From the IMG/VR virus record IMGVR_UViG_2737471857_000022: a DNA stretch of 36,183 bases. One strand, written 5' to 3'. This document shows positions 1-36,183 of the stretch, in pieces (positions within the stretch are counted from its first letter, which is position 1; the number at the start of each line of letters is the position of its first letter). A model generated the notes under the pieces. The model saw nothing but the letters and a program-made list of their open reading frames with translations. It was not told the DNA's origin and searched no databases. A program made the position numbers and the translations under genes. This DNA is from a virus (taxonomy: Duplodnaviria > Heunggongvirae > Uroviricota > Caudoviricetes).

Positions 1-351
1 ATGCGAGGGACAGTCGAAATTATGCGTTATCCCGTCACTCTTACACCCGCGCCGGAAGGCGGTTATATGGTTTCTTTTGTGGATATCCCTGAAGCGTTGA
101 CGCAGGGCGAAACTGTCGCTGAAGCGATGGAAGCGGCAAAAGATGCTTTACTGACCGCATTTGATTTTTATTTTGAAGATAACGAGCTTATCCCTTTACC
201 TTCGCCATTAAATAGTCATGATCACTTTATTGAAGTGCCTTTGAGCGTCGCCTCTAAGGTATTGCTGTTAAATGCTTTTTTACAGTCAGAAATCACTCAG
301 CAAGAGTTAGCCAGGCGAATTGGCAAACCTAAATGTTGTAAACCCCAATAA
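1..351 (+). pseudogene. hicB: hicB-type antitoxin gene, 3'-truncated: HicB-like sequence for ~111 codons, then 5 foreign codons (CCKPQ) and stop
   Basis: ORF 1..351. Residues 8-111 (MRYPVTLTPAPEGGYMVSFVDIPEAL...ELARRIGKPK) match my recollection of enterobacterial HicB (N-terminal domain plus start of the C-terminal HTH). The frame diverges at nt 334 and stops at 349-351. Everything downstream is phage-like. Confidence 0.55.
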
Positions 352-372
352 CTAAAATTTTTGCAATAAAAA

Positions 373-395
373 AGCCCCATCACAAGGACAGGGCT
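373..395 (-). terminator. weak hairpin plus T-run downstream of the minus-strand ORF 415..720
   Basis: AGCCC/GGGCT stem (373-377 with 391-395); A-run 367-373 on + strand is a T-run on the minus strand. Confidence 0.3.
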
Positions 396-414
396 ATAGA
401 ATCAATCACTTACA

Positions 415-720
415 TCACTTAATATCTTTCATTTTACGGATACGCGCGCTTGCTTCCGGTAGTTCATCCAGTGTTACGTGATAAGCAAGCATACAGACAG
501 GAGTCGGATCGAATCCCTCATGAGTATTGATCAGATGGCTATTCCCGCCTTTAAATTCATCCTGTCCATCCCACATAGCGTACACGTCATCTTCTGCTAC
601 ATAGATAATCAATCCAATAGGGGAGTTAGTAAGCTGGAAGATGCAGCCAGTAGAATCAATACGATGTTCCCGAACGTCATCAACAGTTTCAAAGTCAATC
701 TTAATATCTTTAGTCTTCAT
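415..720 (-). CDS. hypothetical protein (101 aa), first gene inside the putative prophage left end
   Basis: Intact ORF; GAGGG Shine-Dalgarno about 6 nt upstream on the minus strand; no family recognised. Confidence 0.55.
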   Translation of the reverse strand: MKTKDIKIDFETVDDVREHRIDSTGCIFQLTNSPIGLIIYVAEDDVYAMWDGQDEFKGGNSHLINTHEGFDPTPVCMLAYHVTLDELPEASARIRKMKDIK

Positions 721-1017
721 GATTTGCCCTCGCGTGAAAATATTTTCGATTATTTATAAAAAAGACTTGACAAAATCAAAAGGTACTGTTCCACGGGTGA
801 AATAAAGGGAGTTTTCGGCACCCCGGTTTTTGATGTGCGTGTGAGATTTCAAAACAGGTGCAGTGCAGCCCACCAGCGCGGTCGCTACGCGACTATTAAC
901 ACCAGCCAATCCCTTTCCATGCCTCGATCTTTCCCTTCGTTATAAAGCGTTTTAGGCGCTCTCCTGAATGCGCAGATCAGATAAATAATTTTACGCAAAT
1001 TTAATGGAGGATAACCA

Positions 1018-1578
1018 ATGAAAGAAGAATTAACCCTTACAGAAATTTCCCGCTTATACGGCTATACAATTAACGCCGCTAAGAAATGGCAAGAACGAGG
1101 AATGCCATTTAACACCAATACACGACGCGTACCGCTCAAGGAAGGGACCGAATGGATAGCAAAAAATATCATCAGTCCACTCAGGGAAACTACTGTCAAA
1201 GAACAAATCGACGTAGAGAAGTTACGCCGCGAGAGAGCATTAGCGGACGCAGCCGAACGAGAGAACCAGGAAGCAATGAATCTCCTGATTCCCGTCGGGT
1301 ATGTGGAGCAGGAGCTAGCGGAATACTGCGGGAAAGTGAAGCAGACTATTTTGCAGATCGCCACAATCGACGCTTTAGAAATTCTCGAATCTGCCACTGA
1401 CCAGAAAACATTGAAGAATAAGCTAAGGGAGATCATCGAGCGTCGTTTAAATGAAGTAGGGGACTTGTTCGAAAATGCAGATTTGGGAGAAGACGAGGAA
1501 GAAGAATTACCATTAATGGATGAACCGGAAGAACAAGAACAAGAACCAGAAGAAGACGATGAATTTGATGTGTCTTAA
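1018..1578 (+). CDS. Nu1-family HTH DNA-binding protein with acidic C-terminal tail; possible small terminase subunit
   Basis: N-terminus LTLTEISRLYGYTINAAKKWQERGMPF plus EKLRRE resembles lambda Nu1 winged HTH (recalled). 186 aa against Nu1 181 aa. GGAGG SD at 1003-1007. Not adjacent to the large terminase gene, so the role is uncertain. Confidence 0.6.
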   Translation: MKEELTLTEISRLYGYTINAAKKWQERGMPFNTNTRRVPLKEGTEWIAKNIISPLRETTVKEQIDVEKLRRERALADAAERENQEAMNLLIPVGYVEQELAEYCGKVKQTILQIATIDALEILESATDQKTLKNKLREIIERRLNEVGDLFENADLGEDEEEELPLMDEPEEQEQEPEEDDEFDVS

Positions 1579-1625
1579 AACGCGTTATAAATAAATGTAT
1601 GAAAGATGTTGATGGTCAACGTCTA

Positions 1626-1655
1626 CGGGGGATGTTCTCCCCCGCTTAACTTTTA
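1626..1655 (+). terminator. hairpin GGGGGA-TGTTC-TCCCCC with weak T tract
   Basis: Inverted repeat at 1627-1643 directly after the stop of CDS 1018..1578. Confidence 0.35.
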
Positions 1656-1670
1656 AGAGGATATAAAACT

Positions 1671-1955
1671 ATGGCTACTTTTATTACCTATGCTGTCATC
1701 ATTACTATTCTGGCAGTTATTTCTGCTTATAAACTCGGAACCGAAAATAGAGAACGTGCTGAATTATTCTTAGGTGCGTTTGTTGCATTTTCTAGTCTCG
1801 CGTTAATTGTCGAAGGAATTTCTTATATTGTTGGCCTAGTTAGTATGACACTTTTTAACTTCCATCCGGCTATTTCTATGCATCTACTGCTTACTGTATG
1901 CTGGGTATATTGCTTAATCGAATTTTTAACGTTTGTTTTCAAACAGACTAAATAA
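1671..1955 (+). CDS. small integral membrane protein (94 aa, about 3 hydrophobic helices)
   Basis: ORF with AAGAGG SD; strongly hydrophobic segments (ITYAVIITILAVISAY, FLGAFVAFSSLALIV, LLLTVCWVYCLIEFLTFVF). Confidence 0.55.
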   Translation: MATFITYAVIITILAVISAYKLGTENRERAELFLGAFVAFSSLALIVEGISYIVGLVSMTLFNFHPAISMHLLLTVCWVYCLIEFLTFVFKQTK

Positions 1956-2112
1956 TATTGTAATCTGCCATTTCTCCTTATGTGGTTTTAACAGGGGGCT
2001 TTCGAAAGAGAGTTCCCGGTTAAAAGCCATAAAACACATTCAGTACAGTGTTTTTCATAGTCAGTGACTATACAACATAAAAACATAACAAGTATAGATT
2101 GAGTATTAATCC

Positions 2113-2138
2113 TCCCGCCCTTCGGGGCGGTTATTTTT
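2113..2138 (+). terminator. rho-independent terminator (CCGCCC-TTCG-GGGCGG plus TTATTTTT)
   Basis: Perfect GC stem with UUCG tetraloop followed by a T tract. Confidence 0.7.
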
Positions 2139-2217
2139 CTGGCTTTACTAGATAATGTAGCATTATGTTCATTATAAATCCTCATCTTTGTTGTGCAAAC
2201 CTAACCTAAACTTACTA

Positions 2218-2243
2218 GGGACTCTTCGGAGTCCCTTTTTTTA
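2218..2243 (+). terminator. rho-independent terminator (GGGACTC-TTCG-GAGTCCC plus TTTTTTT)
   Basis: Perfect 7-bp stem, UUCG loop, 8 T. Second terminator about 80 bp after the first. Confidence 0.75.
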
Positions 2244-3182
2244 TTGGCAGTAAGAAAAGTTAGTACCGTACATTTCATCATGAAGCATTGCAGCATTGCG
2301 TTTCTGTTCTTCTTCCTCATCTTCTACATCACTAGAAAAATGAGATTTGCCCTTAAAAGAACGAAGTAATTGCAGTGCAGCCATCGGATCACGCATCACA
2401 TCGATTTTCACTTCTACTTCATCATTTGCGGCCTCATCAGCCGCGTTTTCAACTACTGCTACCGGAGCAACTTCTTTAGCTTTCAGTTCTTCAATCTCAG
2501 CTTTCTGTGCTTCGATAATCTGGTCTTTTTCTTCCAGTGCAGCTTTCAGTTCTGCGATCTGTGCTTCCAGTGCAGCAAAGCGATCTTCAACAACCGGAGA
2601 AACAGCATTCACCTGTGCTTCCAGTTCCAGAAATGCTTCGCAAGATTCAATACGTTCTTTCTCTTCACCTTCATAAGCAACCAGTTCTACAACTTCTTTT
2701 TCGGTAGCGTGGCTGTTAAAGAAAACAGCAAAGTAAGGATTGCCGGATTTAGTGAAGTTCAGTTTAGCTTTTCCGGTAACTTCTTTACGACGACCGAAGG
2801 TGATCTGGCAATCAGCGGTATCCTGAAAATCCATGTTAGGAGCGGAAACGATAGCAGTATCACCAGCAATAACCAGGTGGAACAGTTCAGAAGAGTTCTT
2901 AACGGTAAAAGTAACGATGTGGTCTACTGCAACGTCTTTAGCAGGTTTAACGCGGTCGATTGCTTTACGAATGCCGTTAGGCAGTTTACCGTCAACACCA
3001 AAGCCAGCCGCGATCAGTGCTTCACGATGTGCTTTAAAGCCAGCGAAGGCGGATTTCTGCTGCGCAAAGGAAACATGAGCAACAACTTTCGGCTGAATCT
3101 TCTTGTTTGCTTCGGTGCCAAATTTGATAACTGCTTTAGCGTTGGTTACTTCGTTAGTGAAAAAGTTAGCGGAAAATAACAT
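2241..3182 (-). CDS. hypothetical protein (313 aa) with central coiled coil and acidic C-terminus
   Basis: ORF with AGGAG SD 8 nt upstream; heptad-like EAQIAELKAALEEKDQIIEAQKAEIEELKAKE; no family recognised. Confidence 0.6.
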   Translation of the reverse strand: MLFSANFFTNEVTNAKAVIKFGTEANKKIQPKVVAHVSFAQQKSAFAGFKAHREALIAAGFGVDGKLPNGIRKAIDRVKPAKDVAVDHIVTFTVKNSSELFHLVIAGDTAIVSAPNMDFQDTADCQITFGRRKEVTGKAKLNFTKSGNPYFAVFFNSHATEKEVVELVAYEGEEKERIESCEAFLELEAQVNAVSPVVEDRFAALEAQIAELKAALEEKDQIIEAQKAEIEELKAKEVAPVAVVENAADEAANDEVEVKIDVMRDPMAALQLLRSFKGKSHFSSDVEDEEEEQKRNAAMLHDEMYGTNFSYCQ

Positions 3183-3295
3183 TATAAATACTCCTGTGGA
3201 AAGTTAGTTTTAATTGTTCATTTCAAGCCTCCTTTGCTGCAACAAGGGAGGCTTTTTCTTTTTTTAAAGCCATCATATAATTCTCAGTCAAAGTA

Positions 3296-3478
3296 TCAGT
3301 AAACCTCTGCGGTTATCTTTACTTTAATGTCATACTTCTTTAAGAGTTTATGAAAGGTTGATTTATCGATACCCTCATTTTTAAACCACTCTTCAATTCT
3401 CACACCCGGCGTTAACTCAAAGTAGCGTTTAGCCATTTCTAAGATGATTTCGCGAGTGAACTTAACAGGTCGTGCCAT
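3296..3478 (-). CDS. small HTH DNA-binding protein (60 aa), Hin/resolvase-type HTH-like
   Basis: AGGAGG SD 5 nt upstream; ARPVKFT...GIDKSTFHKLLKKYDIK resembles a GRPxK-type HTH; paralogous to CDS 6886..7113. Confidence 0.55.
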   Translation of the reverse strand: MARPVKFTREIILEMAKRYFELTPGVRIEEWFKNEGIDKSTFHKLLKKYDIKVKITAEVY

Positions 3479-3994
3479 CTCGAATCCTCCTACAATGTGG
3501 ATTAATGATTTCTTAAAAAAGAGCGTTAACCGCTCACTATTATTTATATGGGGATTGTATTTTATTTTTCAACCCCTCACATTTATCTCTTATATATGTA
3601 TTTACAACAGAGATATGTTAAAATGTTATTCAGATGTTATCAGGCGTGTTAAATGTGTTAAACCACAGCACGAATTGCTAAAGCGAAGAACACGATTTAA
3701 CCAAATTGATGTATATTCAATCAATTTAGAAAAAGGCATAGCACTTTTTGCTAAAGCGGTGAGCATTAATTGAGCTATGAATTGTAAAGATTTGTTACAA
3801 GATTTTCTCTCAGATCCAAATCTTCACAGACATATAACAATTTAACAGAAGGATAACAATAGGAAGGAAAATCGGTAAATTTTCACTTTCAATACAAATA
3901 TTATGACATATTTATCTCTAATTTTCAAGTATACCACTGTTCCTGCACAGTGTCAACAAAGGACTTTCAAACCTACACTAGCCCTACACTATGA

Positions 3995-4237
3995 AAATTG
4001 CCCCCGAATTTTTGCCCCTGAACCAAAATCCCCTAGATTTCACATCCCATTTTTGCCCCTGAAACCCACTATTTTTGCCCCTGAAATTCTGGGAAACAGT
4101 GATTTTGCCCCTTATTTTTGCCCCTGAAATGCCAATAATTGCCCCTGAAAATCTAATTTTTGCCCCTGAATTTTGCCCCTGAAAAGGATTTGTGAGAAAA
4201 ACTCTTTATAAAACATTAACTTAGTGAGGGGCAAAAC
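3995..4237. repeat. iteron array: at least 6 perfect and 3 degenerate direct copies of TTTTGCCCCTGAA plus one inverted copy
   Basis: Perfect copies start at 4010, 4051, 4073, 4116, 4158 and 4171. Degenerate copies near 3997, 4103 and 4139. Inverted copy GAGGGGCAAAA at 4225-4235. Confidence 0.85.
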
Positions 4238-4239
4238 AG

Positions 4240-4860
4240 GGAATCGGGCGTGCATAGATATTATATAACACATTCGCTACGCTCATGTGTAAAACCAAAA
4301 ACAACAAATAACCAAAAAGATATTAGGAGGGCGTAGCCCGACTGCGCGAAGCGCTAACCAATTACTTCTAGTAACACTAATTTAAACTAGATGATACTAG
4401 ATGGTCTTAGAAGGAATTAACTAGTTTGCTCGCTCGCTTCGCTCACTCTCAAACGTCTGCGACGCCACTGCGTGGCATCGAGAATCACTTCTGAAAGGAT
4501 TTTCTTGAAAGGGATTTTAAACTAGTTACTAACTGATTCTAGAAAGATAGTAATAATCACTTTGAAGATAATAGTAGTTAACTGGTTACTAGATGATTCT
4601 AGATCACTTTAATGATCATGAAAGGTATTGGTTATCCCTTCGGGATTGCAACCTTCGGTTGCTAAATTGCTTCCGGATTATTATTTCTCCAAAAGAAAGA
4701 TTCTTATATTCTAAAGATACTTCTTCGTTTTGATGATGATTTAATCAAAATCTATGAAGGAGGCGAAGCCGACTGAATACCAATTCCTTTCAAATTAGAC
4801 AAAAATTTCTCGTTATAAATAATAGTGTACTTTGTTTGATTCACTTTCTTTTAGAGGATT
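4240..4860. other. about 600 bp non-coding region with clustered ACTAG(A/T)T motifs and tandem UUCG-loop hairpins
   Basis: No ORF of 60 aa or more with an RBS. CTAG-containing motifs at 4366, 4387, 4396, 4420, 4521, 4537, 4588 and 4597. Hairpins at about 4458-4480, 4633-4645 and 4648-4663. Confidence 0.4.
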
Positions 4861-4866
4861 TCCACT

Positions 4867-5319
4867 ATGATCAATACTAAAACTCCTTTCATTCTTCTGG
4901 GTCTGAACCATGATGATAATCTGGCTATGATGCATGTTTTCGCTAATCGTGGTTATAACATCATTCGTCATTCCGAAGACTCCAATTTCTCAACTGCTTT
5001 CTATGCTCTTAAACGTAATGGTCGCCCTACGGTGATCGTAGACTGCTTTACTGATGAAGGTCGTGAACAATACAACAACATTCCGGCAATTATTGTTCGT
5101 GATGACCTGCCGTTTGATGTTCGTGAATATGACGTTGATTTAGGCTCTTACTATGGGATCGCCGATCTTGACCAGATTATGGCTGATTATGGTAAACAAC
5201 CCGCTCAGGAAGCCCCAGAACACGATGAACAAGACGAAGATGACGACGACTACGCACCAATCTGCTTCTCTTCTCAGAATGGCTTCTACGGTTACGATGA
5301 AGGCTTAGATATGCTGTAA
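4867..5319 (+). CDS. hypothetical protein (150 aa) with acidic C-terminal tail
   Basis: ORF with GAGGA SD; codon usage consistent with neighbours; no family recognised. Confidence 0.6.
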   Translation: MINTKTPFILLGLNHDDNLAMMHVFANRGYNIIRHSEDSNFSTAFYALKRNGRPTVIVDCFTDEGREQYNNIPAIIVRDDLPFDVREYDVDLGSYYGIADLDQIMADYGKQPAQEAPEHDEQDEDDDDYAPICFSSQNGFYGYDEGLDML

Positions 5320-5341
5320 GTTAGGTCAACCCTTTGGCGTC

Positions 5342-5383
5342 TTGTCAAGGGGTATTGACAAAATTTTCTGACTTTTTTATGAT
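5342..5383 (+). promoter_or_regulatory. sigma70-like promoter (TTGACA-17 nt-TATGAT) overlapped by palindrome TTGTCAA-N6-TTGACAA
   Basis: -35 at 5355-5360, -10 at 5378-5383, inverted repeat at 5342-5361; a further TTGACAA at 5392-5398. Confidence 0.45.
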
Positions 5384-5439
5384 TATCGCACTTGACAATT
5401 TTGAACCTATTTGACCTAGATTTGTAAAGAGGATGTAAC

Positions 5440-5772
5440 ATGAAAGAATTTACCATCACTAAATCCCTGTATGACTGGACTGTTAAAATCTCCGGCAAAA
5501 CCGTTTCTGTAAGCCCTAGCCATGTAGAAAATGATTGGGGCGTATCCCGTGAAACTATCTCCCGTAGTATGCATGTTCCGTTTGATCTGATGTCCTTAAC
5601 TGGTATTCATGCAATGCTGGAAGTTCGCGAACAATTCGAAGCTGGTAATCACAATGCGACTCCAGTTAGCAATCACCTTCTTACTAATGAAGAACGTGAA
5701 ATCATCGAAAACTGGCGTTATGAATATGCGATTCCTTATTATGAAGAAGATCAGGTAGAAATCGATTGGTAA
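5440..5772 (+). CDS. hypothetical protein (110 aa)
   Basis: ORF with AGAGGA SD; no family recognised. Confidence 0.6.
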   Translation: MKEFTITKSLYDWTVKISGKTVSVSPSHVENDWGVSRETISRSMHVPFDLMSLTGIHAMLEVREQFEAGNHNATPVSNHLLTNEEREIIENWRYEYAIPYYEEDQVEIDW

Positions 5773-5861
5773 TAAATTTCTATTATAAATAAAATTGTTC
5801 CGGTGGTGATGCCGGAACTAGGAGGACCAAATCATTAAACCGTTTAAGGGGAATTAATACT

Positions 5862-6737
5862 ATGAATACTGTTACTACTATGAATACTGCTAACGTTTCT
5901 TTTGATGCTTCTCTGACTGCCACAAAGAAAGAATGGCAAATCGATAAAACCGCTTCAATGTCTCTGGTTGTTGATAACACCAAACCGCTGACCATGTCTA
6001 CTTTGCAGATCGCGCAAATGATGGATCGCGTAGACCGCCACCGTGATATTAAGCGAACTGTTGACCGTCTCGTTTCTTCCGGTGTAATTGTCCACACGCC
6101 AACGGCGCGCGAACAACTGGAAGATAAATTTGGTCGTTCTCGTGAAATTGAAGTTTATCTTCTTGATGAACGTTCGTCATATATTGTTGTTGCTCAAATT
6201 TCGCCAGAATTTACCGCTTTTATCGTTGATGAATGGAAGCGACTGAAAGAAGAAAATGAAAAACTTCGCTCTACTCCTGTTAACCCGTATGCAGACTTTG
6301 AAGAAACAGACTGGATCGAACTGGCATTAGATGAAAAACGCAAAAATAAAAAACTGATTGAGCTACACATTCGCAAATCCGTAGATAGCCATTCTATGAC
6401 ACGTCTGTTAGGCGCTAAAAAGGGCGCTACGAAGGTTAAAGAAGCACTAACGGCCTTGCGTACTGCTGGCTACATTGAGCGCGTCTACGATGAAAATAAC
6501 AAGCCGTGTGGGTATGTTGCTAATGACTCTTCTCTGTCTTTCTGCCGCATGAATGCTCACTACCAACTTGAGTTTACTGTTGATGTTCTTCCGGTGCTGG
6601 TTGAATTGGGCGTTTTGGAAGAAGAACAGAAAGCAACTCTTAAACTACCGCAGCCAAATAACACTATTCTGATTCAAAATAAAGCGGCTGAACGTCTCCG
6701 CCAGAATGTTGGATCACTGGAAGTCTTCGGACTGTAA
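5862..6737 (+). CDS. Rha-like phage regulatory protein / antirepressor-type protein (291 aa)
   Basis: Segment LTMSTLQIAQMMDRVDRHRDIKRTVDRL resembles the Rha-family N-terminal motif (recalled); AAGGGG SD. Confidence 0.5.
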   Translation: MNTVTTMNTANVSFDASLTATKKEWQIDKTASMSLVVDNTKPLTMSTLQIAQMMDRVDRHRDIKRTVDRLVSSGVIVHTPTAREQLEDKFGRSREIEVYLLDERSSYIVVAQISPEFTAFIVDEWKRLKEENEKLRSTPVNPYADFEETDWIELALDEKRKNKKLIELHIRKSVDSHSMTRLLGAKKGATKVKEALTALRTAGYIERVYDENNKPCGYVANDSSLSFCRMNAHYQLEFTVDVLPVLVELGVLEEEQKATLKLPQPNNTILIQNKAAERLRQNVGSLEVFGL

Positions 6738-6844
6738 TTAATTTTTAGCCTCGCCTCGTGCGGGGCTTTTTCATACCTACATCACGCGACTTTTCGCGCC
6801 ATCTTCCACCAACCCGCCGATGGCGTTTTGGACACCCTACAGAT

Positions 6845-6870
6845 ACAAAAAAGCCACTCCGAAGAGTGGC
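6845..6870 (-). terminator. rho-independent terminator for the minus-strand operon 7754 to 6886
   Basis: GCCACTC-TTCG-GAGTGGC hairpin; A6 on + strand is T6 downstream on the minus strand. Confidence 0.65.
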
Positions 6871-6885
6871 AAAGAGAATCAAAAC

Positions 6886-7113
6886 TCAAAAACCTGTTGC
6901 TTCTACGATCTGACCATCACCGATCTGAACATAGAATTTAATGTCTAACTTCTTCATATTCTTATAGAATTGGGCGATTGAGATCCCATGTTCACTAAGA
7001 ATCTGTTCTTTCGCTTCCTTACCACGATCCGCTGTATAATAAGCGTAGGCAATATCAGCCATCTGTTCAGCGTTAAAACGGGCAGGGCGACCGCGAGTAG
7101 CTTTAGTAGTCAT
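6886..7113 (-). CDS. small HTH DNA-binding protein (about 75 aa from the second ATG; ORF opens with GTG at 7146)
   Basis: RGRPARF...GISIAQFYKNMKKLDIK HTH, paralogous to CDS 3296..3478; GGAG SD suits the ATG at 7113. Confidence 0.5.
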   Translation of the reverse strand: MTTKATRGRPARFNAEQMADIAYAYYTADRGKEAKEQILSEHGISIAQFYKNMKKLDIKFYVQIGDGQIVEATGF

Positions 7114-7148
7114 AGTCATTTTCTCCAAATTAAAGTGAATGTTCACCT

Positions 7149-7754
7149 TTATTTAGAGGACTTACATTTTATCGGAAAAAGTTCTTCATCGTCAATACTC
7201 ATAAAGAACTCTGCCTTAATCCCGTACTTCTTCAACCGTGAATAGTATGTACCCCGACTTATATCAACCTTGCGAAGCACTTCAAAGAACCCTTTAGGAT
7301 CGTTGTAATAGTGGCTATAACGCACGTTAGCGAGTTCAACGAATAGTTCCCTTGTATCACCATAGCCTTTCTTGAAAGCCTCGTTACGATAGCGTGTAAT
7401 TGCGTGATTCAATCTCTTCTGTTTCAACACTTCCCTGATCGGTGTCCACTGCAACCGATAGATAGGACCGTCATCAATGCGATAATAACGCTTGATATCA
7501 AAATCAAACCAATCTCGGACTCTCCGAAACTCTGTATGTGATGTTCTATGCTTCTTAAAGAAGTTGTGAACGTCTGTATAACCATTATCGCGGTAAAACT
7601 CTATTAAAATCTCTTTCGCTTCCTCACGACTAAAGCCAGATGTTGTGTAGTCGGTTTTTAAATGCTTATGCTTAACTGGCAAACGATATTCATGATCGGT
7701 ACAACAAGACAAGGCTAATTCTACTTCATCTCTTTGTTGCTGATTAATTAGCAT
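7149..7754 (-). CDS. hypothetical protein (201 aa) with C-terminal HTH related to the two small HTH proteins
   Basis: AAGGGGG SD 5 nt upstream; C-terminal [16 protein letters not shown] matches the HTH motif of 3296..3478 and 6886..7113. Confidence 0.6.
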
Positions 7755-7841
7755 ACAACCCCCTTAAATCTTAATACCCGTATTTATCAAAATATCAACA
7801 ATTTAATAAATACCTTCATATTTCGTAATGAGGGTAATTAC

Positions 7842-9749
7842 ATGAAACTGATTTCTAATAAGGCCAAATTAAAAAAGATTCTCAGAAATGCAGCCAAATA
7901 TATTACGCCACCGCCTAAACTCCTCCCTTCTGAATGGTGCGAAGCGAATATGGTGCTGGTAGATGGTCCTCAAGCTGGGGATAAAGTTAAATTGCTGTCA
8001 TTCCAGAAAGGCATGATTGATGCTCCTTTCCTTGAGAACAAGAAAAAGTATGTTCTGATGACCAGTGCGCAGATCGGAAAGACTACCATCCTGAACGGTA
8101 TCCTGTTTAACCAGATGGCTAACGATCCATGCAATATGATTATCGGACAATCAACCGCTAAAGAAATGTCTCAATATCTCGCGGGTAAGATCCGACCGTC
8201 CATCGAAGCATGTGATGCATTAAAAGACGTGGTTACAGACAAGAATGATCGCAATGCGGTTAACAACAATAACCAGCTACAGCTAAAAACGAATCACTTC
8301 CTGTACATGGTATCGCTTACCAGTCCATCAACCCTACGTGGTAAGACCGCAAAGGTTGGATTGCTTGACGAAATCGATGCTGCTACAGCCTCAGAAGAAG
8401 GTGATCCGGTGGCGCTGGCTGCTAACCGTTTAACTACCTTTGGCGATGAAGGTCGATTAGTCGTATCCAGTACCCCGACCAGTAAGCTCGGAAGCATTAA
8501 CCAGCAATGGTTATCAAGTGATATGCGTATGTTTTTTGTTCCGTGTCCTCATTGCGGTAGACACCAGGTGATCGAGTGGGAAAACGTACAGTTTGAATGG
8601 CGTAACATCGATGGTAAGAATTTACCCGATCCTGATACCGCTCGTTATATTTGCCCCCATTGTAAGAACGCATGGACAGAAGGGGAACGAATCAGGGCAG
8701 TAGCGCAAGGCGAGTGGAGAGCAACCCGTGAAAGTGAAGTAGCAGGATTCTGGATTAGCCGTCTGTATTCACCTTTCAGCACGATCCGCGCTTGTGTGGT
8801 TGATTTTAGTCATGCGTGGCAATCCTTTGATTTACAATCATTTTATAACACCGTGTTAGGCAAGGTATACGACGATCAGGACACGGCAGTAGAAGCAAAT
8901 GAACTGGAACAACTCAAAACAGATGTTTCTATCGAGAATATCCCTGATGACGTGATTTTCTTGTGTTCAGGAATCGACCAGCAATTGGACCGCGCAGAAT
9001 CTACCATCTTAGGTGTAGCGAAAGATAAGGTTTACATTCTGGATCACCGCAGCTTTTACGATCATAACTGTGAACGATATGAATCACCTGTTTGGGATCG
9101 TCTGGTTAACTTCAAGAAAACCAAATTCTATAACGTTAATGGTGAACGTGTGCCAATGCTCGCCAGCTTCCTTGATACATCGAACGGTCGATTCACTCAA
9201 GCCGGATACCGTATTTGTGGCAAGTGGAAGAACCTACACGCGATCAAAGGTAGTTCATCCGGTAATGCTCCAGTGATTCCGGTTAAACCTACCCGCACAG
9301 GTGGTCATGAATTGCTTATGTTGGGTGTTAACGTTGGGAAATCTGCTGTTCGTGAAATGCTGGTTAGAAACCTGAAAGACAATCCTCACATCGGCTTAGA
9401 AATATCAGAAACCGTTCCTGATGATTATCTCGATCAGCTTTTGAGTGAATCCATCAAGCGTACTACTACTGGCGTGCGTTGGGTGAAAAATCCAGGTAGT
9501 ACCCGAAACGAGGCTCTCGACTGTCTGGTTTATAGCTATGCTGCTTCTCGCTACGTCCTTTCAAAAATGTCATGGGATAAACTCATTGCAATGAAAGACA
9601 GCTTAAACCGTGTTGTCGAAGAACCCGTAAAAGCTCCTGAAACGCAATCTGACGAGCAAATCGAAGAAACTAAGCCAATCACACGACCACAACGTCAAAA
9701 CATCGCCAGACGTCCAAATAGAGGCCGTAGTTGGGTAACATCGTTCTAA
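7842..9749 (+). CDS. terminase large subunit, lambda GpA-like (635 aa)
   Basis: P-loop TSAQIGKT near residue 75, two Cys-x2-Cys pairs ([16 protein letters not shown]); size and position ahead of portal. Confidence 0.85.
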
Positions 9750-9755
9750 TAACTC

Positions 9756-9773
9756 GCCGTCCTTCGGGGCGGC
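9756..9773 (+). other. stem-loop (GCCGTCC-TTCG-GGGCGGC) after the terminase gene, no clear T tract
   Basis: Inverted repeat with UUCG loop; possible RNA processing or attenuation site. Confidence 0.35.
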
Positions 9774-9821
9774 TTACTCCTAAATATTGTTAATCCAATA
9801 ACAATTAAATAAGGGGTAATT

Positions 9822-10316
9822 ATGAGTTTAGAACTAATTCCCTTAGTAATTCGTAAAGGCGAAAAAGTCACGCTGGCGAATGAAGAGGGTGTAACAATTC
9901 AGGTAGGAAATAGTAAAGGTATCATTTATCAGGTTGATGATTCTCCGGCTAATCACGAGATTAAAACCTTAGATTTTGCCGAAGGTAAATATACCATCGT
10001 AACAACTTTGGAAGATGAACTGGTATCAATGCAGGAATTAACTGTTTTGCCAGTATTCGCCAAACAATCCAAAAAAGAATATCTGCGGGAAACTATCGCC
10101 AAAATCGAGCAAGTTATTTTCGCCCGTTTATCTGGGGACGAAGCCGCATTATCTCAAATGACAGTGAAAGGGAATACTTTCGTTTATGAGTCATTAGGTG
10201 TTCTCCAGACTCTAAAAGTCGATTATGAACGTCAGTTATCAAAATTAATTCAAGCCGAACGACGTAAACAGGGAATTAGCCCGATTAAAAATATTAAAGT
10301 ACGTCTTACGCGATAA
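9822..10316 (+). CDS. hypothetical head-associated protein (164 aa) in the lambda W position
   Basis: ORF with TAAGGGGTAAT SD context between terminase and portal. Confidence 0.6.
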   Translation: MSLELIPLVIRKGEKVTLANEEGVTIQVGNSKGIIYQVDDSPANHEIKTLDFAEGKYTIVTTLEDELVSMQELTVLPVFAKQSKKEYLRETIAKIEQVIFARLSGDEAALSQMTVKGNTFVYESLGVLQTLKVDYERQLSKLIQAERRKQGISPIKNIKVRLTR

Positions 10317-10326
10317 GGGGTAAATC

Positions 10327-11835
10327 ATGTTTAATCTTTTTCGACGCAAAAAGGTGGTAGAAACTCCAGTTAAAACTAATCACCGCCAGCAACAAAAATT
10401 ATTCATCAACAAATCTGTAGAAAAATACCAGAATGACCTGAATAAACGAAGTTTAGGATTGGTGGGTGATCGCATTGATGGATCGCTTCAACAAGATACT
10501 ATCACAGGAACCTTCAATAAGGCTCTTAAATCGAACGCTAAACGCCTTTATGATCAGGGTCGTACTCTGGCCTTAAACACTGCTGTAGGCAGTCGCTACA
10601 CGCAATACATAACCGATATGGTGGTTGGTACTGGCCTAGATCCGAAACCATCTATGGTTAAATCAAACGGGAAACTTGATAGCGCACTGAATAAGCAGAT
10701 CGAGAATGCTTTCTGGAAGTGGGCGCAGAATGCTAAACGCTTCTCTCGTAATGGTCGCTTTAACTTCCGTGAATTGCTGGTAATGGCTGAACGTGAGCGC
10801 GTTATGGGTGGTGAGTGCTTCATCGTTTTAACTAAAGAAAACAATGAGTTAAACGTTTCTATCCTGTCTGCTGATAAGTGCGACTGGACGCTCAACCGTG
10901 AAGTTAGTAAAGACCGCGCGATATATCAAGGTGTGGAGTATGACGTAGAGACAATGCGCCCTGTTGCATACTGGTTTCGTAAAATCAACCTACTGACTCA
11001 GACCTACACTGGTGATAACTATCGCGTAGATGCTTCTCAAGTATGCCATTATTATCAACCACTTGCGGCTGAATCTCTTCGTGGTGTGACTGACTTCCTG
11101 CCAGTGATTAAGGACATTGCTCATCAAGACGCATTCCGCGAAGCAGTTTTAATACAGAAGAGAATCGCAGCTACAGCAATGGGTTTTATCGAGCGCCCGA
11201 AAGATTCCGGTGACGATTTTGATACTGGTGAAGATGAAGACCAATATCAAGCGCCGGACGTTATTCACGATTTCGCGCCCGGTACTATTCAGGAACTGCC
11301 GGAAGGGGCAACGATCAAGAGTATTCAGAGCAACCAAAGCGGCGACGACTTTAACAGCTTTAACAGTGGAATGTTCACGAGTATCGCAATGGGATTGGGC
11401 GTGTTCAATCAGGGCTTAACTGGTGATACTAGCCAGATCAACTACAGCGCTGCACGCTTTGGGGAACTACTTCAACGTAACCGCGTTAAAGCACTGCAAA
11501 ACAAATTAATTGAAACGGTGGTATTGCCAATTTTCGAAGCGTATCTGCGTCATTATTCCGCGCGTGGTGTTGTTCCGATTCGTATTACTGCAATCCCGCA
11601 TGTTATCGATAATACAACTATTATTAGACCACGTTTCGAGTCCGTTGACGTCAATAAAGATGTGAGCGCCGATATTGCTTTAATTGATAAAGGACTTAAA
11701 TCACGTACTGCTGTTATTCTTGAACGTGGTGATGATCCTGAAAAAGTATTCTCAGAGATTCAAGCCGAAAAAAGCGCACTAAATATTATCGTTAATGGCG
11801 AGAGCAAGGATAACCCTTCTCAAGCCGATCCCTAA
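10327..11835 (+). CDS. portal protein, lambda gpB-like (502 aa)
   Basis: Position after terminase, size, acidic Asp/Glu-rich segment; TAAGGGGTAAA SD. Confidence 0.8.
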   Translation: MFNLFRRKKVVETPVKTNHRQQQKLFINKSVEKYQNDLNKRSLGLVGDRIDGSLQQDTITGTFNKALKSNAKRLYDQGRTLALNTAVGSRYTQYITDMVVGTGLDPKPSMVKSNGKLDSALNKQIENAFWKWAQNAKRFSRNGRFNFRELLVMAERERVMGGECFIVLTKENNELNVSILSADKCDWTLNREVSKDRAIYQGVEYDVETMRPVAYWFRKINLLTQTYTGDNYRVDASQVCHYYQPLAAESLRGVTDFLPVIKDIAHQDAFREAVLIQKRIAATAMGFIERPKDSGDDFDTGEDEDQYQAPDVIHDFAPGTIQELPEGATIKSIQSNQSGDDFNSFNSGMFTSIAMGLGVFNQGLTGDTSQINYSAARFGELLQRNRVKALQNKLIETVVLPIFEAYLRHYSARGVVPIRITAIPHVIDNTTIIRPRFESVDVNKDVSADIALIDKGLKSRTAVILERGDDPEKVFSEIQAEKSALNIIVNGESKDNPSQADP

Positions 11836-11843
11836 TAACCAAC

Positions 11844-11860
11844 GGGGGCGCAATGCCCCC
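11844..11860 (+). other. stem-loop GGGGGC-GCAAT-GCCCCC after the portal gene
   Basis: Perfect 6-bp GC stem; no T tract. Confidence 0.35.
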
Positions 11861-11880
11861 AATTAATTAAAGGTGATTAA

Positions 11881-13884
11881 ATGCTTAAATTTCGCCGCGA
11901 TCTTAACGGTTACGGTGGAGTTATTAACGAAGGGCATAACGATCAATACGAATTTGAAATTGCTTTCTCAAGTACACAGCCTTATCAGCGCCAATTTTGG
12001 GATGAGCAAAATCAAGAAATGGTGGTATTAGATGAAATTCTGGTACATACACCGGAAGCGGTTGATCTGTCTCGTCTGAATAATAACGCTCCGTTGCTGT
12101 TCAATCATAATTTCGATAATCACATTGGTGTAGTCTGCGACGCTCGAATCGATGCGGATAACGTAGGCCGTGCTCTGGTTAAATTCTCTAAGCATGGCAC
12201 TTTGGCTAATGATATTCGCAATAAAGTCATTGAAGGTACGATGGAAAAAATTTCTGTCGGTTATGACATTAAAGAATATCACATCGACTACACCAAAGGG
12301 CAATTGATTGTTACTAAGTGGGCGCCTTTTGAAATTTCATTTGTGACGGTTCCCGCAGACGATTCGGTCGGTTTAAATCGCTCTCTAAATACTATCACAG
12401 TTAATTTGGGGGCTAAACGCGATATGACTAAAGAACAAATCGAAGAAATCAAAGAAGAACAAGAACCCGCTCAGGTTGAAGAAACTCCGGTAGAAGAAAA
12501 TAAAGAACCGAAAGTTGAAGAAACTCAAGAGCGCCAAGTTGAAGAGAATAAAGAAGATGAAAATCTCGAAGACGGAAAAGACGCTAAACATCCTGAAAGT
12601 GTTGATGATGATAGTTCAACTGTTCGGGAAACAGAAGAAGTAAAAGAAGAACGTGAAGCCGCTCCGGTTGAAGAAGAAAAAACCGAAGAAGTGGCTGAAC
12701 GTTCCGAAGAAGACGAAGAAGAAATCCGAGCAATCGCGCGGGAACTAAATATTGACGACGAAGAATTGAAACGCGCATTGGCAATTAAAGACATGACGCC
12801 GGAAGCATTCCGCACTAAGGCACTAAATAATCTCGTCAATGCTCAACGTAATAACGAACAAATTAAGGACTCTAAAATGGAAAAAACTTTTGACCTGAAC
12901 AACGTAATTCGCTCTCTGGTAGATGGTGAAGCTCTGGGTGCTAACGAAGCCGAGTTTTCTGCAATGGCTGCTACTGCAACTATGCAGCGTGGTCGTGCTG
13001 CTCGCGGTGGCTCTGTATTCGTTCCGACTGCTGCTATGCGTGCTGCTGCTGATGGTAACACCAAAGCTACTCTGACCGCTGTAACCGACGAAAAACTGCT
13101 GAATGATTCCTATGTAGCGATGCTGTTGCCGGAATCCGTTCTGGGTCGTCTTGGTGTGAAAGTCCTGTCTGGTCTGACTTCGCCGACCGCTATTCCTAAA
13201 ATGACCGCTTCCAGCGTTGAATCTTTCGGCTTCGTTGATGAAAACGGTGCTGCGCCGGAAGGTAAAGCTGAATTTGCAAACGTGAAAATGGCTCCTAAGA
13301 CGTTTGCTGGTGGGAATCCGATCAGCAGAGCTAGCCTCAAGACCGTACCCGGCATCGCTACCCTGATCACTGATCACATTAACCAGGCTGTTCGCATCAA
13401 ACTGGAACAACTGATTCTGTCCGACAAAGAAAATGCTCGTGGTCCGGCTGGTGTGATTAAACAACTGGTAGATGCTGGTCGCGTAGAGAAGAAAGCTGCT
13501 TTCTCTTATAAAGACTTCCTGAAAGAAATTGCTAAACTGACCGACGCTGGCGTTCCTGCTCAGGCGATCAAGTTTGCAATGAGCGGTGCAACTGCTGCTG
13601 AACTGGAATCTACCCTGAAAGATAACGGTGTTTCCGGTTATATCATCGAAAACGGTAAACTGGCTGGTTACGACGTAGTTACTTCTGGTGTTATTCCGGT
13701 AGACCACATCGTTCTGGGATCGTTCGACGCTATTACCATCGGTGAATGGGGTGGTCTGGAACTTGACATTGATGACACTACCTACCGCGCACAGTCTGCT
13801 ATCGTTCCGCGTATCTGGGTAGATCTGGATTACGTTGTAACCCAGCCGGAAGCGCTGAAAGTTCTTCACATCTCCGCTGAATGA
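11881..13884 (+). CDS. single polypeptide fusing prohead protease (HK97 gp4-like), acidic scaffold/delta linker and HK97-fold major capsid protein (667 aa)
   Basis: N-terminal 170 aa carry protease-like motifs (LLFNHNFDNHIG, ISVGYDIKEY, EISFVTVPADD). Residues about 180-300 are Glu/Lys-rich low complexity. The C-terminal 340 aa are capsid-like. Confidence 0.8.
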   Translation: MLKFRRDLNGYGGVINEGHNDQYEFEIAFSSTQPYQRQFWDEQNQEMVVLDEILVHTPEAVDLSRLNNNAPLLFNHNFDNHIGVVCDARIDADNVGRALVKFSKHGTLANDIRNKVIEGTMEKISVGYDIKEYHIDYTKGQLIVTKWAPFEISFVTVPADDSVGLNRSLNTITVNLGAKRDMTKEQIEEIKEEQEPAQVEETPVEENKEPKVEETQERQVEENKEDENLEDGKDAKHPESVDDDSSTVRETEEVKEEREAAPVEEEKTEEVAERSEEDEEEIRAIARELNIDDEELKRALAIKDMTPEAFRTKALNNLVNAQRNNEQIKDSKMEKTFDLNNVIRSLVDGEALGANEAEFSAMAATATMQRGRAARGGSVFVPTAAMRAAADGNTKATLTAVTDEKLLNDSYVAMLLPESVLGRLGVKVLSGLTSPTAIPKMTASSVESFGFVDENGAAPEGKAEFANVKMAPKTFAGGNPISRASLKTVPGIATLITDHINQAVRIKLEQLILSDKENARGPAGVIKQLVDAGRVEKKAAFSYKDFLKEIAKLTDAGVPAQAIKFAMSGATAAELESTLKDNGVSGYIIENGKLAGYDVVTSGVIPVDHIVLGSFDAITIGEWGGLELDIDDTTYRAQSAIVPRIWVDLDYVVTQPEALKVLHISAE

Positions 13885-13905
13885 ACTCCTGTAGAACCAT
13901 CTGAA

Positions 13906-13927
13906 CCTTCCCCCAAATCGGGGGAAG
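13906..13927 (+). other. perfect hairpin CTTCCCCC-AAAT-CGGGGGAAG, 22 nt after the capsid TGA stop
   Basis: 8-bp stem; lies inside an in-frame stop-free stretch following the capsid stop codon. Confidence 0.45.
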
Positions 13928-14018
13928 AAAATCTGATTCCTAAACCGGAAGAAGAATCCCAGACGGTTACGGCGAAAGCCACAGTTAAAAAACAGCGTAA
14001 AACTAAAGAATAATAATT

Positions 14019-14046
14019 AGCCCTGCCTAACGGTGGGGCTTTTTTG
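14019..14046 (+). terminator. terminator-like hairpin plus T6 after the capsid gene
   Basis: AGCCC...GGGGCT followed by TTTTTTG. Confidence 0.5.
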
Positions 14047-14075
14047 TATGTAAATACTCCATAAAGGGGGTAACT

Positions 14076-14366
14076 ATGTTCAAATTATCAGAATCACAAT
14101 TATCAAGAATGTTTAAGAGTGCTCCTGTATTTTCGGTGGAAGGTGGTAAATCAATTCGTGCTTATCATGAAATTACTACTACCGACGAACAAGGGGTAAT
14201 GACAGAAACAGAATTTCTATTTTGTCGTGAGGGAGACTTAAAGCAAGGTGATATTGTCATTGTAGAAAATCAGCGTTTCAAAGTTCAATACGTTAAGCGC
14301 AATGGTGACAATACTTGTGATTGCTTTATCACTTTAGCAGGGGGTACACATGCTCGCTACCGTTAA
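14076..14366 (+). CDS. head-tail joining protein, lambda FII-like (96 aa)
   Basis: C-terminal LKQGDIVIVENQRFKVQYVKRNGDNTCDCFITLAG resembles lambda FII (LRRGDTLTIGEENFWVDRVSPDDGGSCHLWLG, recalled). Confidence 0.55.
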   Translation: MFKLSESQLSRMFKSAPVFSVEGGKSIRAYHEITTTDEQGVMTETEFLFCREGDLKQGDIVIVENQRFKVQYVKRNGDNTCDCFITLAGGTHARYR

Positions 14367-14772
14367 TAATATGCCGAGACTGAAAATCAAACGCGCCTTG
14401 CAAGATATTATCGAACAAGATTTAGGTCTGGCTTTAAACGTAGAACAAACTCAGCAAGGCTTTAGTGATGACGTGGTTTGTTGGATTACTGGCATGAATG
14501 AAACTTATACGCGTGTTCGTGGTGGTAATGCAATGCAAGCTGAATGCGTTATCGAAATGCAGTTATATTCTCAGATTCATGAAACGAAAATTCATGAGGG
14601 TATTTGCCAGATAATCCAGATTCAGCCAGATAACCCACGATTTAAAGATTTGGGCTTCTCTATTTCAGATATCACTCCAGTAGCTTCTAATACCGATTAT
14701 GACGATGATTCTAGTGATGGGGGTATCGTTGGGACACTTAGCCTTAAATTTTCTTATCTAGCGCGTTTTTAA
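14350..14772 (+). CDS. tail terminator, lambda gpU-like (140 aa)
   Basis: GGGGG SD; DVVCWITGMNETYT...QAECVIEMQL and C-terminal DYDDDSSDG resemble gpU (recalled). Confidence 0.5.
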   Translation: MLATVNNMPRLKIKRALQDIIEQDLGLALNVEQTQQGFSDDVVCWITGMNETYTRVRGGNAMQAECVIEMQLYSQIHETKIHEGICQIIQIQPDNPRFKDLGFSISDITPVASNTDYDDDSSDGGIVGTLSLKFSYLARF

Positions 14773-14781
14773 GGGGTAATA

Positions 14782-15615
14782 ATGAATATTACACAAGATA
14801 ACTTAGACATTTTCACGGGGTCGCATGTTGAAGTCTCCGTGTCTACTATGGTGGATAACCAGCCGGACTTTTTCGATCCTGCATTTAGTCCTATCGAGAA
14901 CATCGCAGCATTCCCGACGATAACCGAATCCACAGAGATCCAGACGTTAGAAGAGTATGATCAGGACGCTACTGGTAAACTTGCTGGCTATCGTAAACTT
15001 GAATCAACTACGTTAGTAGTAAACCGTGTTCTGGATGACGAACATCAAGACATGTTGATGAAAGCGGTGAATGATAAAACTCCTTTACGCTTTCGTATGT
15101 TCTATGTTGTGAACTCTGGTTACAGTGCTGCTAACACAGGTTACTACGTCATTTTTGACGCTTATGTCTCGTCACATAAAACAAAATCCGGTGATAACAA
15201 AGTTACTACAATCGAGTTTAAATTAGAACCTGATGGCGGGATTCTAGATCGCGGTATTGCTACCGAAGGCCGGATCTTACGTCAGGGTGATTTTGGTTTG
15301 GGTGCTGGTGTAAATCCATTCACGGGTCCGATTGATAGCGAAGCATTAGCCGGAAACCGTTTCGTAACCTATCAGGGATCGAGCGCATCTAACCCATTTA
15401 GTGCTGATACTTCACTAATTCACGTTCAACCTAATGAAGATGGTGGATGGCAATTAACTTGCACCGCTTCTGGTGCACCACGTTTACGAGTTCGCACAGT
15501 CCAGAAAGACGGTAATTCTGGATGGGTGAAATTGTATTCCACAGAAGAAAAACCGACACCAGCCGAGATTGAAGCCGTTTCTATCCATGACCGGATCGAT
15601 TTCGGGGAATACTGA
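14782..15615 (+). CDS. tail-tube paralogue with about 110 aa C-terminal extension (277 aa); candidate fibre-attachment collar/ring protein
   Basis: N-terminal 165 aa align with CDS 20097..20567 (DIFTGS/DIFSGG, IAAFP/CAAFP, KLAGY.../KLVGR...). C-terminus has KPTPAEIEAVS, also found in the fibre. Confidence 0.6.
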   Translation: MNITQDNLDIFTGSHVEVSVSTMVDNQPDFFDPAFSPIENIAAFPTITESTEIQTLEEYDQDATGKLAGYRKLESTTLVVNRVLDDEHQDMLMKAVNDKTPLRFRMFYVVNSGYSAANTGYYVIFDAYVSSHKTKSGDNKVTTIEFKLEPDGGILDRGIATEGRILRQGDFGLGAGVNPFTGPIDSEALAGNRFVTYQGSSASNPFSADTSLIHVQPNEDGGWQLTCTASGAPRLRVRTVQKDGNSGWVKLYSTEEKPTPAEIEAVSIHDRIDFGEY

Positions 15616-15640
15616 TTGCTTCTCTAAATAAAACATGACG

Positions 15641-15672
15641 GGGAGGTTAACGCCTCCCTTATTCCTGTTTTA
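15641..15672 (+). terminator. rho-independent terminator (GGGAGG-TTAACG-CCTCCC plus T-rich tract)
   Basis: Perfect 6-bp stem followed by TTATTCCTGTTTT. Confidence 0.55.
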
Positions 15673-15686
15673 TGTGAGGTGATTAG

Positions 15687-18600
15687 ATGCAATCAATCCA
15701 ATTTAAACGAACTAATGTTTCTGGCAAAAAACCAACGCCGGAACAATTACAGGTCGGTGAGGTAGCAATCAACCTTAAAGACCATGTTATTTTTACCAAA
15801 GACCGAGATCATGAAGTAGTTCAAATCTCTGTTTCTCCTGAAACTCACGCGGCACTAGAATCTAAAGTTGATGCTAACAAACAAGAACTAGATAGCACAA
15901 TTGCAGTAAATGACCGCAATATTCACGCTAAAGTAGATGAAATTAAACAAACTACTGATGCAACCATCGCAGCAAATCACGCAGAAATTAACAATAAAGT
16001 TGATGTAATTAAACGCGAAACCGACGCGACAATCGAGGCCAATAAAAATAAAGCTGCTTCCGACCTTGCTGGTGTTAAAGCTGAATTGTCGGATACCATC
16101 AACGCTAATAAAAATGCGGCTGCTGTAGCAACTCAGGAACTGGACACCCGCATCAATAAAAAAGTTGATGATATTAAATCCCGCACCGATGCAACCATCG
16201 CAAGCAATGACAAAGCAATCAATGACAAGGTTGATTTGATTAAGGCAGAAACTGACCGCACTATCGCAGCAAATAAAGTCTATGCGGAAAATCAGTTAAC
16301 TGACACCTACAATAACCTTACTGGTGTGATTGCAGCCAATAAGCAAGAGGCAGCGGATAACGTCGCAGCATTAACCCGTGATGTTGAAGCCAAAAATACA
16401 GCAATTCATAGCAAAATTGACAACAACAAGGTTTACACTGATTCTGAATTGGCACGCTTAGAAAGCCGTATTGATGCAGCCGATGGATCTGCTGATGGCA
16501 AGTACATCAAAAAACACGTAAACACTTATACTGATGGTTATTTGCTGTCTAAGACCGCAAACTATTTTGATGATCCAAGTGCGCGTAATCTTGATTACTT
16601 TGGTGCATTCCGTATGAATGACCTAGCGGGTCATATTGCTTTAGCGTTACATGTTCCGCATCCATCCGGCGTTAATCATGCTCGTGGTTTTGAGTTCACT
16701 TATGGGTCTAATCCACATGCTACGGTAAGAACATACGGCTATGATGAATTGGGTCATTTGGCATATTCTCACCGCATGTATCATGAAGGTGATAAACCTA
16801 CTCCGGCTGAAATTGGCGCATATTCGAAAGCAGAAATTGACCGCCTGTTCCAGAAGACGCTTAATTTTGGTATCGAGGGCGGTTGGTTTAAACTAGGCAC
16901 TTTGACAATGCCACAGCAACACGGTCGCACCGCTAAGATCCGTTTGGTTGGTGGTAACGGTTATAACGTCGGGATGAATGGACAAGCCAATATTATCGAA
17001 TTGGTGATTCGATGCGGCAACAATAGCCCGAAAGGTGTTGTATTCAATGCTTATTATAGCATCTGGTATCACGAACAACATTTTTGTGCAATTCCTACCG
17101 ATGGTGATAATTACGATCTTTACGCTTACTATGGTGCACATACAGGATTTGTTTTAGCAGAATATCAAGTTTCTTCCGGTGGTGTTTCTTTAAACCTGTT
17201 GGATACTCCTGAATACCTGGGCGGTGAAAAACCTGTTGCAGATGAAATTTTTGATGCTCTTAACATTTCATCGTTCAATAACTTTAGCAACCGTGGAACG
17301 TTAAATTTTGGCGGAAACCATCAAGGCCAATATGATATTGAGCATTTGAACGAACAACAAACAAATGCTAAAAAGATGTTGCGTCGCTTCCGTAGTTCTG
17401 CTCCTGCCACTATCTGGCATGAAACTGTTGATGATAACGCATATCGTCTTGCTACTGGATACGAAGATACAAATCAGGAATTATTACTGACAGCAACAAC
17501 CGGATTACATATCAAGAAATTAACATTGGATGGCGGTGTTGGTGGAAATTCTGGTATTGATATTCGTCGAGGACCAAATGAAGCAAGCCATTTTAATTTC
17601 ATGGATTATCGCACTGGTCAAGATGTTCGTAATGGCTGGTTTGGTTTTGGTGACGGTCAGACGAAAGATTTTATTTGGTGGAACGATAACGGTCAAAACT
17701 CAATCAACCTGATCGAAAACGGTGAATTGCATATTACTGGTGGTAAAGGCCAGAAAATTGTAATGAATAGCGAAGTTGCATTGTCTGAAAATGCTCGTTT
17801 GGCTGTCAAAGGCGGTAACTATGGTTTGATTTTACGCAATGATGGTTCTGGTTTCCATATTCTTACTACCAATTTAAAAGATTCTTTTGGTAGTTGGAAT
17901 AATCGCAGACCATTCAGTTATGATTTTGCGGACGGTGGATTATATTTAGGTGGTACTGAAACCGCTCGGTGTTTACATCTGGGGATTGATGGTAGCACTC
18001 GTCTTGAAGACAACCTGTTCTTTAAAGCTGGTTCTCGTCAATCTATGGACTATATGGAACTCGTCCATTGGGGGGCAAGCAATACAGGTCGAAATAACGT
18101 TTTAAGTCTTCGTGACTCAAAAGGATTTTTCGCAGAATTTGAAAGATTGGGTGATAATACCATTAAAAACTCCTTCTTTGGTAAACTTAAAATTAATCGC
18201 GGATCTGATGCAATTATCATGAATGCCGAAAGTGGTGATTCTTCTGTATATTTGTTGGGTACGTGTGCTGATAACAATAATTGGTATATCGGTAAAGGCG
18301 GCGCTGATAATGGATTGGCGTTCTATAGTTATGCTACTAATGCTGCTGTAAACATTACAAACGCGGGGGATATCGCTCTAAGTCCAAAAGGCATCGAAAT
18401 GACTCATGTCAATAACGTTCGATTCTATGTTCATGGTGAACGTTGGACTGCTAGCCAATCTGGAGGTTGGAACGACCAGTGGGGATTAGAAGCGCCGATA
18501 TTTGTCGATCATGGTTATGTTTCACCGGACTGTTATTACCCAATTATTAAAGGAAGAAGTTTAATCACCAATCAAGGGTATACAACTGCCGTCGATTTTG

Positions 18601-19097
18601 GTCTGCGTCGTGTTCCTAATGCATGGGGACAAGCAATTATTCGCGTTGGATCTGCGGAGGCATCGCCAGCGGCTGGTCATCCTCAAGCTGTATTCGAGTT
18701 CCATCATGATGGTACTTTTTACTGTCCTGGTAATGGTAACTTTAACGATGTTTATATTCGTTCCGATCGTCGTCTGAAAATTAATGTTGAAGATTACGAA
18801 GAAAATGCGGTGGATAAGGTAAATAAACTCAAAGTTAAAACCTACGATAAAGTTAAATCTCTTAATGACCGAGAAGTTATAGGTCATGAGATTGGTATTA
18901 TCGCACAGGATTTACAAGAGGTATTACCGGAAGCTGTTAAAACCGCAAAAATTGGTGGTTTTGATAACCCAGAAGAAATTTTAACAATTTCAAACTCCGC
19001 AGTGAACGCGCTTTTAATTAAAGCGGTCCAAGAAATGAGCGAAGAAAATAAACTTCTTCGTGAACGTCTTGCTGCAATTGAAGCTAAATTAGGGTAA
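15687..19097 (+). CDS. side (L-shaped-type) tail fibre with C-terminal intramolecular chaperone domain, T5 pb1-like (1136 aa)
   Basis: Four about 22-aa repeats (xIxxKVDxIKxxTDATIxAN) at aa 77-200. C-terminal 110 aa (YIRS/DRRLK...GIIAQDLQEVLPEAVK...NSAVNALLIKAV) resemble the S74-type chaperone of T5 pb1 and endosialidases (recalled). Confidence 0.85.
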   Translation: MQSIQFKRTNVSGKKPTPEQLQVGEVAINLKDHVIFTKDRDHEVVQISVSPETHAALESKVDANKQELDSTIAVNDRNIHAKVDEIKQTTDATIAANHAEINNKVDVIKRETDATIEANKNKAASDLAGVKAELSDTINANKNAAAVATQELDTRINKKVDDIKSRTDATIASNDKAINDKVDLIKAETDRTIAANKVYAENQLTDTYNNLTGVIAANKQEAADNVAALTRDVEAKNTAIHSKIDNNKVYTDSELARLESRIDAADGSADGKYIKKHVNTYTDGYLLSKTANYFDDPSARNLDYFGAFRMNDLAGHIALALHVPHPSGVNHARGFEFTYGSNPHATVRTYGYDELGHLAYSHRMYHEGDKPTPAEIGAYSKAEIDRLFQKTLNFGIEGGWFKLGTLTMPQQHGRTAKIRLVGGNGYNVGMNGQANIIELVIRCGNNSPKGVVFNAYYSIWYHEQHFCAIPTDGDNYDLYAYYGAHTGFVLAEYQVSSGGVSLNLLDTPEYLGGEKPVADEIFDALNISSFNNFSNRGTLNFGGNHQGQYDIEHLNEQQTNAKKMLRRFRSSAPATIWHETVDDNAYRLATGYEDTNQELLLTATTGLHIKKLTLDGGVGGNSGIDIRRGPNEASHFNFMDYRTGQDVRNGWFGFGDGQTKDFIWWNDNGQNSINLIENGELHITGGKGQKIVMNSEVALSENARLAVKGGNYGLILRNDGSGFHILTTNLKDSFGSWNNRRPFSYDFADGGLYLGGTETARCLHLGIDGSTRLEDNLFFKAGSRQSMDYMELVHWGASNTGRNNVLSLRDSKGFFAEFERLGDNTIKNSFFGKLKINRGSDAIIMNAESGDSSVYLLGTCADNNNWYIGKGGADNGLAFYSYATNAAVNITNAGDIALSPKGIEMTHVNNVRFYVHGERWTASQSGGWNDQWGLEAPIFVDHGYVSPDCYYPIIKGRSLITNQGYTTAVDFGLRRVPNAWGQAIIRVGSAEASPAAGHPQAVFEFHHDGTFYCPGNGNFNDVYIRSDRRLKINVEDYEENAVDKVNKLKVKTYDKVKSLNDREVIGHEIGIIAQDLQEVLPEAVKTAKIGGFDNPEEILTISNSAVNALLIKAVQEMSEENKLLRERLAAIEAKLG

Positions 19098-19103
19098 TTG
19101 GAA

Positions 19104-19123
19104 AGCGGGGAGAAATCTCCGCT
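19104..19123 (+). other. stem-loop after the fibre gene
   Basis: AGCGGGGA-GAAA-TCTCCGCT, one mismatch, no T tract. Confidence 0.3.
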
Positions 19124-19135
19124 AAGGATTCTTAT

Positions 19136-19432
19136 ATGGGATATTGGGTAAGTAGTGAAATTAATACTAAAATCGATGCTTTAAAATGGCATGTATTTGA
19201 TATTCCTAACGGCTATGGTACTGCTCGTGCTGGTGTCGCTGTAATGCGTCATAATGCTGGTGGTGGGTGGTCTGATGCACATATTAACGTAGATGGTTTG
19301 ACCGTTGCTCGTCGTCGTGGTGGGACCAATTGGGGATCTACTATAAATTCGTTTGTTCCTGCTGGCTGCACCGTCTCCTTTGGTTTAGGGGGTGAAGGTG
19401 GTGTTGAATATTTTAAATTCATGGAGTTTTAA
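19136..19432 (+). CDS. small fibre-module protein, paralogue A (98 aa)
   Basis: AAGGA SD; shares W..(F/Y)FDIPNG(W/Y), Gly-rich middle and TVSF...YFKF with the next two ORFs. Confidence 0.65.
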   Translation: MGYWVSSEINTKIDALKWHVFDIPNGYGTARAGVAVMRHNAGGGWSDAHINVDGLTVARRRGGTNWGSTINSFVPAGCTVSFGLGGEGGVEYFKFMEF

Positions 19433-19434
19433 TT

Positions 19435-19740
19435 ATGGCTGGATGGATAAATCAAAGAATGTCAAACGCTATTAGTATTTGGGCTAATGGTGGATATTTT
19501 GATATCCCCAACGGCTGGGTTACTGATTCATGCGGAATTGTTTTTGCTCATATGGAAGCCATTAACGGTGCTGGTGATCTTGATTCTGAATTGGCTGTAA
19601 ATGGATTGATTGAATCAGGTCATCATGCTGGTGATGCTGGGAGTTGGGGCGCTAGTTCTTTAGTTGGCGCTGGTGCTACCGTTAGCTTTACATTGGGTAA
19701 AGGTAGTTTGCATTATTTTAAATTCAGGAGAATGCACTAA
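19435..19740 (+). CDS. small fibre-module protein, paralogue B (101 aa)
   Basis: Start 2 nt after the stop of A; same motif set. Confidence 0.65.
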   Translation: MAGWINQRMSNAISIWANGGYFDIPNGWVTDSCGIVFAHMEAINGAGDLDSELAVNGLIESGHHAGDAGSWGASSLVGAGATVSFTLGKGSLHYFKFRRMH

Positions 19741-20042
19741 TGGCATTTTGGGTAGATGGCGCTTTGGGGAATAGGGCGGGTAAAGCAAATCAAGGATGGT
19801 TTGATATTCCTAACGGTTGGACAGCCGACGCTTTCGGGACTATTTCATTCTGTGCTCATTCTTCCGGTGGTGGCGGTGGTGACTCTGAATTGCTTATTCA
19901 TGGTTTGTGTGTTTCTGGAAGCCATAAGGGTCATGATTGGGGACAGATTCATTCTTGTATTGCACCGCAAGGGGCGGTAATTACCGTTAGCACAAATAGG
20001 GGGATCGCTCATCTTCGTTATAGACGTTTGAGCAACCGCTAA
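19740..20042 (+). CDS. small fibre-module protein, paralogue C (100 aa)
   Basis: TAATG stop/start overlap with B; same motif set, more diverged C-terminus. Confidence 0.6.
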   Translation: MAFWVDGALGNRAGKANQGWFDIPNGWTADAFGTISFCAHSSGGGGGDSELLIHGLCVSGSHKGHDWGQIHSCIAPQGAVITVSTNRGIAHLRYRRLSNR

Positions 20043-20096
20043 ATAAATAGAATTACGGGTATGTGCCCTATTGTTTAAAATAGAAGGAAAAGAATA

Positions 20097-20567
20097 ATGA
20101 CTACTAAATTTGATATTTTTTCTGGTGGCCTCGTTGGTCTGTTTCTGCATGAAGAAGTAACTAACACCGATCTTGACAGTGAAAGCTATCTGGAAATTCC
20201 AGAATGTGCGGCTTTCCCGGAAACTGGTGTAGAACGTTCTACTATCGATGTTCCTAACTTCGGTGGTCCGTATAACCGTAAGCTGGTTGGTCGTATGTCT
20301 GTACCGGATATCGAACTTTCGATCAACTACATGCCGGGTAACGAAGTACACGAAAAACTGATTAAAGCAACCGAAGACGGTAAGCGCGTACAGCTTAAAA
20401 TTGCTTACTACATCGACGCTACGAAAAAATCTGGTGTGCACATCGCTTATAACGGCTTCCTGTCTAAAACTACCATGACGGGCGGTGAAGATGCTGTAGT
20501 AGGTCGTTCTTTCACCTTTGTAGTAGATGGTGCTCCGGTTAAACAAGCTGTTTTCCAGAAAGTCTAA
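20097..20567 (+). CDS. major tail tube protein, lambda gpV N-domain-like (156 aa)
   Basis: ELSINYMPGNEVHEKLIKATEDG resembles gpV [23 protein letters not shown] (recalled). Sits directly ahead of the chaperone pair and tape measure; strong terminator downstream. Confidence 0.7.
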   Translation: MTTKFDIFSGGLVGLFLHEEVTNTDLDSESYLEIPECAAFPETGVERSTIDVPNFGGPYNRKLVGRMSVPDIELSINYMPGNEVHEKLIKATEDGKRVQLKIAYYIDATKKSGVHIAYNGFLSKTTMTGGEDAVVGRSFTFVVDGAPVKQAVFQKV

Positions 20568-20575
20568 TATTCTCT

Positions 20576-20603
20576 AGCCATCCTTCGGGGTGGCTTTTTT
20601 GTT
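20576..20603 (+). terminator. rho-independent terminator (AGCCATCC-TTCG-GGGTGGCT plus TTTTTTG)
   Basis: 8-bp stem, UUCG loop, T6. Confidence 0.75.
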
Positions 20604-20649
20604 TCCAATTCTAAATAAACATATCTAATTAACTTAAGAGGAAACAATA

Positions 20650-20958
20650 ATGAATATTAATGAAATGTTAGCCGCACTCTCTCCGAAACGCGAATCTCTG
20701 ACCATCGGTGGATTTACTTTCTATGCTCGCCCTATGTCAGTAAAAGAATTTAATGAACATGTTTTCAATACCGATAAAGAAGACCGTGATGAACGTTCTA
20801 TTCTTCGTTGTATTGAAGATGAAGACGGTAAACCAGTATTTGAATCTATTGAACAAGTTAAGGCACTGTATACTAACGTCCGCAGTGAATTAATCGGTTT
20901 AGTTGCTCAAGCGTCATTGATGCAAGATCCGGCGGTAATTGAAAACGAGGTAAAGTAA
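20650..20958 (+). CDS. tail assembly chaperone, gpG position (102 aa)
   Basis: AGAGGA SD; acidic small protein directly ahead of the tape measure. Confidence 0.55.
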   Translation: MNINEMLAALSPKRESLTIGGFTFYARPMSVKEFNEHVFNTDKEDRDERSILRCIEDEDGKPVFESIEQVKALYTNVRSELIGLVAQASLMQDPAVIENEVK

Positions 20959-20987
20959 ACCCGCTTCTGAATTTCTATTTCCGGCAA

Positions 20988-21329
20988 ATGATGAGATCGG
21001 GGCTTAGTAAAGATGAAATGGATAATATGCCAATCACTCTGTTTTGGAAATTATACATTTTCGACACCTACTTAGAACCACAAAGCCCCGCGTTTCATGA
21101 TATGCAGAATGCGATGTTGCAATATTCCATGTATATGACTTCGCAAGGAATGACACGCGAAACTGCACGCAAACTCAAGCCTAGCCAATTCCAATTAATT
21201 AGAGAAGAAAAACTCTTTAAAACTAAAGAAGAACTGGAAGAAATTTCACGCAAGAAAGAAGAAGAACGTAAAGCGGCAATGCTGAACATGTTTGATCCAT
21301 CTTTGCTTGAGAAACTCAGAAGCGGTTAA
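20988..21329 (+). CDS. tail assembly chaperone, gpT position (113 aa); may be made as a G-T fusion by -1 frameshift
   Basis: The frame of this ORF is open back to 20943 and overlaps the last 5 codons of the G-position ORF in the -1 frame. Confidence 0.5.
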   Translation: MMRSGLSKDEMDNMPITLFWKLYIFDTYLEPQSPAFHDMQNAMLQYSMYMTSQGMTRETARKLKPSQFQLIREEKLFKTKEELEEISRKKEEERKAAMLNMFDPSLLEKLRSG

Positions 21330-21340
21330 AGGGGTAATTT

Positions 21341-23770
21341 ATGACAAGACATATAGTAACAATAGAAGGGGATAATAAAGGTCTAAGGAGAAGTACCAAT
21401 GAAGCCGCCGACCTTCTCGATAGTTTGTCTGAAAAGGCAAGTAATATTGATTTTGGTGGTGGCTTATCTGGTCTGACTGGATCTCTTCGTGGGATCGCTG
21501 GCTCTGCTGGTTTGGCTGCTGGTGGTATCGGCTTAGTTGCGACCGCAGTGGTTGCAGCCGCTAAAGCTGGCGCGGAATACGTTAAACAATATTCAGAAGT
21601 ATCTAAGGCGACCGGACTCTCGATTGAATCCCTTCAAAGACTGGAAAAGGAATTTTCTGGTACTGGCCTAACAGTTGAAAAATTTGGCGATATCAACAAA
21701 GACACCTTAGATAAAATGGGTGATGCGTGGGCTAATGGTGGTGGTATTGCTGATGACTTAGAATCGGTTGGTCTTAAGTTAGAAAACTATGCTCACTTCA
21801 TGACAGATCCGCAAGGTGGTATGAAAGCGGCGATCCAAGTGTTCTATGACATGAAGAAAGCCGGAAAATCAATGGCTGAAATCAAGTTCATGATGGAATC
21901 TTTAGCCAGTGATTCAAGCCATATGACCAGCCAGCTTGAGAAATATAATAGTGCTCAAGAGGCGATGATCGCTATTCAGAATCAATCTGTTAACGTCACC
22001 GAAGAAAACGCTAAAAAATATGATAAATTTTCTCAAAATATCAATAAGCTGGAAAATAACCTGAAAGGTGTCGGCATGACCATTACTGGTCCTTTGGTTG
22101 ATAGCTTAAACTGGCTATTTGACTGGTTTAATATTGATTGGGAAAAGAGTTCTCTATTCAGGGCATTAGATCGACTGAATAAAGAAGGCAAGACCGCAAC
22201 TGGCGGTATTCTTAACGCCAACCATAAAGACGCTCAAAAAATTATTGACAAGTACAATAAAGAAAAGCGTTGGAATAATCTGGCAGATTGGGAAAAGGCC
22301 GCGATACGTGGTGCTGGTGTCGACCCTCGTACTGCTGGCTTTGATGTTGAAGGATTTAAGAAACGTTTTGGTGATTCTTATAAGAAAAATGGCTCTCTGA
22401 TTGTTGTCGATAACGGGGAACATCTAACTCGCAAGGCAGATCCTAACCGTGATTTGACTATACCAAATAAACCAGTAAGACCAGAATCATTGGGTAAGTC
22501 TGGCAATGAGAAGAAAGCCGAAGAAGAAGCACGCAAGAAAGCGGAAGAGGCAGCTAAAAAGGCTAAGGAAGCCGCAGAAAAAGCACAGAAAGAACGTGAG
22601 GATGCAATCAAGCGTCTGAATGCACTTGATGTTAAATTGCAAGGGCAGGTCGCCGCGTCTATTGCTTCTCAGAACAAGCAGTTAGAAGCCAGCTTGAAAG
22701 ATTTGGACACTGCTTTAGATCTGGGCTTAATCTCTCAGCAAGACGCAGCCGCGAAACGCCAATCCTTAATCGATCAGAATACTGAAAACGTATACAAAAT
22801 GGTTTTAGGTGCTGATCCGGTTGATGCTTTGAATGCCTTAACACAATTGCAACAAATAAGGGACAACGAGCTAGAAAGCCATAAACGGTTACTTGATGGT
22901 AAAGCTATCTCCTACGAAGAATATATGCGTCGTGTGAACGATACCGAGCAAAACTATTCTCAGATTGAAAATTCTTTACAGGGAATGGATGGTTATAAAA
23001 CCAATCAATTAACTAGTGGTTATGATTATCAAGACTCAAATAATCCGTTTGCTAAATTTAATGCAATCGATAAAGAGAAATCGGAAGCGGAACAAGATCA
23101 TAAGACCGATAAACTCAAGATTGATGGGATCACCGATCCGGCTAAACGGATGGAAGCATTAGAAAAACTCAATGAAAACCATCAAAAACGAATGGCTGCA
23201 ATTGAGAAGAAATATGCTGATGCTCGTCAGTCAATAGCTGATGATATGTATGGCGGTTTTGCTGCTGCAATGACTCTCTTCGGGCAGGAAAACACTAAAG
23301 CAATGCAGATGGCTTTCACTGCTCATAAAGCATTCTCCATTGGACAAGCGACGGTGAACATGTGGACGGCTGCTACCGATGCATGGAACGATCCAACCAA
23401 CGTAACCACAGGTCAAAAAATCGCTGCTGCTGCATTGGCTGTTTCTCAGAACATGGGGAGCATCGCAAACATCAAGTCTACTAACGTTAGCGGTATGGCT
23501 CATGATGGTATTGATAACATCCCTCGTGAGGGTACATGGCTGCTTGATAAGGGTGAACGAGTAGTTGATCAGCGTACTAACGGTGATTTGAAAGACTTCT
23601 TATCTGCTCAAAAATCAGGCGGTGGTAACTCTCAGCCGATTGAAGTTAACGCACCTTTGAACATTAACGGCAACGTTAATAGCTCAGACAAGATGGTCAT
23701 GGATGCTATCAAACGTCATGCTAAGTTAGTTGCTCAGGCGGTAGAAGACGCACAGCGCCGTAAGATGTAA
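21341..23770 (+). CDS. tail tape measure protein (809 aa)
   Basis: Gly/Ala-rich hydrophobic segment near the N-terminus, long coiled-coil Lys/Glu-rich regions, position after G/T; TAAAGGGGTAAT SD. Confidence 0.85.
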   Translation: MTRHIVTIEGDNKGLRRSTNEAADLLDSLSEKASNIDFGGGLSGLTGSLRGIAGSAGLAAGGIGLVATAVVAAAKAGAEYVKQYSEVSKATGLSIESLQRLEKEFSGTGLTVEKFGDINKDTLDKMGDAWANGGGIADDLESVGLKLENYAHFMTDPQGGMKAAIQVFYDMKKAGKSMAEIKFMMESLASDSSHMTSQLEKYNSAQEAMIAIQNQSVNVTEENAKKYDKFSQNINKLENNLKGVGMTITGPLVDSLNWLFDWFNIDWEKSSLFRALDRLNKEGKTATGGILNANHKDAQKIIDKYNKEKRWNNLADWEKAAIRGAGVDPRTAGFDVEGFKKRFGDSYKKNGSLIVVDNGEHLTRKADPNRDLTIPNKPVRPESLGKSGNEKKAEEEARKKAEEAAKKAKEAAEKAQKEREDAIKRLNALDVKLQGQVAASIASQNKQLEASLKDLDTALDLGLISQQDAAAKRQSLIDQNTENVYKMVLGADPVDALNALTQLQQIRDNELESHKRLLDGKAISYEEYMRRVNDTEQNYSQIENSLQGMDGYKTNQLTSGYDYQDSNNPFAKFNAIDKEKSEAEQDHKTDKLKIDGITDPAKRMEALEKLNENHQKRMAAIEKKYADARQSIADDMYGGFAAAMTLFGQENTKAMQMAFTAHKAFSIGQATVNMWTAATDAWNDPTNVTTGQKIAAAALAVSQNMGSIANIKSTNVSGMAHDGIDNIPREGTWLLDKGERVVDQRTNGDLKDFLSAQKSGGGNSQPIEVNAPLNINGNVNSSDKMVMDAIKRHAKLVAQAVEDAQRRKM

Positions 23771-23821
23771 TTAAAAGCCCTCATAGTGATAAATAATCAT
23801 AAAACTATGGGGGCTTTTTCT

Positions 23822-24382
23822 ATGTTCAAATCCAAAAATATTAAAATCACAGATTTTACTCTTAAATCAAAACAACCTTTCTTCAAGGCGCAATCTATTT
23901 CTGGTAAGTTCCAGCGTCGCTTTACTGGTATTCATTTTTATGAAGCAGAATTTACAGCTAATTTCATGGCTCAGGATATTAACGAAGTAAAAGAATTTGT
24001 AGCACGTCACCTTTTTGGTCGTCCTTTTAGTGTGCCACTGTCTTACTTTTCAAAATATACAGGTGATGTACGCCAGATGGTTACGGCTGCTGCTGGTACT
24101 GCTCGCGGTGGGCGTAAGGTGAGAATCTCCAACTTCACCGGAACACTGAAAGCGGGAACTATCATCCAGTTTGAGAACCACAAGAAAATCTACACGATCA
24201 CCGAAGATGTGAAATCAGGTGGTGAAATGAAACTCTTCCCTAACTTGCGTCAGAACGTCCTAGCGGGTGAGGTGATCAAGTATCAGAACGTAGAAGGTGA
24301 ATTTGTTCTCAAAACTGAAAATATCGATTGGAAGATCGCTCAGATTGGCAAGATGAAATTCGAATTAGTGGAGAATGTATAA
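23822..24382 (+). CDS. minor tail / distal tail protein (gpM or Dit position, about 186 aa from ATG 23822)
   Basis: First gene after the tape measure; GGGGG SD 8 nt upstream of 23822; the ORF is open from 23786. Confidence 0.5.
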   Translation: MFKSKNIKITDFTLKSKQPFFKAQSISGKFQRRFTGIHFYEAEFTANFMAQDINEVKEFVARHLFGRPFSVPLSYFSKYTGDVRQMVTAAAGTARGGRKVRISNFTGTLKAGTIIQFENHKKIYTITEDVKSGGEMKLFPNLRQNVLAGEVIKYQNVEGEFVLKTENIDWKIAQIGKMKFELVENV

Positions 24383-25035
24383 TGGCAACTATTCAAGAAT
24401 CATTCAGCAAACTATGCACTAATCTGGACTTCATCGAGGTCTACAACGACCAGACAGGTCAGAACGTGTCTAGATTGACGCTACCGCAGCTTTTCTCCAC
24501 TGGATCGATGTTTCACATTATCGAAGTGATAACAGCGTCAGGGGACGTTCTACGGCTTACAGATGGGTATTTCGATTTGGACTATAACGGATTTACGTAT
24601 CTCGCAACGGGTGATTTTCTTCAAATCTCATCGAATACCGAAGAGAAGGAGATCAACAACAACGGGATCAACGTAACTGTTTCTAACGTTCGCGAAGAAT
24701 ACATTACCCTGATTCGAAACAAGCAATTCGATAAATCAGATGTGAAAATCGAAATGGTGTTCCTGAACCCTAACACGGGCAAGGTTGAAACCACTTACCC
24801 TGTTTTCCGTGGGGTAGTCGATTCCATCGGGATTAACATCGAACATGAATATGATGAGTGTAAAAACGAATCAGAATTTCAGCTTAATAGTATCTGGGAA
24901 GTTCTAGATAAAAACGCTCGTAGTCATGCCTCCGATGGTATCCACCGTTCCTATGTTGGAAACGAGAACGATCTATTCTTCTCTCGTGCCGGGAAGTGGA
25001 ATAGCGAAAGCCGCTGGCATTCATCGAAGAAATAA
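24382..25035 (+). CDS. minor tail protein, lambda gpL position (about 217 aa)
   Basis: TAATG overlap with the previous gene; size similar to gpL (232 aa). Confidence 0.5.
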   Translation: MATIQESFSKLCTNLDFIEVYNDQTGQNVSRLTLPQLFSTGSMFHIIEVITASGDVLRLTDGYFDLDYNGFTYLATGDFLQISSNTEEKEINNNGINVTVSNVREEYITLIRNKQFDKSDVKIEMVFLNPNTGKVETTYPVFRGVVDSIGINIEHEYDECKNESEFQLNSIWEVLDKNARSHASDGIHRSYVGNENDLFFSRAGKWNSESRWHSSKK

Positions 25036-25081
25036 TCCCTTCTCCCTAAGCCTAGTAAATAACTGCATGGAGGTATTCAAC

Positions 25082-25501
25082 ATGCTAAAAACTAGGCTTA
25101 TCACCGATTATATCAATTCTTTAATAGGTCAGGAGTTCGTTCAAGGCGAGAATGATTGCAATCTCATTGCATGTAAGATCATCGATATTCTCGCTGGTAC
25201 TGACCTATATAATTCTCTTTATAAAAAATATTCAACTAAAGAAGAAGGCTTGAAAATCTGCAAAGAATTAAGCGGGTATTCAAATATCCTTCAACCAATT
25301 AAGAAACATTTCAAATTAGTCACTGATGATTTACAGGACGGCGACTTACTGGTCACAGCCCACAAATTAGGAAACCGCAAATATTATTCCGTAGTTCCTC
25401 ATTATTCCGGTTATGGCCTCGTTGAAGAAGATGGTATCTGGATGACCATTCCTGTTTCAGACATTGACTATGAACAAGTTTATAGATTCGGGGGTGAATA
25501 A
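25082..25501 (+). CDS. tail tip assembly protein, gpK position, NlpC/P60-like (about 139 aa)
   Basis: GGAGG SD; ENDCNLIACK with downstream His is compatible with a Cys-His NlpC/P60-type site; stop overlaps the J start. Confidence 0.45.
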   Translation: MLKTRLITDYINSLIGQEFVQGENDCNLIACKIIDILAGTDLYNSLYKKYSTKEEGLKICKELSGYSNILQPIKKHFKLVTDDLQDGDLLVTAHKLGNRKYYSVVPHYSGYGLVEEDGIWMTIPVSDIDYEQVYRFGGE

Positions 25502-28500
25502 TGGGATTTGAAGTATTGGTAGGCGCGGTTATTGCTGGTGCGTCTGCTGGGATGGCTGCTGCTGCAACATTTTCTGTTATGACCGCAGTCGCTATCGGTA
25601 TGGCTGCTGGTGCAATGACCTTGATTGCTTCCACTGTAGGCGCACCAAAAACACCGAAAGTACAAAGCCCAGATAATGCGGTGACACTAGGAACATCAAA
25701 CGATCCTAAGACAGTATTACCCGTCATTTTCGGTACTACCCGCACGGGTGCAATCTGCGTTTACAAAGCAATTTCACAGCGTGAAAACAACAAACTGGTA
25801 CAAATTTTTGCTATTTCCGAAGGTGAGATCGATCACTTTAAAGCACTGCACATCGATAATAAAAACGTTCTCATTAGTCAGAATATGACAATTCGTGATG
25901 GTATTCTCGATAAAGGAAACATTAAAGACGAATACCGCAAAGTGTTAGAAGTCGAGTTTCGCACTGGTAAAAATCCTAACACTGCATTGGATCTGGCTAA
26001 ACATCATTTGGGCGCTGATTGGGATGATCGGTATCAGGGTAACGGCATTGCGACCATGTGTATTGTTTTACGTCGTGATGACAAATCTCTTGCTGCTGGT
26101 GTTGATATTCTCCAGCCAAATAGCCAGGTAGCAGTAGACGTTTGCGGCCTTAAAATCCGTAACCTTGAAACCAATGCTATTGAGGCTAGCACTAACGGCG
26201 TGGACCAGATTTTCCACTACCTAACAAATGAAAAATATGGCTTATCCGTGCCAATTGAAAACATTAACGTTGATTCATTCCTGAAAGTACGTAAACAAGT
26301 ACGCCAGATGGATCTACATTCAAACGGTGCATGTGATCCGAACGCCAGCTTTAAAGAGAACTTGACTAATCTTATGCAGACTTTCGGCGGGGTGATGTTC
26401 GAATCCTTTGGACGTATTACGCTGAAACTGGATGCTCCTGATATTGTTAAGCATACCTTCAATGAAGACAATATCATGATGGGTAAGGTATCACTGAAAA
26501 CAGGTGGCACTAACGGTTATTTCAATACCATTAACGCGATGTATCAAGAACCATCAATTGACTATTCAGAGCAAATGCTACGTTATCCGGCTGATGCTGA
26601 AAACGATGCTACTATTCGTCAAGATGGTCGAATTATCGCTAAAGATATCGAATATCGTTTTGTTAAGTCTAAAGCCCAGATTGATAAACTAGCGAGTGTA
26701 GAACGAAATAAATCTCGTATCACTCAGGTTATCAGCTTCATGACTACTGACGCATTCACTGCCGAAGTTTGGGACGTTATCAGCGTAACCTATGATGAAT
26801 TAAAACTGAATAATTCACTTTGGCGCATTACTGCAATTGATCGCTCGATTGATTCTGGTATTGCTGGGATGATGACTATCACCGCCACAGAATATAATTC
26901 TCAGGTTTATACTGACCTGAACTATGCGGCGACTCCAGACAATAGACCTACTGGTTTACCGGATTCAATGACAGTACAGAAACCGACTAATTTCAGAATT
27001 AAGGCAACTGGTGAGACAATCCACGGTAAAAACGTAACTTTGACATGGGATGCACCGGAAGATTTCAACCGCTACGGTTTCCAGATTGATTACCGTGTAA
27101 GTGGATCGCCTAACTGGATTAAGCTGGGACAGACTTCACAGCAAATTTTCAATATCAATGCACTGGCAAAAGATCGCTCCTACGATTACCGCGTTTGTGC
27201 TTTCGGTATTATTGCTCGTTCCGAATGGGTGGAACTGGTTAACCAGAATCCAGAAGTTACCTATGAACTGCCTACGCCAGTGATCCGCATCAAAAATCAG
27301 GGTAGCACACCAGGAACTTTTGAAGGCAATGATCTGATTATCGAATGGGAAAATCAGCAAGCCTTAGATGTGGTTATCAACGGTGAAGCTAACAAGTTTA
27401 GTGACCTGTTTGAAGCATACATTATCAAGGTAACTAACAAGGCTGGTAAGTCTATTCAGTACCGTACCCGCGATCCTGAATCATGGACTTATACGCTTGA
27501 TATGAACCAGTTTAACGGCCTTTCGCGTGAATTGACGGTAGAAGTATCAGTCAAGGGCTATAACAACTCAGAGAGCGCCCCAGCGCGTTTAGTGGCTATT
27601 AACCCACAGCATAAGCCAATGAAAGGTTTTAGTGCGCGTGGTGGCTTTAATACTGCGTTTGTTATCTGGGCGGATGACGTAGAACATGACTATGCAGGGT
27701 CAATCATCCAGTATGCAACCGATAATACTTTCTCCGATGCAAGGGCAGTGACTACCAATAGCGTTAGTCATACTTCCTTTGATTTGGCTGACGGTGATTA
27801 TTATATCCGTGGTGCTCACTACGATATTTTCGGTATGGATGATGCTGTTTGGTCTGAACCGTATTTCATGCAAATGAAATCTACCATTAGTTGGGACGAT
27901 CAGGACAAAGAAGCACTGGAAGACCTGATCGGTTTACAAGATCGCTTAGATGAAACCATCGCGGATGCTATTGCTCAAGCTGGCGCTAATGCCGATGCTA
28001 AAATCGATGCAATGCATAAGCAAATCACTACCGAAACAGGGCAGACGGTCCAAGCCTCAGCCAATACCTTAAAGAGTCTGATTGCTACCAGCGAGCAAGC
28101 TAGCTCCACTAAGATTGATCAGGTTAAAGCTGAACTGAAAGGCGATATCACCAATGAAGTTAGCGCATCTGCTACTACCCTGAAACAAGCAATTGCTACC
28201 AGTGAGGCAGCAAGCGCAAGTAAGATTGATCAAGTTCGGGTAGAAATGGATGGCAAGATTGCTGGTGTGAATCAGGAAGCAGATGTAAAAATCGATGCTT
28301 TGAAGGGAACCATTAACAGCAAATATAATCTGGCGGTTAATGCAGATGGTCGCGTGGCTGGTATTCATATGAGCGCAACCAACGATCCGGCGCAACCGAC
28401 GAGAATCATCTTTACGGCTGATAAAATCGCGGTAGCTCCACAGAACGGATCGGAAGTATGCCCGTTTGGTATCGAAGATAACAAAGTTTATCTCGATAAT

Positions 28501-29277
28501 GCGATGATTCGTAATGCTGCAATTGGCACAGCCCAGATTAGTGATGCTAGTATCACCACGGCTAAAATCGGCACAGCCCAGATTAACGGCGCTCACATCC
28601 AACACGCACAGATCGGAACAGGTCATATTATTGATGGCTCTATCGATAATGCTAAAATTGGTAACTATATCCAGTCTTATAACTGGAATGGTAACGATGG
28701 ATGGTATATCGGGAAGGATGGCACTTGTCATTTTAGACACGCTAACATTCGTGGTCATTTGGTGGCTGATTCCGGCGAAATGAACAACGTAACGATTAAT
28801 TCAAGTTGCCGCATTTTGGGTATGCTTGATGCTAATCAGGTGCGTGGTGACTTCGTGAAAGCTATTGGTCGTCGATTCCCACATTGGGACGAAAACCCAT
28901 CATTGGGCTATCCCGGTTATCCGCAAGGTACAATCACTGTTCGAATTGAAGATGATCACCCGTTTGATCGTCAGATTATCGTTCCGGCTATTAGCTTTGG
29001 TGGTCTTAATGCGCGTGAAGGCTCGAATAACAATACTTACTATGATAACTGTCGCTTGATTGTTCGCAAGAACGGTGCTGAATTATATAACCGTGCATAT
29101 GGTAGACAGACTGGATTGTATAGTGCTGTTATTGATATGCCAGCCGGACACGGACCAGTTACGCTAACTTTTGAAGTAAGTTCAAGCGCAATCAACAACT
29201 GGACTCCCAGCACATGGATCAGCGATCTTTCTGTAATTGTTACTAAGAAAGCCGCGACTGGTATTTCTGTTTCTTAA
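25501..29277 (+). CDS. central tail fibre / host specificity protein, lambda gpJ-like (1258 aa), with hydrophobic N-terminal 45 aa
   Basis: N-terminal block LVQIFAISEGEIDHF matches the J motif. C-terminus (DDHPFDRQIIVP...DMPAGHGPVTLTFE...VIVTKKAATGISVS) resembles the lambda J receptor-binding end (recalled). Confidence 0.85.
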   Translation: MGFEVLVGAVIAGASAGMAAAATFSVMTAVAIGMAAGAMTLIASTVGAPKTPKVQSPDNAVTLGTSNDPKTVLPVIFGTTRTGAICVYKAISQRENNKLVQIFAISEGEIDHFKALHIDNKNVLISQNMTIRDGILDKGNIKDEYRKVLEVEFRTGKNPNTALDLAKHHLGADWDDRYQGNGIATMCIVLRRDDKSLAAGVDILQPNSQVAVDVCGLKIRNLETNAIEASTNGVDQIFHYLTNEKYGLSVPIENINVDSFLKVRKQVRQMDLHSNGACDPNASFKENLTNLMQTFGGVMFESFGRITLKLDAPDIVKHTFNEDNIMMGKVSLKTGGTNGYFNTINAMYQEPSIDYSEQMLRYPADAENDATIRQDGRIIAKDIEYRFVKSKAQIDKLASVERNKSRITQVISFMTTDAFTAEVWDVISVTYDELKLNNSLWRITAIDRSIDSGIAGMMTITATEYNSQVYTDLNYAATPDNRPTGLPDSMTVQKPTNFRIKATGETIHGKNVTLTWDAPEDFNRYGFQIDYRVSGSPNWIKLGQTSQQIFNINALAKDRSYDYRVCAFGIIARSEWVELVNQNPEVTYELPTPVIRIKNQGSTPGTFEGNDLIIEWENQQALDVVINGEANKFSDLFEAYIIKVTNKAGKSIQYRTRDPESWTYTLDMNQFNGLSRELTVEVSVKGYNNSESAPARLVAINPQHKPMKGFSARGGFNTAFVIWADDVEHDYAGSIIQYATDNTFSDARAVTTNSVSHTSFDLADGDYYIRGAHYDIFGMDDAVWSEPYFMQMKSTISWDDQDKEALEDLIGLQDRLDETIADAIAQAGANADAKIDAMHKQITTETGQTVQASANTLKSLIATSEQASSTKIDQVKAELKGDITNEVSASATTLKQAIATSEAASASKIDQVRVEMDGKIAGVNQEADVKIDALKGTINSKYNLAVNADGRVAGIHMSATNDPAQPTRIIFTADKIAVAPQNGSEVCPFGIEDNKVYLDNAMIRNAAIGTAQISDASITTAKIGTAQINGAHIQHAQIGTGHIIDGSIDNAKIGNYIQSYNWNGNDGWYIGKDGTCHFRHANIRGHLVADSGEMNNVTINSSCRILGMLDANQVRGDFVKAIGRRFPHWDENPSLGYPGYPQGTITVRIEDDHPFDRQIIVPAISFGGLNAREGSNNNTYYDNCRLIVRKNGAELYNRAYGRQTGLYSAVIDMPAGHGPVTLTFEVSSSAINNWTPSTWISDLSVIVTKKAATGISVS

Positions 29278-29295
29278 AATTTAATTCTAATAATT

Positions 29296-29337
29296 AATCC
29301 CGCTTAATTCTTTTGAGTTAGGCGGGATTATTTTTAT
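29296..29337 (+). terminator. terminator after the J-like gene
   Basis: AATCCCGC...GCGGGATT 8-bp stem, 18-nt loop, then ATTTTTAT. Confidence 0.55.
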
Positions 29338-29379
29338 CTAAATAATTCTGCCATTAAATTATAAAATATCGGGGGCGTA

Positions 29380-29658
29380 ATGACTGAAATTATATATGGC
29401 GGTATCGGTGTTATCGCCTTAATTTGTGGTGGTCTTTGGAGACTTCACCGAAATCAATTAGCAACAGAAAATAGATTGTCGAAATTAGAGTCCAATGATG
29501 CATTGTTTAATCAGAAGTTTGAAACAATGCAAAGTAACCACGACCAGATCGCCGAGAGAGTTTATCGCATGGAACAAACACTACACGGTATAGAGAAGAA
29601 AGTGGTTGCGATGGACGCTAAGTTTGACCAAGTTCTCGACATACTCAAACAAAAATAA
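29380..29658 (+). CDS. membrane-anchored coiled-coil protein (92 aa); possible holin or spanin-like lysis component
   Basis: N-terminal TM segment IYGGIGVIALICGGLW followed by a charged helical region; GGGGG SD. Confidence 0.45.
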   Translation: MTEIIYGGIGVIALICGGLWRLHRNQLATENRLSKLESNDALFNQKFETMQSNHDQIAERVYRMEQTLHGIEKKVVAMDAKFDQVLDILKQK

Positions 29659-29676
29659 TAATAAAGGGGTGAATAT

Positions 29677-29847
29677 ATGAAGAATAAACTTAAGAAATAT
29701 TTTGGTTATCTCTTGATTATCGCCCTCACTTATAACGTAGCAATTAGACCTCTGCTAACGTCCTTTGGGCTTGAACTCCCGGCTATGACCGTGGATGAAC
29801 AATTGCTAAGGACACTGGCGGGGGTCTTTTCGTTATTAGGGGGCTAA
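29677..29847 (+). CDS. small membrane protein (56 aa, two hydrophobic segments); holin/antiholin candidate
   Basis: ORF below the 60-aa track cut-off, found by reading; AAAGGGG SD; stop abuts the next ATG. Confidence 0.4.
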   Translation: MKNKLKKYFGYLLIIALTYNVAIRPLLTSFGLELPAMTVDEQLLRTLAGVFSLLGG

Positions 29848-29848
29848 C

Positions 29849-30532
29849 ATGGCAACCAGTACCAATAAACGAAACGCTCTAAGGACTAAGAAAGCGTTAC
29901 GGCAATGGTCTGATAAAGCAACCGATACATTCGAAAGGGCGATAGGGGAAGGGGCGATCTTTGCTGCTCGTGCACTCCAGAAGAAGATTAACAAGAATGT
30001 TGATAGACCTACTCGATGGACTCAGCAAGCTGTAGGTAATACCAACTACAAGAACCGATCAGGGACGAGACACCAAATCTTCATCAAGGGCGCAAGGGAT
30101 AAGGACAAGAAGATCGGCAGTCAGGATGACTATCTGAAACACTATTTCGATGGTGGCAAAATCAATAAGCTAGTGCCAATCGCCAACGGTCAGGTCTTAG
30201 ACTCCCACGGGAACATTAAGGCCATCAAAGGCGGTAAGATGATGCGTAACATCGAAAACGGCAACTTCATCAAGGTAGAGAACAAGGAAGGGACTTTTAT
30301 CATGAAGAAGTACAAGCCTAAGAAATCCCGAACCAAACGCGCTAGGAATGGATCGGCGGTGGCAAAACGTCGCTTAGAGAAACGCATACAGAAACAGAGC
30401 AAGCGAATTGTTGCCGTTAAGTCAGATAAAATTTCTACTCGTTATTCGACGCTAGGATCGTGGGAAAGCAACGAGGAAATGATGCTTAAGAACATTAATA
30501 AGCACATTAAATCGCGCATGAGATACGTTTAA
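29849..30532 (+). CDS. highly basic Lys/Arg-rich protein (227 aa), function unknown
   Basis: ORF translationally coupled to the upstream small ORF; about one quarter of residues are K or R. Confidence 0.6.
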   Translation: MATSTNKRNALRTKKALRQWSDKATDTFERAIGEGAIFAARALQKKINKNVDRPTRWTQQAVGNTNYKNRSGTRHQIFIKGARDKDKKIGSQDDYLKHYFDGGKINKLVPIANGQVLDSHGNIKAIKGGKMMRNIENGNFIKVENKEGTFIMKKYKPKKSRTKRARNGSAVAKRRLEKRIQKQSKRIVAVKSDKISTRYSTLGSWESNEEMMLKNINKHIKSRMRYV

Positions 30533-30570
30533 TCCATAAATACCCTCATAGAATCTTATGGGGGTATAAC

Positions 30571-30918
30571 ATGGCTAAAAATATTTTCACTGAATTTCCT
30601 ACTTATCCGGTCGATCAGCTTTCCGGTATTTTTATTAATGGCATTAGCCCAGAATCTATGACACATGATTTTGAGGCGAAGAGAGTTAAACATAAACAAT
30701 ATAAAGAATGTATCCGCGATCATGAAAAAGGGACCGTGTTTTGTGTCGCTACATTGGCTAAACGTCCTAAATATCGTTTTCGTGTAGGGCAAGAAGTTGA
30801 TGTAGTTAATCCTTATAGCTTTAACTGTCTGGGTGATGCACGCGCGGTGTGTGTAGGCACTGCTCCTTATTATATCAAGGGTATGCGCTTTATTGGTTAT
30901 ATCTTCGAAATGATCTAA
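30571..30918 (+). CDS. hypothetical protein (115 aa)
   Basis: GGGGGT SD lying inside hairpin 30542-30565. Confidence 0.55.
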   Translation: MAKNIFTEFPTYPVDQLSGIFINGISPESMTHDFEAKRVKHKQYKECIRDHEKGTVFCVATLAKRPKYRFRVGQEVDVVNPYSFNCLGDARAVCVGTAPYYIKGMRFIGYIFEMI

Positions 30919-30927
30919 GGGGGTAAT

Positions 30928-31281
30928 ATGTTAAGTAAGCATTTTTCTCGCAAGGAATTTAAATGTAAATGCGGAAAATGTGATTATGATACAATCGACG
31001 CTGAATTACTGGTAATTCTTGAGGATGTACGAGAACACTTCGGTAAACCAGTGATTATTAACAGTGGCAACCGTTGCCCGGCTCATAACAAGAATGTAGG
31101 CGGGGCAACCAACAGCTATCACGTTCGAGGCCGTGCGGCTGACATTGTGGTCAAGGGTGTCTCCCCTGATATTGTCCATGCTTATCTTGATGGGAAATAT
31201 CCTACTCAATACGGCTTAGGAAAATATAAAACCTTTACGCATATTGATTCCAGATCAAAAAAATCACGGTGGAATGGATAA
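30928..31281 (+). CDS. endolysin, zinc peptidase M15 family (117 aa)
   Basis: SGNRCPAHNKNVGGATNSYHVRGRAADIVV ... FTHID gives a His/Asp/His metal-ligand pattern typical of M15 peptidases; TAAGGGGGTAAT SD. Confidence 0.75.
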   Translation: MLSKHFSRKEFKCKCGKCDYDTIDAELLVILEDVREHFGKPVIINSGNRCPAHNKNVGGATNSYHVRGRAADIVVKGVSPDIVHAYLDGKYPTQYGLGKYKTFTHIDSRSKKSRWNG

Positions 31282-31287
31282 AATTAA

Positions 31288-31311
31288 AGCGCCTCTAGTG
31301 GGCGCTTTTTT
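31288..31311. terminator. bidirectional terminator between convergent genes
   Basis: AGCGCC-TCTAGTG-GGCGCT with T6 on + strand and an A/T tract on the other side. Confidence 0.65.
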
Positions 31312-31312
31312 G

Positions 31313-31894
31313 TTAGAATATGCTGGCGACGTTAGCTATATTTCTGACCATTTTTTCATTATAAACAAACGTTTCTGTAGCACCTTCTTTAATATCAAAA
31401 TCACCTTTTACTAGGTTTTTCTTGATAAACAATTCTGCCGCGTATGCGTCTTTTTCGTCTTGAAATTCGAAAGTCTCGATGATATCAAATTTCATCTTAT
31501 TCTGGCATCTTAGCTTATGTTTTCTCGTCAACACATTGTGACTTACTCCAACCTTACCCACATCACCACACCGCATAACATATAATACTGGTTGCCCATT
31601 TTTATATTTGTTGTCATATTTGCTACGATTACACGGGCACACAGTAGGATTATGTAAGAATTGTTTTGCTGTTATATCTCTGATTCTTGCGCAGCTTTCA
31701 CACTCTAGCACAATACGGCTATTGATTGATTTATACTCACCTTTGAATCCGTGATAAATCAAGGGTAAACCCTCGTTTTCAATACGGGTCACGATCCTTG
31801 CTTCCATATCAATTGGATGTGATGGCGCTTTGCCATTTTTGGTGCGGATAAAATTGAACGGGATATCACATGCTTTGCGCACATCATTCATCAT
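31313..31894 (-). CDS. zinc-ribbon plus GIY-YIG-like (T5orf172-type) domain protein (about 193 aa from ATG 31894; ORF opens at GTG 31906)
   Basis: CESCARIRDITAKQFLHNPTVCPC then PVLYVMRCGDVGKVGVSHN..R..H; paralogous to CDS 32423..33421; GAGG SD. Confidence 0.55.
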   Translation of the reverse strand: MMNDVRKACDIPFNFIRTKNGKAPSHPIDMEARIVTRIENEGLPLIYHGFKGEYKSINSRIVLECESCARIRDITAKQFLHNPTVCPCNRSKYDNKYKNGQPVLYVMRCGDVGKVGVSHNVLTRKHKLRCQNKMKFDIIETFEFQDEKDAYAAELFIKKNLVKGDFDIKEGATETFVYNEKMVRNIANVASIF

Positions 31895-31934
31895 AAAAAA
31901 CCTCACTTAATTTATCTTATAGGCATTACCTTTA

Positions 31935-32387
31935 ATGTTGATGATCGAGTTCGTAGAAACCGAATTAACTAAACTGGCTTCCGAAATGGAAGAAGAAACT
32001 CCGGCAGAAGGAACCAGTATTAACGATCTTATTCTGGCAGCAGACACCGCAGATGATAAAGTGATATTCGACGAAGTTGATCCGTCTCTGGTTGAAGCAA
32101 TGAAAGAACCTGAGATCGCCATTGAAGAAACAAAAGAAGAATCTCCAGCAGTTGAACCAGTGGTCGAAGAAGTTAAGTCAGATGTTGAAGAAGCACCGGA
32201 AGTTAAAGTGGAATCTCCGGTAGCCAACATTTTCTCTAACGAAGCAGAACATCGTTCCCCAGCACATGACACTGATTCATTTTGCGATCTTACTGGCTTC
32301 CGTCCGACCATTTGCTTGATCGGTGGCGGTCGTGGTTACTACTCCTGCCCGTGGTCTTCAACCATTACAACAAATTTTTCTCAATAA
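31935..32387 (+). CDS. acidic low-complexity protein (150 aa); existence uncertain
   Basis: Glu/Pro/Val/Ala-rich ORF with host-like codon usage but no clear SD; the antisense ORF 31907..32311 is an alternative reading. Confidence 0.35.
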   Translation: MLMIEFVETELTKLASEMEEETPAEGTSINDLILAADTADDKVIFDEVDPSLVEAMKEPEIAIEETKEESPAVEPVVEEVKSDVEEAPEVKVESPVANIFSNEAEHRSPAHDTDSFCDLTGFRPTICLIGGGRGYYSCPWSSTITTNFSQ

Positions 32388-32422
32388 ATAGTAGTGAACT
32401 TATTATTTTCGAGGACACTAAT

Positions 32423-33421
32423 ATGAATACTACTTTAGCAAAGGATATCGAATTTACCGCAAAAAGCAAACGTGCGACCCCTCCGGTCGAATATGAAACC
32501 AGAATCATTAAAGTTTGTCAAGCGCATGGATGGTTATACAGTGGTTTTGTGCTTCCTGTAAAGAAACCATTCCAGAACACCAAAGTTTGCATAGAAGTTA
32601 ACGGAAAGGTTAAAACGCCATGTATTAGTCATGTTCTAACTGGTCAGTTTACTGGCAAAGATAGAGTATCACCGCCTAAGAAGAAGTTTAGATTTACCGA
32701 AGAAGAACACTTAGAAAACGCTCGCAAGTTCTACAAGCCGATAGGGTGGGATGTGTTAGGTCTGGCTGAACCTTATCAGGGTGTTGACACTAAACTAATT
32801 CTTCGTTGTAAGTGCCACGGAAAGATTCACAAGAAAGGTGATTTACACAATAACCGCAGACAAGGCGGGTTAACATGCCCTTTGGTTAGGGGTGTACTTA
32901 AATCAATTCAGAATGGTAGAAAACAGGTTATCAGAAACAAGTTTGCACAGCGCCCTATGCACTTTTATCTAATTCGTGTTGGCGAGAAGTTTTTCAAATA
33001 TGGAATTACCACTCGCAAAGATCCGATGCAACGGGTAAGAGAACACCAGAAGCACACCAGCGAGAAAATCACCTTTGAATGCTCACATTTGTTTAACATT
33101 GGATGGAAAGCTGGTGATTTAGAAATGGGGATTAAAAAGAATATTCAGGGCAAGAAAATCCCACGTAAGGTAATGAATAGCGGATTCACAGAAACGCTAC
33201 CGATTAGCAAGCTGAAAGATGTTAAATCATTCATCAATGAATACATCCACACCAACCCATCTAAGCCAATGTATTTTGATGATACCAACGCAATCAATCT
33301 GAACAACTACATTAGTGATGAAGACATAGAACGAGATTTATCGCAGTGGATGAATGCACCGTTAGCTGATTTAACACCGGAAAACTTAGAACTCGATTTA
33401 AGCCCTTTAGAGGCTCTCTAA
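32423..33421 (+). CDS. zinc-ribbon plus GIY-YIG-like (T5orf172-type) domain protein (333 aa from ATG 32423)
   Basis: GAGGA SD 7 nt upstream; LRCKCHGKIHKKGDLHNN...LTCP then MHFYLIRVGEKFFKYGITTR...R.REH; paralogue of 31313..31894. Confidence 0.6.
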   Translation: MNTTLAKDIEFTAKSKRATPPVEYETRIIKVCQAHGWLYSGFVLPVKKPFQNTKVCIEVNGKVKTPCISHVLTGQFTGKDRVSPPKKKFRFTEEEHLENARKFYKPIGWDVLGLAEPYQGVDTKLILRCKCHGKIHKKGDLHNNRRQGGLTCPLVRGVLKSIQNGRKQVIRNKFAQRPMHFYLIRVGEKFFKYGITTRKDPMQRVREHQKHTSEKITFECSHLFNIGWKAGDLEMGIKKNIQGKKIPRKVMNSGFTETLPISKLKDVKSFINEYIHTNPSKPMYFDDTNAINLNNYISDEDIERDLSQWMNAPLADLTPENLELDLSPLEAL

Positions 33422-33494
33422 CGCAATTAAATTCAAAAGGGGTACGAATGTACCCCTTAACTGTTTTAGCTCGTTATACGTCGATTTAGGCCGC

Positions 33495-35174
33495 TTAAAT
33501 TCCAAATTCCTGTAATGGACCTGATATTTCCTCTTCTGGTTTCCAGTTCTTATCTGTCAGCATGTCTAAACATGGATGCAAAACAAGCCCGTTACTTTCC
33601 AGAATCTGTCTATCATTGATAGTTTTCAAATCAACGAAGATCCGGCCTTTCCTCGGTCCTCTTGAATTTTCTATTACAACTCTCTGGGTCTTGCCATCGA
33701 TGTATTCCAGTACAAACAAGTTTTTGTACTTGTCAATCCTGCTACACCCGATCCGTTTTAGAGCTTGCTTAATCTTAAACCGGACCTTAATGCGATCCTC
33801 GTTGTAAACATCTTCTAAATCAAATTCTGCGAGCTTCTCCCAGCCTTGAGAGTCAACAGAATACATTTCCTCTTCTGCCATCTTGATCTGATTGTAGAGT
33901 GTTTCACGCTCGCTATTGAGGGTAGTAATCTGATCGGCTAGTTCCTTCGTTGCTCCTGTCATAGCAGAAAGGGCAATCAGGTTATCAATCTTGCGTGATA
34001 TCTCATCAACCTGTACTTTCAACGCCGGAACCGGATTAGCCTTATCCTCAGCAATCCAGATTTTATCAGCCAGCAATTGCAATACAGCTTTCTCTAATTG
34101 ATCACCTCGAAAACTCCAGTTTGTATGCACACATGCAATACGACTAGAGCGCATTGCATCGCATGAATAACGATATTGGTTAGGACGTTTGTTAGTTCCT
34201 TTCACCTTAACCATAGCGGAACCGCAATGTTCACATTTCAATAGACCAACACCACTAAGCAAGGGAATAGGTTTAACTTCTTCCTTGTCTCCATAGTTAC
34301 ATGCTCTAACACCAATGCTTTTCTTAAGGTGATAAAACTCAGCGTCATCTAGCACACGAGGATAATAATCCTTTAACTCATACTTAACGCCATCTACAGA
34401 GATTTCCTTGATACCAATCAAAGCGCGGGTATGGAACAACCTTTCAATCATTGCCCGTGACCAGTTTGAATGCCTCTTGTGACTTGCGGCTGGTGGTGGT
34501 GTGTATGTCGCGTTAAGGTGATCCAGTATCTCGGCGGTTGACCGTCCATTCCTGCGTAATTCCACAACTTCCTGAACAATAGGGAAGAAGACCGGATGAG
34601 GAAGCACATAACCAGATGTGGTATCAGTCCACCACATATTCTTTCCAATTTCCTCGATTGCAACAGCCGGATTTTGTGGATTTTCTTGATGAGCTTTAAT
34701 CTTAATCAATGCGCTTGAGTTAGTACGATTGCGCTTAGTCTGACTTTCCTCGTTAGCTCTCGCAAACAACATGACACTCAACAGCAAATCAATAGGATTG
34801 GCATTAACCGATTCCTTGCTATAGACCTTACCATCCATGCCAGTTACGATAGTTATTCCCCTACGGATAATCGAGAGAAATAGCTCTTGTGCTTCAATGA
34901 TGGATTGGCGAGAGATACGGTCTAAGTTTTCCACAACCAGCCAGCTACCAACCGGAACGGATCGACCAATCTCATCCAGAAAGCGAGATAGTGCACCTGT
35001 TCTACTGTTAGCCCCTTTGAATGCAGATACACCAAAATCCTGATAGCTTGTAACTAGCTCAAGATCATATTTTGCGGCTATCTCTGCGGCTGTTCTCTTC
35101 TGGCGTTCATAAGAACTACCATCCGCTTGCTTCATAGACGAGAAGCGAATATACGAATACAGTTTAGTTTTCAT
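33495..35174 (-). CDS. large serine recombinase (phage integrase), about 559 aa from ATG 35174
   Basis: N-terminal resolvase motifs YIRFSSMKQ, SYERQ, LVVENLDRISRQ; zinc ribbon CEHCGSAMV...YSCDAMRSSRIAC; C-terminal coiled coil. Confidence 0.85.
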   Translation of the reverse strand: MKTKLYSYIRFSSMKQADGSSYERQKRTAAEIAAKYDLELVTSYQDFGVSAFKGANSRTGALSRFLDEIGRSVPVGSWLVVENLDRISRQSIIEAQELFLSIIRRGITIVTGMDGKVYSKESVNANPIDLLLSVMLFARANEESQTKRNRTNSSALIKIKAHQENPQNPAVAIEEIGKNMWWTDTTSGYVLPHPVFFPIVQEVVELRRNGRSTAEILDHLNATYTPPPAASHKRHSNWSRAMIERLFHTRALIGIKEISVDGVKYELKDYYPRVLDDAEFYHLKKSIGVRACNYGDKEEVKPIPLLSGVGLLKCEHCGSAMVKVKGTNKRPNQYRYSCDAMRSSRIACVHTNWSFRGDQLEKAVLQLLADKIWIAEDKANPVPALKVQVDEISRKIDNLIALSAMTGATKELADQITTLNSERETLYNQIKMAEEEMYSVDSQGWEKLAEFDLEDVYNEDRIKVRFKIKQALKRIGCSRIDKYKNLFVLEYIDGKTQRVVIENSRGPRKGRIFVDLKTINDRQILESNGLVLHPCLDMLTDKNWKPEEEISGPLQEFGI

Positions 35175-35193
35175 ACCATTTCCAAACAAAAAC

Positions 35194-35223
35194 GCCCCTA
35201 CCGCGTATTATAACGATAGGGGC
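35194..35223 (-). promoter_or_regulatory. inverted repeat GCCCCTA-N16-TAGGGGC directly upstream of the integrase start
   Basis: 7-bp arms with a TATTATAA-containing loop; followed on the minus strand by GTTTTTGTTT, so it may also terminate the upstream small gene. Confidence 0.4.
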
Positions 35224-35239
35224 ATTGGTTAGTAAGTCA

Positions 35240-35485
35240 TTAATATTTCTTTCCAGTTAGTTTTGCATCACGTTTATTAATATCCTCGATATGACTCCAT
35301 ACACACGCAGTAATAAAGTCGTCATCGTCACCAACTCCGGCAACCTGTGCTAATTCAGTACACAGTTGATTTAAAGAAGGTGCAACGGCAGCACGTTTGA
35401 CACTATCACCCTGTACATATTGTTCGGCATTCGCAGCACCAACCAAACCCAGAGCAAGAACGATACCAGCGATAATCTTTTTCAT
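35240..35485 (-). CDS. small secreted protein (81 aa) with cleavable signal peptide
   Basis: MKKIIAGIVLALGLVGAANA/EQ is a typical Sec signal with AxA site; AAGAGGA SD; two Cys in the mature part. Confidence 0.6.
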   Translation of the reverse strand: MKKIIAGIVLALGLVGAANAEQYVQGDSVKRAAVAPSLNQLCTELAQVAGVGDDDDFITACVWSHIEDINKRDAKLTGKKY

Positions 35486-35530
35486 AGTAGAATTTCCTCT
35501 TGTTATTTGAATTACGATATATTTATATCG

Positions 35531-35656
35531 TTAAAAATTGATGCTAATTACCAGACCAAACACAACCGCACCAATCAAATCAATCCAGTTAATACACAAT
35601 CCGCTATATTCTTTCTTGAATGTCTTGGATGAAATGCCATCATGAAATTGTTTCAT
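35531..35656 (-). CDS. possible 41-aa membrane peptide (MKQFHDGISSKTFKKEYSGLCINWIDLIGAVVFGLVISINF)
   Basis: Found by reading (below the ORF-track cut-off); GGGGTGAG upstream; single C-terminal hydrophobic helix. Confidence 0.3.
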   Translation of the reverse strand: MKQFHDGISSKTFKKEYSGLCINWIDLIGAVVFGLVISINF

Positions 35657-35756
35657 TGCTCACCCCATACTAACGACAATATAAGAAAGACTAATCATGG
35701 TTGTGAGACTACCTCCCACGAATGAGATAAAAGCTAACATGTTTGATTCTCCATTT

Positions 35757-35782
35757 AAAAAGCGGTGGGAATTGCACCCACC
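35757..35782 (-). terminator. terminator for the minus-strand gene 36183 to 35797
   Basis: GGTGGG-AATTGCA-CCCACC hairpin with A5 on + strand (T5 on minus). Confidence 0.5.
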
Positions 35783-35796
35783 AAATTAGAAATTAA

Positions 35797-36183
35797 TTAA
35801 GCGCGAACGATGGTCAGAGTATCCAGCAAACCTTTTTCGTATAATTCGAAACACGTTTTATATTGCTCAATCTGGAAACCATAGCGGGTGATCTTATTCA
35901 GTAGAATAATCACGGTATTCTCATCTAGGTATTGTCCTTGCTTACCAATTACATATGACTCGCGGGATAGTCTCAGCTTACGGAAACCTTTAACACCTAA
36001 TTCCTTAGCCACCGCTTTAATCTCTTTAATCTCACCCTCAGCAGCTACATATTCAGCGTCGATAATCTCAGGTGATGATCTCAGTGCTACCAGAACTAAG
36101 GCCATTGCTTCTTCTTCGGTACGAGCAACACCAGCTTTCTCGAAAGTCATCTCGCCAAATTTACGAATCATGATATTGAACAT
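35797..36183 (-). CDS. hypothetical protein, at least 128 aa; start at or beyond the window edge
   Basis: ORF runs to the last base of the window; no family recognised. Confidence 0.5.
   Translation of the reverse strand: MFNIMIRKFGEMTFEKAGVARTEEEAMALVLVALRSSPEIIDAEYVAAEGEIKEIKAVAKELGVKGFRKLRLSRESYVIGKQGQYLDENTVIILLNKITRYGFQIEQYKTCFELYEKGLLDTLTIVRA

Follow-up and report, generated by a model that had tools for sequence, protein, structure and literature searches.

The first 400 nt of the window (the whole stretch of 36,183 nt analysed here) very probably form the left attachment site, attL, of a temperate, siphovirus-like prophage of about 35.9 kb that was put into the hicB gene of E. coli by its own large serine integrase. 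When aligned to hicB of K-12, the window matches through nt 333, that is, over codons 1–111; the first divergent base is nt 334 (T, where K-12 has C), beyond which the two sequences are unrelated. The open reading frame that begins at nt 1 (translation MRGTVEIMRYPV...ARRIGKPKCCKPQ and stop; in an alternative extract, MRGTVEIMRYPVTLTPAPEGG...ITQQELARRIGKPKCCKPQ and stop) ends at nt 351, after a phage-encoded tail, CCKPQ. The original prediction had read a switch of frame to CCKPQ-stop at nt 334, and the uninterrupted K-12 gene puts the breakpoint at that very base. The equivalent of this chimeric gene, here called hicB', is annotated in RefSeq as 'hicB, incomplete, missing C-terminus'. The DNA after nt 334 had also been described as AT-rich and phage-like. 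This is true of nt 334–372, which are strongly AT-rich and correspond to the attP arm and the T-tract of a minus-strand terminator, the terminator being the source of most of the AT-rich stretch. However, it is not true overall, as GC content differs little between the hicB part (44.4%) and the rest of the window (41.7%).

Exact matches to the integrase and small terminase proteins led to contig JWZF01000074.1 (assembly GCA_000819145.1). The window is identical in span (36183 nt) to nt 4929–41111 of this contig, and the two could be compared over 4578 nt on the left and 6689 nt on the right without a single mismatch. Past the end of the window, the contig continues with 43 nt of phage DNA (tgttgtaccccctcgtgttattgtgggggcattatattaggg), followed by AAACCTAAA, hicB codons 112–145 with the stop codon, and then ydcR and ydcS; the core of the right attachment site, attR, starts from the 44th base beyond the window end. 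The 3' remainder of hicB, which had been expected at the far end of the element, is therefore present, and it is found again in ETEC1717, where a 99%-similar prophage shows the same arrangement and both halves of hicB are 'partial' in RefSeq. On the source contig, hicA is intact (58 aa, identical to HicA of K-12) and ends 24 nt before nt 1 of the window. Excision of the element in silico gave a hicB gene of 145 codons that differs from that of K-12 by 4 nt and one residue (E3G), and precise excision would, on this reconstruction, restore hicB. Both ends of the window coincide with gene starts, namely the ATG of hicB (nt 1) and the ATG of the last minus-strand open reading frame (nt 36183), and several IMG/VR prophage predictions of 36.0–38.5 kb begin at the same hicB ATG. 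Thus, the window is a prophage call trimmed to gene boundaries, with 324 nt of host DNA included at the left and an end that falls 43 nt short of attR at the right.

Comparison of the attachment sites (Table 1) gives attB, within hicB, as GGC-AAACCTAAA-CAGGAG, attL as GGC-AAACCTAAA-TGTTGTAAACCCC and attR as TTAGGG-AAACCTAAA-CAGGAG. The reconstructed attP is ...TTGTGGGGGCATTATATTAGGG-AAACCTAAA-TGTTGTAAACCCCAATAAC..., and the attP junction predicted upon excision reads ...TTAGGGAAACCTAAATGTTG.... There is no target duplication beyond the core. A CCCC motif at nt 343–346 of the P' arm mirrors the GGGGG of the left arm. We also noted a direct repeat, TGTTGTA(A)ACCCC, in both arms of attP: one copy, TGTTGTACCCCC, lies just upstream of the gene for a 128-aa protein, and the other, TGTTGTAAACCCC, directly follows the core. 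On the minus strand, the left copy and the ribosome-binding region of the 128-aa gene overlap.

Table 1. Positions of the junction, host and prophage features in the window.
Feature	Position (nt)	Strand	Basis or remark
Host hicB, codons 1–111	1–333	+	HicA-binding N-terminal domain and helices 1–2 of the C-terminal HTH; host DNA up to the crossover
Chimeric open reading frame, hicB'	1–351	+	HicB 1–111, CCKPQ and stop; 116 aa
Common core AAACCTAAA, 9 bp	325–333	.	Common to attB, attP, attL and attR; att-site comparison
Phage right arm (P') of the attachment site, TGTTGTAAACCCCAATAAC...	334–362	.	Diverges from hicB at nt 334
Intrinsic terminator of first phage gene	363–395	-	Stem 395–373, then T-tract; terminator scan
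First phage gene, 101 aa	415–720	-	Reads towards attL; hypothetical protein in relatives
Terminase small subunit	1018–1578	+	phrog_57, E = 1.7e-16; start of packaging genes
Ant-like anti-repressor	5862–6737		Only family match in early region 1600–7800
Virion and lysis genes	7842–31281	+	PHROG matches
Terminase large subunit	7842–9749	+	PHROG
Portal	10327–11835	+	PHROG
Fused protease/major head protein	11881–13884	+	PHROG
Major tail proteins; T4 gp37-like tail fibre; distal tail protein; second tail fibre	within 7842–31281	+	PHROG
Tape measure	21341–23770	+	PHROG
Endolysin	30928–31281	+	PHROG
Large serine integrase	33495–35174 (open reading frame 33495–35189)	-	559 aa from ATG (564-aa open reading frame); Pfam, PHROG
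Small genes between integrase and attR	35240–36183	-	Open reading frames
81-aa protein, signal-peptide-like N-terminus	35240–35485	-	Open reading frame
Two tiny hydrophobic open reading frames	within 35240–36183	-	Open reading frames
128-aa protein	35797–36183	-	Open reading frame; its ATG is the window end

Truncated HicB and the hicAB module

In E. coli, the N-terminal domain of HicB neutralizes HicA, and the C-terminal HTH dimerizes HicB and binds the operator (PMC11594946; PMC10865869). In Pfam searches, the window protein matches HicB_lk_antitox (PF15919) at aa 10–74 and gives no match to an HTH domain, and full-length K-12 HicB has HTH_3 at aa 95–141. The K-12 protein has the same sequence as the E. 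coli HicB chains of known structure, 6HPB and 6U0I, and aa 8–111 of the window HicB are likewise identical to these chains. As the HicB part of the window protein ends at aa 111, only the first part of the HTH is kept. This agrees with the earlier assignment of nt 1–333 to the N-terminal domain and the first part of the HTH, to which both the Pfam limits and the match to K-12 point. Judged from these limits, the complete C-terminal HTH, with its DNA-binding and dimerization functions, is absent from the window HicB, and the pattern ITQQELARRIGKPK before the break and QEITRLFN after it, read against the limits of HTH_3, suggests that the cut lies within the turn that joins helix 2 to the recognition helix. 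The proposal that the domain neutralizing HicA is kept and DNA binding lost is thus in agreement with the Pfam limits and with published structures (PMC11594946; PMC10865869).

We suggest the following course of events. Recombination between phage attP and hicB attB, very probably carried out by the phage's own integrase, split hicB after codon 111. The truncated HicB would keep its partial RNase H domain, which covers the active site of HicA, and probably still neutralizes HicA. Without the recognition helix and the remainder of the HTH, operator binding and HicB dimerization would be abolished, and the antitoxin would probably be monomeric. The hicAB operon has two promoters; one of them, P2, is under repression by HicB and gives rise to HicB without HicA (PMC11594946; PMC10865869). 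In a lysogen, P2 would be constitutively on, and more antitoxin-only expression would be expected because P2 transcripts give HicB and not HicA. The lysogen would then make more of a DNA-binding-deficient antitoxin, and feedback responsive to HicA would be lost. From this analysis, it is reasonable to expect that hicAB autoregulation is changed in lysogens. The 3' fragment of hicB at attR (codons 112–145), which adjoins ydcR, lacks a start codon of its own, nor does the attR sequence upstream supply one in frame; therefore, a free HTH fragment is not expected.

Could the truncated HicB instead be unstable or inactive, leaving the lysogen close to a hicB null with partly free HicA? We regard this as possible, if rather unlikely. 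It would imply cleavage of mRNA and tmRNA, lower envelope-stress responses and a dispensable sigma-E. The HTH domain is left incomplete; the remaining helices 1–2 may be unfolded, and the truncated protein could then be a better protease substrate. HicB is a substrate of Lon (PMC5408214), and deletion of hicB is viable in K-12 (PMC5408214; PMC2215328), so that viable lysogens are no proof of a working HicB'. Furthermore, loss of ydcQ (hicB) weakens envelope stress responses and acts as a suppressor of rpoE lethality, an effect later attributed to toxin activation (PMC2215328; PMC11481867; PMC5408214). The single-sequence structure model of the truncated protein, which has low confidence (pLDDT 45) and is usable only for the order of secondary structure, would also be compatible with an inactive protein. 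However, nothing is missing from the HicA-binding domain, some HicB classes found in nature have no DNA-binding domain (PMC10865869), and HicB3 of Y. pestis still forms a complex with HicA3 after removal of its C-terminal domain (PMC11594946). Lost repression of P2 should, moreover, raise antitoxin-only expression (PMC10865869), and inactivation of hicA is not in excess among lysogens.

The last point comes from a survey of hicA in the lysogens described below. The gene is intact in about 27 of 35, and the other eight carry a frameshifting 22-bp deletion flanked by the direct repeat TGCG. This allele is common (811 of the 5426 complete E. coli genomes), which means that about 15% of genomes have an 'orphan' hicB. 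Compensatory loss of hicA in lysogens was considered and rejected, as the deletion is not enriched among them (8/35 versus 811/5350 genomes with the locus; odds ratio 1.66, Fisher p = 0.23).

Starting again from a HicB' that still neutralizes HicA, one may ask if hicB was chosen as a target since insertion disarms or rewires a toxin-antitoxin defence, so that the choice of integration site would itself be an anti-defence strategy. We consider this improbable. Such a strategy would have an HTH-less, HicA-sequestering antitoxin made constitutively from the derepressed P2; HicA could no longer be released, for example at induction of the phage itself or upon superinfection, and excision would restore the wild-type module.

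Prophage content and distribution

The element is a siphovirus-like temperate tailed prophage of about 35.9 kb, in which PHROG searches found packaging, head, tail and lysis genes, all present and intact (Table 1). The head gene, a single 667-aa open reading frame at nt 11881–13884, has matches to major head proteins as well as to head maturation proteases, so that protease and capsid appear to be fused in one gene. In the presumed early region (nt 1600–7800), GC content falls to 31–36%, and almost all open reading frames are without a family match. Searches with PHROGs, Pfam, NCBIfam and PADLOC recognized neither a repressor nor a replication gene or directionality factor in the element, and functions in lysogeny control and replication may lie in unfamiliar proteins. 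The first phage gene gave no family match, and the prophage open reading frames without an assigned family gave none in defence-system or NCBIfam searches.

Two further regions deserve mention. At nt 15687–20058, a tail fibre gene (1136 aa) and three small open reading frames that follow it share 83–93% DNA identity with gp37-type long-tail-fibre regions of the virulent T4-like phages KFS-EC, G37-3 and MIZ4, and this module sits between two major-tail-protein-like genes of the siphovirus-like prophage. Its sequence gives the impression that temperate and virulent phages have recently exchanged a receptor-binding module; among deposited phage genomes, the prophage was matched in the tail-fibre region only. 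Near the integrase, two divergent genes at nt 31313–31906 (minus strand) and nt 32282–33421 (plus strand) both match phrog_681 ('endonuclease') and flank a 134-aa open reading frame, and the first of them has an additional weak match to a CapR domain. This pair could be cargo expressed during lysogeny.

The hicB junction is a recurrent one. A junction probe was covered in full in 36 of 5426 complete E. coli genomes (about 0.65%), and a longer probe, from hicA to attL, identified 35 lysogens in the same set. In the protein collection, the exact 116-aa chimeric protein is encoded on 287 contigs, and a 109-aa form with an alternative start on 23. The lysogens have hicAB alleles with 94–100% identity to the query and differ in the phage genes beside attL, which argues for repeated site-specific insertion and not for one inherited event. 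The P' arm next to hicB is conserved in all lysogens and in the matches from IMG/VR and metagenomes. The integrase module is present in 58 genomes. A sister prophage splits ycdX, a zinc-phosphatase gene, and its junction was found in about 26 complete genomes (for example, strains PEC41 and PigCaeca_2); two genomes, BS74R-D and UTME-9, carry both the hicB and the ycdX prophage.

We also searched for the excised element, using a gapped pattern that joins the right end of the window to the left arm, and using the right arm alone. In IMG/VR and metagenome contigs, there was no excised or circular attP form, only attL and attR forms; the right-arm searches returned only attL forms beside hicB, and the 28 IMG/VR integrase loci were all prophage predictions trimmed to gene boundaries or had attR in hicB. 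In strain C325, a degraded copy has an integrase truncated to 279 aa, directly next to a deletion that extends as far as a ynf molybdoenzyme gene. The attL and attR sites in hicB are about 200 kb apart in this strain, which indicates rearrangement through the prophage.

These observations bear on the question of whether the prophage is a fixed, defective remnant, its junction a fossil and hicB permanently inactivated. The lack of an attP form in the viral and metagenome collections, the lack of recognized repressor and replication genes, and the existence of degraded copies such as that in C325 would all be expected of a remnant. However, we think it unlikely, as the major structural, lysis and integrase open reading frames are all intact in the window and the integrase region is conserved in 58 genomes. 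Furthermore, the junction occurs in varied host backgrounds, with different phage variants and in two target genes, which requires recent mobility of the prophage family.

Integrase, sister lineage and crossover

A large serine recombinase had been predicted at 33.5–35.2 kb, and the expected domains were found in the 564-aa open reading frame: Resolvase (PF00239) at aa 11–158, Recombinase (PF07508) at aa 203–291 and Zn_ribbon_recom (PF13408) at aa 315–373. It also matches phrog_95 (E = 3.6e-56), and its catalytic residue is presumably Ser12, in the motif IRFSS. It is the only recombinase detected in the element. The nearest integrases of deposited phages, gp53 of Burkholderia phage Bcep176 and the YbcK-like recombinases of E. 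coli lambdoid phages (e.g. phage Perceval), have the same domain organization but are only about 30% identical, over 80–85% of the length. A close-relative scan of bacterial contigs, with one genome per species, yielded no relatives of the integrase, and neither the att sequences nor the integrase N-terminus occur in those supplements of the large serine recombinase survey (PMC10083194) that were covered here.

The closest comparison is with the sister lineage in ycdX, whose integrase is 87% identical to the hicB type; 63 of the 70 differences fall in aa 1–375, the catalytic, recombinase and zinc-ribbon regions. Its P' arm has diverged yet is alignable. A closely similar integrase with a diverged attP arm at another gene links integrase sequence to target choice, and the two integrases are a compact natural pair for mapping the determinants of target specificity in large serine integrases. 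The sister lineage also helps to place the crossover. In ycdX, the attB prefix in attL and the attB suffix in attR overlap by exactly two bases and, therefore, the crossover there is uniquely AA (attB CCCGGA-AA-TCCC; attP TTAGGG-AA-CCCGAAC). The hicB-type and ycdX-type attP align with one gap, and this alignment places the hicB-type crossover at nt 325–327. Strand exchange at hicB would then take place at AA within the AAA of nt 325–327, codon K109, which lies 7–9 nt before the breakpoint seen in the sequence. The most favourable dyad centre in attP coincides with the first AA of the core, with weak symmetry (12 of 25 positions).

It is highly improbable that some other recombinase integrated the element and that the serine recombinase serves for inversion or resolution. 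The integrase lies about 1 kb from attR and is not immediately adjacent to it, and its role is assigned from sequence. However, no further integrase or transposase was detected among the main open reading frames; the short core, the weakly dyad-symmetric attP and the absence of extra target duplication fit serine integrases, and the integrase sequences differ in step with the switch between hicB and ycdX as target. That there was no insertion, and that the window shows a natural short HicB ending in CCKPQ or an assembly artefact, has virtually no probability: apart from the absence of the right junction from the window itself, nothing speaks for it, and a natural short variant is ruled out by the uninterrupted hicB of thousands of genomes, in which the probe match stops at the breakpoint, and by the remainder of the gene at attR, 43 nt past the window end, with the junction recurring in 35–36 complete genomes and on 287 contigs.

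Comparison with known systems

Insertion of a prophage into a gene by a serine integrase is a textbook event. The added interest here is that a toxin-antitoxin gene is split precisely between two functional domains, and that a close integrase has a different target. In the literature searched, outside of which most subscription journals lay, we found no description of hicB (ydcQ) or ycdX as a phage attachment site, and both sites are used by a phage group without a close relative among deposited phage genomes. The insertion would represent a natural separation-of-function allele of an antitoxin, in which toxin binding is kept and DNA binding and dimerization are lost. Such an allele could be exploited in testing both the two-promoter model of hicAB feedback and the proposed anti-phage role of HicA.

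The Listeria phages A118 and phi10403S insert into comK by means of a large serine integrase, inside a host open reading frame, and their precise excision restores the gene ('active lysogeny'). The hicB prophage is alike in its large serine integrase, in its insertion within an open reading frame and in the restoration of the gene upon excision (here in silico), but differs in host, target and integrase lineage. It also differs in that the 5' gene fragment is probably partly functional and not plainly knocked out. In B. subtilis, SPbeta in spsM (with SprA) and skin in sigK (with SpoIVCA) are large-serine-recombinase elements whose excision rebuilds a split gene, and both excisions are developmentally programmed. 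The hicB prophage likewise splits a host gene by a large-serine-recombinase element, whereas programmed excision is a feature of SPbeta and skin. The SPbeta integrase is treated elsewhere (PMC11722253).

Among antitoxins, the nearest counterparts of HicB' are HicB classes 1 and 2 (Gerdes 2024; PMC10865869), which are also essentially a partial RNase H, HicA-binding domain encoded beside hicA. However, those are native genes of 63–103 codons, whereas hicB' is made by a phage and encodes, in addition, a leftover HTH fragment of 27 residues and five phage residues. Finally, the deletion of ydcQ (hicB) in K-12, known as a suppressor of rpoE lethality, affects the same locus, with normal HicB function lost and the cells viable (PMC2215328; PMC5408214; PMC11481867). 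That allele is a full deletion that releases HicA, whereas the prophage allele keeps the neutralizing domain, and its phenotype may be the opposite.

What the first reader, a model, noticed from the sequence alone, without database searches (positions are those of the whole stretch)
840..1010. GC-rich element with 13-bp palindrome and CTTTCC repeats upstream of the Nu1-like gene: candidate cos-type packaging site
Between 841 and 960 the sequence turns GC-rich. It contains the perfect palindrome GTCGC-TAC-GCGAC (881-893) and two T/C-rich motifs (TCCCTTTCC, TCTTTCCCTTCG) that recall Nu1-binding R elements of lambda cosB. The Nu1-family HTH gene starts 60 nt downstream. That order (cos, then Nu1) is lambda-like, but here the large terminase gene is 6.8 kb away.
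Basis: inference. Interest (0 to 1): 0.4.

Follow-up and report, generated by a model that had tools for sequence, protein, structure and literature searches.

The report
Probable prophage DNA-packaging recognition site
The non-coding DNA just upstream of a lambda-Nu1-like small terminase gene in this E. coli prophage is conserved and is inherited as one unit with that protein's DNA-binding domain, so it is most likely the site where the phage's packaging enzyme recognises its genome, an ordinary kind of element whose DNA ends have not been mapped.

Summary
The window is a ~36 kb serine-integrase prophage inserted in E. coli hicB. The flagged sequence features exist at the stated coordinates but are weak on their own. 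The 'palindrome' is a 5+3+5 inverted repeat, seen 46 times in the window against ~35 expected. GC is 52% against a 42% mean. The resemblance to lambda R sites is at chance level.

Comparison with relatives is more informative. The 186-aa ORF is a remote Nu1-type small terminase (TerS), and TerL is a gpA-type cos terminase. The intergenic region contains islands held constant among E. coli lineage-A relatives, including 876-899, which holds the inverted repeat. Across 13-17 relatives, the non-coding stretch ~840-1017 co-segregates with the TerS N-terminal DNA-binding domain (Mantel r 0.76-0.89). The TerS C-terminal domain instead co-segregates with the first ~16-40 residues of TerL, 7 kb away (r 0.70). 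Natural hybrids (L180-L182) mimic the laboratory lambda-21 and lambda-N15 'cosB + Nu1 5' end' hybrids.

No structured RNA and no canonical promoter were found. No contig ends, lambda-like cohesive-end sequence or IHF site were found either, so the nick site is unassigned.

Verdict: probably a cos/TerS-recognition region spanning ~762-1017. It is a new member of a known kind and remains unproven. Interest 0.3.

The parts
762..790 (+). Left boundary block, AAGACTTGACA..AGGTACTG. Homology among all family members starts here whatever lies upstream, and it is the block best conserved between specificity lineages. Candidate for the lineage-independent part of cos (cosQ/cosN-like) or for a promoter element. 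The function is inferred.
   Evidence: Alignments. A-vs-B identity is 75%. It is only weakly coupled to the TerS NTD type (r 0.23). No sigma-70 -10 element lies at the right spacing in any lineage.
840..855 (+). Conserved A/T-rich block TGTGAGATTTCAAAAC (family pattern TGTG..TTTT.AAA). Possibly a bend or host-factor site. It marks the left edge of the specificity module.
   Evidence: 94% identity within E. coli lineage A, 62% A vs B. It does not match the IHF consensus.
876..899 (+). GC-rich core island GCGCGGTCGCTACGCGACTATTAA, containing the 5+3+5 inverted repeat at 881-893. Best candidate for the principal TerS site or the nick site (cosN).
   Evidence: 100% identical in E. coli lineage A; the 16-nt GCGGTCGCTACGCGAC is also identical in Salmonella; only 38% identity to lineage B. 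It tracks the TerS NTD type (r 0.88). GC is 62.5% over 861-900.
910..918 (+). First T/C-rich motif, TCCCTTTCC, in a variable stretch. Probably not critical.
   Evidence: It varies among lineage-A relatives (CCCTTACC in A2). L185 combines an A1 recognition helix with A2-type 900-982.
926..942 (+). Conserved block GATCTTTCCCTTCGTTA, which contains the second T/C-rich motif (928-939). Candidate accessory TerS site for lineage A.
   Evidence: 95% identity within E. coli lineage A (block 925-941), 46% against Salmonella and against lineage B. The match to the lambda R consensus is no better than chance.
947..960 (+). Conserved block GCGTTTTAGGCGCT, with a small AGCG/CGCT inverted repeat. Present in lineage A and partly deleted in lineage B.
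969..997 (+). Inverted repeat TGCG(C/T)A ... TTACGCA flanking TAAATA (982-987), conserved in all lineages. Candidate operator/promoter of the TerS gene or a proximal TerS site (R1-like).
   Evidence: The columns are invariant. It is a perfect 9-bp repeat, TTTGCGTAA/TTACGCAAA, in A2-type relatives. It shows no covariation, so there is no evidence for an RNA helix. 983-1003 is 69% identical A vs B.
1006..1010 (+). Shine-Dalgarno sequence GGAGG of the TerS gene.
   Evidence: Read directly from the sequence; conserved.
1018..1248 (+). TerS N-terminal domain (residues 1-77): a Nu1-like winged helix-turn-helix, the DNA-recognition part of the cassette.
   Evidence: It co-segregates with the upstream non-coding DNA (r 0.83). 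Hybrid breakpoints lie at ~811 and ~1249.
1249..1578 (+). TerS C-terminal part: long helices (oligomerisation) and a disordered acidic tail. Inferred to be the TerL-binding domain.
   Evidence: AF2 model. It co-segregates with the first 16-40 residues of TerL 7 kb away (r 0.70, p 0.0014) but not with the rest of TerL (r 0.25, not significant).
7842..9749 (+). Large terminase of the gpA family (ATPase plus cos endonuclease). Its N-terminal ~16-40 residues (7842-7961) pair with the TerS C-terminal domain.
   Evidence: Pfam GpA_ATPase 4.7e-56 and GpA_nuclease 2.6e-44. Mosaic analysis.

Best explanation
Window ~762-1017 is the terminase recognition region (cos-type) of a ~36 kb temperate phage integrated in hicB.

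Shown:
- The 186-aa protein is a remote Nu1-type TerS.
- TerL is a gpA-type terminase.
- The non-coding stretch ~840-1017 and the TerS N-terminal winged-HTH domain behave as one exchangeable cassette.
- The TerS C-terminal domain is matched to the extreme N-terminus of TerL.

Inferred mechanism, by analogy with lambda, 21 and N15:
- TerS dimers or oligomers bind lineage-specific sites in ~840-1017. The constant 876-899 island is the prime site, with 926-942 and the 969-997 inverted repeat as accessory sites.
- Bound TerS tethers TerL through the CTD-N-terminus contact.
- TerL nicks nearby to make cohesive ends, and packaging proceeds rightward through TerS, the early region, TerL, and the head, tail and lysis genes to the next cos.

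The nick site is not assigned. It is either the GC-rich 876-899 island or the lineage-independent 762-790 block. The same intergenic region must also hold the TerS promoter, because all upstream genes are on the other strand.
For: (1) TerS identity: phrog_57 'terminase small subunit' E 1.7e-16 over the full length. A profile of the family against PDB ranks lambda-type TerS first (6hn7_B E 2.5e-4, 1j9i E 1.6e-3). hhalign against lambda Nu1 gives 96.3% probability over residues 4-93. The AF2 model's best Foldseek hits are 1j9i (prob 0.97) and 6hn7_B (prob 0.95).

(2) TerL carries both gpA domains. In lambda-type phages this enzyme makes cohesive ends at a cos site upstream of the TerS gene (PMC4669245).

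(3) Constraint on the non-coding DNA: islands of 95-100% identity (876-899, 926-942, 983-1017) lie between stretches of 71-77% identity in relatives whose TerS NTD differs by up to ~30%.

(4) Cassette behaviour: L180, L181 and L182 carry a B-like non-coding region and TerS NTD (55-56% identity to the window), yet their TerS CTD is 94-99% identical; L180 and L181 also have a 90-96% identical TerL. Breakpoints lie at about window 811 and 1249. Mantel r of the non-coding module against the NTD is 0.83 (p 2e-4). Sub-blocks from 840 to 1017 all give r 0.76-0.89, whereas 762-790 gives 0.23 and NTD against CTD gives 0.31. [quoted passage not shown]

(5) TerS-TerL partnership despite the 7 kb gap: CTD against TerL N40 gives r 0.70 (p 0.0014). 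L052 and L053 share an identical TerS and 90% identity over the first 40 residues of TerL, but only 47-65% identity in the TerL core.

(6) Position: cargo genes are inserted between att and position ~762 in different relatives, so ~762 is the left limit of an indispensable element.

(7) Rivals tested and weakened: no structured RNA (z +0.83; covariation -0.03 kcal/mol), no Rfam hit, and the non-coding/NTD type is independent of the att site.
Against: - No physical-end evidence. No public contig starts or ends in the region, and no sequenced virion genome of this family exists.
- No lambda-type cohesive-end sequence, no IHF consensus, and no R-site similarity above chance.
- The non-coding DNA and the NTD are adjacent, so part of their co-segregation may be plain linkage.
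- A lineage-A TerL works with a lineage-B core (L180, L181). So if 876-899 is cosN, the nuclease must have little sequence specificity.
- L182 keeps only ~16 N-terminal TerL residues matched to its TerS CTD.
- The region must also hold the TerS promoter, which could account for some of the conservation.
- Pfam Phage_Nu1 is below its threshold (15.2 bits against 30).
Confidence: 0.55

Rival explanations
1. The region is a regulatory region only. 762-1017 would be the promoter, operator and leader of the TerS gene, perhaps autoregulated by the TerS winged-HTH or controlled by a late activator, and the real cos would lie elsewhere, for instance near TerL.
For: All genes upstream of TerS are on the minus strand, so a promoter must lie here. 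The invariant TTGACA at 767-772 is a perfect -35 hexamer. The 969-997 inverted repeat flanks a TA...T hexamer ~25 nt upstream of the start codon in every lineage. Autoregulation by the NTD would also produce co-variation between the non-coding DNA and the NTD.
Against: No sigma-70-type promoter with correct spacing is found on the + strand in any of four lineages. The most strongly constrained, lineage-specific island (876-899) lies 120-140 nt upstream of the start codon, between the two promoter-like elements. The alternative location upstream of TerL is an 87-bp AT-rich divergent-promoter region with no GC-rich island, and part of it is deleted in lineage B. A promoter role and a cos role are not mutually exclusive.
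Confidence: 0.22
2. The region is a pac-type site. TerS would bind here but packaging would be headful, giving permuted, terminally redundant DNA and not cohesive ends.
For: TerS recognition sites near or within the TerS gene also occur in pac phages (PMC4669245). No cohesive-end sequence could be identified. A lineage-A TerL tolerates a different core, which would fit an imprecise first cut.
Against: TerL has both gpA domains with strong scores, and the closest structural and sequence relatives of TerS are the cos-type lambda Nu1 proteins. In established knowledge, gpA-family terminases are associated with cos packaging.
Confidence: 0.08
3. The 186-aa winged-HTH protein is a recombination directionality factor or excisionase for the serine integrase, and the conserved upstream DNA is its binding or regulatory site next to attL.
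For: The gene lies only ~0.35-0.7 kb from attL. Excisionases such as RdfS and other MerR-like wHTH proteins appear among the weaker fold hits.
Against: The non-coding/NTD type is independent of the integration site: A1 and A2 types occur both in hicB and in ycdX. The match to a TerS PHROG covers the full length. The CTD co-segregates with the TerL N-terminus. Serine-integrase attP sites are short, and the att core lies at ~341-352, more than 400 nt away.
Confidence: 0.05
4. The region encodes a structured non-coding RNA or a cis-regulatory leader.
For: It is a conserved intergenic region of ~250 nt containing small inverted repeats.
Against: The MFE is no better than shuffles (z +0.83). The RNAalifold covariation term is -0.03 kcal/mol, and the only consistent helix never varies. 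There is no Rfam match at gathering or at E<=1.
Confidence: 0.03
5. The flagged motifs are chance features of an ordinary intergenic spacer with no specific function.
For: Taken alone, the palindrome, the CTTTCC pair and the R-site similarity are at or near chance frequency.
Against: Blocks of perfect conservation lie between diverged stretches across dozens of relatives, and the module has sharp boundaries.
Confidence: 0.03

Closest known systems
Bacteriophage lambda cos (cosQ-cosN-cosB) with gpNu1/gpA terminase
   Same: It is a ~200-250 bp non-coding element directly upstream of a Nu1-type TerS gene and downstream of the lysis, accessory and att genes in the circular map. TerS has an N-terminal winged HTH and a C-terminal TerL-binding part. 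TerL is of the gpA type. The distance from the conserved GC-rich island to the TerS start codon (~120-140 nt) is on the same scale as lambda cosN to Nu1 (~190 nt, from memory).
   Different: There is no lambda-like 12-nt cohesive-end sequence, no R-site consensus above chance and no IHF consensus. TerS scores below the Pfam Phage_Nu1 threshold. TerS and TerL are 6.8 kb apart, with the early/immunity/iteron region between them, whereas Nu1 and A are adjacent in lambda. TerS needs its own promoter.
Packaging-specificity hybrids lambda-21hy51 and lambda-N15hy4 (cosB plus 5' end of the TerS gene; Feiss et al. 2015, PMC4669245)
   Same: The natural relatives L180, L181 and L182 carry a swapped ~440-bp segment consisting of the non-coding region plus TerS residues 1-77, on a TerS CTD that is otherwise 94-99% identical (TerL is 90-96% identical in L180 and L181 only). 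The composition matches that of the engineered hybrids.
   Different: In lambda and 21, cosQ and cosN are identical and only cosB differs. Here the most conserved GC-rich island differs between specificity types, so it may be a TerS site and not cosN. The specificity difference itself has not been tested.
N15-type 'simple' cosB (one critical R3 site)
   Same: Within a lineage there is one dominant constant island (876-899), not three obvious repeated R sites, so a simple cosB organisation is plausible.
   Different: There is no sequence similarity. N15 has lambda-like cohesive ends and adjacent terminase genes.
Escherichia phage DCP80 (PQ671644), the only related record in the phage collection
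   Same: TerL is 43% identical and a TerS-like protein is 35% identical, and the two genes are also far apart (~22-24 kb). Its TerS-like gene also follows the lysis genes and has a GC-rich island ~190-235 nt upstream of the start codon.
   Different: It shares no DNA similarity in the non-coding region. The record is 141 kb, is labelled as a T4-like genus and may be chimeric. Its ends are not at the TerS-like gene.

Membership tests
lambda-type cos site (cosQ-cosN-cosB) | Lies immediately upstream of the small-terminase gene of a phage with a gpA-type large terminase | tested here: met
   The conserved non-coding module at 762-1017 abuts TerS (start 1018). TerL has GpA_ATPase and GpA_nuclease domains.
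lambda-type cos site (cosQ-cosN-cosB) | Staggered nicks at cosN give unique virion ends with complementary single-stranded overhangs | not testable with these tools
   This needs virion DNA or reads. No contig end falls in the region.
lambda-type cos site (cosQ-cosN-cosB) | 12-nt cohesive end related to GGGCGGCGACCT (the definition of 'lambda-like' in PMC4669245) | tested here: not met
   With up to 3 mismatches there are 11 matches window-wide against 11.9 expected, and none within 721-1017.
lambda-type cos site (cosQ-cosN-cosB) | cosB contains repeated TerS-binding R sites (complex type: R3, R2, R1) with an IHF site between R3 and R2 | tested here: not met
   A lambda R-like pattern is at chance level (66 against 69 expected). 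There is no IHF consensus in 721-1017. No repeat family beyond short two-copy matches was found. Family-specific sites of a different sequence are not excluded.
lambda-type cos site (cosQ-cosN-cosB) | The recognition DNA (cosB) co-varies with the TerS recognition domain and can be exchanged together with it | tested here: met
   Mantel r is 0.83 for the whole module and 0.76-0.89 for every sub-block from 840 to 1017. Natural hybrids L180-L182 have breakpoints at ~811 and ~1249. Physical linkage contributes to this and cannot be fully separated.
Nu1-type small terminase (TerS) | N-terminal winged helix-turn-helix homologous to the gpNu1 DNA-binding domain | tested here: met
   hhalign gives 96.3% probability, E 2e-9. 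The PDB profile hits are 6hn7_B (2.5e-4) and 1j9i (1.6e-3). The Foldseek top hit is 1j9i with prob 0.97 but E 0.17.
Nu1-type small terminase (TerS) | Scores above the Pfam PF07471 (Phage_Nu1) gathering threshold | tested here: not met
   15.2 bits against a cut-off of 30, E 0.017. It is a member of phrog_57 'terminase small subunit', E 1.7e-16.
Nu1-type small terminase (TerS) | C-terminal domain binds the N-terminus of the large terminase | tested here: inconclusive
   Binding was not tested. Co-segregation supports it: CTD against TerL N40 gives r 0.70, p 0.0014, whereas CTD against the TerL core gives r 0.25, not significant. L052 and L053 share TerS and the TerL N-terminus but not the TerL core. 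L182 is a partial exception, with only ~16 residues shared.
Nu1-type small terminase (TerS) | Gene is adjacent to, and co-transcribed with, the large terminase gene | tested here: not met
   6.8 kb and at least 10 ORFs on both strands separate them. The same layout occurs in all E. coli and Salmonella relatives examined.
pac (headful) packaging site | Large terminase belongs to a headful-type family, and virion DNA is permuted and terminally redundant | tested here: not met
   TerL belongs to the gpA (cos) family. Permutation cannot be tested here.
Structured RNA element | Thermodynamic stability above background and compensatory base changes | tested here: not met
   z is +0.83. The covariation term is -0.03 kcal/mol. 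There is no Rfam hit.

The most novel reading that the evidence does not exclude
The cos region plus the TerS DNA-binding domain may be a free-standing, self-promoted 'packaging specificity cassette'. It would circulate among these prophages independently of the large terminase, which is encoded 7 kb away. In that reading the constant GC-rich island (876-899 in type A, CAGCAC..AACGAGC in type B) is the actual nick site. One and the same TerL nuclease (90-96% identical in L180 and L181) would then cut two essentially unrelated cosN sequences and produce different cohesive ends, with cleavage position set purely by TerS anchoring.
Probability: 0.15. Interest if true: 0.55.

Novelty: new member of a known kind. 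Interest (0 to 1): 0.3.

Why it matters
If confirmed, this locates the packaging site of an uncharacterised family of E. coli and Salmonella prophages. The non-coding module is present in about 1% of complete E. coli genomes (61 of 5,426), and the family has no cultured close relative.

The family also offers a natural experiment on terminase modularity. There are several TerS-NTD/recognition-DNA specificity types. TerS-CTD/TerL-N-terminus pairs stay matched across 7 kb. In L052 and L053, TerL cores were swapped while both termini were kept. These mosaics independently recover the domain map worked out genetically for lambda, 21 and N15. They could guide the design of cosmid or transduction tools and the prediction of which satellites or prophages can be co-packaged.

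It does not reveal a new mechanism.

Tried and rejected
1. Physical ends from public assemblies. I checked prophage-sized Logan and NCBI contigs, IMG/VR contigs, one metagenome scan (the pattern was too degenerate, and only L063 and L117 were true relatives) and short-contig clusters. Every informative contig end was a host junction (hicB or ycdX) or was internal. None fell in 762-1017.

2. The phage collection has no close relative. DCP80 is distant and possibly chimeric, and it shares no DNA similarity in the non-coding region.

3. A scan of GTDB species-representative genomes with the TerS profile found nothing.

4. The structured-RNA reading was rejected.

5. Lambda R-site similarity, an IHF site and a lambda cohesive-end sequence are all at chance level or absent.

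6. I looked for a canonical sigma-70 promoter using the invariant TTGACA. No -10 element lies at a valid spacing in any lineage, and the strong hits nearby belong to leftward cargo genes.

7. cos upstream of TerL: that 87-bp intergenic region is AT-rich, resembles a divergent promoter and is partly deleted in lineage B.

8. The iteron array at 3997-4184 as the TerS target was rejected. It is shared by relatives with different TerS NTD types (L181, L052) and follows the early-region backbone.

9. Satellites carrying the site without TerS: the non-coding region occurs once per genome in 59 of 61 genomes and always on chromosomes. The two genomes with two copies were not examined further.

10. 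Literature searches for this prophage family found nothing relevant.

Full report
CONTEXT. The window begins with the 5' part of E. coli hicB. Homology to hicB stops at about 333-340. The rest of the window is a ~36 kb prophage that ends just beyond the last base of the window. In strain UTME-9 the 3' hicB fragment follows the homologue of the window's last ORF. A large serine recombinase lies at 33495-35189(-). Related prophages sit either in hicB or in ycdX, with a common att core AACCCC(C)AATAAC at window ~341-352.

The late genes are TerL (7842-9749; Pfam GpA_ATPase 4.7e-56 and GpA_nuclease 2.6e-44), a head-tail joining protein, the portal, a protease-capsid fusion, tail genes and an M15 endolysin. 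There is no close relative in the phage collection.

STEP 1, THE OBSERVATION.
- The 'perfect 13-bp palindrome' is a 5-bp inverted repeat with a 3-nt spacer. The window has 46 perfect 5+3+5 repeats against ~35 expected, though only two have GC-rich arms.
- 841-960 is 51.7% GC against a mean of 41.7%, which places it in the top ~4% of 120-nt windows.
- The two CTTTCC copies (913, 929) are the only close pair on the + strand (10 copies against 6.6 expected).
- A lambda R-like pattern is at chance level, 66 matches against 69 expected.
- There is no IHF consensus in 721-1017 and no lambda-like cohesive-end sequence.

STEP 2, WHAT THE GENE IS. The 186-aa ORF gets no Pfam hit above threshold (Phage_Nu1 scores 15.2 bits against a cut-off of 30). 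Other evidence does identify it.
- It matches phrog_57 'terminase small subunit' over its full length, E 1.7e-16.
- A profile of 17 family members ranks lambda-type TerS first in the PDB (6hn7_B at 2.5e-4, gpNu1 DNA-binding domain 1j9i at 1.6e-3).
- An AF2 model (pLDDT 74) shows a winged HTH, long helices and a disordered acidic tail. Its best Foldseek hits are 1j9i (prob 0.97) and 6hn7_B (prob 0.95), although the E-values are weak because the domain is small.

So 'Nu1-like' holds as remote homology, not as Pfam family membership.

STEP 2, COMPARATIVE ANATOMY OF THE NON-CODING REGION. Relatives came from several sources: IMG/VR (23 loci), 70 protein clusters from E. coli and Salmonella, their contigs, two metagenome contigs and complete E. 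coli genomes (61 of 5,426 carry the region).

Homology among all of them begins abruptly at window ~762 (AAGACTTGACA). Upstream of that point different relatives carry different leftward cargo genes or almost nothing, and in cargo-less relatives the att core lies only ~100 nt upstream.

Identity of the blocks between 762 and 1017:

Block | Within E. coli lineage A | A vs B
762-790 | 80% | 75% (best conserved between lineages)
840-856 | 94% | 62%
876-899 | 100% | 38%
925-941 | 95% | 46%
983-1003 | 95% | 69%

The 16-nt GCGGTCGCTACGCGAC within 876-899 is also identical in Salmonella. The stretches 857-875, 900-924 and 961-982 are variable, at 71-77% within lineage A.

In lineage B the core reads CAGCAC(G/A)C(T/C)C(T/C)A(G/C)AACGAGCTAAA and has no 5+3+5 repeat. 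The T/C-rich motifs are not conserved there either. An inverted repeat TGCG(C/T)A...TTACGCA flanking TAAATA at 969-997 is present in every lineage.

STEP 2, MOSAICS. TerS falls into N-terminal types A1 (this window), A2, Salmonella, B and B'. L180, L181 and L182 combine a B'-type non-coding region and NTD (55-56% identity to the window) with a CTD 94-99% identical to the window. In L180 and L181 the TerL is also 90-96% identical. Breakpoints against the window lie at about 811 and 1249.

Mantel tests across 13 genomes:
- non-coding (-207..-1) against NTD: r 0.83 (p 2e-4)
- NTD against CTD: r 0.31
- CTD against TerL residues 1-40: r 0.70 (p 0.0014)
- CTD against TerL residues 41-540: r 0.25 (not significant)

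Sub-blocks against NTD-coding DNA across 17 sequences:
- 762-790: r 0.23
- 791-839: r 0.53
- 840-875: r 0.76
- 876-899: r 0.88
- 900-941: r 0.85
- 942-982: r 0.89
- 983-1017: r 0.85

The unit that is inherited together is therefore ~840-1248, with sharp edges on both sides.

L052 and L053 have an identical TerS. Their TerL proteins are 90% identical in the first 40 residues and 82-100% in the last ~100, but only 47-65% in the ATPase/nuclease core.

Three exceptions or qualifications were noted. L182 shares only ~16 N-terminal TerL residues with its CTD-matched relatives. L185 carries an A1 helix with A2-type 900-982, so that stretch, which contains the first CTTTCC motif, is not tied to the helix type. 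The non-coding/NTD type is independent of the att site used.

STEP 3, MECHANISM. In lambda, 21 and N15, the N-terminal winged HTH of TerS binds cosB and its C-terminus binds TerL. Anchoring by TerS positions the TerL nuclease on cosN. Specificity resides in cosB plus the recognition helix, and viable hybrids swap 'cosB + 5' end of the TerS gene' (PMC4669245).

The domain boundaries recovered here from natural mosaics coincide with that map. I therefore consider 762-1017 most likely (0.55) to be the terminase recognition region. The lineage-specific part, 840-1017, would act as cosB. Either 876-899 or the lineage-independent 762-790 block would carry the nick site.

A lineage-A TerL coexists with a lineage-B core (L180, L181). 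This argues that 876-899 is primarily a TerS determinant, or else that the nuclease has little sequence specificity once anchored. [quoted passage not shown]

The identities of the proteins, the constraint on the DNA and the co-segregation are shown. Binding, nicking and the direction of packaging are inferred.

RIVALS.
- Promoter/operator only (0.22). A promoter must be here because all upstream genes are leftward. However, no sigma-70 promoter with valid spacing exists in any lineage, and the most strongly constrained island is not at either promoter-like element. This role may well coexist with cos.
- pac-type site (0.08). The gpA-type TerL argues against it.
- RDF/excisionase system (0.05). 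The independence from att, the PHROG assignment and the CTD-TerL coupling argue against it.
- Structured RNA (0.03). z is +0.83, there is no covariation and there is no Rfam hit.
- Chance (0.03). The conservation pattern argues against it.

STEP 4, COMPARISON. The element works like a lambda-type cos/Nu1/gpA system, but it is not a 'lambda-like' cos as that term is defined by cohesive-end sequence, and TerS is below the Pfam Nu1 threshold. The clearest departure is gene order. TerS and its upstream site are separated from TerL by 6-8 kb in every E. coli and Salmonella relative. That interval holds leftward ORFs, a Rha/Ant-like gene, operator-like repeats and a conserved iteron array. The distant phage DCP80 also has the two genes far apart.

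STEP 5-6, NOVELTY AND VERDICT. This is a new member of a known kind: a probable cos/TerS-recognition site of an uncharacterised prophage family. Interest is 0.3. The natural hybrids and the split terminase genes are a tidy illustration of known principles and not a surprise.

Noticed in passing
window 3997-4184 and 4227-4242: There are seven direct copies of ~ATTTTTGCCCCTGAAA, spaced 41, 22, 43, 21, 21 and 13 nt apart, plus one inverted copy. They lie in a ~1.4 kb stretch (3480-4870) that RefSeq annotates without any CDS. It looks like an iteron-type origin or a regulator-binding array. It is conserved (4-8 copies) in many relatives, including Salmonella L052, and does not follow the TerS NTD type.
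   Followed up: partly
window 4385-4411, 4520-4543, 4580-4604: Repeated ACTAGATGAT(A/T)CTAGA-type motifs contain TCTAGA palindromes. They look like operators and may be the immunity or early-control sites of this prophage.
   Followed up: no
window 1-352: The prophage disrupts the antitoxin gene hicB of the hicAB toxin-antitoxin pair, leaving hicA intact upstream in related genomes. Closely related prophages use ycdX instead, with the same att core AACCCC(C)AATAAC. The consequence for HicA toxin control was not examined.
   Followed up: partly
window 360-761 (ORF 415-720, minus strand) and the equivalent slot in L050/L180, L182, L183, L187: There is a variable cargo slot between att and the conserved block at 762. 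This window carries a 101-aa ORF of unknown function followed by a strong terminator-like hairpin (395-373, minus strand). Other relatives carry an LprI-family lysozyme inhibitor, a 398-aa CapR-domain protein, 354-358-aa ORFs, or nothing.
   Followed up: partly
L052 vs L053 (TerL at 16969-18879 and 16860-18767); L182 TerL at 17131-19035: TerL is itself mosaic. In L053 the ATPase/nuclease core is replaced by an allele only ~57% identical, while the first ~40 and last ~100 residues are retained (L052 vs L053). L182 keeps only the first ~16 residues. The retained termini correspond to the TerS-binding and prohead-binding ends known for lambda gpA.
   Followed up: partly
window 11881-13884: The 667-aa 'major capsid protein' appears to be a fusion of a head-maturation protease and the capsid protein (phrog_617, phrog_4523 'major head and protease protein', phrog_80).
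   Followed up: no
window 15687-19097: A 1136-aa protein has a C-terminal region matching T4-type long tail fibre distal subunits (phrog_1699, 5e-126). It is encoded between the head genes and the tail-tube genes, which is an unusual position.
   Followed up: no
window 14537-14627 (minus strand): ARAGORN calls a 91-nt tRNA-Glu(ttc) inside ORF 14350-14772. It is probably a false positive, given its length and position, and Rfam gives no tRNA hit at gathering threshold.
   Followed up: partly
window 7755-7841: The 87-bp AT-rich intergenic region between the leftward 201-aa ORF and TerL is conserved and contains an exact IHF consensus, TATCAACAATTTA (7793-7805). A 19-nt segment overlapping it is deleted in lineage B.
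   Followed up: partly
L003/L004 (PQ671644, Escherichia phage DCP80): This 141-kb record is classified as a T4-like Gaprivervirus. Its first ~26 kb encodes a gpA-type TerL, portal, capsid, tail, endolysin and a Nu1-like TerS related to this prophage family. The record may be chimeric or misclassified.
   Followed up: no

Follow-up and report, generated by a model that had tools for sequence, protein, structure and literature searches.

A probable Nu1-type small terminase encoded 6.3 kb from the large terminase gene in a clade of enterobacterial prophages

Introduction

In phage lambda, the late operon begins with the overlapping Nu1 and A genes, beside cos. Small terminases are too diverged for naming by sequence, and annotators commonly rely on gene order to identify them. 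Predictions of packaging sites and transduction depend on correct naming of the small subunit (TerS), and some of the prophages considered here carry mcr-1 insertions. Which gene encodes TerS when the candidate for it lies far from the large terminase gene? The question is raised by IMG/VR record IMGVR_UViG_2737471857_000022, in which a first-pass annotation had noted small and large terminase candidates separated by about 6 kb; we refer to the whole stretch of DNA that was analyzed, 36,183 nucleotides, as the window. Every element of that arrangement was found where it had been placed, and we report that the distant 186-aa candidate is very probably the phage's true small terminase, of the Nu1 type, and acts as a diffusible protein.

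Results

The window is a nearly complete, low-GC Escherichia coli prophage of approximately 35.8 kb inserted at hicB. The insertion breaks the hicB reading frame at the attL junction (positions 335 to 360), which contains the common core AACCCCAATAAC, and PGAP labels hicB "missing C-terminus" at the equivalent point. In strain UTME-9, the 3′ remnant of hicB lies approximately 36 bp past the base that corresponds to the end of the window, and a core related to AACCCCAATAAC was also read at a different insertion site. The set of head, tail, lysis, and integrase genes is complete. The integrase is a serine integrase encoded at the prophage end opposite the TerS gene; in the circular form it is three genes away, and the TerS gene and a leftward unit terminating with the integrase gene are divergently oriented.

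The large terminase (TerL) gene (positions 7842 to 9749, plus strand) is the first gene of the head/tail operon and encodes a 635-aa protein of the GpA type. Both GpA domains, the N-terminal ATPase (PF05876, GpA_ATPase; 190.6 bits, E value of 4.7e-56) and the C-terminal endonuclease (PF20454, GpA_nuclease; 152 bits, E value of 2.6e-44), were found far above the cutoffs in this one protein, which also matched phrog_15 (E value of 1.2e-136). Downstream of TerL follow a gpW-like gene, a lambda-type portal gene, and a protease-capsid fusion gene. Upstream lies a divergent intergenic region of 87 nt (positions 7755 to 7841) that is conserved in 24 of 24 close loci and 4 of 4 distant loci.

The 186-aa protein (positions 1018 to 1578, plus strand) was assigned to the Nu1-type small terminases from PHROG and family-profile matches, an AF2 model, Foldseek, and gene context. 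Over its full length, the protein matched PHROG 57, "terminase small subunit" (E value of 1.7e-16), and the Pfam family Phage_Nu1 (PF07471) matched it weakly, at 15.2 bits against a cutoff of 30 and thus below the gathering threshold; Phage_Nu1 was matched by 8 of 27 family members at an E value below 0.01, the best being 3.4e-7. When the profile of the 27-member family was compared with the PDB, it matched lambda gpNu1 chains (6hn7_B, 2.3e-8; 1j9i, 9.8e-8; 7lw0, 3.3e-7) across a winged helix-turn-helix (HTH) region that includes a W-x-E/x-x-G-M/L-P motif, and it also matched the PICI protein RppC (PDB 6hlk/6hn7, 5.3e-7). The window sequence by itself gave no match in NCBIfam and none to Nu1 in the PDB. 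Database entries for the protein mostly read "hypothetical protein," and one distant family member (P0100) resides in a satellite-like island.

Structure prediction, which the first-pass annotation had proposed as a check, also pointed to Nu1. The AF2 model (pLDDT of 73) comprises a winged HTH, long helices at residues 40 to 88, 93 to 125, and 129 to 153, and a disordered, acidic tail at residues 157 to 186 that ends in DDEFDVS. Foldseek returned the gpNu1 DNA-binding domain as the two best PDB matches of the model, 1j9i and 6hn7_B, with probabilities of 0.96 and 0.92 and a TM to target of 0.61 and 0.57, respectively; the E values were weak (0.36), and the same winged-helix fold is found in MerR regulators and excisionases, which were weaker matches. 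Size and the order of parts are as in gpNu1: a DNA-binding domain, a predicted helical region for assembly, and a C-terminal tail. Among all open reading frames of the window of at least 30 aa in six frames, this gene was the sole match to the family profile, and it was still the sole match (E value of 5.5e-52) to a profile built without the window protein or its nearest relative. Neither a second or replacement TerS nor a canonical small-subunit gene adjoining TerL, the finding that the first-pass annotation had named as counting against its reading, was found by this family-profile search of the window. We conclude that the 186-aa family is a diverged branch of Nu1, with membership based on profile, fold, and gene context.

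The TerS and TerL genes are 6,263 nt (approximately 6.3 kb) apart, and the interval carries genes on both strands, five of them on the opposite strand. Co-oriented with the TerS gene is a gene for a 94-aa protein (positions 1671 to 1955, plus strand), a hydrophobic membrane protein judging from its translation, which was present at the DNA level in only about 9 of 24 close relatives. It is followed by a conserved noncoding block (positions 1951 to 2240) in which a terminator scan found two terminator-like hairpins (positions 2113 to 2130 and 2217 to 2236); the block was matched in about 22 to 24 of the 24 close loci, and the genes on both sides of it vary. Farther along, an early-type rightward operon (positions 4867 to 6737, plus strand) encodes proteins of 150, 110, and 291 aa (positions 4867 to 5319, 5440 to 5772, and 5862 to 6737). 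The 291-aa product is Rha/Ant-like: it matched the phrog_63 anti-repressor (E value of 6e-15), it is named "Rha family transcriptional regulator" by PGAP, and PF09669 (Phage_pRha) matched on relatives. The interval also has a 1.4-kb noncoding stretch, which carries an iteron array and, at positions 4520 to 4603, a second repeat pair.

Two further features of the interval are a 313-aa protein and this iteron array. The protein (positions 2241 to 3182, minus strand) has a beta-rich N-terminal part, an alanine-rich coiled coil, and an acidic C terminus; it matched no family in Pfam, NCBIfam, or PHROG, a known Rep family included, and its AF2 model was unusable (pLDDT of 42.7). The array (positions 3997 to 4242) consists of seven direct copies and one inverted copy of TTTTTGCCCCTGAAA at spacings of 41, 22, 43, 21, 21, and 13 nt, three of the intervals being 21 to 22 nt. 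It thereby has the features by which iteron origins are recognized, namely, at least four direct repeats, helical-phase spacing, and a position beside the gene for a putative binder. All seven copies of TGCCCCTGAA in the window fall inside the array, and 5 to 9 copies were counted in the 14 loci that carry the 313-aa gene versus 0 to 3 copies in the 17 loci that lack it. The first-pass annotation had implied a link between repeats and packaging, a link that this distribution does not support: the iterons track the 313-aa gene rather than TerS and therefore are not cosB. We conclude that the 313-aa protein is likely an iteron-binding protein, and our guess is that the array is a replication origin-like site of the 313-aa module, the alternatives being a partition site or an operator array.

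To place the split order among its relatives, 80 genome loci were fetched by TerL alignment, 63 of which carry a match to the family profile. Of the 63, all from other bacteria, 61 have the TerS homologue abutting the GpA terminase gene, with hosts that range from Yersinia to Alphaproteobacteria, Bacteroidota, and Acidobacteria. In viral contigs L040 to L046, likewise, the TerS homologue overlaps TerL or ends 14 nt before it. By contrast, the split order was found with the same gene order and a gap of 5.8 to 8.4 kb in 30 of 30 E. coli and Salmonella loci examined, with a gap of 5.0 to 6.1 kb in IMG/VR loci L034 to L039, and with gaps of 4.8 kb in Atlantibacter and 5.2 kb in Buttiauxella. Split loci form a single enterobacterial clade in a neighbor-joining tree of TerL (TerL at least about 49% identical); the split is confined to this monophyletic clade and present in every member examined. 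The split-order loci occupy several integration sites with reading frames intact, and exchange of modules in mosaic fashion is active among them. Because the order recurs across the 30 loci from E. coli and Salmonella, it is not an assembly artifact. By these comparisons, the ancestral order was terS directly followed by terL, with the split derived and then inherited. We conclude that the split is a real, inherited gene order whose mechanism is ordinary, unlinked terminase genes being already known.

TerS and TerL also diverge in step across clades: relatives whose TerS is approximately 40% identical to that of the window have a TerL that is approximately 50% identical, and TerS identities of 36 to 39% go with TerL identities of approximately 41%. 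Within the split clade, the same TerS is combined with two TerL core alleles that are only approximately 59% identical. Both alleles retain the first approximately 15 and the last approximately 35 codons, with sharp changes in DNA identity at about positions 7885 and 9640, and the type of the TerL N terminus goes with that of TerS and not with that of the TerL core (Salmonella locus L030 versus L031, and also L027 to L029). Conserved termini and an N terminus that follows TerS are consistent with contact between the TerS tail and the TerL N terminus; the conserved termini could instead mark sites where flanking homology, and not selection, placed the recombination breakpoints.

One alternative raised by the first-pass annotation was that the 186-aa protein has been repurposed and that the real small subunit is an HTH protein of the interval, either the 60-aa protein at positions 3296 to 3478 (HTH_Tnp_1 match with an E value of 0.0015, below the cutoff), the 75- or 86-aa protein at positions 6886 to 7113 or 7146, or the 201-aa protein at positions 7149 to 7754, which contains the same HTH-like domain twice. 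These proteins are small and of a DNA-binding type, two of them are encoded directly 5′ of TerL, and their N-terminal RP-x-KF/RF motif may resemble the start of some small-terminase HTH domains. All three genes are on the minus strand, however, with the two at positions 6886 to 7754 pointing away from TerL and probably encoding regulators, and none of the products has a terminase-family match in Pfam, PHROGs, or NCBIfam. Moreover, cross-matches, a common KKYDIK-type motif, and a DNA repeat family (D4) mark the three as paralogues built from four copies of one approximately 55-aa domain, a pattern of regulator families, and their allele types do not track that of TerL. Homologues were absent by tblastn (E value of ≤1e-5) from the distant split loci L033 to L039 and from the adjacent-type loci L040 to L046, all of which keep a TerS homologue and all but L033 of which have a TerL match. 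The HTH proteins beside TerL are thus a paralogous, regulator-like family, and it is extremely improbable that one of them is the small subunit.

The 186-aa protein might still descend from a TerS and now regulate transcription or serve the serine integrase as an excision directionality factor, with TerL packaging alone or with an unrecognized partner. Its gene has left the late operon, adjoins attL, and in the circular form diverges from the integrase unit, and its winged-helix fold is common to the excisionases RdfS, Pukovnik Xis, and Tn916 Xis. Retention of the full three-part Nu1-like architecture speaks against such a change, as the long helices and tail would be superfluous in a simple excisionase of 55 to 80 aa, and so do the conservation of the C-terminal motif across the whole split clade, divergence in step with TerL, the absence of a replacement TerS from the window, and the detectable Nu1-like partner in 63 of the 80 related GpA terminase loci, 61 of which have it abutting TerL. 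Membership in the excisionase class itself (about 55 to 80 aa, single domain, beside the integrase) was rejected for a protein of 186 aa with three extra long helices and the integrase at the other end. We consider repurposing very unlikely, and we give still less credence to the split being mere decay in a defective or rearranged prophage. Among collected phages, there was no isolated plaque-forming member of the clade other than a probably chimeric record, and some copies carry mcr-1/ISApl1 insertions; against this, independent loci by the dozen, from E. coli, Salmonella, Atlantibacter, and Buttiauxella and at several integration sites, share the order with frames intact, the gene set is complete, and functional modules are still being exchanged. 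In keeping with the first of the two alternatives in the first-pass annotation, the Nu1-like protein emerges as a small subunit acting at a distance, on the basis of homology to the gpNu1 domain, adjacency in 61 of 63 loci, and codivergence with TerL, and we infer that it continues to function as TerS in the window phage.

The region 5′ of the TerS gene (positions 751 to 1017, plus strand) is conserved and noncoding and may contain both a promoter or leader and cos. It includes TTGACA at position 768, a hairpin at positions 808 to 824, and the palindrome GTCGC-TAC-GCGAC at positions 883 to 895, and it is kept in 21 of 24 close loci, with at least three of the remaining loci beginning at the TerS gene; the neighboring gene (positions 415 to 720) varies between close loci. 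In locus L026, the 3′ approximately 170 nt of the region switch type jointly with the TerS DNA-binding domain. No cos, R sites, or IHF site was identified in the window, and a lambda R-site-like motif was not enriched (6 found versus 7.07 expected). Our guess is that cos lies in this block, the canonical lambda position.

Discussion

Action in trans is established for small terminases of the Nu1 family and others. In the window phage, TerS would be made from its own short transcription unit beside the attachment site and, as a diffusible protein, would assemble with the GpA-type large subunit, whose gene heads the late operon 6.3 kb downstream. The N-terminal winged HTH would recognize the packaging site, and the long helices would form the oligomer. 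In lambda, the C terminus of gpNu1 docks on the N terminus of gpA; by analogy, the acidic tail, whose hydrophobic-acidic end is conserved, would most likely dock on the basic helix at the N terminus of TerL. A whole early, replication, and regulation module became interposed between terS and terL in the ancestor of the clade, the order being inherited since. With terS relocated next to attP, where it diverges from the integrase unit and has its own conserved leader of approximately 250 nt, the protein might have gained a second role or separate control, either as a packaging checkpoint timed apart from head and tail synthesis or as a dual TerS and excision directionality protein that couples serine integrase excision to packaging, a proposal that we regard as a long shot.

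The closest comparison is with lambda gpNu1 and gpA. TerL has both GpA domains, TerS is 186 aa versus 181 aa for gpNu1, and a gpW-like gene and lambda-type portal gene likewise lie 3′ of TerL. Unlike in lambda, an early region separates the two genes, which belong to different transcription units and lie 6.3 kb from each other, and unlike gpNu1, the window TerS is too diverged for the Pfam threshold and has a strongly acidic tail with a terminal EFDVS-type motif. A documented unlinked case is Pseudomonas phage E217, in which terS is about 58 kb from terL (PMC9611059). The TerS of E217, a lytic myovirus, is unrelated. In the window, terS and terL share one side of the prophage map and are separated by a defined early module of 6 kb, and the split is derived and monophyletic. 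PICI RppC and SaPI TerS likewise illustrate how a Nu1-like DNA-binding protein whose gene is distant from terL, or even on a separate replicon, can direct the TerL of a helper. The window differs in that the phage is complete, encodes TerL, capsid, and tail proteins of its own, and shows no sign of hijacking, and its protein, unlike RppC, has full TerS length.

The gene-order rule for naming small terminases fails in this common family of E. coli and Salmonella prophages. Moreover, the separation of terS from terL has allowed free reassortment, amounting to a natural domain-swap series in which the DNA-binding half of TerS is exchangeable together with its upstream region and which marks likely contact surfaces of the Nu1/GpA terminase.

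Candidate terminase subunit genes are separated in the prophage

The window opens with the 5′ portion of hicB, a chromosomal antitoxin gene (1 to ~350); the remainder is a low-GC (~41%) prophage that interrupts it. In strain UTME-9, a 3′ remnant of hicB lies ~36 bp past the position corresponding to the end of the window, indicating that the window contains essentially the entire ~35.8-kb element. The late genes are ordered TerL (the GpA-type large terminase; 7842-9749, plus strand), gpW-like, lambda-type portal, protease-capsid fusion, tail genes, a 1136-aa fibre, and lysis genes, and a large serine integrase is encoded on the minus strand near the right end (33495-35189). As the first-pass annotation had reported, the Nu1-like gene terS (1018-1578, plus strand; 186-aa product, TerS) is separated from TerL, with 6,263 nt from the end of TerS to TerL and all of the elements described present. 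On the TerS side, the interval contains genes for a 94-aa membrane protein, a 313-aa coiled-coil protein (2241-3182, minus strand), and a 60-aa HTH protein (3296-3478, minus strand), as well as a 1.4-kb noncoding stretch with iterons and other repeats. On the TerL side are three rightward genes, the last of which is Rha/Ant-like, followed by two leftward genes encoding proteins of 75/86 aa (6886-7113) and 201 aa (7149-7754).

Over its full length, the 186-aa product matched PHROG 57 ("terminase small subunit"; E = 1.7e-16), and its match to Pfam Phage_Nu1 was weak (15.2 bits; cut-off, 30). HMMER comparison with 1.84 billion cluster representatives returned only 45 relatives at E ≤ 0.001, indicating that the TerS family is small and diverged. 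A PDB search with the single sequence gave chance matches only. A profile of 27 family members matched the DNA-binding domain of lambda gpNu1 (6hn7_B, 2.3e-8; 1j9i, 9.8e-8; 7lw0, 3.3e-7) as well as RppC, a satellite protein, at its Nu1-like N-terminus, and 8 of the 27 members matched Phage_Nu1 individually. When the family profile was made without the 186-aa protein and its nearest relative, 1018-1578 was the sole six-frame open reading frame in the window to match. The AlphaFold model (mean pLDDT, 73) comprised a winged helix-turn-helix, three long helices (40-88, 93-125, and 129-153), and a disordered acidic tail, and its best PDB matches were 1j9i and 6hn7_B, at weak E-values (0.36). We conclude that TerS and TerL are a diverged Nu1/GpA terminase.

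Separation of terS and terL is confined to one TerL clade

The TerS alignment offered no conserved stretch usable for a locus search, and related loci were found by single-protein searches and with a TerL alignment. Eighty loci from species-representative genomes, gathered with the TerL alignment, were scanned with the TerS profile. A match was present in 63 of the 80 loci and abutted TerL in 61 of those 63, in hosts from Yersinia, Leclercia, and Phytobacter through Alphaproteobacteria, Bacteroidota, and Acidobacteria. In IMG/VR loci L040 to L046, where TerS is 36-39% and TerL about 41% identical to that of the window, the TerS homologue either overlaps TerL or stops 14 nt short of it. Together, these loci indicate that adjacency is the ancestral, usual state and that GpA terminases of this lineage are regularly partnered by the TerS family.

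The two genes were split in all E. coli and Salmonella loci (30/30; TerS 52-97% identical; gaps, 5.8-8.4 kb), in the more distant loci L034 to L039 (TerS about 40% and TerL about 50% identical; gaps, 5.0-6.1 kb), and in Atlantibacter and Buttiauxella (gaps, 4.8 and 5.2 kb). In a neighbor-joining tree of TerL, the split loci formed one clade with all adjacent-type loci outside it, which argues for a single ancestral rearrangement that has been kept since. We conclude that the split reflects neither decay nor assembly error. Gene context in the relatives is the strongest evidence that the 186-aa protein is a small terminase. The first-pass annotation had offered action in trans as one reading of the Nu1-like protein; the 186-aa protein is very likely a small subunit that acts in trans.

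The competing reading was that the Nu1-like protein is a regulator and that one of the HTH proteins is the real small subunit. After 1j9i and 6hn7_B, the next structural matches to the TerS model were MerR regulators and excisionases, which share this fold, and only 87 nt separate the leftward HTH genes from the start of TerL. The 60-aa, 75/86-aa, and 201-aa proteins have in common one HTH-like domain of ~55 aa, present twice in the 201-aa protein (four copies in three genes), with a KK(Y/L)(D/G)IK motif at its end and a short strand after the motif. The three proteins matched no terminase family, and the domain itself matched no curated family. Moreover, the HTH genes lie on the strand opposite TerL, their alleles do not track the TerL allele, and tblastn (E ≤ 1e-5) detected no homologue of them in L033 to L046, loci in which the TerS homologue is kept, as is TerL except in L033. 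On these grounds we reject an HTH protein as the small subunit, and we infer that all three are regulators.

The usual synteny is terS-terL (e.g., PMC3706429, PMC4524720). Proximity of the two genes is not universal according to a review, and terS of phage E217 lies about 58 kb from terL (PMC9611059). In satellites (PDB 6hn7/6hlk), Nu1-like proteins act on a TerL whose gene lies elsewhere. The split described here represents a novel variant of terminase gene order, the mechanism being ordinary, and its main value lies in annotation and in natural chimeras that mark likely interaction surfaces. P0100, a distant TerS-family member from Xanthomonadaceae, was found in a small island (L047:1061-9230, L048) carrying a tyrosine integrase, an AlpA-like HTH protein, an AAA_25 protein, and a tape-measure-like gene. 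No TerL was present within about 5 kb on either side, and the island looks like a phage satellite.

Mosaic terminases are consistent with a putative TerS-TerL contact

In E. coli, one TerS (95-97% identical) is paired with two TerL alleles that are only about 59% identical. Both alleles keep the first ~15 and last ~35 residues around a swapped core of codons ~16-600, and DNA identity of 97-100% falls to about 55% near 7885 and recovers near 9640, marking sharp breakpoints inside the gene. Cores have been exchanged between otherwise near-identical prophages (window 7842-9749 versus L003:6629-8533; L030 versus L031). Salmonella carries the same two cores behind its own N-terminus (MKHISNKNKLKRIFK), and the TerL ends are lineage specific in E. 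coli and Salmonella alike. Moreover, a third TerL N-terminus accompanies a third TerS C-terminal half in L027 to L029. TerS tails of the split clade are all acidic with a hydrophobic-acidic terminal motif (DDEFDVS, EEFDLS, EIEIDLN, EIDLD, or SEIEL); those of adjacent-type viral loci L040 to L045 end in a basic tail, and L046 has neither motif.

In lambda, the C-terminus of gpNu1 contacts the N-terminus of gpA. The patterns of tails and N-termini fit a putative contact between the TerS tail and the TerL N-terminal helix, by analogy with gpNu1-gpA. Alternatively, linkage and the placement of breakpoints could generate the same pattern. A further mosaic was found in L026 (3735-4566, compared with window 740-1578), where the DNA-binding half of TerS and ~170 nt upstream resemble L027/L029 and the C-terminal half is like that of the window, indicating that the DNA-recognition half travels with its upstream region.

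Iterons follow the 313-aa gene

The iteron TTTTTGCCCCTGAAA occurs as seven direct copies and one inverted copy at 3997-4242. The sequence TGCCCCTGAA was present at 5-9 copies in each of 14 loci with the 313-aa gene, including a Salmonella copy that is only 67% identical, and at 0-3 copies in 17 loci in which other genes replace it. The 17 loci lacking the 313-aa gene carry different repeats, yet their TerS remains about 95% identical. Array and gene thus behave as a single exchangeable cassette. As the iterons follow the 313-aa gene and not TerS, they belong to the 313-aa protein rather than serving as small-terminase binding sites, and their identity as cosB was ruled out. The array is probably an origin, for which the 313-aa protein would be a putative initiator, a role that we offer as a guess. 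The protein matched no family, its listed homologues were all 99-100% identical, and its structure model was unusable (pLDDT, 42.7). Among loci L003 to L032, replacements at this slot include gene pairs of 333+337 aa or 364+371 aa, and alternative repeats include AAACCTACACT; the exchangeable cassettes look like alternative replication or maintenance modules.

The terS leader is a candidate cos region

In lambda-like phages, the canonical location of cos is upstream of terS. In the prophage, the block upstream of terS (751-1017) is conserved in every relative that includes it, next to a variable gene. Within it are TTGACA, which is also conserved, a hairpin, and a GC-rich palindrome that differs in sequence between TerS types. 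In the long leader (770-1017), the hairpin (808-824) is flanked by A and T runs, and its conservation with some compensatory changes suggests termination/antitermination control or a protein-binding site. We consider 751-1017 a candidate cos region that could equally be a promoter and leader.

Searches of the window did not find cos; the lambda-R-like motif TCCCTTTCC was not enriched, and the regions upstream of terS and terL had no common motif of at least 9 nt. The Logan contigs L050 and L053, roughly the size of a phage genome, were prophages with host flanks, and the search yielded no free-phage contig that had ends. An HNH endonuclease beside the terminase, as in HK97, was considered and rejected, the two PHROG "endonuclease" matches being without Pfam support. 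Both 31313-31906 (minus strand) and 32282-33421 (plus strand) match PHROG 681, whose name is probably misleading for them; Pfam reported a CapR homology domain in one and nothing in the other.

The first 12 kb of the window had no Megablast match in a phage collection. Among phage records, a protein search detected relatives of both terminase subunits only in Escherichia phage DCP80 (PQ671644.1; L001, L002), a 141-kb record filed as a T4-like Gaprivervirus. Its first ~26 kb, from TerL to TerS, belong to the siphovirus-like lineage of the window and are joined to T4-type genes such as motA, and its first 1.3 kb resemble the origin-like noncoding region of the window. DCP80 is therefore probably a chimeric assembly that combines a T4-like genome with ~26 kb from this lineage, such that the ends of the record are untrustworthy for mapping cos. 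Its TerS homologue comes after the lysis genes, and its TerL falls inside the split clade.

Insertion sites and accessory genes vary among relatives

A literature search found no publication on this prophage family, which carries a large serine integrase and differs in insertion site by strain, being in hicB here (335-360) and near ycdX elsewhere. Insertions in hicB and at other sites have in common the junction core AACCCC(C)AATAAC (window 335-360; L050:1-121). Insertion removes the C-terminus of HicB and leaves the upstream hicA intact. A 290-nt noncoding block (1951-2240) with two terminator-like hairpins was matched in about 22-24 of 24 close relatives despite variable genes on either side and may represent a small RNA or a cis-acting site; an Rfam scan of window 1-10000 gave no match at E ≤ 1. 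The cargo carried between terS and the attachment site (or lysis genes) also varies (L017:523-1317; L035:6445-7341), encoding an LprI-like lysozyme inhibitor, a TIR-domain (CAP12/Pycsar-type) protein, or a 101-aa protein (window 415-720). In two E. coli genomes (PE15 and HeN100), mcr-1.1 flanked by ISApl1 lies inside the part of the prophage that matches window 1-10000.

Follow-up and report, generated by a model that had tools for sequence, protein, structure and literature searches.

Two tandem terminator hairpins close a conserved, structured intergenic module at a convergent gene boundary in an undescribed family of Escherichia coli prophages

Why should two hairpins of the terminator type, T1 and T2, lie some 100 nt from each other on one strand, separated by a spacer of 78 nt and with a convergent gene directly behind the second? 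The locus lies in a viral DNA stretch of 36,183 nucleotides (IMG/VR record IMGVR_UViG_2737471857_000022; Caudoviricetes), which we call the window and to which positions refer unless a relative is named. An earlier note on this DNA had offered two answers: the stretch between the hairpins could be released as a short stable RNA, or the pair may simply insulate the convergent gene.

The window is a siphovirus-like E. coli prophage of an uncharacterised family with a G+C content of ~41%. It is inserted in hicB, residues 1–116 of the first ORF being HicB, and encodes a lambda gpA-type large terminase (7842–9749), a portal, a fused protease and capsid protein, a tape measure, tail fibres and a large serine recombinase (33495–35189, - strand). 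Close relatives in other E. coli strains are inserted in ycdX, hicB or a cytosine permease gene, and the family was found in 63 of 5426 complete E. coli genomes (~1%). Strains with the element include BS74R-D (NZ_CP063332.1), PSJ-22 (NZ_AP027634.1) and UTME-9 (NZ_CP157110.1). A terminase search and a 22-mer search of a one-genome-per-species set both came back empty, the family being absent there. Phage isolate databases gave no megablast or other near DNA match to the window (best terminase match 43% identical), and a distant search of phage isolates returned only terminator look-alikes of 38–51 nt. These short stretches resembling the T2 sequence fall in unrelated phages (T4-like, jumbo and Erwinia phages), partly under annotated genes and partly where nothing is annotated.

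The rightward unit that leads up to T1 begins with the terminase small-subunit-like gene, whose position is constant in all relatives. The 94-aa protein encoded next gave no family match in Pfam, PHROG, NCBIfam, PADLOC and PDB searches, and in two relatives (L022 and L023) a pair of different small ORFs, of 59 and 57 aa and likewise hydrophobic, takes the place of its gene, with the intergenic stretch behind it staying in place. A G-C-rich hairpin with a poor T tract (CGGGGGATGTTCTCCCCCG, 1626–1644) lies between the small-terminase and 94-aa genes and has a counterpart at 1974–1994 in L039, the most distant relative; inside the rightward unit it may serve as a stabiliser or terminate transcription in part. 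Between the 94-aa gene and the convergent gene are 290 nt of non-coding DNA, and the features within them are collected in the table.

Features of the locus with their positions in the window; hairpins B and C are taken from the minimum-energy fold of 1956–2245.
Feature	Position	Strand	Description
Terminase small-subunit-like gene, 186 aa	1018–1578	+	PHROG 57 "terminase small subunit", E 1.7e-16
94-aa hydrophobic (membrane) protein gene	1671–1955	+	stop codon is the left edge of the conserved module
Hairpin A	1981–2031	+	51 nt, ~22 bp interrupted by internal loops; begins 26 nt after the stop codon
Hairpins B and C	2032–2053, 2057–2071	+	small, A/U-rich
A-rich stretch ending AUCCUCC	2076–2114	+	directly 5′ of T1; nearly invariant in 39 distinct sequences, including the most distant
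T1	2115–2130 (hairpin), to 2138 with tail	+	CCGCCC-TTCG-GGGCGG, 6 pairs, all G-C, 4-nt loop
Spacer between T1 and T2	2139–2216		no detectable feature of its own
T2	2217–2236 (hairpin), to 2243 with tail	+	AGGGACTC-TTCG-GAGTCCCT, 8 pairs (5 G-C), 4-nt loop
Convergent 313-aa gene	2241–3182	-	coiled-coil middle, acidic tail; AGGAG ribosome site 8 nt before ATG

The small-terminase-like and large terminase genes are 6.2 kb apart (1018–9749), which is unusual for a gpA-type packaging module; the gap holds oppositely oriented genes, a Rha/antirepressor-like gene (5862–6737) and a repeat region. The latter falls in an ORF-free stretch of 1.1 kb (3773–4867) with at least eight direct copies of TTTTGCCCCTGAA at 3997–4184, spaced mostly by 21–22 or 41–43 nt (13 nt for one pair), an inverted copy at 4227–4242 and, after the array, a second repeat set of the ACTAGATGATTCTAGA type at 4376–4604. 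On its sequence the TTTTGCCCCTGAA array looks like the iterons of a replication origin, a partition site or a terminase-binding site. Elsewhere in the window, ARAGORN called a 91-nt tRNA-Glu (UUC) at 14537–14627 (- strand) within the + strand block of structural ORFs; the odd length and location suggest that this call is probably a false positive.

That the convergent gene is real, as the earlier note had assumed, is borne out by its ribosome site, its RefSeq annotation and a positional counterpart in L023. This counterpart encodes 328 aa and, judged by eye, has a similar coiled-coil middle and acidic tail. The 313-aa protein itself found no Pfam, PHROG or NCBIfam match, and its hits in PADLOC and PDB were at chance level only; the identical protein is present in 2262 blocks of a public collection.

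Two perfect UUCG-loop hairpins with T tracts had been described at this locus, and both were recovered, each on the + strand. The tail of T1 reads TTATTTTT (TTATTTTTCT in the window sequence and UUAUUUUU as RNA). T2 reads AGGGACUC-UUCG-GAGUCCCU as RNA, followed by U6–7, and its tail in DNA is TTTTTT and then A (TTTTTTATTG). Folded alone, T1 reaches -13.0 kcal/mol and T2 -14.1 kcal/mol (z -4.5 against shuffles). Both have the properties by which intrinsic terminators are recognised, namely a GC-rich stem of 5–12 pairs, a loop of 3–8 nt and a U-rich tract directly 3′; in addition, T1 lies 160 nt 3′ of the stop codon of the co-oriented 94-aa ORF and the structure is kept in relatives. A scan of positions 1–6000 gave 13 terminator-like sites against 4.8 +/- 2.3 in shuffles, with T1 and T2 both listed on the + strand. 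When the whole window was scanned more strictly (six perfect pairs, at least five of them G-C, and at least six T in the next eight positions), three sites including T1 remained where 0.06 were expected. UUCG-loop terminators occur elsewhere in the window at 6870–6853 (- strand) and 20576–20595 (+ strand). On the - strand the hairpins are followed by GAGGAUUAAU (T1) and UAGUAAGUUU (T2); these tails (GAGGATTAAT and TAGTAAGTTT) lack a U-rich tract, so that in this window T1 and T2 face one direction only.

Together they make up the final third of an intergenic module of 300 nt (1947–2246) that begins at the upstream stop codon, a larger conserved and structured element that the earlier note had overlooked. 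We found the module in all 63 genomes of the family at 86.7–99.7% identity; the flanking 1.7 kb is mostly kept in only 26 of them. The module is also present in 16 of 16 IMG/VR contigs whose flank reaches far enough upstream of the terminase gene. L022 and L023 define its limits: despite swapped neighbours, conservation runs from the upstream stop codon to the last T of T2, and the downstream gene has been replaced by other genes or an IS3 element with the module unaffected. L039, the most distant relative (TerL 80% identical at the nucleotide level), has the layout TerS, small ORF, T1, ~90 nt, T2, convergent gene. In all three relatives inspected for this (L022, L023, and L039), the T1–T2 pair and the abutment of T2 on a leftward ORF are kept, with differing neighbours. 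A metagenome scan with 20-mers for more distant relatives added 13 copies, all from the same family; six further matches were discarded as chance (four inside longer text, one of 24 nt, and one without an alignment to the module). No second copy of the module was found within the window.

Alignment of the 39 distinct module copies (A1) allowed us to examine the hairpins as structures. Five helices were imposed on A1 (hairpins A, B, and C, T1 and T2), and 96.3% of the cells in them form standard pairs. Two-sided changes were counted at five pairs, compared with 0–1 after sliding the partners by 1–3 columns, and the covariation score observed was reached by none of 500 shuffles. Helices 4 and 5 of this series pair in 100% and 99.6% of cases across the 39 sequences, with two-sided changes. 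T1 occurs in nine variants among relatives, with UUCG, GAAG or GAAA loops, 6 or 7 pairs and energies of -13.0 to -16.8 kcal/mol, and its innermost pair changes from C-G to U-G and U-A. T2 has ten variants between -10.2 and -19.1 kcal/mol, all of which fold, and one of them (GGGAGUCUC...GGGACUCCC) carries a compensatory swap of C-G to G-C, a change seen in four sequences. Across relatives, the T1 and T2 stems are capped by GAAG, GAAA, UUAAAU or UUUCGUCG in place of UUCG. All 19 variants fold despite these loop swaps, and both terminators are therefore selected as hairpins, with the loop sequence free to vary.

The T1 loop (2121–2124; columns 185–192 of A1) is a mutational hot spot. Its CTTCGG and CCGAAG versions are mutually reverse complementary, which looks like a flip of the loop. 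The variants of this loop are distributed independently of those of hairpin A, the spacer and T2, a pattern suggestive of recombination, or of repeated template-switch mutation, inside the module.

What, then, does the spacer hold? The earlier claim that no ORF lies between the terminators calls for a qualification, as a 65-aa ORF on the - strand (1988–2185) exists in the window. The stretch is effectively non-coding all the same, because indels have removed this ORF from 38 of 38 other distinct copies; no ORF of at least 25 aa is shared among the module copies. Also rejected was a - strand mini-ORF of 7 codons (~1950–1980): its ribosome site is perfect, but many relatives have lost the ATG.

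The short stable RNA proposed for 2139–2217 found no backing in the sequence. The fold of the spacer gave no signal against shuffles (z +0.16 on the + strand, +1.0 on the - strand). A loose consensus scan found no sigma-70-type promoter on the + strand, either between T1 and T2 or in 2100–2250, and the region overall has 9 promoter-like sites versus 15 in shuffles. Rfam 15 gave no match at gathering thresholds across the whole window, and at E values up to 5 over 1580–7850 it returned nothing in 1900–2300; a tRNA/tmRNA scan likewise reported nothing at the T1–T2 region. In L039 the spacer is the fastest-decaying part of the module, with 54% identity against 86% for segment 1949–2114 and 80% for the terminase gene. 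It carries an 11-nt insertion in L039 and a 10-nt deletion in L051. On the other side, three blocks are kept even in L039 (GGCTTTA..AGAATAATGTA, GTTCATTATAA and TTTGTTGTG). Within the E. coli set, spacer identity is 86–99%, which could reflect constraint, although the rest of the module and the terminase gene stand at the same level.

This identity would also fit a promoter inside the spacer that drives an independent small RNA of 60–100 nt ending at T2, with T1 shielding it from upstream transcription. The long U tract of T2 is typical of Hfq-binding small RNAs, and conserved -10-like hexamers are present at 2152–2157 (GATAAT/AATAAT) and 2170–2175 (CATTAT, then TATAAT in L039). However, reading by eye showed neither a usable -35 nor a TGn extension for any candidate -10, in line with the empty + strand scan and the shortage of promoter-like sites relative to shuffles. 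The 3′ half of the spacer, which would be the body of the RNA, is what diverges in L039 and takes up the insertion there, whereas the deletion of L051 lies further upstream and covers a -10-like hexamer. Of the marks of an Hfq-type sRNA gene, the locus has the U-tailed terminator in T2 but neither a detectable promoter of its own nor a conserved body or structure, and there is no fold signal and no Rfam match. We regard an independent spacer RNA as improbable.

The best promoter-like match nearby points the other way: TTTGCA-17-TATAAT, running leftward from 2199 to 2171, matches 10 of 12 positions and its TATAAT is conserved in all copies. RNA started here would be antisense to T1, the 3′ UTR and the 94-aa gene. 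The spacing of 17, however, is that of the window and L046 among the copies inspected (a set that leaves aside H61, 99.7% identical over the module); a 2-nt deletion reduces it to 15 in most relatives, and L039 is without any -35. Promoter-like sites are not enriched in the region, and the G-U pairs of hairpin A point to the + strand as the functional RNA. A leftward promoter in the spacer is accordingly the reading to which we give the least credit, and we hold it to be very improbable.

The other edge of T2 raises a different alternative, in which T1 alone ends the rightward unit and T2 serves as a bidirectional terminator of the convergent 313-aa gene. The stop codon of this gene (2241–2243) overlaps the T tract of T2 and is 4 nt from its stem, and as - strand RNA the hairpin is just as stable (-13.7 kcal/mol). 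In L039, the hairpin stands between AAAA and TTTTTT, and its - strand tail is UUUUGAUUU. This A tract 5′ and T tract 3′ arrangement of a bidirectional terminator occurs in the L039-type variant only; in the window the 5′ flanks are AATCCTC (T1) and CTTACT (T2). The - strand tail UAGUAAGUUU, by contrast, is that of the window and of most relatives, and the terminator scan reports T2 on the + strand only. Furthermore, T2 follows the module even when the downstream gene is an 80-aa gene, an 83-aa gene or an IS3 element. A bidirectional role for T2 is therefore unlikely.

The reading that we consider probable is that T1 and T2 are tandem Rho-independent terminators, which would form the fail-safe 3′ end of the unit of terminase small subunit and 94-aa membrane protein and would insulate the convergent gene. 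The stretch between them shows no conserved ORF, and the scan gave no consensus promoter there on the + strand, although a weak or activator-dependent one may have escaped it. In such an arrangement, RNA polymerase moving rightward would transcribe a conserved, structured 3′ UTR of ~160 nt and then reach T1, where transcription would mainly end. Some read-through of T1 is expected because its U tract is interrupted; both the efficiency of T1 and its leakage are judged by sequence rules only. Polymerases that escape would be stopped ~100 nt further on by T2, with its longer stem and uninterrupted U tract, at the exact end of the leftward 313-aa gene. The pair would keep the packaging unit, presumably late and strongly transcribed, from running antisense into the convergent operon, and the spacer would be part of a read-through tail and not a gene. 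The insulation put forward in the earlier note fits all of the anatomy: the T tracts are on the + strand, T2 sits on the convergent stop codon and the pair is kept with other neighbours. It would work in one direction only, because the leftward operon has no good or canonical terminator of its own.

A further strong terminator on the + strand only (3225–3264; 12 pairs, tail TTTTCTTTTTT) is found in the leader of the 313-aa gene, between two - strand genes, and L039 too has a + strand terminator between two - strand ORFs (4706–4737). The element at 3225–3264 would stop rightward antisense transcripts that had passed T1 and T2, and its presence suggests that rightward read-through past T2 may occur or even be used.

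The segment upstream of T1 (1956–2114) is more notable than the terminator pair. The 3′ UTR up to the end of T1 is ~185 nt long, and its structure is both conserved and strand-specific. Hairpin A folds to -27.4 kcal/mol on the + strand (z -6.0) versus -14.6 on the - strand, and the means over 39 sequences are -24.4 and -13.8 kcal/mol, respectively. Several of its pairs are G-U pairs that can form on the + strand only, with G-U to A-U changes seen among relatives, and this asymmetry argues that hairpin A acts as RNA rather than as a DNA site. Column pair 61/72 of hairpin A has changed on both sides (U-A in 29 sequences, C-G in 10), while pair 60/73 occurs as U-G, C-G, and U-A, with some pairs of sequences differing on both sides. 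Hairpin B is invariant and hairpin C has one pair changed on both sides; alone, the two are weak (-4.2 and -4.0 kcal/mol). In the minimum-energy fold of the RNA that ends at T1, the A-rich stretch stays single-stranded, its pairing with the spacer being no better than chance, and a 22-mer within it (AAAAACATAACAAGTATAGATT) is common to all copies. Two conserved, unpaired motifs resemble anti-Shine–Dalgarno sequences: UCUCCUUA at 1973–1980 and AUCCUCC at 2109–2115.

Two other roles for this part of the module were tried and rejected. A sib-like switch, in which the spacer pairs with the A-rich stretch, appears as a helix in RNAalifold, but its -12.7 kcal/mol is ordinary against shuffles (p 0.16–0.29). 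For a site acting at the DNA level, the module has no IHF consensus and the window no second copy.

Could the 3′ UTR be the functional unit in its own right? Hairpin A would then be a processing or stabilising site of the RNase III type, and a cut there, or one made by RNase E close to the stop codon, would yield an RNA of 105–170 nt that ends at T1 and acts on a target through its A-rich, anti-Shine–Dalgarno-like strand. For a terminator, 40–50 nt of 3′ UTR suffice; bacterial 3′ UTRs that exceed this often have regulatory roles or yield sRNAs (PMC7821165), of which the same review distinguishes 3′UTR-derived types I and II. A processed 3′UTR-derived RNA is a reasonable proposal here, since the 3′ UTR far exceeds what a terminator needs (PMC7821165), hairpin A covaries and the A-rich strand is invariant. 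The ~22 bp of hairpin A with its strand-specific energy, the structure-preserving and compensatory changes in it, the higher identity of this segment in L039 than of the terminase gene, the nearly invariant and unpaired state of the A-rich stretch and the survival of the module when both neighbouring genes are swapped all speak for it. Against it, no Rfam family matches, the covariation events that can be counted as independent are few and come from closely related, recombining sequences, and the window holds a single copy. The degree of conservation, moreover, is roughly that of the core terminase gene, and common descent may account for part of it. We regard a functional 3′ UTR as possible, in a tentative sense, and it is compatible with the tandem-terminator reading. 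Going further, the whole 300-nt module may be a regulatory RNA cassette, in which the 105–170-nt RNA ending at T1 would act on phage or host messages and a longer isoform with other behaviour would end at T2; this extension is a rather doubtful one.

The finding is real and non-random, yet it is an ordinary kind of element—a set of tandem intrinsic terminators—in an undescribed prophage family. Taken alone, the pair carries little weight; it offers a clean natural instance of fail-safe stopping, in one direction, where two genes converge, and both hairpins could serve as compact strong terminators. They also illustrate how selection can maintain a stable hairpin while stable loops (UUCG, GAAG, and GAAA) replace one another freely. 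What matters more is the context, a conserved and structured non-coding module that outlasts its neighbour genes in ~1% of complete E. coli genomes. The 3′UTR-derived RNAs known so far come mostly from host genes, and the module, if it is indeed a processed regulatory RNA, would add a phage example to them.

Several known systems bear comparison with this locus. The 6S RNA of lambda at tR′ and the oop RNA are short phage RNAs that end at terminators and have well-defined promoters directly upstream. The small RNA of the earlier note would have resembled them as a short non-coding phage transcript set by a strong terminator; here, unlike in lambda, no promoter is detectable, and on the + strand there is nothing downstream for 2.6 kb to antiterminate into. 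Lambda sib and the R sites of T7 are phage RNase III sites, and the module is like them, and like functional long 3′ UTRs, in that a long hairpin follows soon after a stop codon and the terminator is preceded by a conserved single strand. It differs from them in showing no relation, by sequence or in Rfam, to elements described so far. With bidirectional terminators T2 shares its place between convergent genes and, in one relative (L039), the A-rich 5′ and T-rich 3′ flanks; unlike them, neither hairpin of the window has a U-rich - strand tail, and the leftward gene is without a canonical terminator.

Terminators with a C(UUCG)G tetraloop are known from coliphages such as T4, CUUCGG forming a stable hairpin. 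T1 and T2 both close the UUCG loop with a C-G pair in the same way, but the loop is not fixed among relatives, so that selection is on a stable hairpin and not on the UUCG sequence. The T1–T2 pair of the E. coli rrnB operon consists of tandem, fail-safe intrinsic terminators at the operon end. The pair described here differs from it in standing at the end of a prophage packaging unit, abutting a convergent gene and lying within a conserved structured 3′ UTR; it is like rrnB T1–T2 in its two GC-rich U-tract hairpins on the same strand, ~100 nt apart across a geneless gap, the second of which would catch the read-through of the first.

Follow-up and report, generated by a model that had tools for sequence, protein, structure and literature searches.

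The stretch analysed here, rich in CTAG and in small hairpins, occupies the right-hand two-thirds of a non-coding region of 1.39 kb (3479–4866) flanked by divergent operons. Its carrier is a ~36-kb uncharacterised E. coli prophage, inserted in this case in hicB; the window, i.e. the whole stretch of DNA studied, is 36,183 bp long. To the left of the region lie the gene of a 60-aa HTH protein (3296–3478) and that of a 313-aa protein (2241–3182, minus strand); to the right, the gene of a 150-aa protein starts at 4867. The first-pass annotation had considered the stretch ORF-free, and this was confirmed: the RefSeq annotation of relatives contains no feature between the gene ending at 3478 and the gene starting at 4867, and the sole internal ORF (4593–4733, 46 aa) loses its frame through a 1-nt indel when near-identical relatives are compared. 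Related prophages were found in 58 of 5426 complete E. coli genomes, so that the family occurs in ~1% of them, and it is missing from the phage reference collection. Megablast searches with the region and with the surrounding 12 kb gave no match among 50,697 phage records. The plasmids searched with the region contained nothing similar. The 150-aa protein had no match in GTDB (one genome per species) and no phage homologue was found for it, and the neighbouring proteins gave no match in PADLOC or NCBIfam. The integrase is a large serine recombinase. As no recognisable repressor or replication gene was seen among the prophage genes, the 1.4-kb region must hold the control logic of the family. 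Mosaicism is extreme, with segments present or absent even between close relatives and, judged by sequence comparison, the region is modular: it is made of swappable repeat, palindrome and mini-hairpin cassettes, and does not constitute a single element.

A single strong sigma-70 promoter exists in the region (TTGACA-17-TATACT with TG; 3928–3956, minus strand); it lies outside the stretch and points left, into a 450-nt structured leader (minus-strand z of −4.5) that ends in a terminator (3535–3521 plus T6) just 5′ of the HTH gene. Its −35 box is abutted by an array of about ten iterons TTTTGCCCCTGAA with 21/42-bp spacing (3997–4184, plus strand), also outside the stretch, with one inverted copy at 4227–4236. 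In relatives, repeats of the form CCTACACTA, ATCCCCG or GATGTACA replace these iterons. The 313-aa protein, which has a variable N-terminal part of ~165 aa, a coiled coil and an acidic tail, changes type with the iterons, in such a way that each of the four repeat types is accompanied by a different protein of 313–360 aa. The 313-aa protein matched nothing in Pfam, PHROG, NCBIfam or PADLOC, a PDB profile search yielded coiled coils only, and the homologue search returned only near-identical ‘hypothetical’ proteins; an exhaustive search of 1.8e9 representatives with it yielded only 12 clusters, and two distant multi-repeat matches look spurious. Its single-sequence AF2 model was unusable (pLDDT 46). 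Types A and B coexist in one genome. The region thus offers a case of mosaic non-coding control DNA assembled from exchangeable modules, with at least four iteron/protein specificity types, two of them able to share one cell.

Concerning CTAG, the window contains 56 copies, where base composition predicts 133 and a Markov model 81, i.e. the tetranucleotide is otherwise counter-selected (observed/expected 0.42–0.69). Eight of the 56 lie within 4360–4605 (at 4368, 4387, 4397, 4421, 4522, 4539, 4589 and 4599), at a density 24-fold that found in the window outside this interval (Poisson P = 2.5e-9; scan-statistic P ~5e-5), and the interval is not enriched in any other 4-bp palindrome. The CTAG richness noticed at first pass is therefore borne out by the whole-window count, CTAG not being equally frequent elsewhere, and so is the tandem motif ACTAGATGATACTAGATG, located at 4386–4403. 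The description of at least eight ACTAG(A/T)T-type motifs was right about the number of CTAGs and too narrow about their form, which holds for some sites only because the flanks vary (ACTAGA three times, ACTAGT twice and TCTAG(A/T) three times). On the other hand, the idea that CTAG is itself a recognised element was not sustained: relatives have from one to eight CTAGs in the same region, some of them read ACATGATGATTCAAGATCAC where the window has ACTAGATGATTCTAGATCAC, and some have CATG or CAAG in place of CTAG. Half of the window’s CTAGs in the stretch derive from a 60-bp tandem duplication together with a 10-bp triplication, the former being the source of half of CTAG cluster 2. It seems reasonable to interpret that CTAG richness would be a by-product of the TA-centred cores of operator-type palindromes (TTCTAGAA, AACTAGTT, TCTAGA), the units of which would have been multiplied by the 60-bp duplication and the 10-bp triplication. 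An array of TrpR operators (ACTAGTTAACTAGT-like) was discarded, the CTAG spacings being 10, 17, 19 and 24 bp, and not 8. CTAG as a methylation or restriction target was also discarded, given the one to eight sites of relatives and the lack of any methyltransferase match among the scanned window proteins.

Between the iteron array and the first hairpins there is an A/T-rich, A/C-strand-biased spacer (4190–4325; 54–72% AT), with an inverted repeat ACACAT..ATGTGT and, at 4278–4286, the only relaxed DnaA-box-like 9-mer that a motif scan detected in the region. The spacer displays no RNA structure on either strand (z of +0.9 and +1.6). The following module (4326–4482) is a palindrome bracketed by C-G-closed triloop mini-hairpins, and it travels with the iteron array 3997–4184 and the 313-aa protein as a set of which there are at least four types. 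Mini-hairpin pair 1 (4329–4354, plus strand) consists of GGGC-GTA-GCCC (4329–4339), GACT and GCGC-GAA-GCGC (4344–4354), its GNA triloops showing the C-G closure on the plus strand; it is preceded by AGGAGG and followed by ACCAATTACTT, a context repeated around the hairpin at 4762 (repeat 4759–4789). The imperfect palindrome itself (4340–4448, minus strand; ~110 bp) is closed by GCGCGAAGCG / CGCTTCGC and carries in its apical part CTAG cluster 1 (4368, 4387, 4397 and 4421), three 10-bp-phased decamers ACTAGATGAT / ACTAGATGGT / CTTAGAAGGA (4386–4415) and the palindrome AACTAGTT. The ~110-bp palindrome is exclusive to iteron type A, its architecture recurring in type B with another sequence. Mini-hairpin pair 2 (4454–4480, minus strand) comprises CGTC-TGC-GACG (4454–4464) and GCCAC-TGC-GTGGC (4464–4476). 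The long GC hairpin proposed earlier at 4458–4480 is real, either as a single 9-bp stem at 4460–4480 (CGACGCCAC-TGC-GTGGCATCG, with a single C.A mismatch) or as these two adjacent perfect mini-hairpins. On the minus strand the loops of pair 2 read GCA and the C.A mismatch turns into G.U. At the same position, type B has the GC hairpin ACGCC-TAC-GGCGT and types C and D have GCGCCC-TGCG-GGGCGC.

The centre of the stretch (4483–4632) is an unstructured repeat array that holds CTAG cluster 2. Two 23–24-nt repeats AACT(A/G)GTTACTA(A/G)(C/A)TGATTCTAGA, at 4520–4543 and 4580–4603, are identical in 21 of 24 positions, lie 60 bp apart, and alternate with half-sites AATCACTTYN (4483, 4555 and 4602) and their inverse GAAAGnnATT (4493, 4507 and 4620). 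Within the array the half-palindromes AATCACTTTC/GAAAGnnATT form imperfect palindromes, as at 4483–4502, and there are also 10-bp-phased decamers at 4528–4547 and 4588–4607. Relatives have one repeat unit instead of two, or four half-sites, and one of them (L013) displays in the same place a perfect, CTAG-centred, 26-bp palindrome CCAATCACTTTCTAGAAAGTGATTGG. The half-sites are 4.3-fold enriched in 4186–4866, a modest enrichment for a motif that was defined after inspection of the data. They recur across the whole phage family and, like the Y repeats, are kept in all four iteron types; in the relatives compared, their variation does not track that of the HTH or the 150-aa proteins. The first-pass suggestion of an operator region and/or a structured RNA can thus be apportioned. 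The operator fits 4483–4632, with its repeats and imperfect palindromes and without RNA-structure excess on either strand (z of +0.3 and −0.3), while the structured RNA fits the flanks, 4326–4482 being significant only on the minus strand (z of −3.6 versus −1.6 on the plus strand) and 4633–4795 only on the plus strand (−2.6 versus −1.0 on the minus strand). The covariance models of Rfam 15, run against both strands of 3000–6000, gave no match at E ≤ 1.

To the right of the array, a cassette (4633–4795) combines tandem hairpins with a promoter-like stem-loop element. The hairpins, mini-hairpin pair 3 (4634–4662, plus strand), are ATCCC-TTC-GGGAT (4634–4646) and GCAACC-TTC-GGTTGC (4648–4662), separated by 1 nt and without a T tract. 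They had been described as two tandem UUCG-loop hairpins without T tracts; the hairpins and the missing T tracts are correct, whereas the UUCG tetraloop is not, since perfect complementarity needs 3-nt loops on stems of 5 and 6 bp and the C(UUCG)G register would leave only 1–2 bp. T4-type C(UUCG)G intercistronic RNA hairpins, reportedly those of Tuerk et al. in 1988, likewise are GC hairpins containing CTTCGG, without a U tract, in phage intergenic DNA, but pair 3 has UUC triloops on its 5- and 6-bp stems. No intrinsic terminator (a GC stem directly followed by a T/U run) was reported within 4240–4866, where the hairpins lack T tracts on the plus strand. The counterparts of pair 3 in relatives and in Krischvirus have other sequences and always perfect stems and 3-nt loops: TGC-TTC-GCA with GACGCTC-AGG-GAGCGTC, GTCGC-TTT-GCGAC with GTGCC-GTA/GGA-GGCAC, or TCGC-TTC-GCGA with CTCC-TAC-GGAG. 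The stems stay perfect while the sequences differ completely between lineages. Considering the whole window, six of its nine C-G-closed GNA/TNC triloop hairpins lie in 4329–4662, versus 0.04 expected. Such mini-hairpins are documented at G4 oric, RSF1010 ssiA and the N4 promoters (PMC13037366). The d(GCGNAGC) mini-hairpins and N4 hairpin promoters share with the present ones the C-G-closed GAA, GTA and GCA loops, the 4–6-bp stems and the clustering in control regions; unlike in N4, the prophage lacks a virion RNA polymerase of the N4 type, the GNA loops occur on either strand, and extrusion is putative. The three tandem pairs of C-G-closed GNA triloop mini-hairpins provide a natural test case for DNA- or RNA-hairpin signalling.

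The tandem hairpins lie 65 nt upstream of the promoter-like boxes and their stem-loop, which belong to an element (4676–4758, plus strand) that is ~80% identical to a repeat with 3–4 copies per genome in Krischvirus (RB49, JSE, phi1). The match covers 75–83 nt at 76–81% identity in 59 Krischvirus records, with at most four matched places per record. Within IMG/VR, the 22-nt core of the element occurs in exact form only in the prophage family and in two contigs of Krischvirus size (164.7 and 150.3 kb), with three copies in each. The sharing of a 75–150-bp non-coding cassette by a temperate siphophage and the virulent, T4-like Krischvirus directly records an exchange of regulatory DNA between very different phages. 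The element comprises an AT-rich part, TTCTAAAGATACTTCTTCG, a stem-loop TTTTGAT/ATCAAAA (4728–4734 / 4744–4750) and weak sigma-70-like boxes, TTGATG (4730–4735) and TATGAA (4753–4758), 17 nt apart and with 8/12 agreement to consensus. The consensus scan did not pick up this pair of boxes, which scores below window background with a PWM and whose spacer differs by 1–2 nt in some relatives. The stem lies between the boxes and contains one covarying pair (AU in 6, GC in 4 and GU in 2). In RB49 and JSE the intergenic element precedes an ORFan by 48 nt; of the four cassette copies in Krischvirus, two lack a downstream ORF, and the window contains no homologue of p130, the RB49 ORFan that follows the shared cassette. 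At the matching sites the RB49 record carries no promoter annotation, and the early promoters that it does annotate differ in sequence. The right end of the cassette (4759–4795, plus strand) is formed by GGAGG, the hairpin GGC-GAA-GCC (4762–4770; GGGC-TTTA-GCCC and similar in relatives), GACTG and the half-site AATTCCTTTC (4782–4791). The latter is the inverted partner of 4620–4632 and marks the right edge of the cassette, which one relative (L017) lacks entirely, owing to a deletion between ACAATCAC repeats in direct orientation. A MITE-like element, with inverted ends 4619–4632 / 4779–4792 and flanking direct repeats, was considered and rejected, as the ‘ends’ belong to the region-wide half-site family and the Krischvirus copies lack them.

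The cassette recalls the PeSL (promoter-early stem-loop) units, mobile regulatory cassettes of RB49 and phi1 (Arbiol et al. 2010, PMC2839356). The likeness extends to the intergenic composite structure, the AT-rich stretch, the −35/−10-like boxes around a stem-loop, the nearby hairpins, the several copies, and the gain and loss of segments by recombination, comparable to the deletion in L017. PeSL boxes are described as identical to the sigma-70 consensus, from which the boxes found here are far; moreover, the cassette is carried here by a temperate siphophage, in 1 to 1.5 copies, and has tandem triloop mini-hairpins and not polyG/polyC stems.

The last segment (4796–4866, plus strand), kept in all relatives, contains the predicted proximal promoter (TAGACA-16-AATAAT) and the translation start region of the 150-aa gene (ATG at 4867). 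It includes an TATAAATAATAG box (4814–4825), a half-site ATTCACTTTC (4839–4848) between promoter and ribosome site, and the Shine-Dalgarno sequence AGAGGA (4851–4856), all on the plus strand. The TATAAATAATAG box occurs three times in the window, versus 0.3 expected, each time 26–58 nt upstream of a gene, and six of the seven TATAAATA boxes of the window are just upstream of genes. Mimicry of T4 late promoters was rejected: the TATAAATA box precedes six different prophage genes and the late boxes annotated in RB49 are TGTAAATA, so it is more simply taken as the phage’s own −10 type. No sigma-70 promoter above window background exists within 4240–4795, and the next strong rightward one (5355–5383) is beyond the 150-aa gene.

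Our preferred explanation, to which we give about an even chance, is that the stretch, itself built from interchangeable cassettes, represents the rightward half of the main region of transcription control in a temperate siphophage. The anatomy, the enrichment, the modularity and the strand-specific structure signal are observations, while protein binding, promoter activity and what the hairpins do are inferences. The unstructured centre (4483–4632), with the half-sites at 4782 and 4839, would be an operator array, where a family-wide phage DNA-binding protein would bind both the CTAG-bearing repeats, with their helical phasing, and the imperfect palindromes AATCACTTTC-N-GAAAGnnATT, and would control transcription leaving the centre in both directions. 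Candidate binders are the conserved 60-aa HTH protein or a Rha-like protein. Small HTH switch proteins such as P2 Cox, 186 Apl and lambda Xis bind arrays of helically phased direct repeats. The decamers with 10-bp phasing (4386–4415, 4528–4547 and 4588–4607) near the 60-aa HTH gene resemble those arrays, with the differences that there is no sequence relation, that the integrase is here a large serine recombinase and that binding is putative. The rightward RNA would pass through, or start in, the promoter/stem-loop cassette (4633–4795) and at the TATAAATA-box promoter (4796–4823). The small GC hairpins may act as structural punctuation: as RNA they would block exonucleases or attenuate read-through, and in supercoiled DNA their C-GNA-G loops would be of the kind that extrudes easily.

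The control-region explanation agrees with the location between divergent operons, without ORFs, and with a centre that has direct and inverted repeats and no RNA-structure signal. It agrees also with the presence of half-sites in every iteron type, the perfect CTAG-centred palindrome of L013, and the divergent structure signal, minus-strand in 4326–4482 and plus-strand in 4633–4795; applied to the leader that follows the strong leftward promoter, the same strand-structure test identifies the transcribed strand correctly. The proximal box TATAAATAATAG is common to two other gene starts, the cassette resembles a Krischvirus element located upstream of an ORFan, and hairpin stems are perfect despite sequence replacement, CTAG itself not being conserved. 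Against it, 4240–4795 has no above-background sigma-70 promoter and the only strong one (3956–3928) points away; the half-sites were defined post hoc, are modestly enriched and do not track HTH or 150-aa variation; half of the four Krischvirus copies have no downstream ORF and the annotated early promoters of RB49 differ; and the left module, which travels with the iterons, fits a replication role equally well. That role is the core of a tentative alternative, compatible with the control-region reading for the part to the right of 4483, according to which the stretch would belong, as an accessory part, to a replication origin of the iteron type. In that case the candidate initiator would be the 313-aa protein, binding the ~10 iterons, with 4190–4325 as the melting region and the mini-hairpins as single-strand initiation signals where priming starts, the plus-strand hairpins of 4329–4354 facing minus-strand ones (4436, 4454–4476) across the palindrome. 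Such an arrangement recalls ssiA/ssiB in RSF1010 oriV, or the palindrome that adjoins the A/T-rich region in lambda ori. The 21/42-bp phasing of the iterons, the pairing of at least four iteron types with different N-terminal domains while TerS, TerL and HTH stay 87–91% identical, the constant linkage of 4326–4482 to iteron type, the coexistence of types A and B in one genome, and the lack of a recognisable replication gene in the phage speak for an origin, as does the concentration of triloop hairpins (6/9) in 4329–4662, similar to those of G4 oric, RSF1010 ssiA and N4 (PMC13037366). The succession of iterons, A/T-rich stretch and hairpins or palindrome is that of RSF1010 oriV ssiA/ssiB, lambda ori and the R1 G-site, and iteron origins with ssi hairpins share also the stable C-GAA-G type mini-hairpins on opposite strands and a neighbouring protein whose specificity changes with the iterons. 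However, initiator, primase or helicase homology is lacking, the 313-aa protein being unlike any initiator or known fold. Host-factor boxes are almost absent (one relaxed DnaA box at 4278–4286, no IHF consensus, GATC depleted), the A/T-rich part has just 54–72% AT, and no plasmid has anything similar. Hairpins are far fewer in types C and D, tandem triloop hairpins stand also beside the promoter-like element in Krischvirus, and the iterons, directly upstream of a strong promoter whose −35 they abut, would fit autoregulation or repression as well; origin function is putative.

Rather unlikely is that 4326–4482 encodes, or is part of, a leftward structured non-coding RNA of ~160–200 nt, starting in the repeat array and running towards the iterons, e.g. 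as a type-specific regulatory or priming RNA. The minus-strand fold is better than the plus-strand one by 9–14 kcal/mol in all 11 unique variants of types A and B, which share architecture despite different sequences, the strand difference in z recurring in type B (−4.8 versus −3.0). On the minus strand, natural single-base variants convert G.U to G-C, the Y repeats take the form TAGAAT (close to a consensus −10 hexamer), and types B and D have a hairpin followed by a U-rich run. Nevertheless, an imperfect DNA palindrome would yield part of this signal, the excess of G.U pairs (nine on the minus strand versus three on the plus strand; 9/12) is not significant alone, type A has no convincing promoter or terminator, and Rfam gave no match. 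There is no complementary target elsewhere in the module: a trans-acting antisense RNA was discarded because, in types A and B alike, 4326–4482 was no more complementary to the remainder of the module than expected by chance. Hardly probable is that most of the stretch is non-functional debris, its repeats and palindromes being scars of illegitimate or homologous recombination between regulatory cassettes, so that importance would be confined to the final ~70 bp, with the promoter and the ribosome site. The extreme mosaicism among close relatives, the 60-bp tandem duplication behind half of CTAG cluster 2, the loss of the cassette in L017 between ACAATCAC direct repeats and the variation of CTAG number from 1 to 8 would be explained in this way. 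The conservation of hairpin positions and perfect stems while sequences are replaced, the strand specificity of the RNA-structure signals and the maintenance of half-sites and Y repeats in all four iteron types would not; and, CTAG being otherwise counter-selected (0.42–0.69), its 24-fold excess in this place would probably not last unless it were selected for or of very recent origin. Finally, a terminase packaging (cos/pac) recognition site is extremely improbable. GC-rich islands in A/T-rich DNA with repeats do resemble cosB-like arrangements, and the large terminase belongs to the lambda gpA type, but the genes of the small terminase (1018–1578) and of the large one are each 3 kb away, on the left and on the right respectively, and the shared cassette is dispensable (L017). 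The packaging site was rejected because the terminases are conserved across unrelated modules, TerS and TerL being 89–91% identical between types A and B, in which 3997–4482 is unrelated.

A bolder pair of readings, distinctly unlikely, would be that (a) the family represents a new kind of phage replicon, with specificity given by swappable iterons, a putative initiator of unknown fold and a palindrome with C-GNA-G priming hairpins on opposite strands, and (b) the cassette, either copied from RB49-like lytic phages or common to them and the prophage, would with the TATAAATA box upstream of the first gene make the prophage respond to infection by such phages, or allow the two groups to exchange regulatory DNA.

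The CTAG-rich, hairpin-rich stretch at about 4240–4860, occupying the right two-thirds of the non-coding region 3479–4866, is a real and statistically solid feature. The window as a whole is poor in CTAG, with 56 sites versus 133 or 81 expected. Of these 56, 8 fall within 4368–4599, where their density is 24 times that of the background (Poisson P = 2.5e-9, scan-statistic P = 5e-5), so that the enrichment proposed in the first-pass annotation held on a whole-window count. No other 4-bp palindrome was enriched in the CTAG-dense stretch. The absence of ORFs, also claimed there, was confirmed, as a frameshift between near-identical relatives disrupts the single ORF (46 aa). It is precisely the CTAG-bearing repeats that are the strongest inside the region, namely 4520–4543 versus 4580–4603 (21/24 identical), 4386–4409 versus 4588–4611 (19/24 identical) and a 10-bp tandem at 4386/4396/4406; such CTAG-bearing repeats occurred at 3 offsets, versus 0.1 in shuffles. 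CTAG is not invariant, as family members have 1–8 sites in this stretch, and those with iterons of types C and D show ACATGATGATTCAAGATCAC at the position of ACTAGATGATTCTAGATCAC in the window, which is of type A. Rather than being the signal, CTAG is a symptom of palindromic and phased repeats, centred on TA, that underwent duplication.

A search of 50,697 phage records gave no near match to the region, which was matched in 58 of 5,426 complete E. coli genomes, with 77–98% identity. In the relatives, it lies inside a prophage of ~36 kb inserted in ycdX, which has genes for a small terminase, a large terminase of the lambda gpA type, portal, capsid and tail proteins and, at its far end, a large serine recombinase. 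The prophage of the window is inserted in hicB, with host DNA at 1–405, and the backbone common to the relatives begins at about 752. At least two integration sites occur within the family, ycdX (locus L001) and hicB (locus L034). The cargo next to attL varies: a 101-aa ORF in the window (415–720) and, in strain H2, a lysozyme inhibitor of the LprI family. The finding is contained in 1.39 kb of non-coding DNA (3479–4866), flanked on the left by a leftward operon with the genes of a 60-aa HTH protein (3296–3478) and a 313-aa protein (2241–3182, minus strand), and on the right by a rightward 150-aa gene (4867–5319). These three proteins matched no known family and gave only weak HTH and coiled-coil signals.

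A comparison of 28 IMG/VR relatives, anchored on the 150-aa gene, and two E. coli loci displayed a mosaic pattern. At 3997–4184, to the left of the finding, lies an array of about 10 iterons TTTTGCCCCTGAA, spaced by 21/42 bp, with an inverted copy at 4227–4236; two copies of CCTACAC are at 3970–3989. In other lineages, the iteron is swapped for CCTACACTA, ATCCCCG or GATGTACA repeats, and every repeat type comes with its own version of a coiled-coil protein of 313–360 aa. These versions are barely alignable (~20% identity), differ in the N-terminal domain according to the repeat type, and belong to an orphan family, for which 1.8e9 representatives yielded only 12 clusters; TerS, TerL and HTH are 87–91% identical between one type A and one type B phage. 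The first CTAG cluster (4368–4421) and its surroundings (4326–4482) were found only with type A iterons, while the sequence from about 4483 or 4585 rightwards is common to all types and assorts independently. Type A and type B prophages are found together in E. coli UTME-9 (NZ_CP157110.1; 2,804,027–2,806,115 and 3,412,759–3,413,409), and two type B copies were not seen in one genome, which is compatible with type-specific immunity or incompatibility.

Concerning the modules of the finding, 4190–4325 is A/T-rich and gave no structure signal. It is followed by the module 4326–4482, an imperfect palindrome of ~110 bp with two mini-hairpins before it (GGGC-GTA-GCCC and GCGC-GAA-GCGC) and two after it (CGTC-TGC-GACG and GCCAC-TGC-GTGGC). 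The long GC hairpin noted earlier (4458–4480) is indeed present. Type B keeps the layout of this module with a different sequence. Folded as RNA, its minus strand was 9–14 kcal/mol more stable in 11/11 unique variants, with z of −3.6 (minus) versus −1.6 (plus) in type A and −4.8 versus −3.0 in type B, and with 9 G.U pairs versus 3. The next module, 4483–4632, which includes the second CTAG cluster (4522–4599), showed no sign of structure on the plus or the minus strand. In it, two 23-nt repeats at a distance of 60 bp alternate with half-sites, AATCACTTYN or inverse GAAAGnnATT. Half-sites with up to 2 mismatches are 4.3-fold enriched in 4186–4866, with additional ones at 4782 and 4839, and one relative (L013) has a perfect 26-bp palindrome, CCAATCACTTTCTAGAAAGTGATTGG, at the corresponding site. 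Since most relatives have one 23-nt unit and not two, half of the second CTAG cluster is a recent duplication.

The mini-hairpins were considered as a class, defined as perfect triloops with a C-G-closed stem of at least 4 bp and a GNA or complementary TNC loop. Six of the nine members in the whole window lie in 4329–4662 (shuffle mean 0.04), arranged as three tandem pairs, with the GNA loops on the plus strand in the first pair and on the minus strand in the second and third; shorter hairpins occur at 4436 and 4762. The two tandem hairpins at 4633–4663, first described as UUCG-loop hairpins, do exist, but instead of UUCG tetraloops they are perfect 5- and 6-bp palindromes with TTC as a 3-nt centre. 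One of the only three members outside the finding, GTCGC-TAC-GCGAC (881–893), is in non-coding DNA upstream of the small-terminase gene. Such loops define the very stable DNA mini-hairpins reported at G4 oric, RSF1010 ssiA and N4 promoters (PMC13037366), so a role at the DNA level is possible, be it in origin priming or as hairpins extruded by supercoiling.

The module 4633–4795 is a cassette formed by the tandem hairpins, an AT-rich stretch and a stem-loop (4728–4750) flanked by TTGATG and TATGAA; GGAGG, the mini-hairpin GGC-GAA-GCC and GACTG follow in its right part. Its structured strand is the plus (z −2.6 versus −1.0). The entire module is missing from relative L017 (IMGVR_UViG_2534682338_000010; aligned to window 4606–4785), where the junction is at the direct repeat ACAATCAC, indicating an empty site or the loss of the module by recombination between repeats. 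Beyond it, 4796–4866 contains a conserved weak predicted promoter, a half-site and a ribosome-binding site; its TATAAATAATAG box is also upstream of two other genes, and 6/7 of the TATAAATA boxes in the window precede genes.

This cassette is common to the prophage family and Krischvirus. In the phage collection, the segment 4676–4758 had matches only in 59 Krischvirus records, with 76–81% identity to their intergenic DNA. A search of IMG/VR for its exact 22-nt core returned, besides this prophage family, just two contigs of Krischvirus size, each with three copies. The Krischvirus copies are at four loci, three of them mapped in RB49 (NC_005066.1; 62810–62889, 97540–97616 and 97690–97763, loci L036 and L031) and the fourth seen in the two contigs; a JSE copy is at 1001–1080 of locus L033, and the IMG/VR copies are loci L045, L050, L053, L058, L059 and L066. 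Each Krischvirus genome has 3–4 copies of this unannotated intergenic element, in which tandem triloop hairpins are combined with TTCTAAAGATCTTTCTTCGTTTTG and a covarying stem. In all Krischvirus copies, a pair of adjacent triloop hairpins lies 35–45 nt ahead of the element; the hairpin sequences differ among loci and from the prophage, and all stems are perfect. The internal stem has one covarying pair (AU 6, GU 2, GC 4). At one locus an ORFan lies 48 nt downstream; two other loci have no ORF, and the element there points at a convergent terminator. A literature search returned no description of its function in Krischvirus. The nearest described concept is the promoter-early stem-loop (PeSL) cassette of RB49 and phi1, a sigma-70 promoter plus stem-loop that mediates modular shuffling (PMC2839356). 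However, the boxes of the prophage cassette are weak and the annotated early promoters of RB49 do not contain its sequence, so we call it PeSL-like, and not a PeSL.

We infer that the region serves a little-known prophage family as a modular control region, a reading to which we give about an even chance. It is based on the position between divergent operons, the unstructured array of repeats and palindromes with opposite-strand structure signals on both sides, the promoter-like cassette, and the conserved proximal promoter, which has a half-site over its leader. Against it, no good sigma-70 promoter was detectable inside 4240–4795, and no binding protein was identified. A replication origin, which is doubtful, would explain why the iterons come with a matching variable protein and why replication genes are absent, as well as the mini-hairpins, but host-factor boxes are lacking and the protein has no initiator homology. 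Since the origin would concern mainly the DNA left of 4483, both readings may hold for different modules, and the control region is possibly also an origin. Somewhat less probable is a minus-strand RNA, suggested by a consistent, though modest, folding asymmetry; no trans target was found for it. It is unlikely that the stretch is debris or a packaging site.

Other signals were observed around the finding. A near-consensus leftward promoter with TG (TTGACA-17-TATACT, 3928–3956, minus strand) abuts the iterons and feeds a 450-nt leader (3479–3927), strongly structured on the minus strand (z −4.5), with five to six copies of (A/G)TGTTA(A/T), 8–12 bp apart, at 3616–3660. The leader ends in an intrinsic terminator (GAGCG-GTTAA-CGCTC plus T6, 3521–3535) immediately upstream of the ribosome-binding site of the HTH gene, which suggests attenuation control or a non-coding RNA of ~400 nt. 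Between the minus-strand HTH and 313-aa genes, a strong plus-strand intrinsic terminator (3225–3264, 12-bp stem plus T run) presumably stops antisense read-through from the left. After the 150-aa gene, a strong rightward promoter (TTGACA-17-TATGAT, 5355–5383) is surrounded by five TTGACAA/TTGTCAA/GGTCAA repeats (5320–5425), which may be the true operators of the lytic switch, ahead of the 110-aa and Rha-like genes. The small-terminase gene (PHROG 57, 1018–1578) is 6 kb apart from the large-terminase gene (7842–9749), an unusual arrangement for a gpA-type terminase, and those 6 kb are occupied by the whole control region and the early genes. Finally, two divergent endonuclease-like genes at 31313–33421 (PHROG 681; annotated as GIY-YIG in relatives), replaced in one relative by a DEAD/DEAH helicase gene, form a variable accessory region adjoining the serine recombinase.

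Follow-up and report, generated by a model that had tools for sequence, protein, structure and literature searches.

How can a phage build and mature its head when the prohead protease, a scaffold and the major capsid protein all appear to come from one gene? The question is raised by a single open reading frame in a 36,183-nucleotide stretch of tailed-phage DNA (the window; IMG/VR virus record IMGVR_UViG_2737471857_000022), an E. coli prophage. An earlier note, made from the sequence, had proposed that these three functions are joined in one 667-aa product. The ORF list, Pfam and PHROG 617 bear out the fusion. The product is a 73.4-kDa precursor that consists of a prohead protease, an acidic spacer, a helical scaffold-like domain and an HK97-fold major capsid protein (table 1). 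Thus, of the three-segment layout first suggested, the protease at the front and the capsid at the end stand, but there are four segments, the helical residues 272–387 being separate from the capsid domain, in which the note had included them. We conclude, with a probability of about 0.9, that the gene is a genuine, if unremarkable, representative of a large and recognised class of phage head fusions.

Table 1. Coordinates of the fused head gene, its segments and predicted active-site codons, and the neighbouring features of the head module (positions in the window).
Feature	Position	Strand	Remarks
Large terminase, gpA-type	7842..9749	+	Pfam GpA_ATPase and GpA_nuclease
164-aa ORF	9822..10316	+	Weak PHROG match to head-tail joining family (phrog_5774)
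Lambda-family portal, directly upstream of fused gene	10327..11835	+	Pfam Phage_portal_2, E 2.4e-65
Whole fused head gene	11881..13884	+	667 aa, 73.4 kDa; ATG start; TGA stop at 13882-13884 (ORF list)
Prohead serine protease domain, aa 21-168	11941..12384	+	Peptidase_S78 / HK97 gp4 family
His76 codon, predicted catalytic histidine	12106..12108	+	Invariant in 146/146 family sequences, also in A1; opposite HK97 gp4 His65 (hhalign)
Ser125 codon, predicted catalytic serine, motif ISVGY	12253..12255	+	Invariant in 146/146; opposite HK97 gp4 Ser114 (MSVGF)
Glu151 codon, acidic, motif EISFVTVPAD	12331..12333	+	Invariant in 146/146; opposite HK97 gp4 Glu141
Disordered acidic spacer, aa 169-271	12385..12693	+	Net charge -24, pI 4.2
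Conserved helical domain, aa 272-387, probable scaffolding domain	12694..13041	+	AF2 helices; ends at conserved Arg387
HK97-fold major capsid domain, about aa 388-667	13042..13881	+	~29.5 kDa, predicted mature virion protein
Intrinsic-terminator-like hairpin	14019..14046	+	9-bp stem, then six T (UUUUUUGU); 135 nt past stop codon

Could the fusion be an artefact, a protease gene and a capsid gene having been joined by a sequencing or assembly frameshift, or through loss of a stop codon as the prophage decayed? The HK97 protease and capsid genes lie only 2 nt apart, so that one mutation could fuse such a pair, and the window is a prophage, not an isolated phage; among 50,697 phage records there is no isolated phage near-identical to it. 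The frameshift that the earlier note had named as the danger to its own reading was, however, not found. The ORF is uninterrupted, and its length is 666–670 aa in all of at least 120 close E. coli and Shigella relatives among the matches listed, which derive from independent assemblies; a 100% identical protein is present in NCBI. Within the gene the longest stop-free run in any alternative frame is at most 50 codons. Beyond these close relatives, the family extends to at least 350 protein clusters (50% identity) at E ≤ 1e-30. The fusion recurs widely: 148 of the best 150 cluster representatives are proteins of 534–893 aa, nearly all of these 150 have the fused architecture, and the isolated, viable phages R4C, phiHAP-1, ep3 and RcCronus carry it as well. 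The probability that the fusion is an artefact is vanishingly small.

Might the protease or the scaffold nevertheless be supplied from a neighbouring gene? From the end of the portal gene (11835) to the following + strand gene (14076), the fused gene is the only + strand ORF that reaches 20 aa. The ORF list and Pfam thus bear out the earlier supposition that protease, scaffold and decoration protein have no genes of their own in the portal-to-neck interval. RcCronus and R4C have an annotated ‘head-tail joining’ gene in the slot that the 164-aa ORF, further upstream, occupies here. The hairpin that follows the fused gene has a predicted fold of -17.2 kcal/mol (z -3.34), and none of 200 shuffled sequences was equally stable. 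A putative terminator is annotated at the same relative position in HK97, just after gp5. A tRNA-Glu called by ARAGORN at 14537-14627 on the - strand was set aside, since it lacked Rfam support at the gathering threshold.

Is the protease domain likely to be active? Pfam Peptidase_S78 (PF04586) scores 41.9 bits over residues 40–162 (cutoff 21; E 1.5e-10). The equivalog model of the HK97-family prohead protease, TIGR01543, matches residues 65–164 at 37.2 bits and falls short of its cutoff of 59. The S78 domain is therefore divergent: the broad Pfam model accepts it, the strict equivalog does not. Because a PDB sequence search with the protease domain alone returned only chance-level matches (E above 1), a fold search was needed; this assigned the domain confidently to an assemblin/T4 gp21-like fold. 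The divergence could be taken to mean that the domain is a dead relic, the N-terminal 387 residues serving only as scaffold or delta domain and being either removed by a protease of the host or another of the phage, or retained. His76, Ser125 and Glu151 are, however, invariant in 146 diverse members, and the motifs around them are at least 90% conserved across the family. Among close relatives the density of variable columns is 0.18 in the protease and 0.17 in the capsid domain, the two lowest values, as against 0.30 in the spacer and 0.32 in the helical domain. The fold itself, and the want of any other protease gene in the portal-to-neck interval, also speak against a relic, which we regard as very improbable. 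The N-terminal, HK97 gp4-like motifs and intact catalytic residues recognised at the outset are thus upheld, both by this invariance and by the Pfam match. When the family was aligned by hhalign with the single HK97 gp4 sequence the probability was low, 8%, so the correspondence of His, Ser and Glu to HK97 gp4 rests on motif identity together with invariance. HK97 gp4 His65 we take to be catalytic. Glu151 may be the third active-site residue.

What lies between the protease and the helical domain? AF2 gives a pLDDT below 50 at residues 169–183 and 193–271, with one short predicted helix (184–193) at about 55. This stretch had been described as rich in Glu and Lys; it is instead strongly acidic, with 38 D+E against 14 K+R in residues 169–271. 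Its length and composition vary over the family. The equivalent stretch, measured on residues 168–270, spans 16–145 aa in 146 members, with a median of 49; at 103 aa, the spacer of the fusion protein is longer than that of most PHROG 617 members, and only seven of the other 145 representatives exceed it. Weak, short tandem repeats occur at 12437-12555. A repeat-expansion origin of the spacer was considered and set aside, these arrays giving no clear sign of it. It is an unlikely proposition that so long an acidic stretch is more than a passive tether, acting either as a polyanionic filler or as a source of released acidic peptides. A filler would bar nucleic acid from the procapsid, or set its internal volume and the capsid size. 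Released peptides, at ~415 copies per head, would serve some other function, for instance interference with host defence by mimicking DNA.

If the spacer is disordered and variable, what of the region that joins it to the capsid? The helical domain is found in nearly all family members, at a median length of ~107 aa, and AF2 predicts helices at residues 276–288, 293–301, 307–330, 339–348, 354–369 and 383–390, with pLDDT mostly 82–97. By analogy it is probably the scaffold, playing the part that the delta domain has in HK97. No sequence similarity to the delta domain was detectable; the hhalign alignment with gp5 begins only at residue 449, which precludes direct transfer of the HK97 cleavage site. 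There are less direct indications of where the mature capsid protein begins. Arg387, conserved in 93% of the family, lies 10 residues before the equivalent of the first residue of the R4C chain. The HK97 offset from hhalign places the mature N-terminus near residue 393. Nothing specific emerged from the literature on fused capsid proteins whose mature N-terminus has been measured. The N-terminus is predicted to lie between about residues 385 and 400, the exact point being uncertain.

The identity of the C-terminal domain is plain. Pfam Phage_capsid (PF05065) scores 79.7 bits over residues 409–663 (cutoff 24.2; E 3.1e-22), PDB entry 8GTA is matched by sequence at E 2.9e-23, and Foldseek returns the capsids of R4C, HK97, D3, GTA, SaPI1 and actinophages at E 1e-19 to 1e-10. 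Does it also share the HK97 crosslink? In the hhalign alignment, at 17% identity and with hand-counted positions and hence indicative only, Ala458 lies opposite HK97 K169 and Ser639 opposite N356. With both crosslink residues replaced, HK97-type chainmail is not predicted.

Is the N-terminal part in fact removed from the virion? The best guide is the roseophage homologue vBDshSR4C_006 of R4C (629 aa; 26% identity, BLASTP E 4e-45, covering residues 7–660 of the fusion protein). In it, too, the protease motifs (His, SVGY, EISFV.IPAD) are followed by a spacer, then by a helical domain and then by the HK97 fold. The R4C spacer is shorter and Pro/Ala/Thr-rich, whereas that of the prophage is acidic, and the R4C host is an alphaproteobacterium instead of E. 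coli. Pfam S78 was not detected in R4C or RcCronus at E limits of 0.01 and 0.001, though the motifs align. The R4C virion capsid is a T=7 shell of 415 copies, determined at 3.6 Å (PMC10276861). The chain in 8GTA comprises 268 residues, R4C residues 362–629, and starts at the equivalent of Leu398. Since the virion chain is the last 268 of 629 residues, it supports removal of the N-terminal part. On the other hand, R4C residue 362, with which the chain starts, is also where the Pfam domain begins, so that the chain start may reflect model building and not the true mature N-terminus. The R4C paper treats the homologue as a 268-residue capsid protein, without mention of the 361-residue N-terminal part, of processing or of a protease (PMC10276861).

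Does the gene make one product or two? Two products, with the protease sub-stoichiometric as in HK97 or lambda C/Nu3, would result from an internal start (at Met333, for example) or from a programmed frameshift. Such an arrangement would ease the tight packing that 1:1 stoichiometry implies for the procapsid interior. There is an in-frame ATG at Met333 with a weak AAGG 8 nt upstream, and codons 164 and 175, where the protease domain ends, are the sites of two in-frame X XXY YYZ heptamers. However, the Shine–Dalgarno-like match is only 4 nt, and Met is not conserved at position 333, where 88 of 146 family members have Glu. We rejected an internal start at this residue as a family feature on both grounds. 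The two heptamers compare with about 2.6 expected by chance in 667 codons. Moreover, slipping by -1 at these sites would yield extra free protease but leave the number of protease-bearing capsid chains undiminished; the programmed -1 frameshift was rejected because the heptamers are at chance level and bring no stoichiometric benefit. With no conserved feature of the family in its support, a second product is improbable.

How, then, might a single precursor work? The 73-kDa precursor is, as the sequence shows, translated as one chain. Its C-terminal HK97-fold domain would build a procapsid, probably T=7, upon the lambda-family portal, with the helical residues 272–387 serving as internal scaffold in the manner of the HK97 delta domain and the protease tethered inside through the acidic spacer. 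Confinement would gather the protease domains, with His76 and Ser125, and possibly Glu151, at the active site. They would cut near Arg387 (about residues 385–400) and break down the spacer, the scaffold and themselves. The fragments would exit, leaving a ~29-kDa capsid protein (about residues 388–667) that would expand with DNA packaging; to this last stage as a whole R4C lends support. The HK97 protease is sub-stoichiometric, and its own C-terminal region targets it into the prohead. A covalent tether would replace the capsid-targeting step that a free protease requires.

Must such a protease cut itself out in cis, as had been argued? This does not follow. The procapsid would confine ~415 protease domains together, which makes cleavage in trans no less plausible than cleavage in cis. 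Multiplied by 415, the 43.9-kDa N-terminal part would fill roughly 50–77% of an HK97-sized procapsid cavity (assumed inner radii 190–220 Å). By this estimate 1:1 protease-to-capsid stoichiometry, with ~18 MDa of internal cargo in a T=7 procapsid, is a tight fit, and packing so tight may bear on the activation of the tethered proteases.

How common is the arrangement? The fusion protein aligns with PHROG 617 end to end (residues 23–662 against profile positions 26–621 of 626; E 3.4e-88), and relatives are encoded on at least 578 IMG/VR contigs. Among 50,697 phage records 91 match it, in keeping with the view that only a minority of phages have such fusions. It had also been thought atypical for a lambda-ordered head module. 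Here the evidence runs the other way: the lambda-family portal is upstream in 66 of 67 related IMG/VR loci, the gpA-type TerL is present in 40 of 42, and Pfam finds the same terminase and portal layout in phiHAP-1, ep3, RcCronus and R4C. The module of R4C and of RcCronus, where the fusion is gp07, runs as here from gpA terminase through head-tail joining gene and lambda-family portal to fusion gene. Other PHROG 617 members are ORF5 of Halomonas phiHAP-1 and proteins of Vibrio VP882, Escherichia ep3 (gp31) and ECO1230-10, Xanthomonas FoX and Synechococcus S-CBS1/3. These are full-length S78 and Phage_capsid fusions of ~600–680 aa, encoded, as here, right after a lambda-family portal. They differ in that identity to the fusion protein is only 26–29%, and several of the phages are myoviruses or linear-plasmid prophages. 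A second named model, NCBIfam NF045541 (scaf_prot_MCP2, ‘prohead protease/major capsid protein fusion protein’), was matched only in part, by residues 22–344 to profile positions 5–281 of 634. The score of 133.4 bits is below its cutoff of 525; the architecture is thus alike and the lineage different, the fusion protein being no member of that model.

Such fusions are already known, being named in PHROGs, in NCBIfam and in papers on actinobacteriophages. The value of the present case lies mainly in annotation, with little new biology: the RefSeq label is only ‘phage major capsid protein’ or ‘peptidase’, and present names hide the supply of protease and scaffold. As a compact capsid, scaffold and protease module, the gene may also serve protein-cage engineering, and with E. 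coli as host this member lends itself readily to experiment.

How does the fusion compare with systems in which these functions are encoded separately? HK97 gp4 and gp5 share with it the protease family, the catalytic residues (H65/S114 for H76/S125), the capsid fold and a scaffold-like N-terminal region, covalently linked to the capsid domain until the protease cuts it away, this removal being a prediction for the fusion protein. HK97 differs in using two genes and in its type of terminase and portal. The lambda head module (gpA, gpW, gpB, gpC, Nu3, gpD, gpE) has, on the contrary, the same terminase family (gpA ATPase and nuclease), the same portal family (Phage_portal_2) and the same gene order. 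The post-portal slots are filled here by the single S78–capsid fusion; among the ORFs at 7842-15615 there were no Pfam matches to an S49-type gpC protease, a nested Nu3, gpD or a gpE-family capsid. Herpesviruses encode the capsid protein in a separate gene, and their protease has a Ser-His-His triad. Their assemblin–scaffold polyprotein (UL26 / UL80 type) has no detectable sequence similarity to the fusion protein, and the likeness is one of mechanism and fold, by analogy, not of family membership. Fused protease–(scaffold)–capsid genes have been described (PMC5513430, PMC7302621). The actinobacteriophage ‘major capsid and protease fusion’ genes are found in the Arthrobacter AM/AU/AN and Microbacterium EE/EL clusters and in Rhodococcus RRH1, and many of the phages with such a fusion have very small genomes, 15–17 kb.

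Does one reading frame encode both the protease and the capsid protein? The ORF at 11881..13884 (+) begins with ATG and encodes 667 aa. Two Pfam domains clear their gathering scores: Peptidase_S78 over aa 40-162 (41.9 bits, cutoff 21; E 1.5e-10) and Phage_capsid over aa 409-663 (79.7 bits, cutoff 24.2; E 3.1e-22). PHROG 617 ('major head protein') covers aa 23-662, or 596 of its 626 profile positions, at E 3.4e-88. The protein also matches phrog_4523 ('major head and protease protein'). The ORF and these matches confirm the earlier note's observation of a single protease-capsid polypeptide; its reading is partly supported, and the feature itself is ordinary. Could the fusion be an artefact of a frameshift or of assembly? 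Conservation of the ORF excludes this. E. coli and Shigella relatives at 96-98% identity form more than 100 further clusters, all of 666-670 aa, and in a family search returning at least 350 clusters at E ≤ 1e-30, 148 of the 150 best matches were proteins of 534-893 aa. Internal initiation or frameshifting could reduce the dose of protease, but no conserved signal for either was found.

AlphaFold2, run with a 92-sequence alignment (mean pLDDT 82.4), predicts four parts. Residues 21-168 form a beta-rich protease domain, predicted with confidence; aa 169-271 are a spacer that is largely disordered, with pLDDT below 50 at 169-183 and 193-271. A domain of helices spans about aa 272-390 (pLDDT mostly 82-97), and from about aa 410 onward the HK97 fold is again confident. 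The active site is intact. His76, Ser125 and Glu151 are invariant across 146 aligned representatives of the family, clustered at 50% identity, and the motifs around them (LLFNH, ISVGY and EISFVTVPAD) are at least 90% conserved. By hhalign the three residues lie opposite His65, Ser114 and Glu141 of HK97 gp4, in which His65 and Ser114 are known to be catalytic. The proposal that the protease domain is dead is contradicted by this invariance, and by the few variable columns in the domain among close relatives.

Which part might act as scaffold? The spacer, described in the earlier note as Glu/Lys-rich, is instead acidic, with 38 D+E against 14 K+R (net charge -24, pI 4.2). The family layout is consistent: a protease of about 165 aa, a variable spacer, a helical domain of about 107 aa and a capsid domain of about 278 aa. 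Family spacers span 16-145 aa (median 49); that of the query, at 103 aa, is exceeded in only seven members. Since the spacer varies across the family while the helical domain is conserved, the likeliest scaffold is the helical domain and not the acidic stretch; it would correspond to the HK97 delta domain. We infer this role, as hhalign detects no sequence similarity between the helical domain and the delta domain.

Where might the precursor be cut? In roseophage vB_DshS-R4C (R4C), the 'major capsid protein' gene vBDshSR4C_006 (MK882925.1, 5455-7344) encodes a 629-aa product that aligns over query residues 7-660 (26% identity, E 4e-45), the His, SVGY and EISFV.IPAD motifs included. Cryo-EM of the R4C virion at 3.6 Å revealed a T=7 shell with 415 copies of this product (PMC10276861). 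The deposited chain (PDB 8GTA) has 268 residues, mapped to residues 362-629, and the paper too uses a 268-residue numbering for the capsid protein (PMC10276861). The virion model of this relative therefore holds the C-terminal HK97-fold part only. Because residue 362 is also the start of the Pfam capsid domain, the start of the chain may be a product of model building. The terms 'protease', 'cleav' and 'fusion' never occur in the paper, nor is processing mentioned (PMC10276861); processing of the R4C capsid protein appears to have gone unremarked.

In the query, the start of the 8GTA chain corresponds to Leu398. Arg387, ten residues further upstream, is conserved in 93% of the family, and the HK97 K103-S104 site, transferred by offset from the hhalign match, falls at about aa 393. 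Going by these three positions, maturation cleavage would fall within about aa 385-400, the bond after Arg387 being the likeliest site, with a predicted mature capsid protein of about 29.5 kDa. A tentative, low-identity hhalign match sets Ala458 and Ser639 of the query opposite K169 and N356, the residues that crosslink in HK97 gp5. The capsid, with no decoration gene adjacent, may tentatively be held by non-covalent contacts only. The R4C paper sets its own capsid against the covalent cross-linking of HK97 (PMC10276861).

How might such a precursor work? One precursor would assemble on the portal through its C-terminal domain, with the putative scaffolding helical domain and the tethered protease pointing inward. 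Confinement would then activate the protease domains, everything N-terminal of the capsid domain would be cut off and degraded, and the shell would expand while DNA is packaged. It had been argued that the protease must excise itself in cis. This does not follow: since about 415 protease domains would share one shell, cleavage in trans is at least as plausible. If every subunit carries one 43.9-kDa N-terminal part, 415 subunits amount to 18.2 MDa, filling about 50-77% of a cavity with the inner radius of 190-220 Å assumed for HK97-sized proheads. Such a fit would be tight, although R4C is viable and the family is a large one.

The genes flanking the fusion match their earlier description. Likewise upheld is the claim that the head module has no separate protease or scaffold gene: neither the 45-nt gap before the fusion gene nor the 191-nt gap after it contains a + strand ORF of at least 20 aa, and the module offers no alternative genes.

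Features flanking the fusion gene
Feature	Coordinates	Strand	Remarks
gpA-type large terminase	7842..9749		upstream of the portal
164-aa ORF	9822..10316		weak match, PHROG head-tail joining family
Lambda-family portal	10327..11835		upstream of fusion gene
GC-rich hairpin GGGGGC GCAAT GCCCCC	11843-11861	+	between portal stop and fusion-gene start; no run of T after
Terminator-like hairpin, then run of T	14019-14046		after fusion gene; z -3.34, 0/200 shuffles as stable
Small neck-type ORFs	from 14076		downstream of fusion gene

The HK97 record has a putative terminator annotated after gp5, in the same place as the terminator-like hairpin, which fits a capsid gene expressed highly relative to the genes downstream. 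The GC-rich hairpin, just 5' of the fusion gene's ribosome-binding site, is only slightly more stable than its shuffled versions (z -1.64). It may have a part in the processing or stability of the mRNA, or may have no function.

Is the fusion atypical for a lambda-ordered module, as had been claimed? Within its lineage it is not. Of 80 loci retrieved, 67 extend 1.5 kb or more upstream, and 66 of them have a lambda-family portal homologue there on the same strand; 42 extend 4.2 kb or more, and 40 of these have a gpA-type terminase homologue. The loci are the query's closest relatives, so the result speaks for this lineage, in which the association is the rule, and not for fusions in general. 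By Pfam, phiHAP-1, ep3, RcCronus and R4C combine both genes with the fusion; R4C resembles the window in this. One degenerate pattern scan found a relative encoded on at least 578 IMG/VR contigs.

The architecture is already covered by PHROG 617 and phrog_4523, and every close relative carries precomputed matches to both Pfam domains. The query scores far below the cutoff of NCBIfam NF045541 ('prohead protease/major capsid protein fusion protein') and therefore represents another lineage. Deposited phage records, like several genome announcements, already use the product name 'Major capsid and protease fusion protein', and an analogous ClpP-gpT fusion occurs in Paracoccus prophages (PMC6536676). 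The gene is thus an uncharacterised member of a well-known fusion class, its long, strongly acidic spacer being the sole mildly distinctive trait.

The closest phage-record homologue, a 666-aa 'hypothetical protein' at 43% identity, is in Escherichia phage DCP80 (PQ671644.1, 1-13786), whose order of terminase, small ORF, ORF of about 510 aa and fusion gene resembles that of the window. This module is leftmost in a record of 141 kb classed as Straboviridae/Tevenvirinae; since it is unexpected in a T4-like genome, the assembly behind the record may be chimeric.

In phiHAP-1, ep3 and R4C a small-terminase gene directly precedes the large terminase. The window differs: no such gene lies there on the same strand, and that position is occupied by a 201-aa ORF on the opposite strand (7149-7754, -; the terminase begins at 7842, +). 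The small subunit may be encoded elsewhere or be unrecognised. ARAGORN calls a 91-nt tRNA-Glu (anticodon TTC) at 14537-14627 (-), within the + strand neck-gene ORF 14350..14772; Rfam finds no tRNA there at its gathering threshold, and the call is probably a false positive. At 14782-19097 (+) are a 277-aa ORF, its N-terminal half matching phrog_158 ('major tail protein', E 1.9e-10), and after it a 1136-aa tail-fibre-like ORF, whose homologue RefSeq names 'tail fiber domain-containing protein'. The two have the head genes on one side and the annotated tail-tube gene (20097..20567) on the other, an odd site for a fibre gene. They could encode a fibre of the head or neck, or else a second protein of the tube type.

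The window is an E. coli prophage. NCBI holds a 100% identical protein, labelled 'peptidase' or 'phage major capsid family protein', and, of 5,426 complete E. coli genomes, 55 carry the head module (80-95% nucleotide identity), in every case on the chromosome; a search of phage records gave no near-identical isolated phage. In E. coli PK8568 the head module adjoins a truncated hicB, and RefSeq names the fusion gene 'phage major capsid protein'. This related prophage (NZ_CP080126.1; 11826-12334, 37394-38164 and 44918-46597 of the locus) lies beside a frameshifted hicA-like gene and the truncated hicB and terminates in a large gene of the serine-recombinase family, an arrangement that points to integration into the hicAB locus. 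Its tail module contains a NUMOD3-domain gene.

Follow-up and report, generated by a model that had tools for sequence, protein, structure and literature searches.

A Candidate UGA Readthrough Extension behind the Major Capsid Gene of an Escherichia coli Prophage Family

The DNA analyzed here, a window of 36,183 nt, is an E. coli prophage whose major capsid gene is followed, beyond its UGA stop, by an open stretch in the same reading frame. Judged from the sequences compared, the capsid gene of this prophage family always ends in the leakiest stop codon. We think it probable that the family uses selected UGA readthrough, by which a few capsid subunits would acquire a tail. We infer translation of the stretch from comparison with relatives, where its frame is kept and similar tails recur in sister clades, while selection on the RNA could account for some of the same features and is weighed below.

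The Capsid Gene and the Frame behind Its Stop Codon

The ORF at 11881–13884 encodes a 667-aa fusion of a prohead protease domain (PF04586, residues 40–162), an acidic scaffold, and an HK97-type capsid domain (PF05065, residues 409–663), the first and last assigned with Pfam. The nearest solved structure is the capsid protein of roseophage R4C (8gta); because its end falls within 2 residues of the end of the ORF, the capsid fold is complete at the TGA. Among the ORFs of the window, 32 of 35 end in TAA and only 3 in TGA; the most expressed gene, that of the capsid, uses UGA though TAA dominates in this phage. UGA followed by A is a context to which RF2 binds weakly (PMC5373646).

As the preliminary description had it, the TGA (13882–13884) is followed in the same frame by 42 open codons that run to a double TAA. 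These 42 sense codons (13885–14010) would encode the peptide TPVEPSEPSPKSGEENLIPKPEEESQTVTAKATVKKQRKTKE; the features of the region are collected in Table 1. The RefSeq annotation leaves the stretch blank, and a protein query with the tail only returned zero matches among 5.8 billion clusters. The chance of 42 stop-free codons had been put at 10–15% and the frame called suggestive only. The first figure was slightly generous, since the stop-trinucleotide frequency of 0.0585 gives a probability of 0.079, and by empirical count 6.9% of the window's stop trinucleotides precede at least 42 open codons. Perfect 8-bp hairpins with loops of 3–8 nt, like the one noted behind the stop, are found 6 times in the window against 4.2 expected, and we rejected that hairpin as a feature that beats chance. 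In one sequence, neither the open frame alone nor the hairpin alone goes beyond chance; it takes the related loci, and the folding energy of the stretch as a whole (z = −5.5), to reveal an excess.

Several other ways around the stop were considered and set aside. An alternative genetic code was rejected, as the long ORFs of the window are intact under table 11. Re-initiation at the ATG that overlaps the stop (ATGA) would give only 2–7 codons, which are not conserved, and a +4 hop from GAA to GAA would land in the +1 frame, which is closed. No suppressor tRNA was found in the window; the sole ARAGORN call, a 91-nt tRNA-Glu inside an ORF, is probably false.

Table 1. Features at and behind the 3′ end of the capsid gene (window coordinates)
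Feature	Position	Strand	Remarks
Protease/acidic scaffold/HK97-fold major capsid fusion gene	11881..13881	+	667 codons; ORF list, Pfam
UGA stop with next base A (UGA-A), proposed recoding site	13882..13885	+	TGAA in 93/93 related loci
In-frame extension, 42 codons	13885..14010	+	Acidic Pro/Glu-rich spacer, then Lys-rich basic end
Outer helix of multibranch RNA structure	13895..13968	+	AACC.UCUG 13895–13903 pairs with CAGA.GGUU 13960–13968
Hairpin 1 (that of the preliminary description)	13907..13927	+	Loop 13915–13919; stem invariant in all long haplotypes
Hairpin 2 (UCU..UUCC/GGAA..AGA)	13932..13955	+	Stems invariant, loop hypervariable
Hairpin 3, GGC-GAAA-GCC (GNRA tetraloop)	13971..13980	+	Compensatory change in L132
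Tandem stop TAA TAA closing the extension	14011..14016	+	TAATAA in 91 loci, TGATAA in 2
Intrinsic terminator	14019..14046	+	9-pair stem, T6 run, 3 nt past the tandem stop

Conservation of the Open Frame among Relatives

The comparison set comprised 93 related loci from about 60 independent E. coli/Shigella contigs or genomes, which represent 31 distinct haplotypes. Every one of the 93 carries TGA-A, an unbroken frame 0 of 27–45 codons, and a tandem stop, with extension lengths of 27, 28, 33, 42, 43, 44, or 45 codons across the haplotypes. Stops or frameshifts in relatives, for which the preliminary description had proposed a search, break the frame in 0 of 93 loci (31 haplotypes). Nucleotide diversity (π) in the extension is 0.12–0.16, no lower than that of the capsid gene. 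The length differences trace to six indels, all of them multiples of 3 (42, 27, 3, 3, 3, and 3 nt), and no ±1 changes were seen among the related loci in the A5–A6 runs of the extension. Where non-homologous blocks have been swapped, the frame is still open and the character of the peptide is retained: the acidic part reads EPSEPSPDLGEENLIPEPEEE or EELPEEIP as alternatives, and the basic end KKQRKTKE, KKVGRPPKAK, or KRGRKPKE. Frames +1 and +2 behind the stop are closed in every locus.

One could regard the stretch as a decaying relic, in which an ancestral fused C-terminal tail was cut off by a nonsense mutation to TGA and the remainder is still undegenerated. The fused tails of sister clades and a pN/pS near 1 (both below) would fit such a history, but the stretch is as diverged as the capsid gene, has gone through block replacements and six indels yet acquired no stop or frameshift in 31 haplotypes, and its TGA has never drifted to TAA, the preferred stop of the phage. 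We hold this explanation to be decidedly improbable. The main rival to readthrough is instead that the abundant capsid mRNA has here a structured 3′ UTR that is not translated and whose open frame would be a by-product. This leaves unexplained that six of six indels are multiples of 3 (by rough chance, (1/3)^6), that swapped blocks never bring a stop in frame 0 and always do in frames +1 and +2, that UGA-A is universal in a TAA-using phage and is backed by a tandem stop, and that three unrelated 3′ blocks share Lys/Arg-rich ends.

No relative with a sense codon at the stop was found, as 0 of 162 homologous protein clusters run through it. A divergent capsid allele, only 37% identical overall, likewise has TGA-A as its end, and the same tail follows in frame. 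The tail moves with the downstream module, a linkage that suits a 3′ UTR, and since the mosaic junction lies within a few nucleotides of the TGA, the divergent allele is not a fully independent case. The prophage is strain-specific: it was located in complete E. coli genomes, and scans of species-representative genomes by protein and by DNA pattern found nothing. E. coli ETEC4085, PK8568, and UTAK-14 are among the lysogens. Neither DNA nor protein comparison with the phage collection turned up a close relative (DCP80, at 43%, came nearest), and the collection has no cultured phage of the window's family.

Substitutions within the Extension

The substitutions in the extension carry no signal of purifying selection at the protein level. 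In frame 0, pN/pS is 0.86, no lower than in the other frames and in keeping with an untranslated 3′ UTR. Variable sites are distributed over the three codon positions as 11/17/17 in the extension versus 81/60/209 in the capsid gene, and stop avoidance, when judged by substitutions only, gives a weak result (P ∼ 0.12). Mostly synonymous change is confined to a short GR(P/K)P motif within the extension, in which third-position changes dominate (GGA/GGT/GGC, CGT/CGC, CCA/CCG/CCT). The low-level UGA readthrough to a minor extended capsid that the preliminary description had envisaged thus gains from the conserved TGA-A, open frame, and tandem stop and from the tails of sister clades, but not from the substitutions.

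A Conserved RNA Structure past the Stop

Folding z-scores range from −4.7 to −6.1 across the variants. The outer helix of the multibranch structure begins 10 nt past the UGA, an offset shared by the long and the short variants. Within it lies the perfect 8-bp hairpin that had been noted 22 nt past the stop and is indeed present there: in hairpin 1, CTTCCCCC (13907–13914) and GGGGGAAG (13920–13927) enclose the loop AAATC (−14.4 kcal/mol), which is the reverse complement of the GATTT found in relatives. As a required element this hairpin does not hold up, because in the 27- and 28-codon variants a different hairpin, of 11 bp, takes its place at an identical offset; the 8-bp hairpin forms one arm of a larger structure. 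We also rejected the hairpin as an intrinsic terminator, as it has no U-run and AAAAUCUG comes next; the real terminator (Table 1) is nearly invariant among relatives (π 0.003–0.03), and the gene after it begins at 14076. The loop of hairpin 2 reads TAAACC, TGAACC, ATCTCA, or TGAGCC, and in L127 an in-frame 27-nt deletion takes this hairpin out. In L132, hairpin 3 has undergone a compensatory change to GGA-GAAA-UCC.

There are two compensatory pairs in all, in hairpins 3 and 4, one of which costs two amino-acid changes (AKA → EKS) and so counts against coding selection. Variation is concentrated in the loops and the paired columns are invariant. Because the structure is conserved, the loops vary, and the pairs compensate, selection at the RNA level is real and could explain part of the conservation. 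The same evidence favors the untranslated 3′ UTR, as do the low folding z-scores in every variant and the covarying hairpins that stand directly behind a TAA in sister clades too; three or four stem-loops and the terminator would then shield the 3′ end, designate a site of processing, or give rise to a 3′-UTR-derived small RNA. A search of Rfam returned no family match to the stretch at E values up to 10 (best 13–21 bits vs thresholds of 37–137), which counts against this explanation. Set against the features of the frame that it leaves unexplained, we consider a purely untranslated 3′ UTR possible but unlikely.

A separate small protein might also be encoded here, either by initiation at a non-AUG codon within the extension, with GGGGGAAG as Shine-Dalgarno sequence and CUG 13933 or AUU 13936 as start, or from an antisense ORF (13866–13982). 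A GGGGG motif does lie 5–8 nt before an in-frame CTG/ATT and resembles the ribosome-binding site of the next gene, and in 31 of 33 loci the antisense frame −0 is likewise open, an observation that counts against the readthrough reading. However, no ATG, GTG, or TTG is conserved; the GGGGG motif is buried in hairpin 1 and missing from the 27/28-codon variants; an internal start would not call for a frame that is open right behind the TGA; the antisense ORF is interrupted by stops in 2 loci and cut short by the 42-nt deletion; and the peptide has no database protein match. Such a protein is very improbable. Still less credible, to the point that we give it almost no weight, is that the UGA is read as selenocysteine with the downstream hairpin as SECIS. 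E. coli has the Sec machinery, and there is a hairpin downstream of the UGA, but it starts 22 nt downstream rather than immediately behind the stop. A bulged U and a conserved G-U loop define the SelB-binding loop, and the hairpin has neither; in the window its loop reads AAAUC, an inversion, the whole hairpin is missing from the short variants, and no Rfam SECIS match appears even at E = 10.

Tails in Sister Prophage Clades

Sister clades with 41–55% identity arrange the same end of the gene differently. Some carry a short Lys/Ala/Pro-rich tail fused in frame after a conserved EK, with the terminator 12–24 nt past the stop. In others the stop comes 2–4 codons past the EK, and the tail is found in frame −1, downstream of A_AAA_AAG or A-runs, with a covarying hairpin next; A_AAA_AAG is present in L075, L097, and L098, where the −1 frame is open to the terminator. 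From these sequences, a sister clade appears to use a −1 frameshift mechanism of the T7 10A/10B kind. No slippery heptamer was found at the stop site of the window's family, whose −1 and +1 frames are closed in all loci. The spacer is present in the sister clades only where the fused tail is absent, which an untranslated 3′ UTR does not explain. These similar tails, together with a frame broken in none of the 93 loci, support an extension that is translated and selected. More tentatively, the E. coli prophage supergroup may have three interchangeable routes to one type of basic capsid tail, namely constitutive fusion, −1 frameshifting, and, in the window's family, programmed UGA readthrough, with a conserved stimulator structure in the mRNA 10–13 nt past the recoding site in the recoded forms; we would not yet bet on this scheme.

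Comparison with Known Recoding Systems

Readthrough is rare in bacteria. In Qβ, the leaky stop of the coat gene is also UGA followed by A. Its minor coat protein A1 arises by UGA readthrough of about 5% and is the sole phage case in the readthrough table of a recoding review, where B. subtilis SacB is the sole bacterial gene (PMC7026636 Table 1). The likeness to the window's family is that in the same host a coat gene with a single leaky UGA and an in-frame extension gives a few extended subunits per capsid. In contrast, Qβ is a levivirus with ssRNA, its coat has an unrelated fold, and its extension of ∼200 aa is folded, needed for infectivity, and proven as a product, whereas the family described here has a predicted product of 27–45 aa, probably disordered, on the HK97-fold capsid of a dsDNA tailed prophage.

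Tailed phages make capsid isoforms by frameshifting, as in T7/T3 10A/10B, Lactobacillus A2, and Listeria A118/A500 (−1) and PSA (+1) (PMC5009743). There, too, the major capsid gene is recoded at its 3′ end, so that a minor form with a C-terminal extension accompanies the major short one, and in T7, as in the window's family, the extension is not an Ig-like domain; the difference is that here the tail is in frame 0 behind the stop, so that the mechanism would be readthrough. Our literature search found no readthrough precedent in tailed phages. The combination of a leaky stop, a short spacer, a conserved RNA structure, and a minor extended product is shared with luteovirus/polerovirus capsid readthrough and MuLV gag-pol, in which a 3′ RNA structure stimulates readthrough (PMC9553062, PMC4178896), but there the ribosomes and release factors are eukaryotic, the stops are UAG, and the extensions are long. 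In E. coli K-12, nudL and pheL show UGA, including UGA-A, read by near-cognate tRNA into short extensions (PMC5373646). These events are tied to the weak K-12 RF2 allele and bear no sign of selection, whereas the frame of the window's family is kept across many natural isolates; with wild-type RF2, the products that nudL and pheL, the two loci tested, yield by passive UGA readthrough are undetectable in E. coli (PMC5373646).

Proposed Mechanism and Implications

In the readthrough reading, most ribosomes on the protease-scaffold-capsid mRNA would terminate at UGA-A (13882–13885), and a small fraction would insert a near-cognate amino acid, most likely Trp, at the UGA, translate the 42 further codons, and halt at UAA UAA just upstream of the terminator. 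The product would be a minor isoform consisting of the complete HK97-fold protein and a flexible, probably disordered tail, with an acidic Pro/Glu-rich spacer and a Lys/Arg-rich tip. Its predicted tryptic peptides in the window are VLHISAE[W/C]TPVEPSEPSPK, which spans the junction, and SGEENLIPKPEEESQTVTAK. The conserved RNA structure 10 nt past the UGA may raise the readthrough rate, or may only stabilize the mRNA. By analogy with the C-termini of T7 10B, the P22 coat protein, and encapsulins, the tail would lie on the capsid exterior. The basic tip reads GRPP or RGRKP in some alleles and resembles an AT-hook, and we suggest that the tail may serve in weak polyanion binding. A coupling to the terminator is also conceivable but improbable: ribosomes that read through would halt 3 nt upstream of the terminator, where they could mask its 5′ arm, so that the leak rate would also set transcription into the head-completion and tail genes.

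Were the RNA-only explanation right, what follows the capsid gene would be a structured 3′ UTR that is conserved, a less surprising result. To the best of our knowledge, tailed phages obtain two capsid proteins by recoding one gene through frameshifting only, with readthrough known only in the RNA phage Qβ, and RNA-structure-stimulated readthrough is not known on bacterial ribosomes. If true, readthrough in this family would be a new route by which a tailed phage obtains two capsid proteins from one gene, and would extend programmed readthrough to dsDNA phages, as the first case in a tailed one; in its structure-stimulated form it would also be the first such readthrough on bacterial ribosomes. 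If confirmed, it would provide a system, natural to E. coli, in which to ask if RF2 termination can be tuned by a 3′ RNA structure, would document how three recoding solutions take each other's place among close relatives, and would add to a common E. coli/Shigella prophage a product of 27–45 aa that annotation pipelines have overlooked.

Anatomy of the Capsid Gene 3′ End

The window holds a complete, low-GC (about 41%) Escherichia coli prophage whose structural genes find matches at 88-95% identity in 56 of 5,426 complete E. coli genomes; in E. coli strain PK8568 the prophage adjoins hicB/yncJ. The preliminary description reported 42 open codons between the capsid TGA and a double TAA, with a perfect hairpin 22 nt past the stop, and we find this anatomy at those positions, the hairpin being exact as CTTCCCCC / AAATC / GGGGGAAG. 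The closest solved structure, the capsid protein of roseophage R4C (8gta), stops no more than two residues from the TGA position, so the short capsid form already makes up the whole fold, to which the 42 codons are an addition. TAA closes 32 of the 35 ORFs in the window, and UGA is atypical as the stop of this phage's most expressed gene; UGA-A has been described as a weak RF2 binder (PMC5373646). Apart from the capsid gene, only ORFs 3444-3773 and 14782-15615 end in TGA (TGAG and TGAT).

Features of the capsid gene 3′ region and of related tail loci
Feature	Location	Description
Capsid fusion gene	11881-13884	667 aa; prohead serine protease PF04586, very acidic scaffold-like linker, HK97-type major capsid protein PF05065
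Stop of capsid fusion gene	13882-13884	TGA
In-frame extension	13885-14010	42 sense codons, same frame as capsid gene
Outer helix	13895-13903 / 13960-13968	long alleles; encloses hairpins 1 and 2
Hairpin 1	13907-13927	perfect 8-bp stem
Hairpin 2	13932-13955	
Tetraloop hairpin	13971-13980	GGC-GAAA-GCC; 3′ of outer helix
Tandem stop	14011-14016	TAA TAA; closes extension
Intrinsic terminator	14019-14046	3 nt past tandem stop
Next gene	14076 (start)	
-1-frame tails, sister loci	L075 2470-2578; L076 2467-2581; L097 2170-2278; L116 865-985; L035 (phage DCP80) 3400-3545	41-43% capsid identity

The protease-capsid linker (12400-12800, about residues 180-300) is extremely acidic, with a long Glu/Lys-rich run, and is presumably a built-in scaffold. 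Elsewhere in the window, 15687-19097 encodes a 1136-aa fibre protein with a T4 gp34-type trimerisation domain and a C-terminal endosialidase-chaperone S74 domain; its position between head-completion genes and the tail tube gene is unusual, and it could be a head or neck fibre. The 91-nt tRNA-Glu called by ARAGORN at 14537-14627 (-), opposite ORF 14350-14772, is probably a false positive.

Conservation of the Open Frame

In one sequence, open frame and hairpin are not beyond chance. The probability of 42 open codons is 0.079 from the window's stop-trinucleotide frequency, at least 42 open codons follow 6.9% of all its stop trinucleotides, and there are 6 perfect 8-bp hairpins where 4.2 would be expected. 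The case depends on relatives, for which we compared 93 loci of the window family (closely related E. coli/Shigella prophage loci) from IMG/VR, metagenomes, NCBI/Logan contigs and complete E. coli genomes, which come from about 60 independent contigs and, between the two stops, fall into 31 distinct haplotypes. In every locus the TGA is followed by A and the extension closes on a tandem stop (TAATAA in 91, TGATAA in 2). Conservation of the frame in relatives had been named as a check in the preliminary description, and frame 0 is unbroken in 93/93 loci, over 27, 28, 33, 42, 43, 44 or 45 codons, with stops present in frames +1 and +2 of every locus tested. The segment is not frozen, since its nucleotide diversity (0.12-0.16) is on the level of the capsid gene's, versus 0.003-0.03 immediately 3′ of it, in the terminator and the ribosome-binding site. 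That almost invariant stretch spans 14002-14094 (terminator, spacer and the next gene's ribosome-binding site), with flanks of 0.03-0.2 on both sides.

All six length differences in the segment are multiples of three (42, 27, 3, 3, 3 and 3 nt), and no ±1 change was found in its A5-A6 runs among the compared loci. Whole blocks have been swapped for unrelated sequence, with the frame left open and its character kept: the tail opens with acidic, Pro-rich sequence (EPSEPSPDLGEENLIPEPEEE or EELPEEIP) and closes with basic sequence (KKQRKTKE, KKERKTKAK, KKVGRPPKAK(E) or KRGRKPKE), with mostly third-position differences in the GR(P/K)P motif (GGA/GGT/GGC, CGT/CGC, CCA/CCG/CCT). Divergence on this scale is difficult to reconcile with a recently truncated relic. 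A capsid allele merely 37% identical overall (L128 124-2196, from E. coli PE15, also L126 and L127) likewise ends in TGA-A, and the tail that follows in frame is the same. Its junction with a tail, terminator and downstream genes almost identical to those of the window falls only a few bases from the TGA, placing the mosaic recombination boundary at the stop codon, and because of this junction the case is not fully independent evidence. Among 162 clusters of homologous proteins (Escherichia, Shigella, E. albertii) none continues past the stop, no relative has it changed to a sense codon, no gene caller reports the tail, and the tail peptide found no match among 5.8 billion protein clusters.

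RNA Structure and Substitution Pattern

The segment folds at -36.1 kcal/mol versus -17.7 for shuffles (z = -5.5), and z lies between -4.7 and -6.1 in all variants. In place of the first part of the long-allele structure, short alleles form an 11-bp hairpin whose start keeps precisely this spacing of 10 nt past the UGA. Loops vary and paired columns are invariant. Compensatory changes are seen in two pairs (GGC/GCC to GGA/UCC and GGUGG/CCACC to GGCGG/CCGCC), one of which entails two amino-acid replacements; a covariation score as high as the observed one arises in just 4 of 500 shuffles. Taken together, the folding, the invariant pairs and the compensatory changes establish RNA-level selection. 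The window loop AAATC (13915-13919) is the exact reverse complement of GATTT, the loop that almost every other long haplotype carries (GATTC occurs in one). This is an inversion within a perfect hairpin, the hallmark of template switching, and it turns PDL into PKS with the frame kept.

Substitutions in the extension lack a coding signature: frame 0 pN/pS is 0.86, not below the other frames, variable sites by codon position are 11/17/17 versus 81/60/209 in the capsid gene, and stop avoidance from substitutions alone is weak (P about 0.12). This pN/pS value and the folding are both accounted for if the segment is an untranslated structured UTR, which we nevertheless consider unlikely, as it leaves unexplained the in-frame indels (6/6), the lack of frame-0 stops in replaced blocks whose other frames are never free of them, the presence of UGA-A in all loci of a phage that favors TAA, the tandem stop, and the fact that three unrelated 3′ blocks are all basic. 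A pN/pS near 1 is plausibly compatible with a disordered tail that must also keep an RNA structure.

Tails in Sister Clades

A further observation unexplained by an untranslated UTR comes from sister clades, more distant E. coli prophages with capsid proteins 41-55% identical to the window's, all ending in TAA. In one group, a conserved ...RLFLYEK motif leads in frame into a fused tail that is short and rich in Lys, Ala and Pro (GTPAEVKAALKASA, GTPAEAPAEAKAGK, GEAEAGETRKAK, QPAGAEAKSKA), and in most members the terminator lies 12-24 nt past the stop. In the other, the stop comes 2-4 codons after EK and a 38-115 nt spacer precedes the terminator; the -1 frame runs without a stop from the Lys codons (in-phase A_AAA_AAG in L075, L097 and L098, an A8 run in L074, A_AAG in PSS-15 and phage DCP80) to the spacer end and encodes a basic tail (TGAQAAPVRKPRALKVTK, TGEQASPAKVKKPRALKVK, TGVQKTPIKKARAQKSVK, RKAKAKAKAKAETAE or ...AAPVKKSKSASG). 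RefSeq annotation is absent for these -1-frame ORFs. A covarying two-part hairpin starts 0-3 nt past the TAA, with inner stems wholly different among variants (CAGGAGCA/UGCUCCUG, CAGGAGAA/UUCUCCUG, GGUCUU/AAGACC, GGGGUU/GACCCC). The spacer is present where the fused tail is absent, as expected if it encodes a tail and not expected of a plain 3′ UTR. By sequence, this group is a candidate frameshift arrangement resembling T7 10A/10B (PMC5009743).

Proposed Readthrough of the Capsid UGA

Other mechanisms each failed specific tests: selenocysteine insertion at the UGA, a small ORF (internal or antisense), re-initiation, and hopping. With these mechanisms failing, six observations unexplained by an untranslated UTR, and a relic fitting the divergence poorly, we favor, as probable, selected UGA readthrough that would give the capsid protein a minor isoform with a tail. 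Bacteria rarely use readthrough. In wild-type RF2 cells, the extended products of nudL and pheL were undetectable (PMC5373646). The proposed arrangement would operate like Qbeta A1, a coat-gene UGA readthrough of about 5% (PMC7026636), although Qbeta differs in fold and virus type and the arrangement is not a member of its group. It would serve the same end as the capsid frameshifts of T7/T3 10B, A2, A118, A500 and PSA (PMC5009743), but the -1 frame and slippery site that define those are missing, and the arrangement does not belong with them. We found no readthrough-derived capsid isoform of a tailed phage in the literature searched.

At UGA-A, RF2 would compete with a near-cognate tRNA, most likely Trp, and ribosomes reading through would add 27-45 residues before halting at the tandem UAA. 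The RNA structure could stimulate readthrough, its offset of 10 nt past the A-site codon being comparable to the 12-13 nt of the sister frameshift arrangement. The protease-scaffold N-terminal part would be lost in maturation, as in other fused capsid genes, and a few subunits per capsid would bear an acidic spacer ending in a Lys/Arg-rich tip that resembles an AT-hook. The HK97-fold C-terminus faces outward in T7 10B, P22 coat protein and encapsulins. By analogy the window's capsid protein would share this orientation, and the tail would be exposed on the surface, where it could attach to polyanions (DNA, LPS or mucus, for example).
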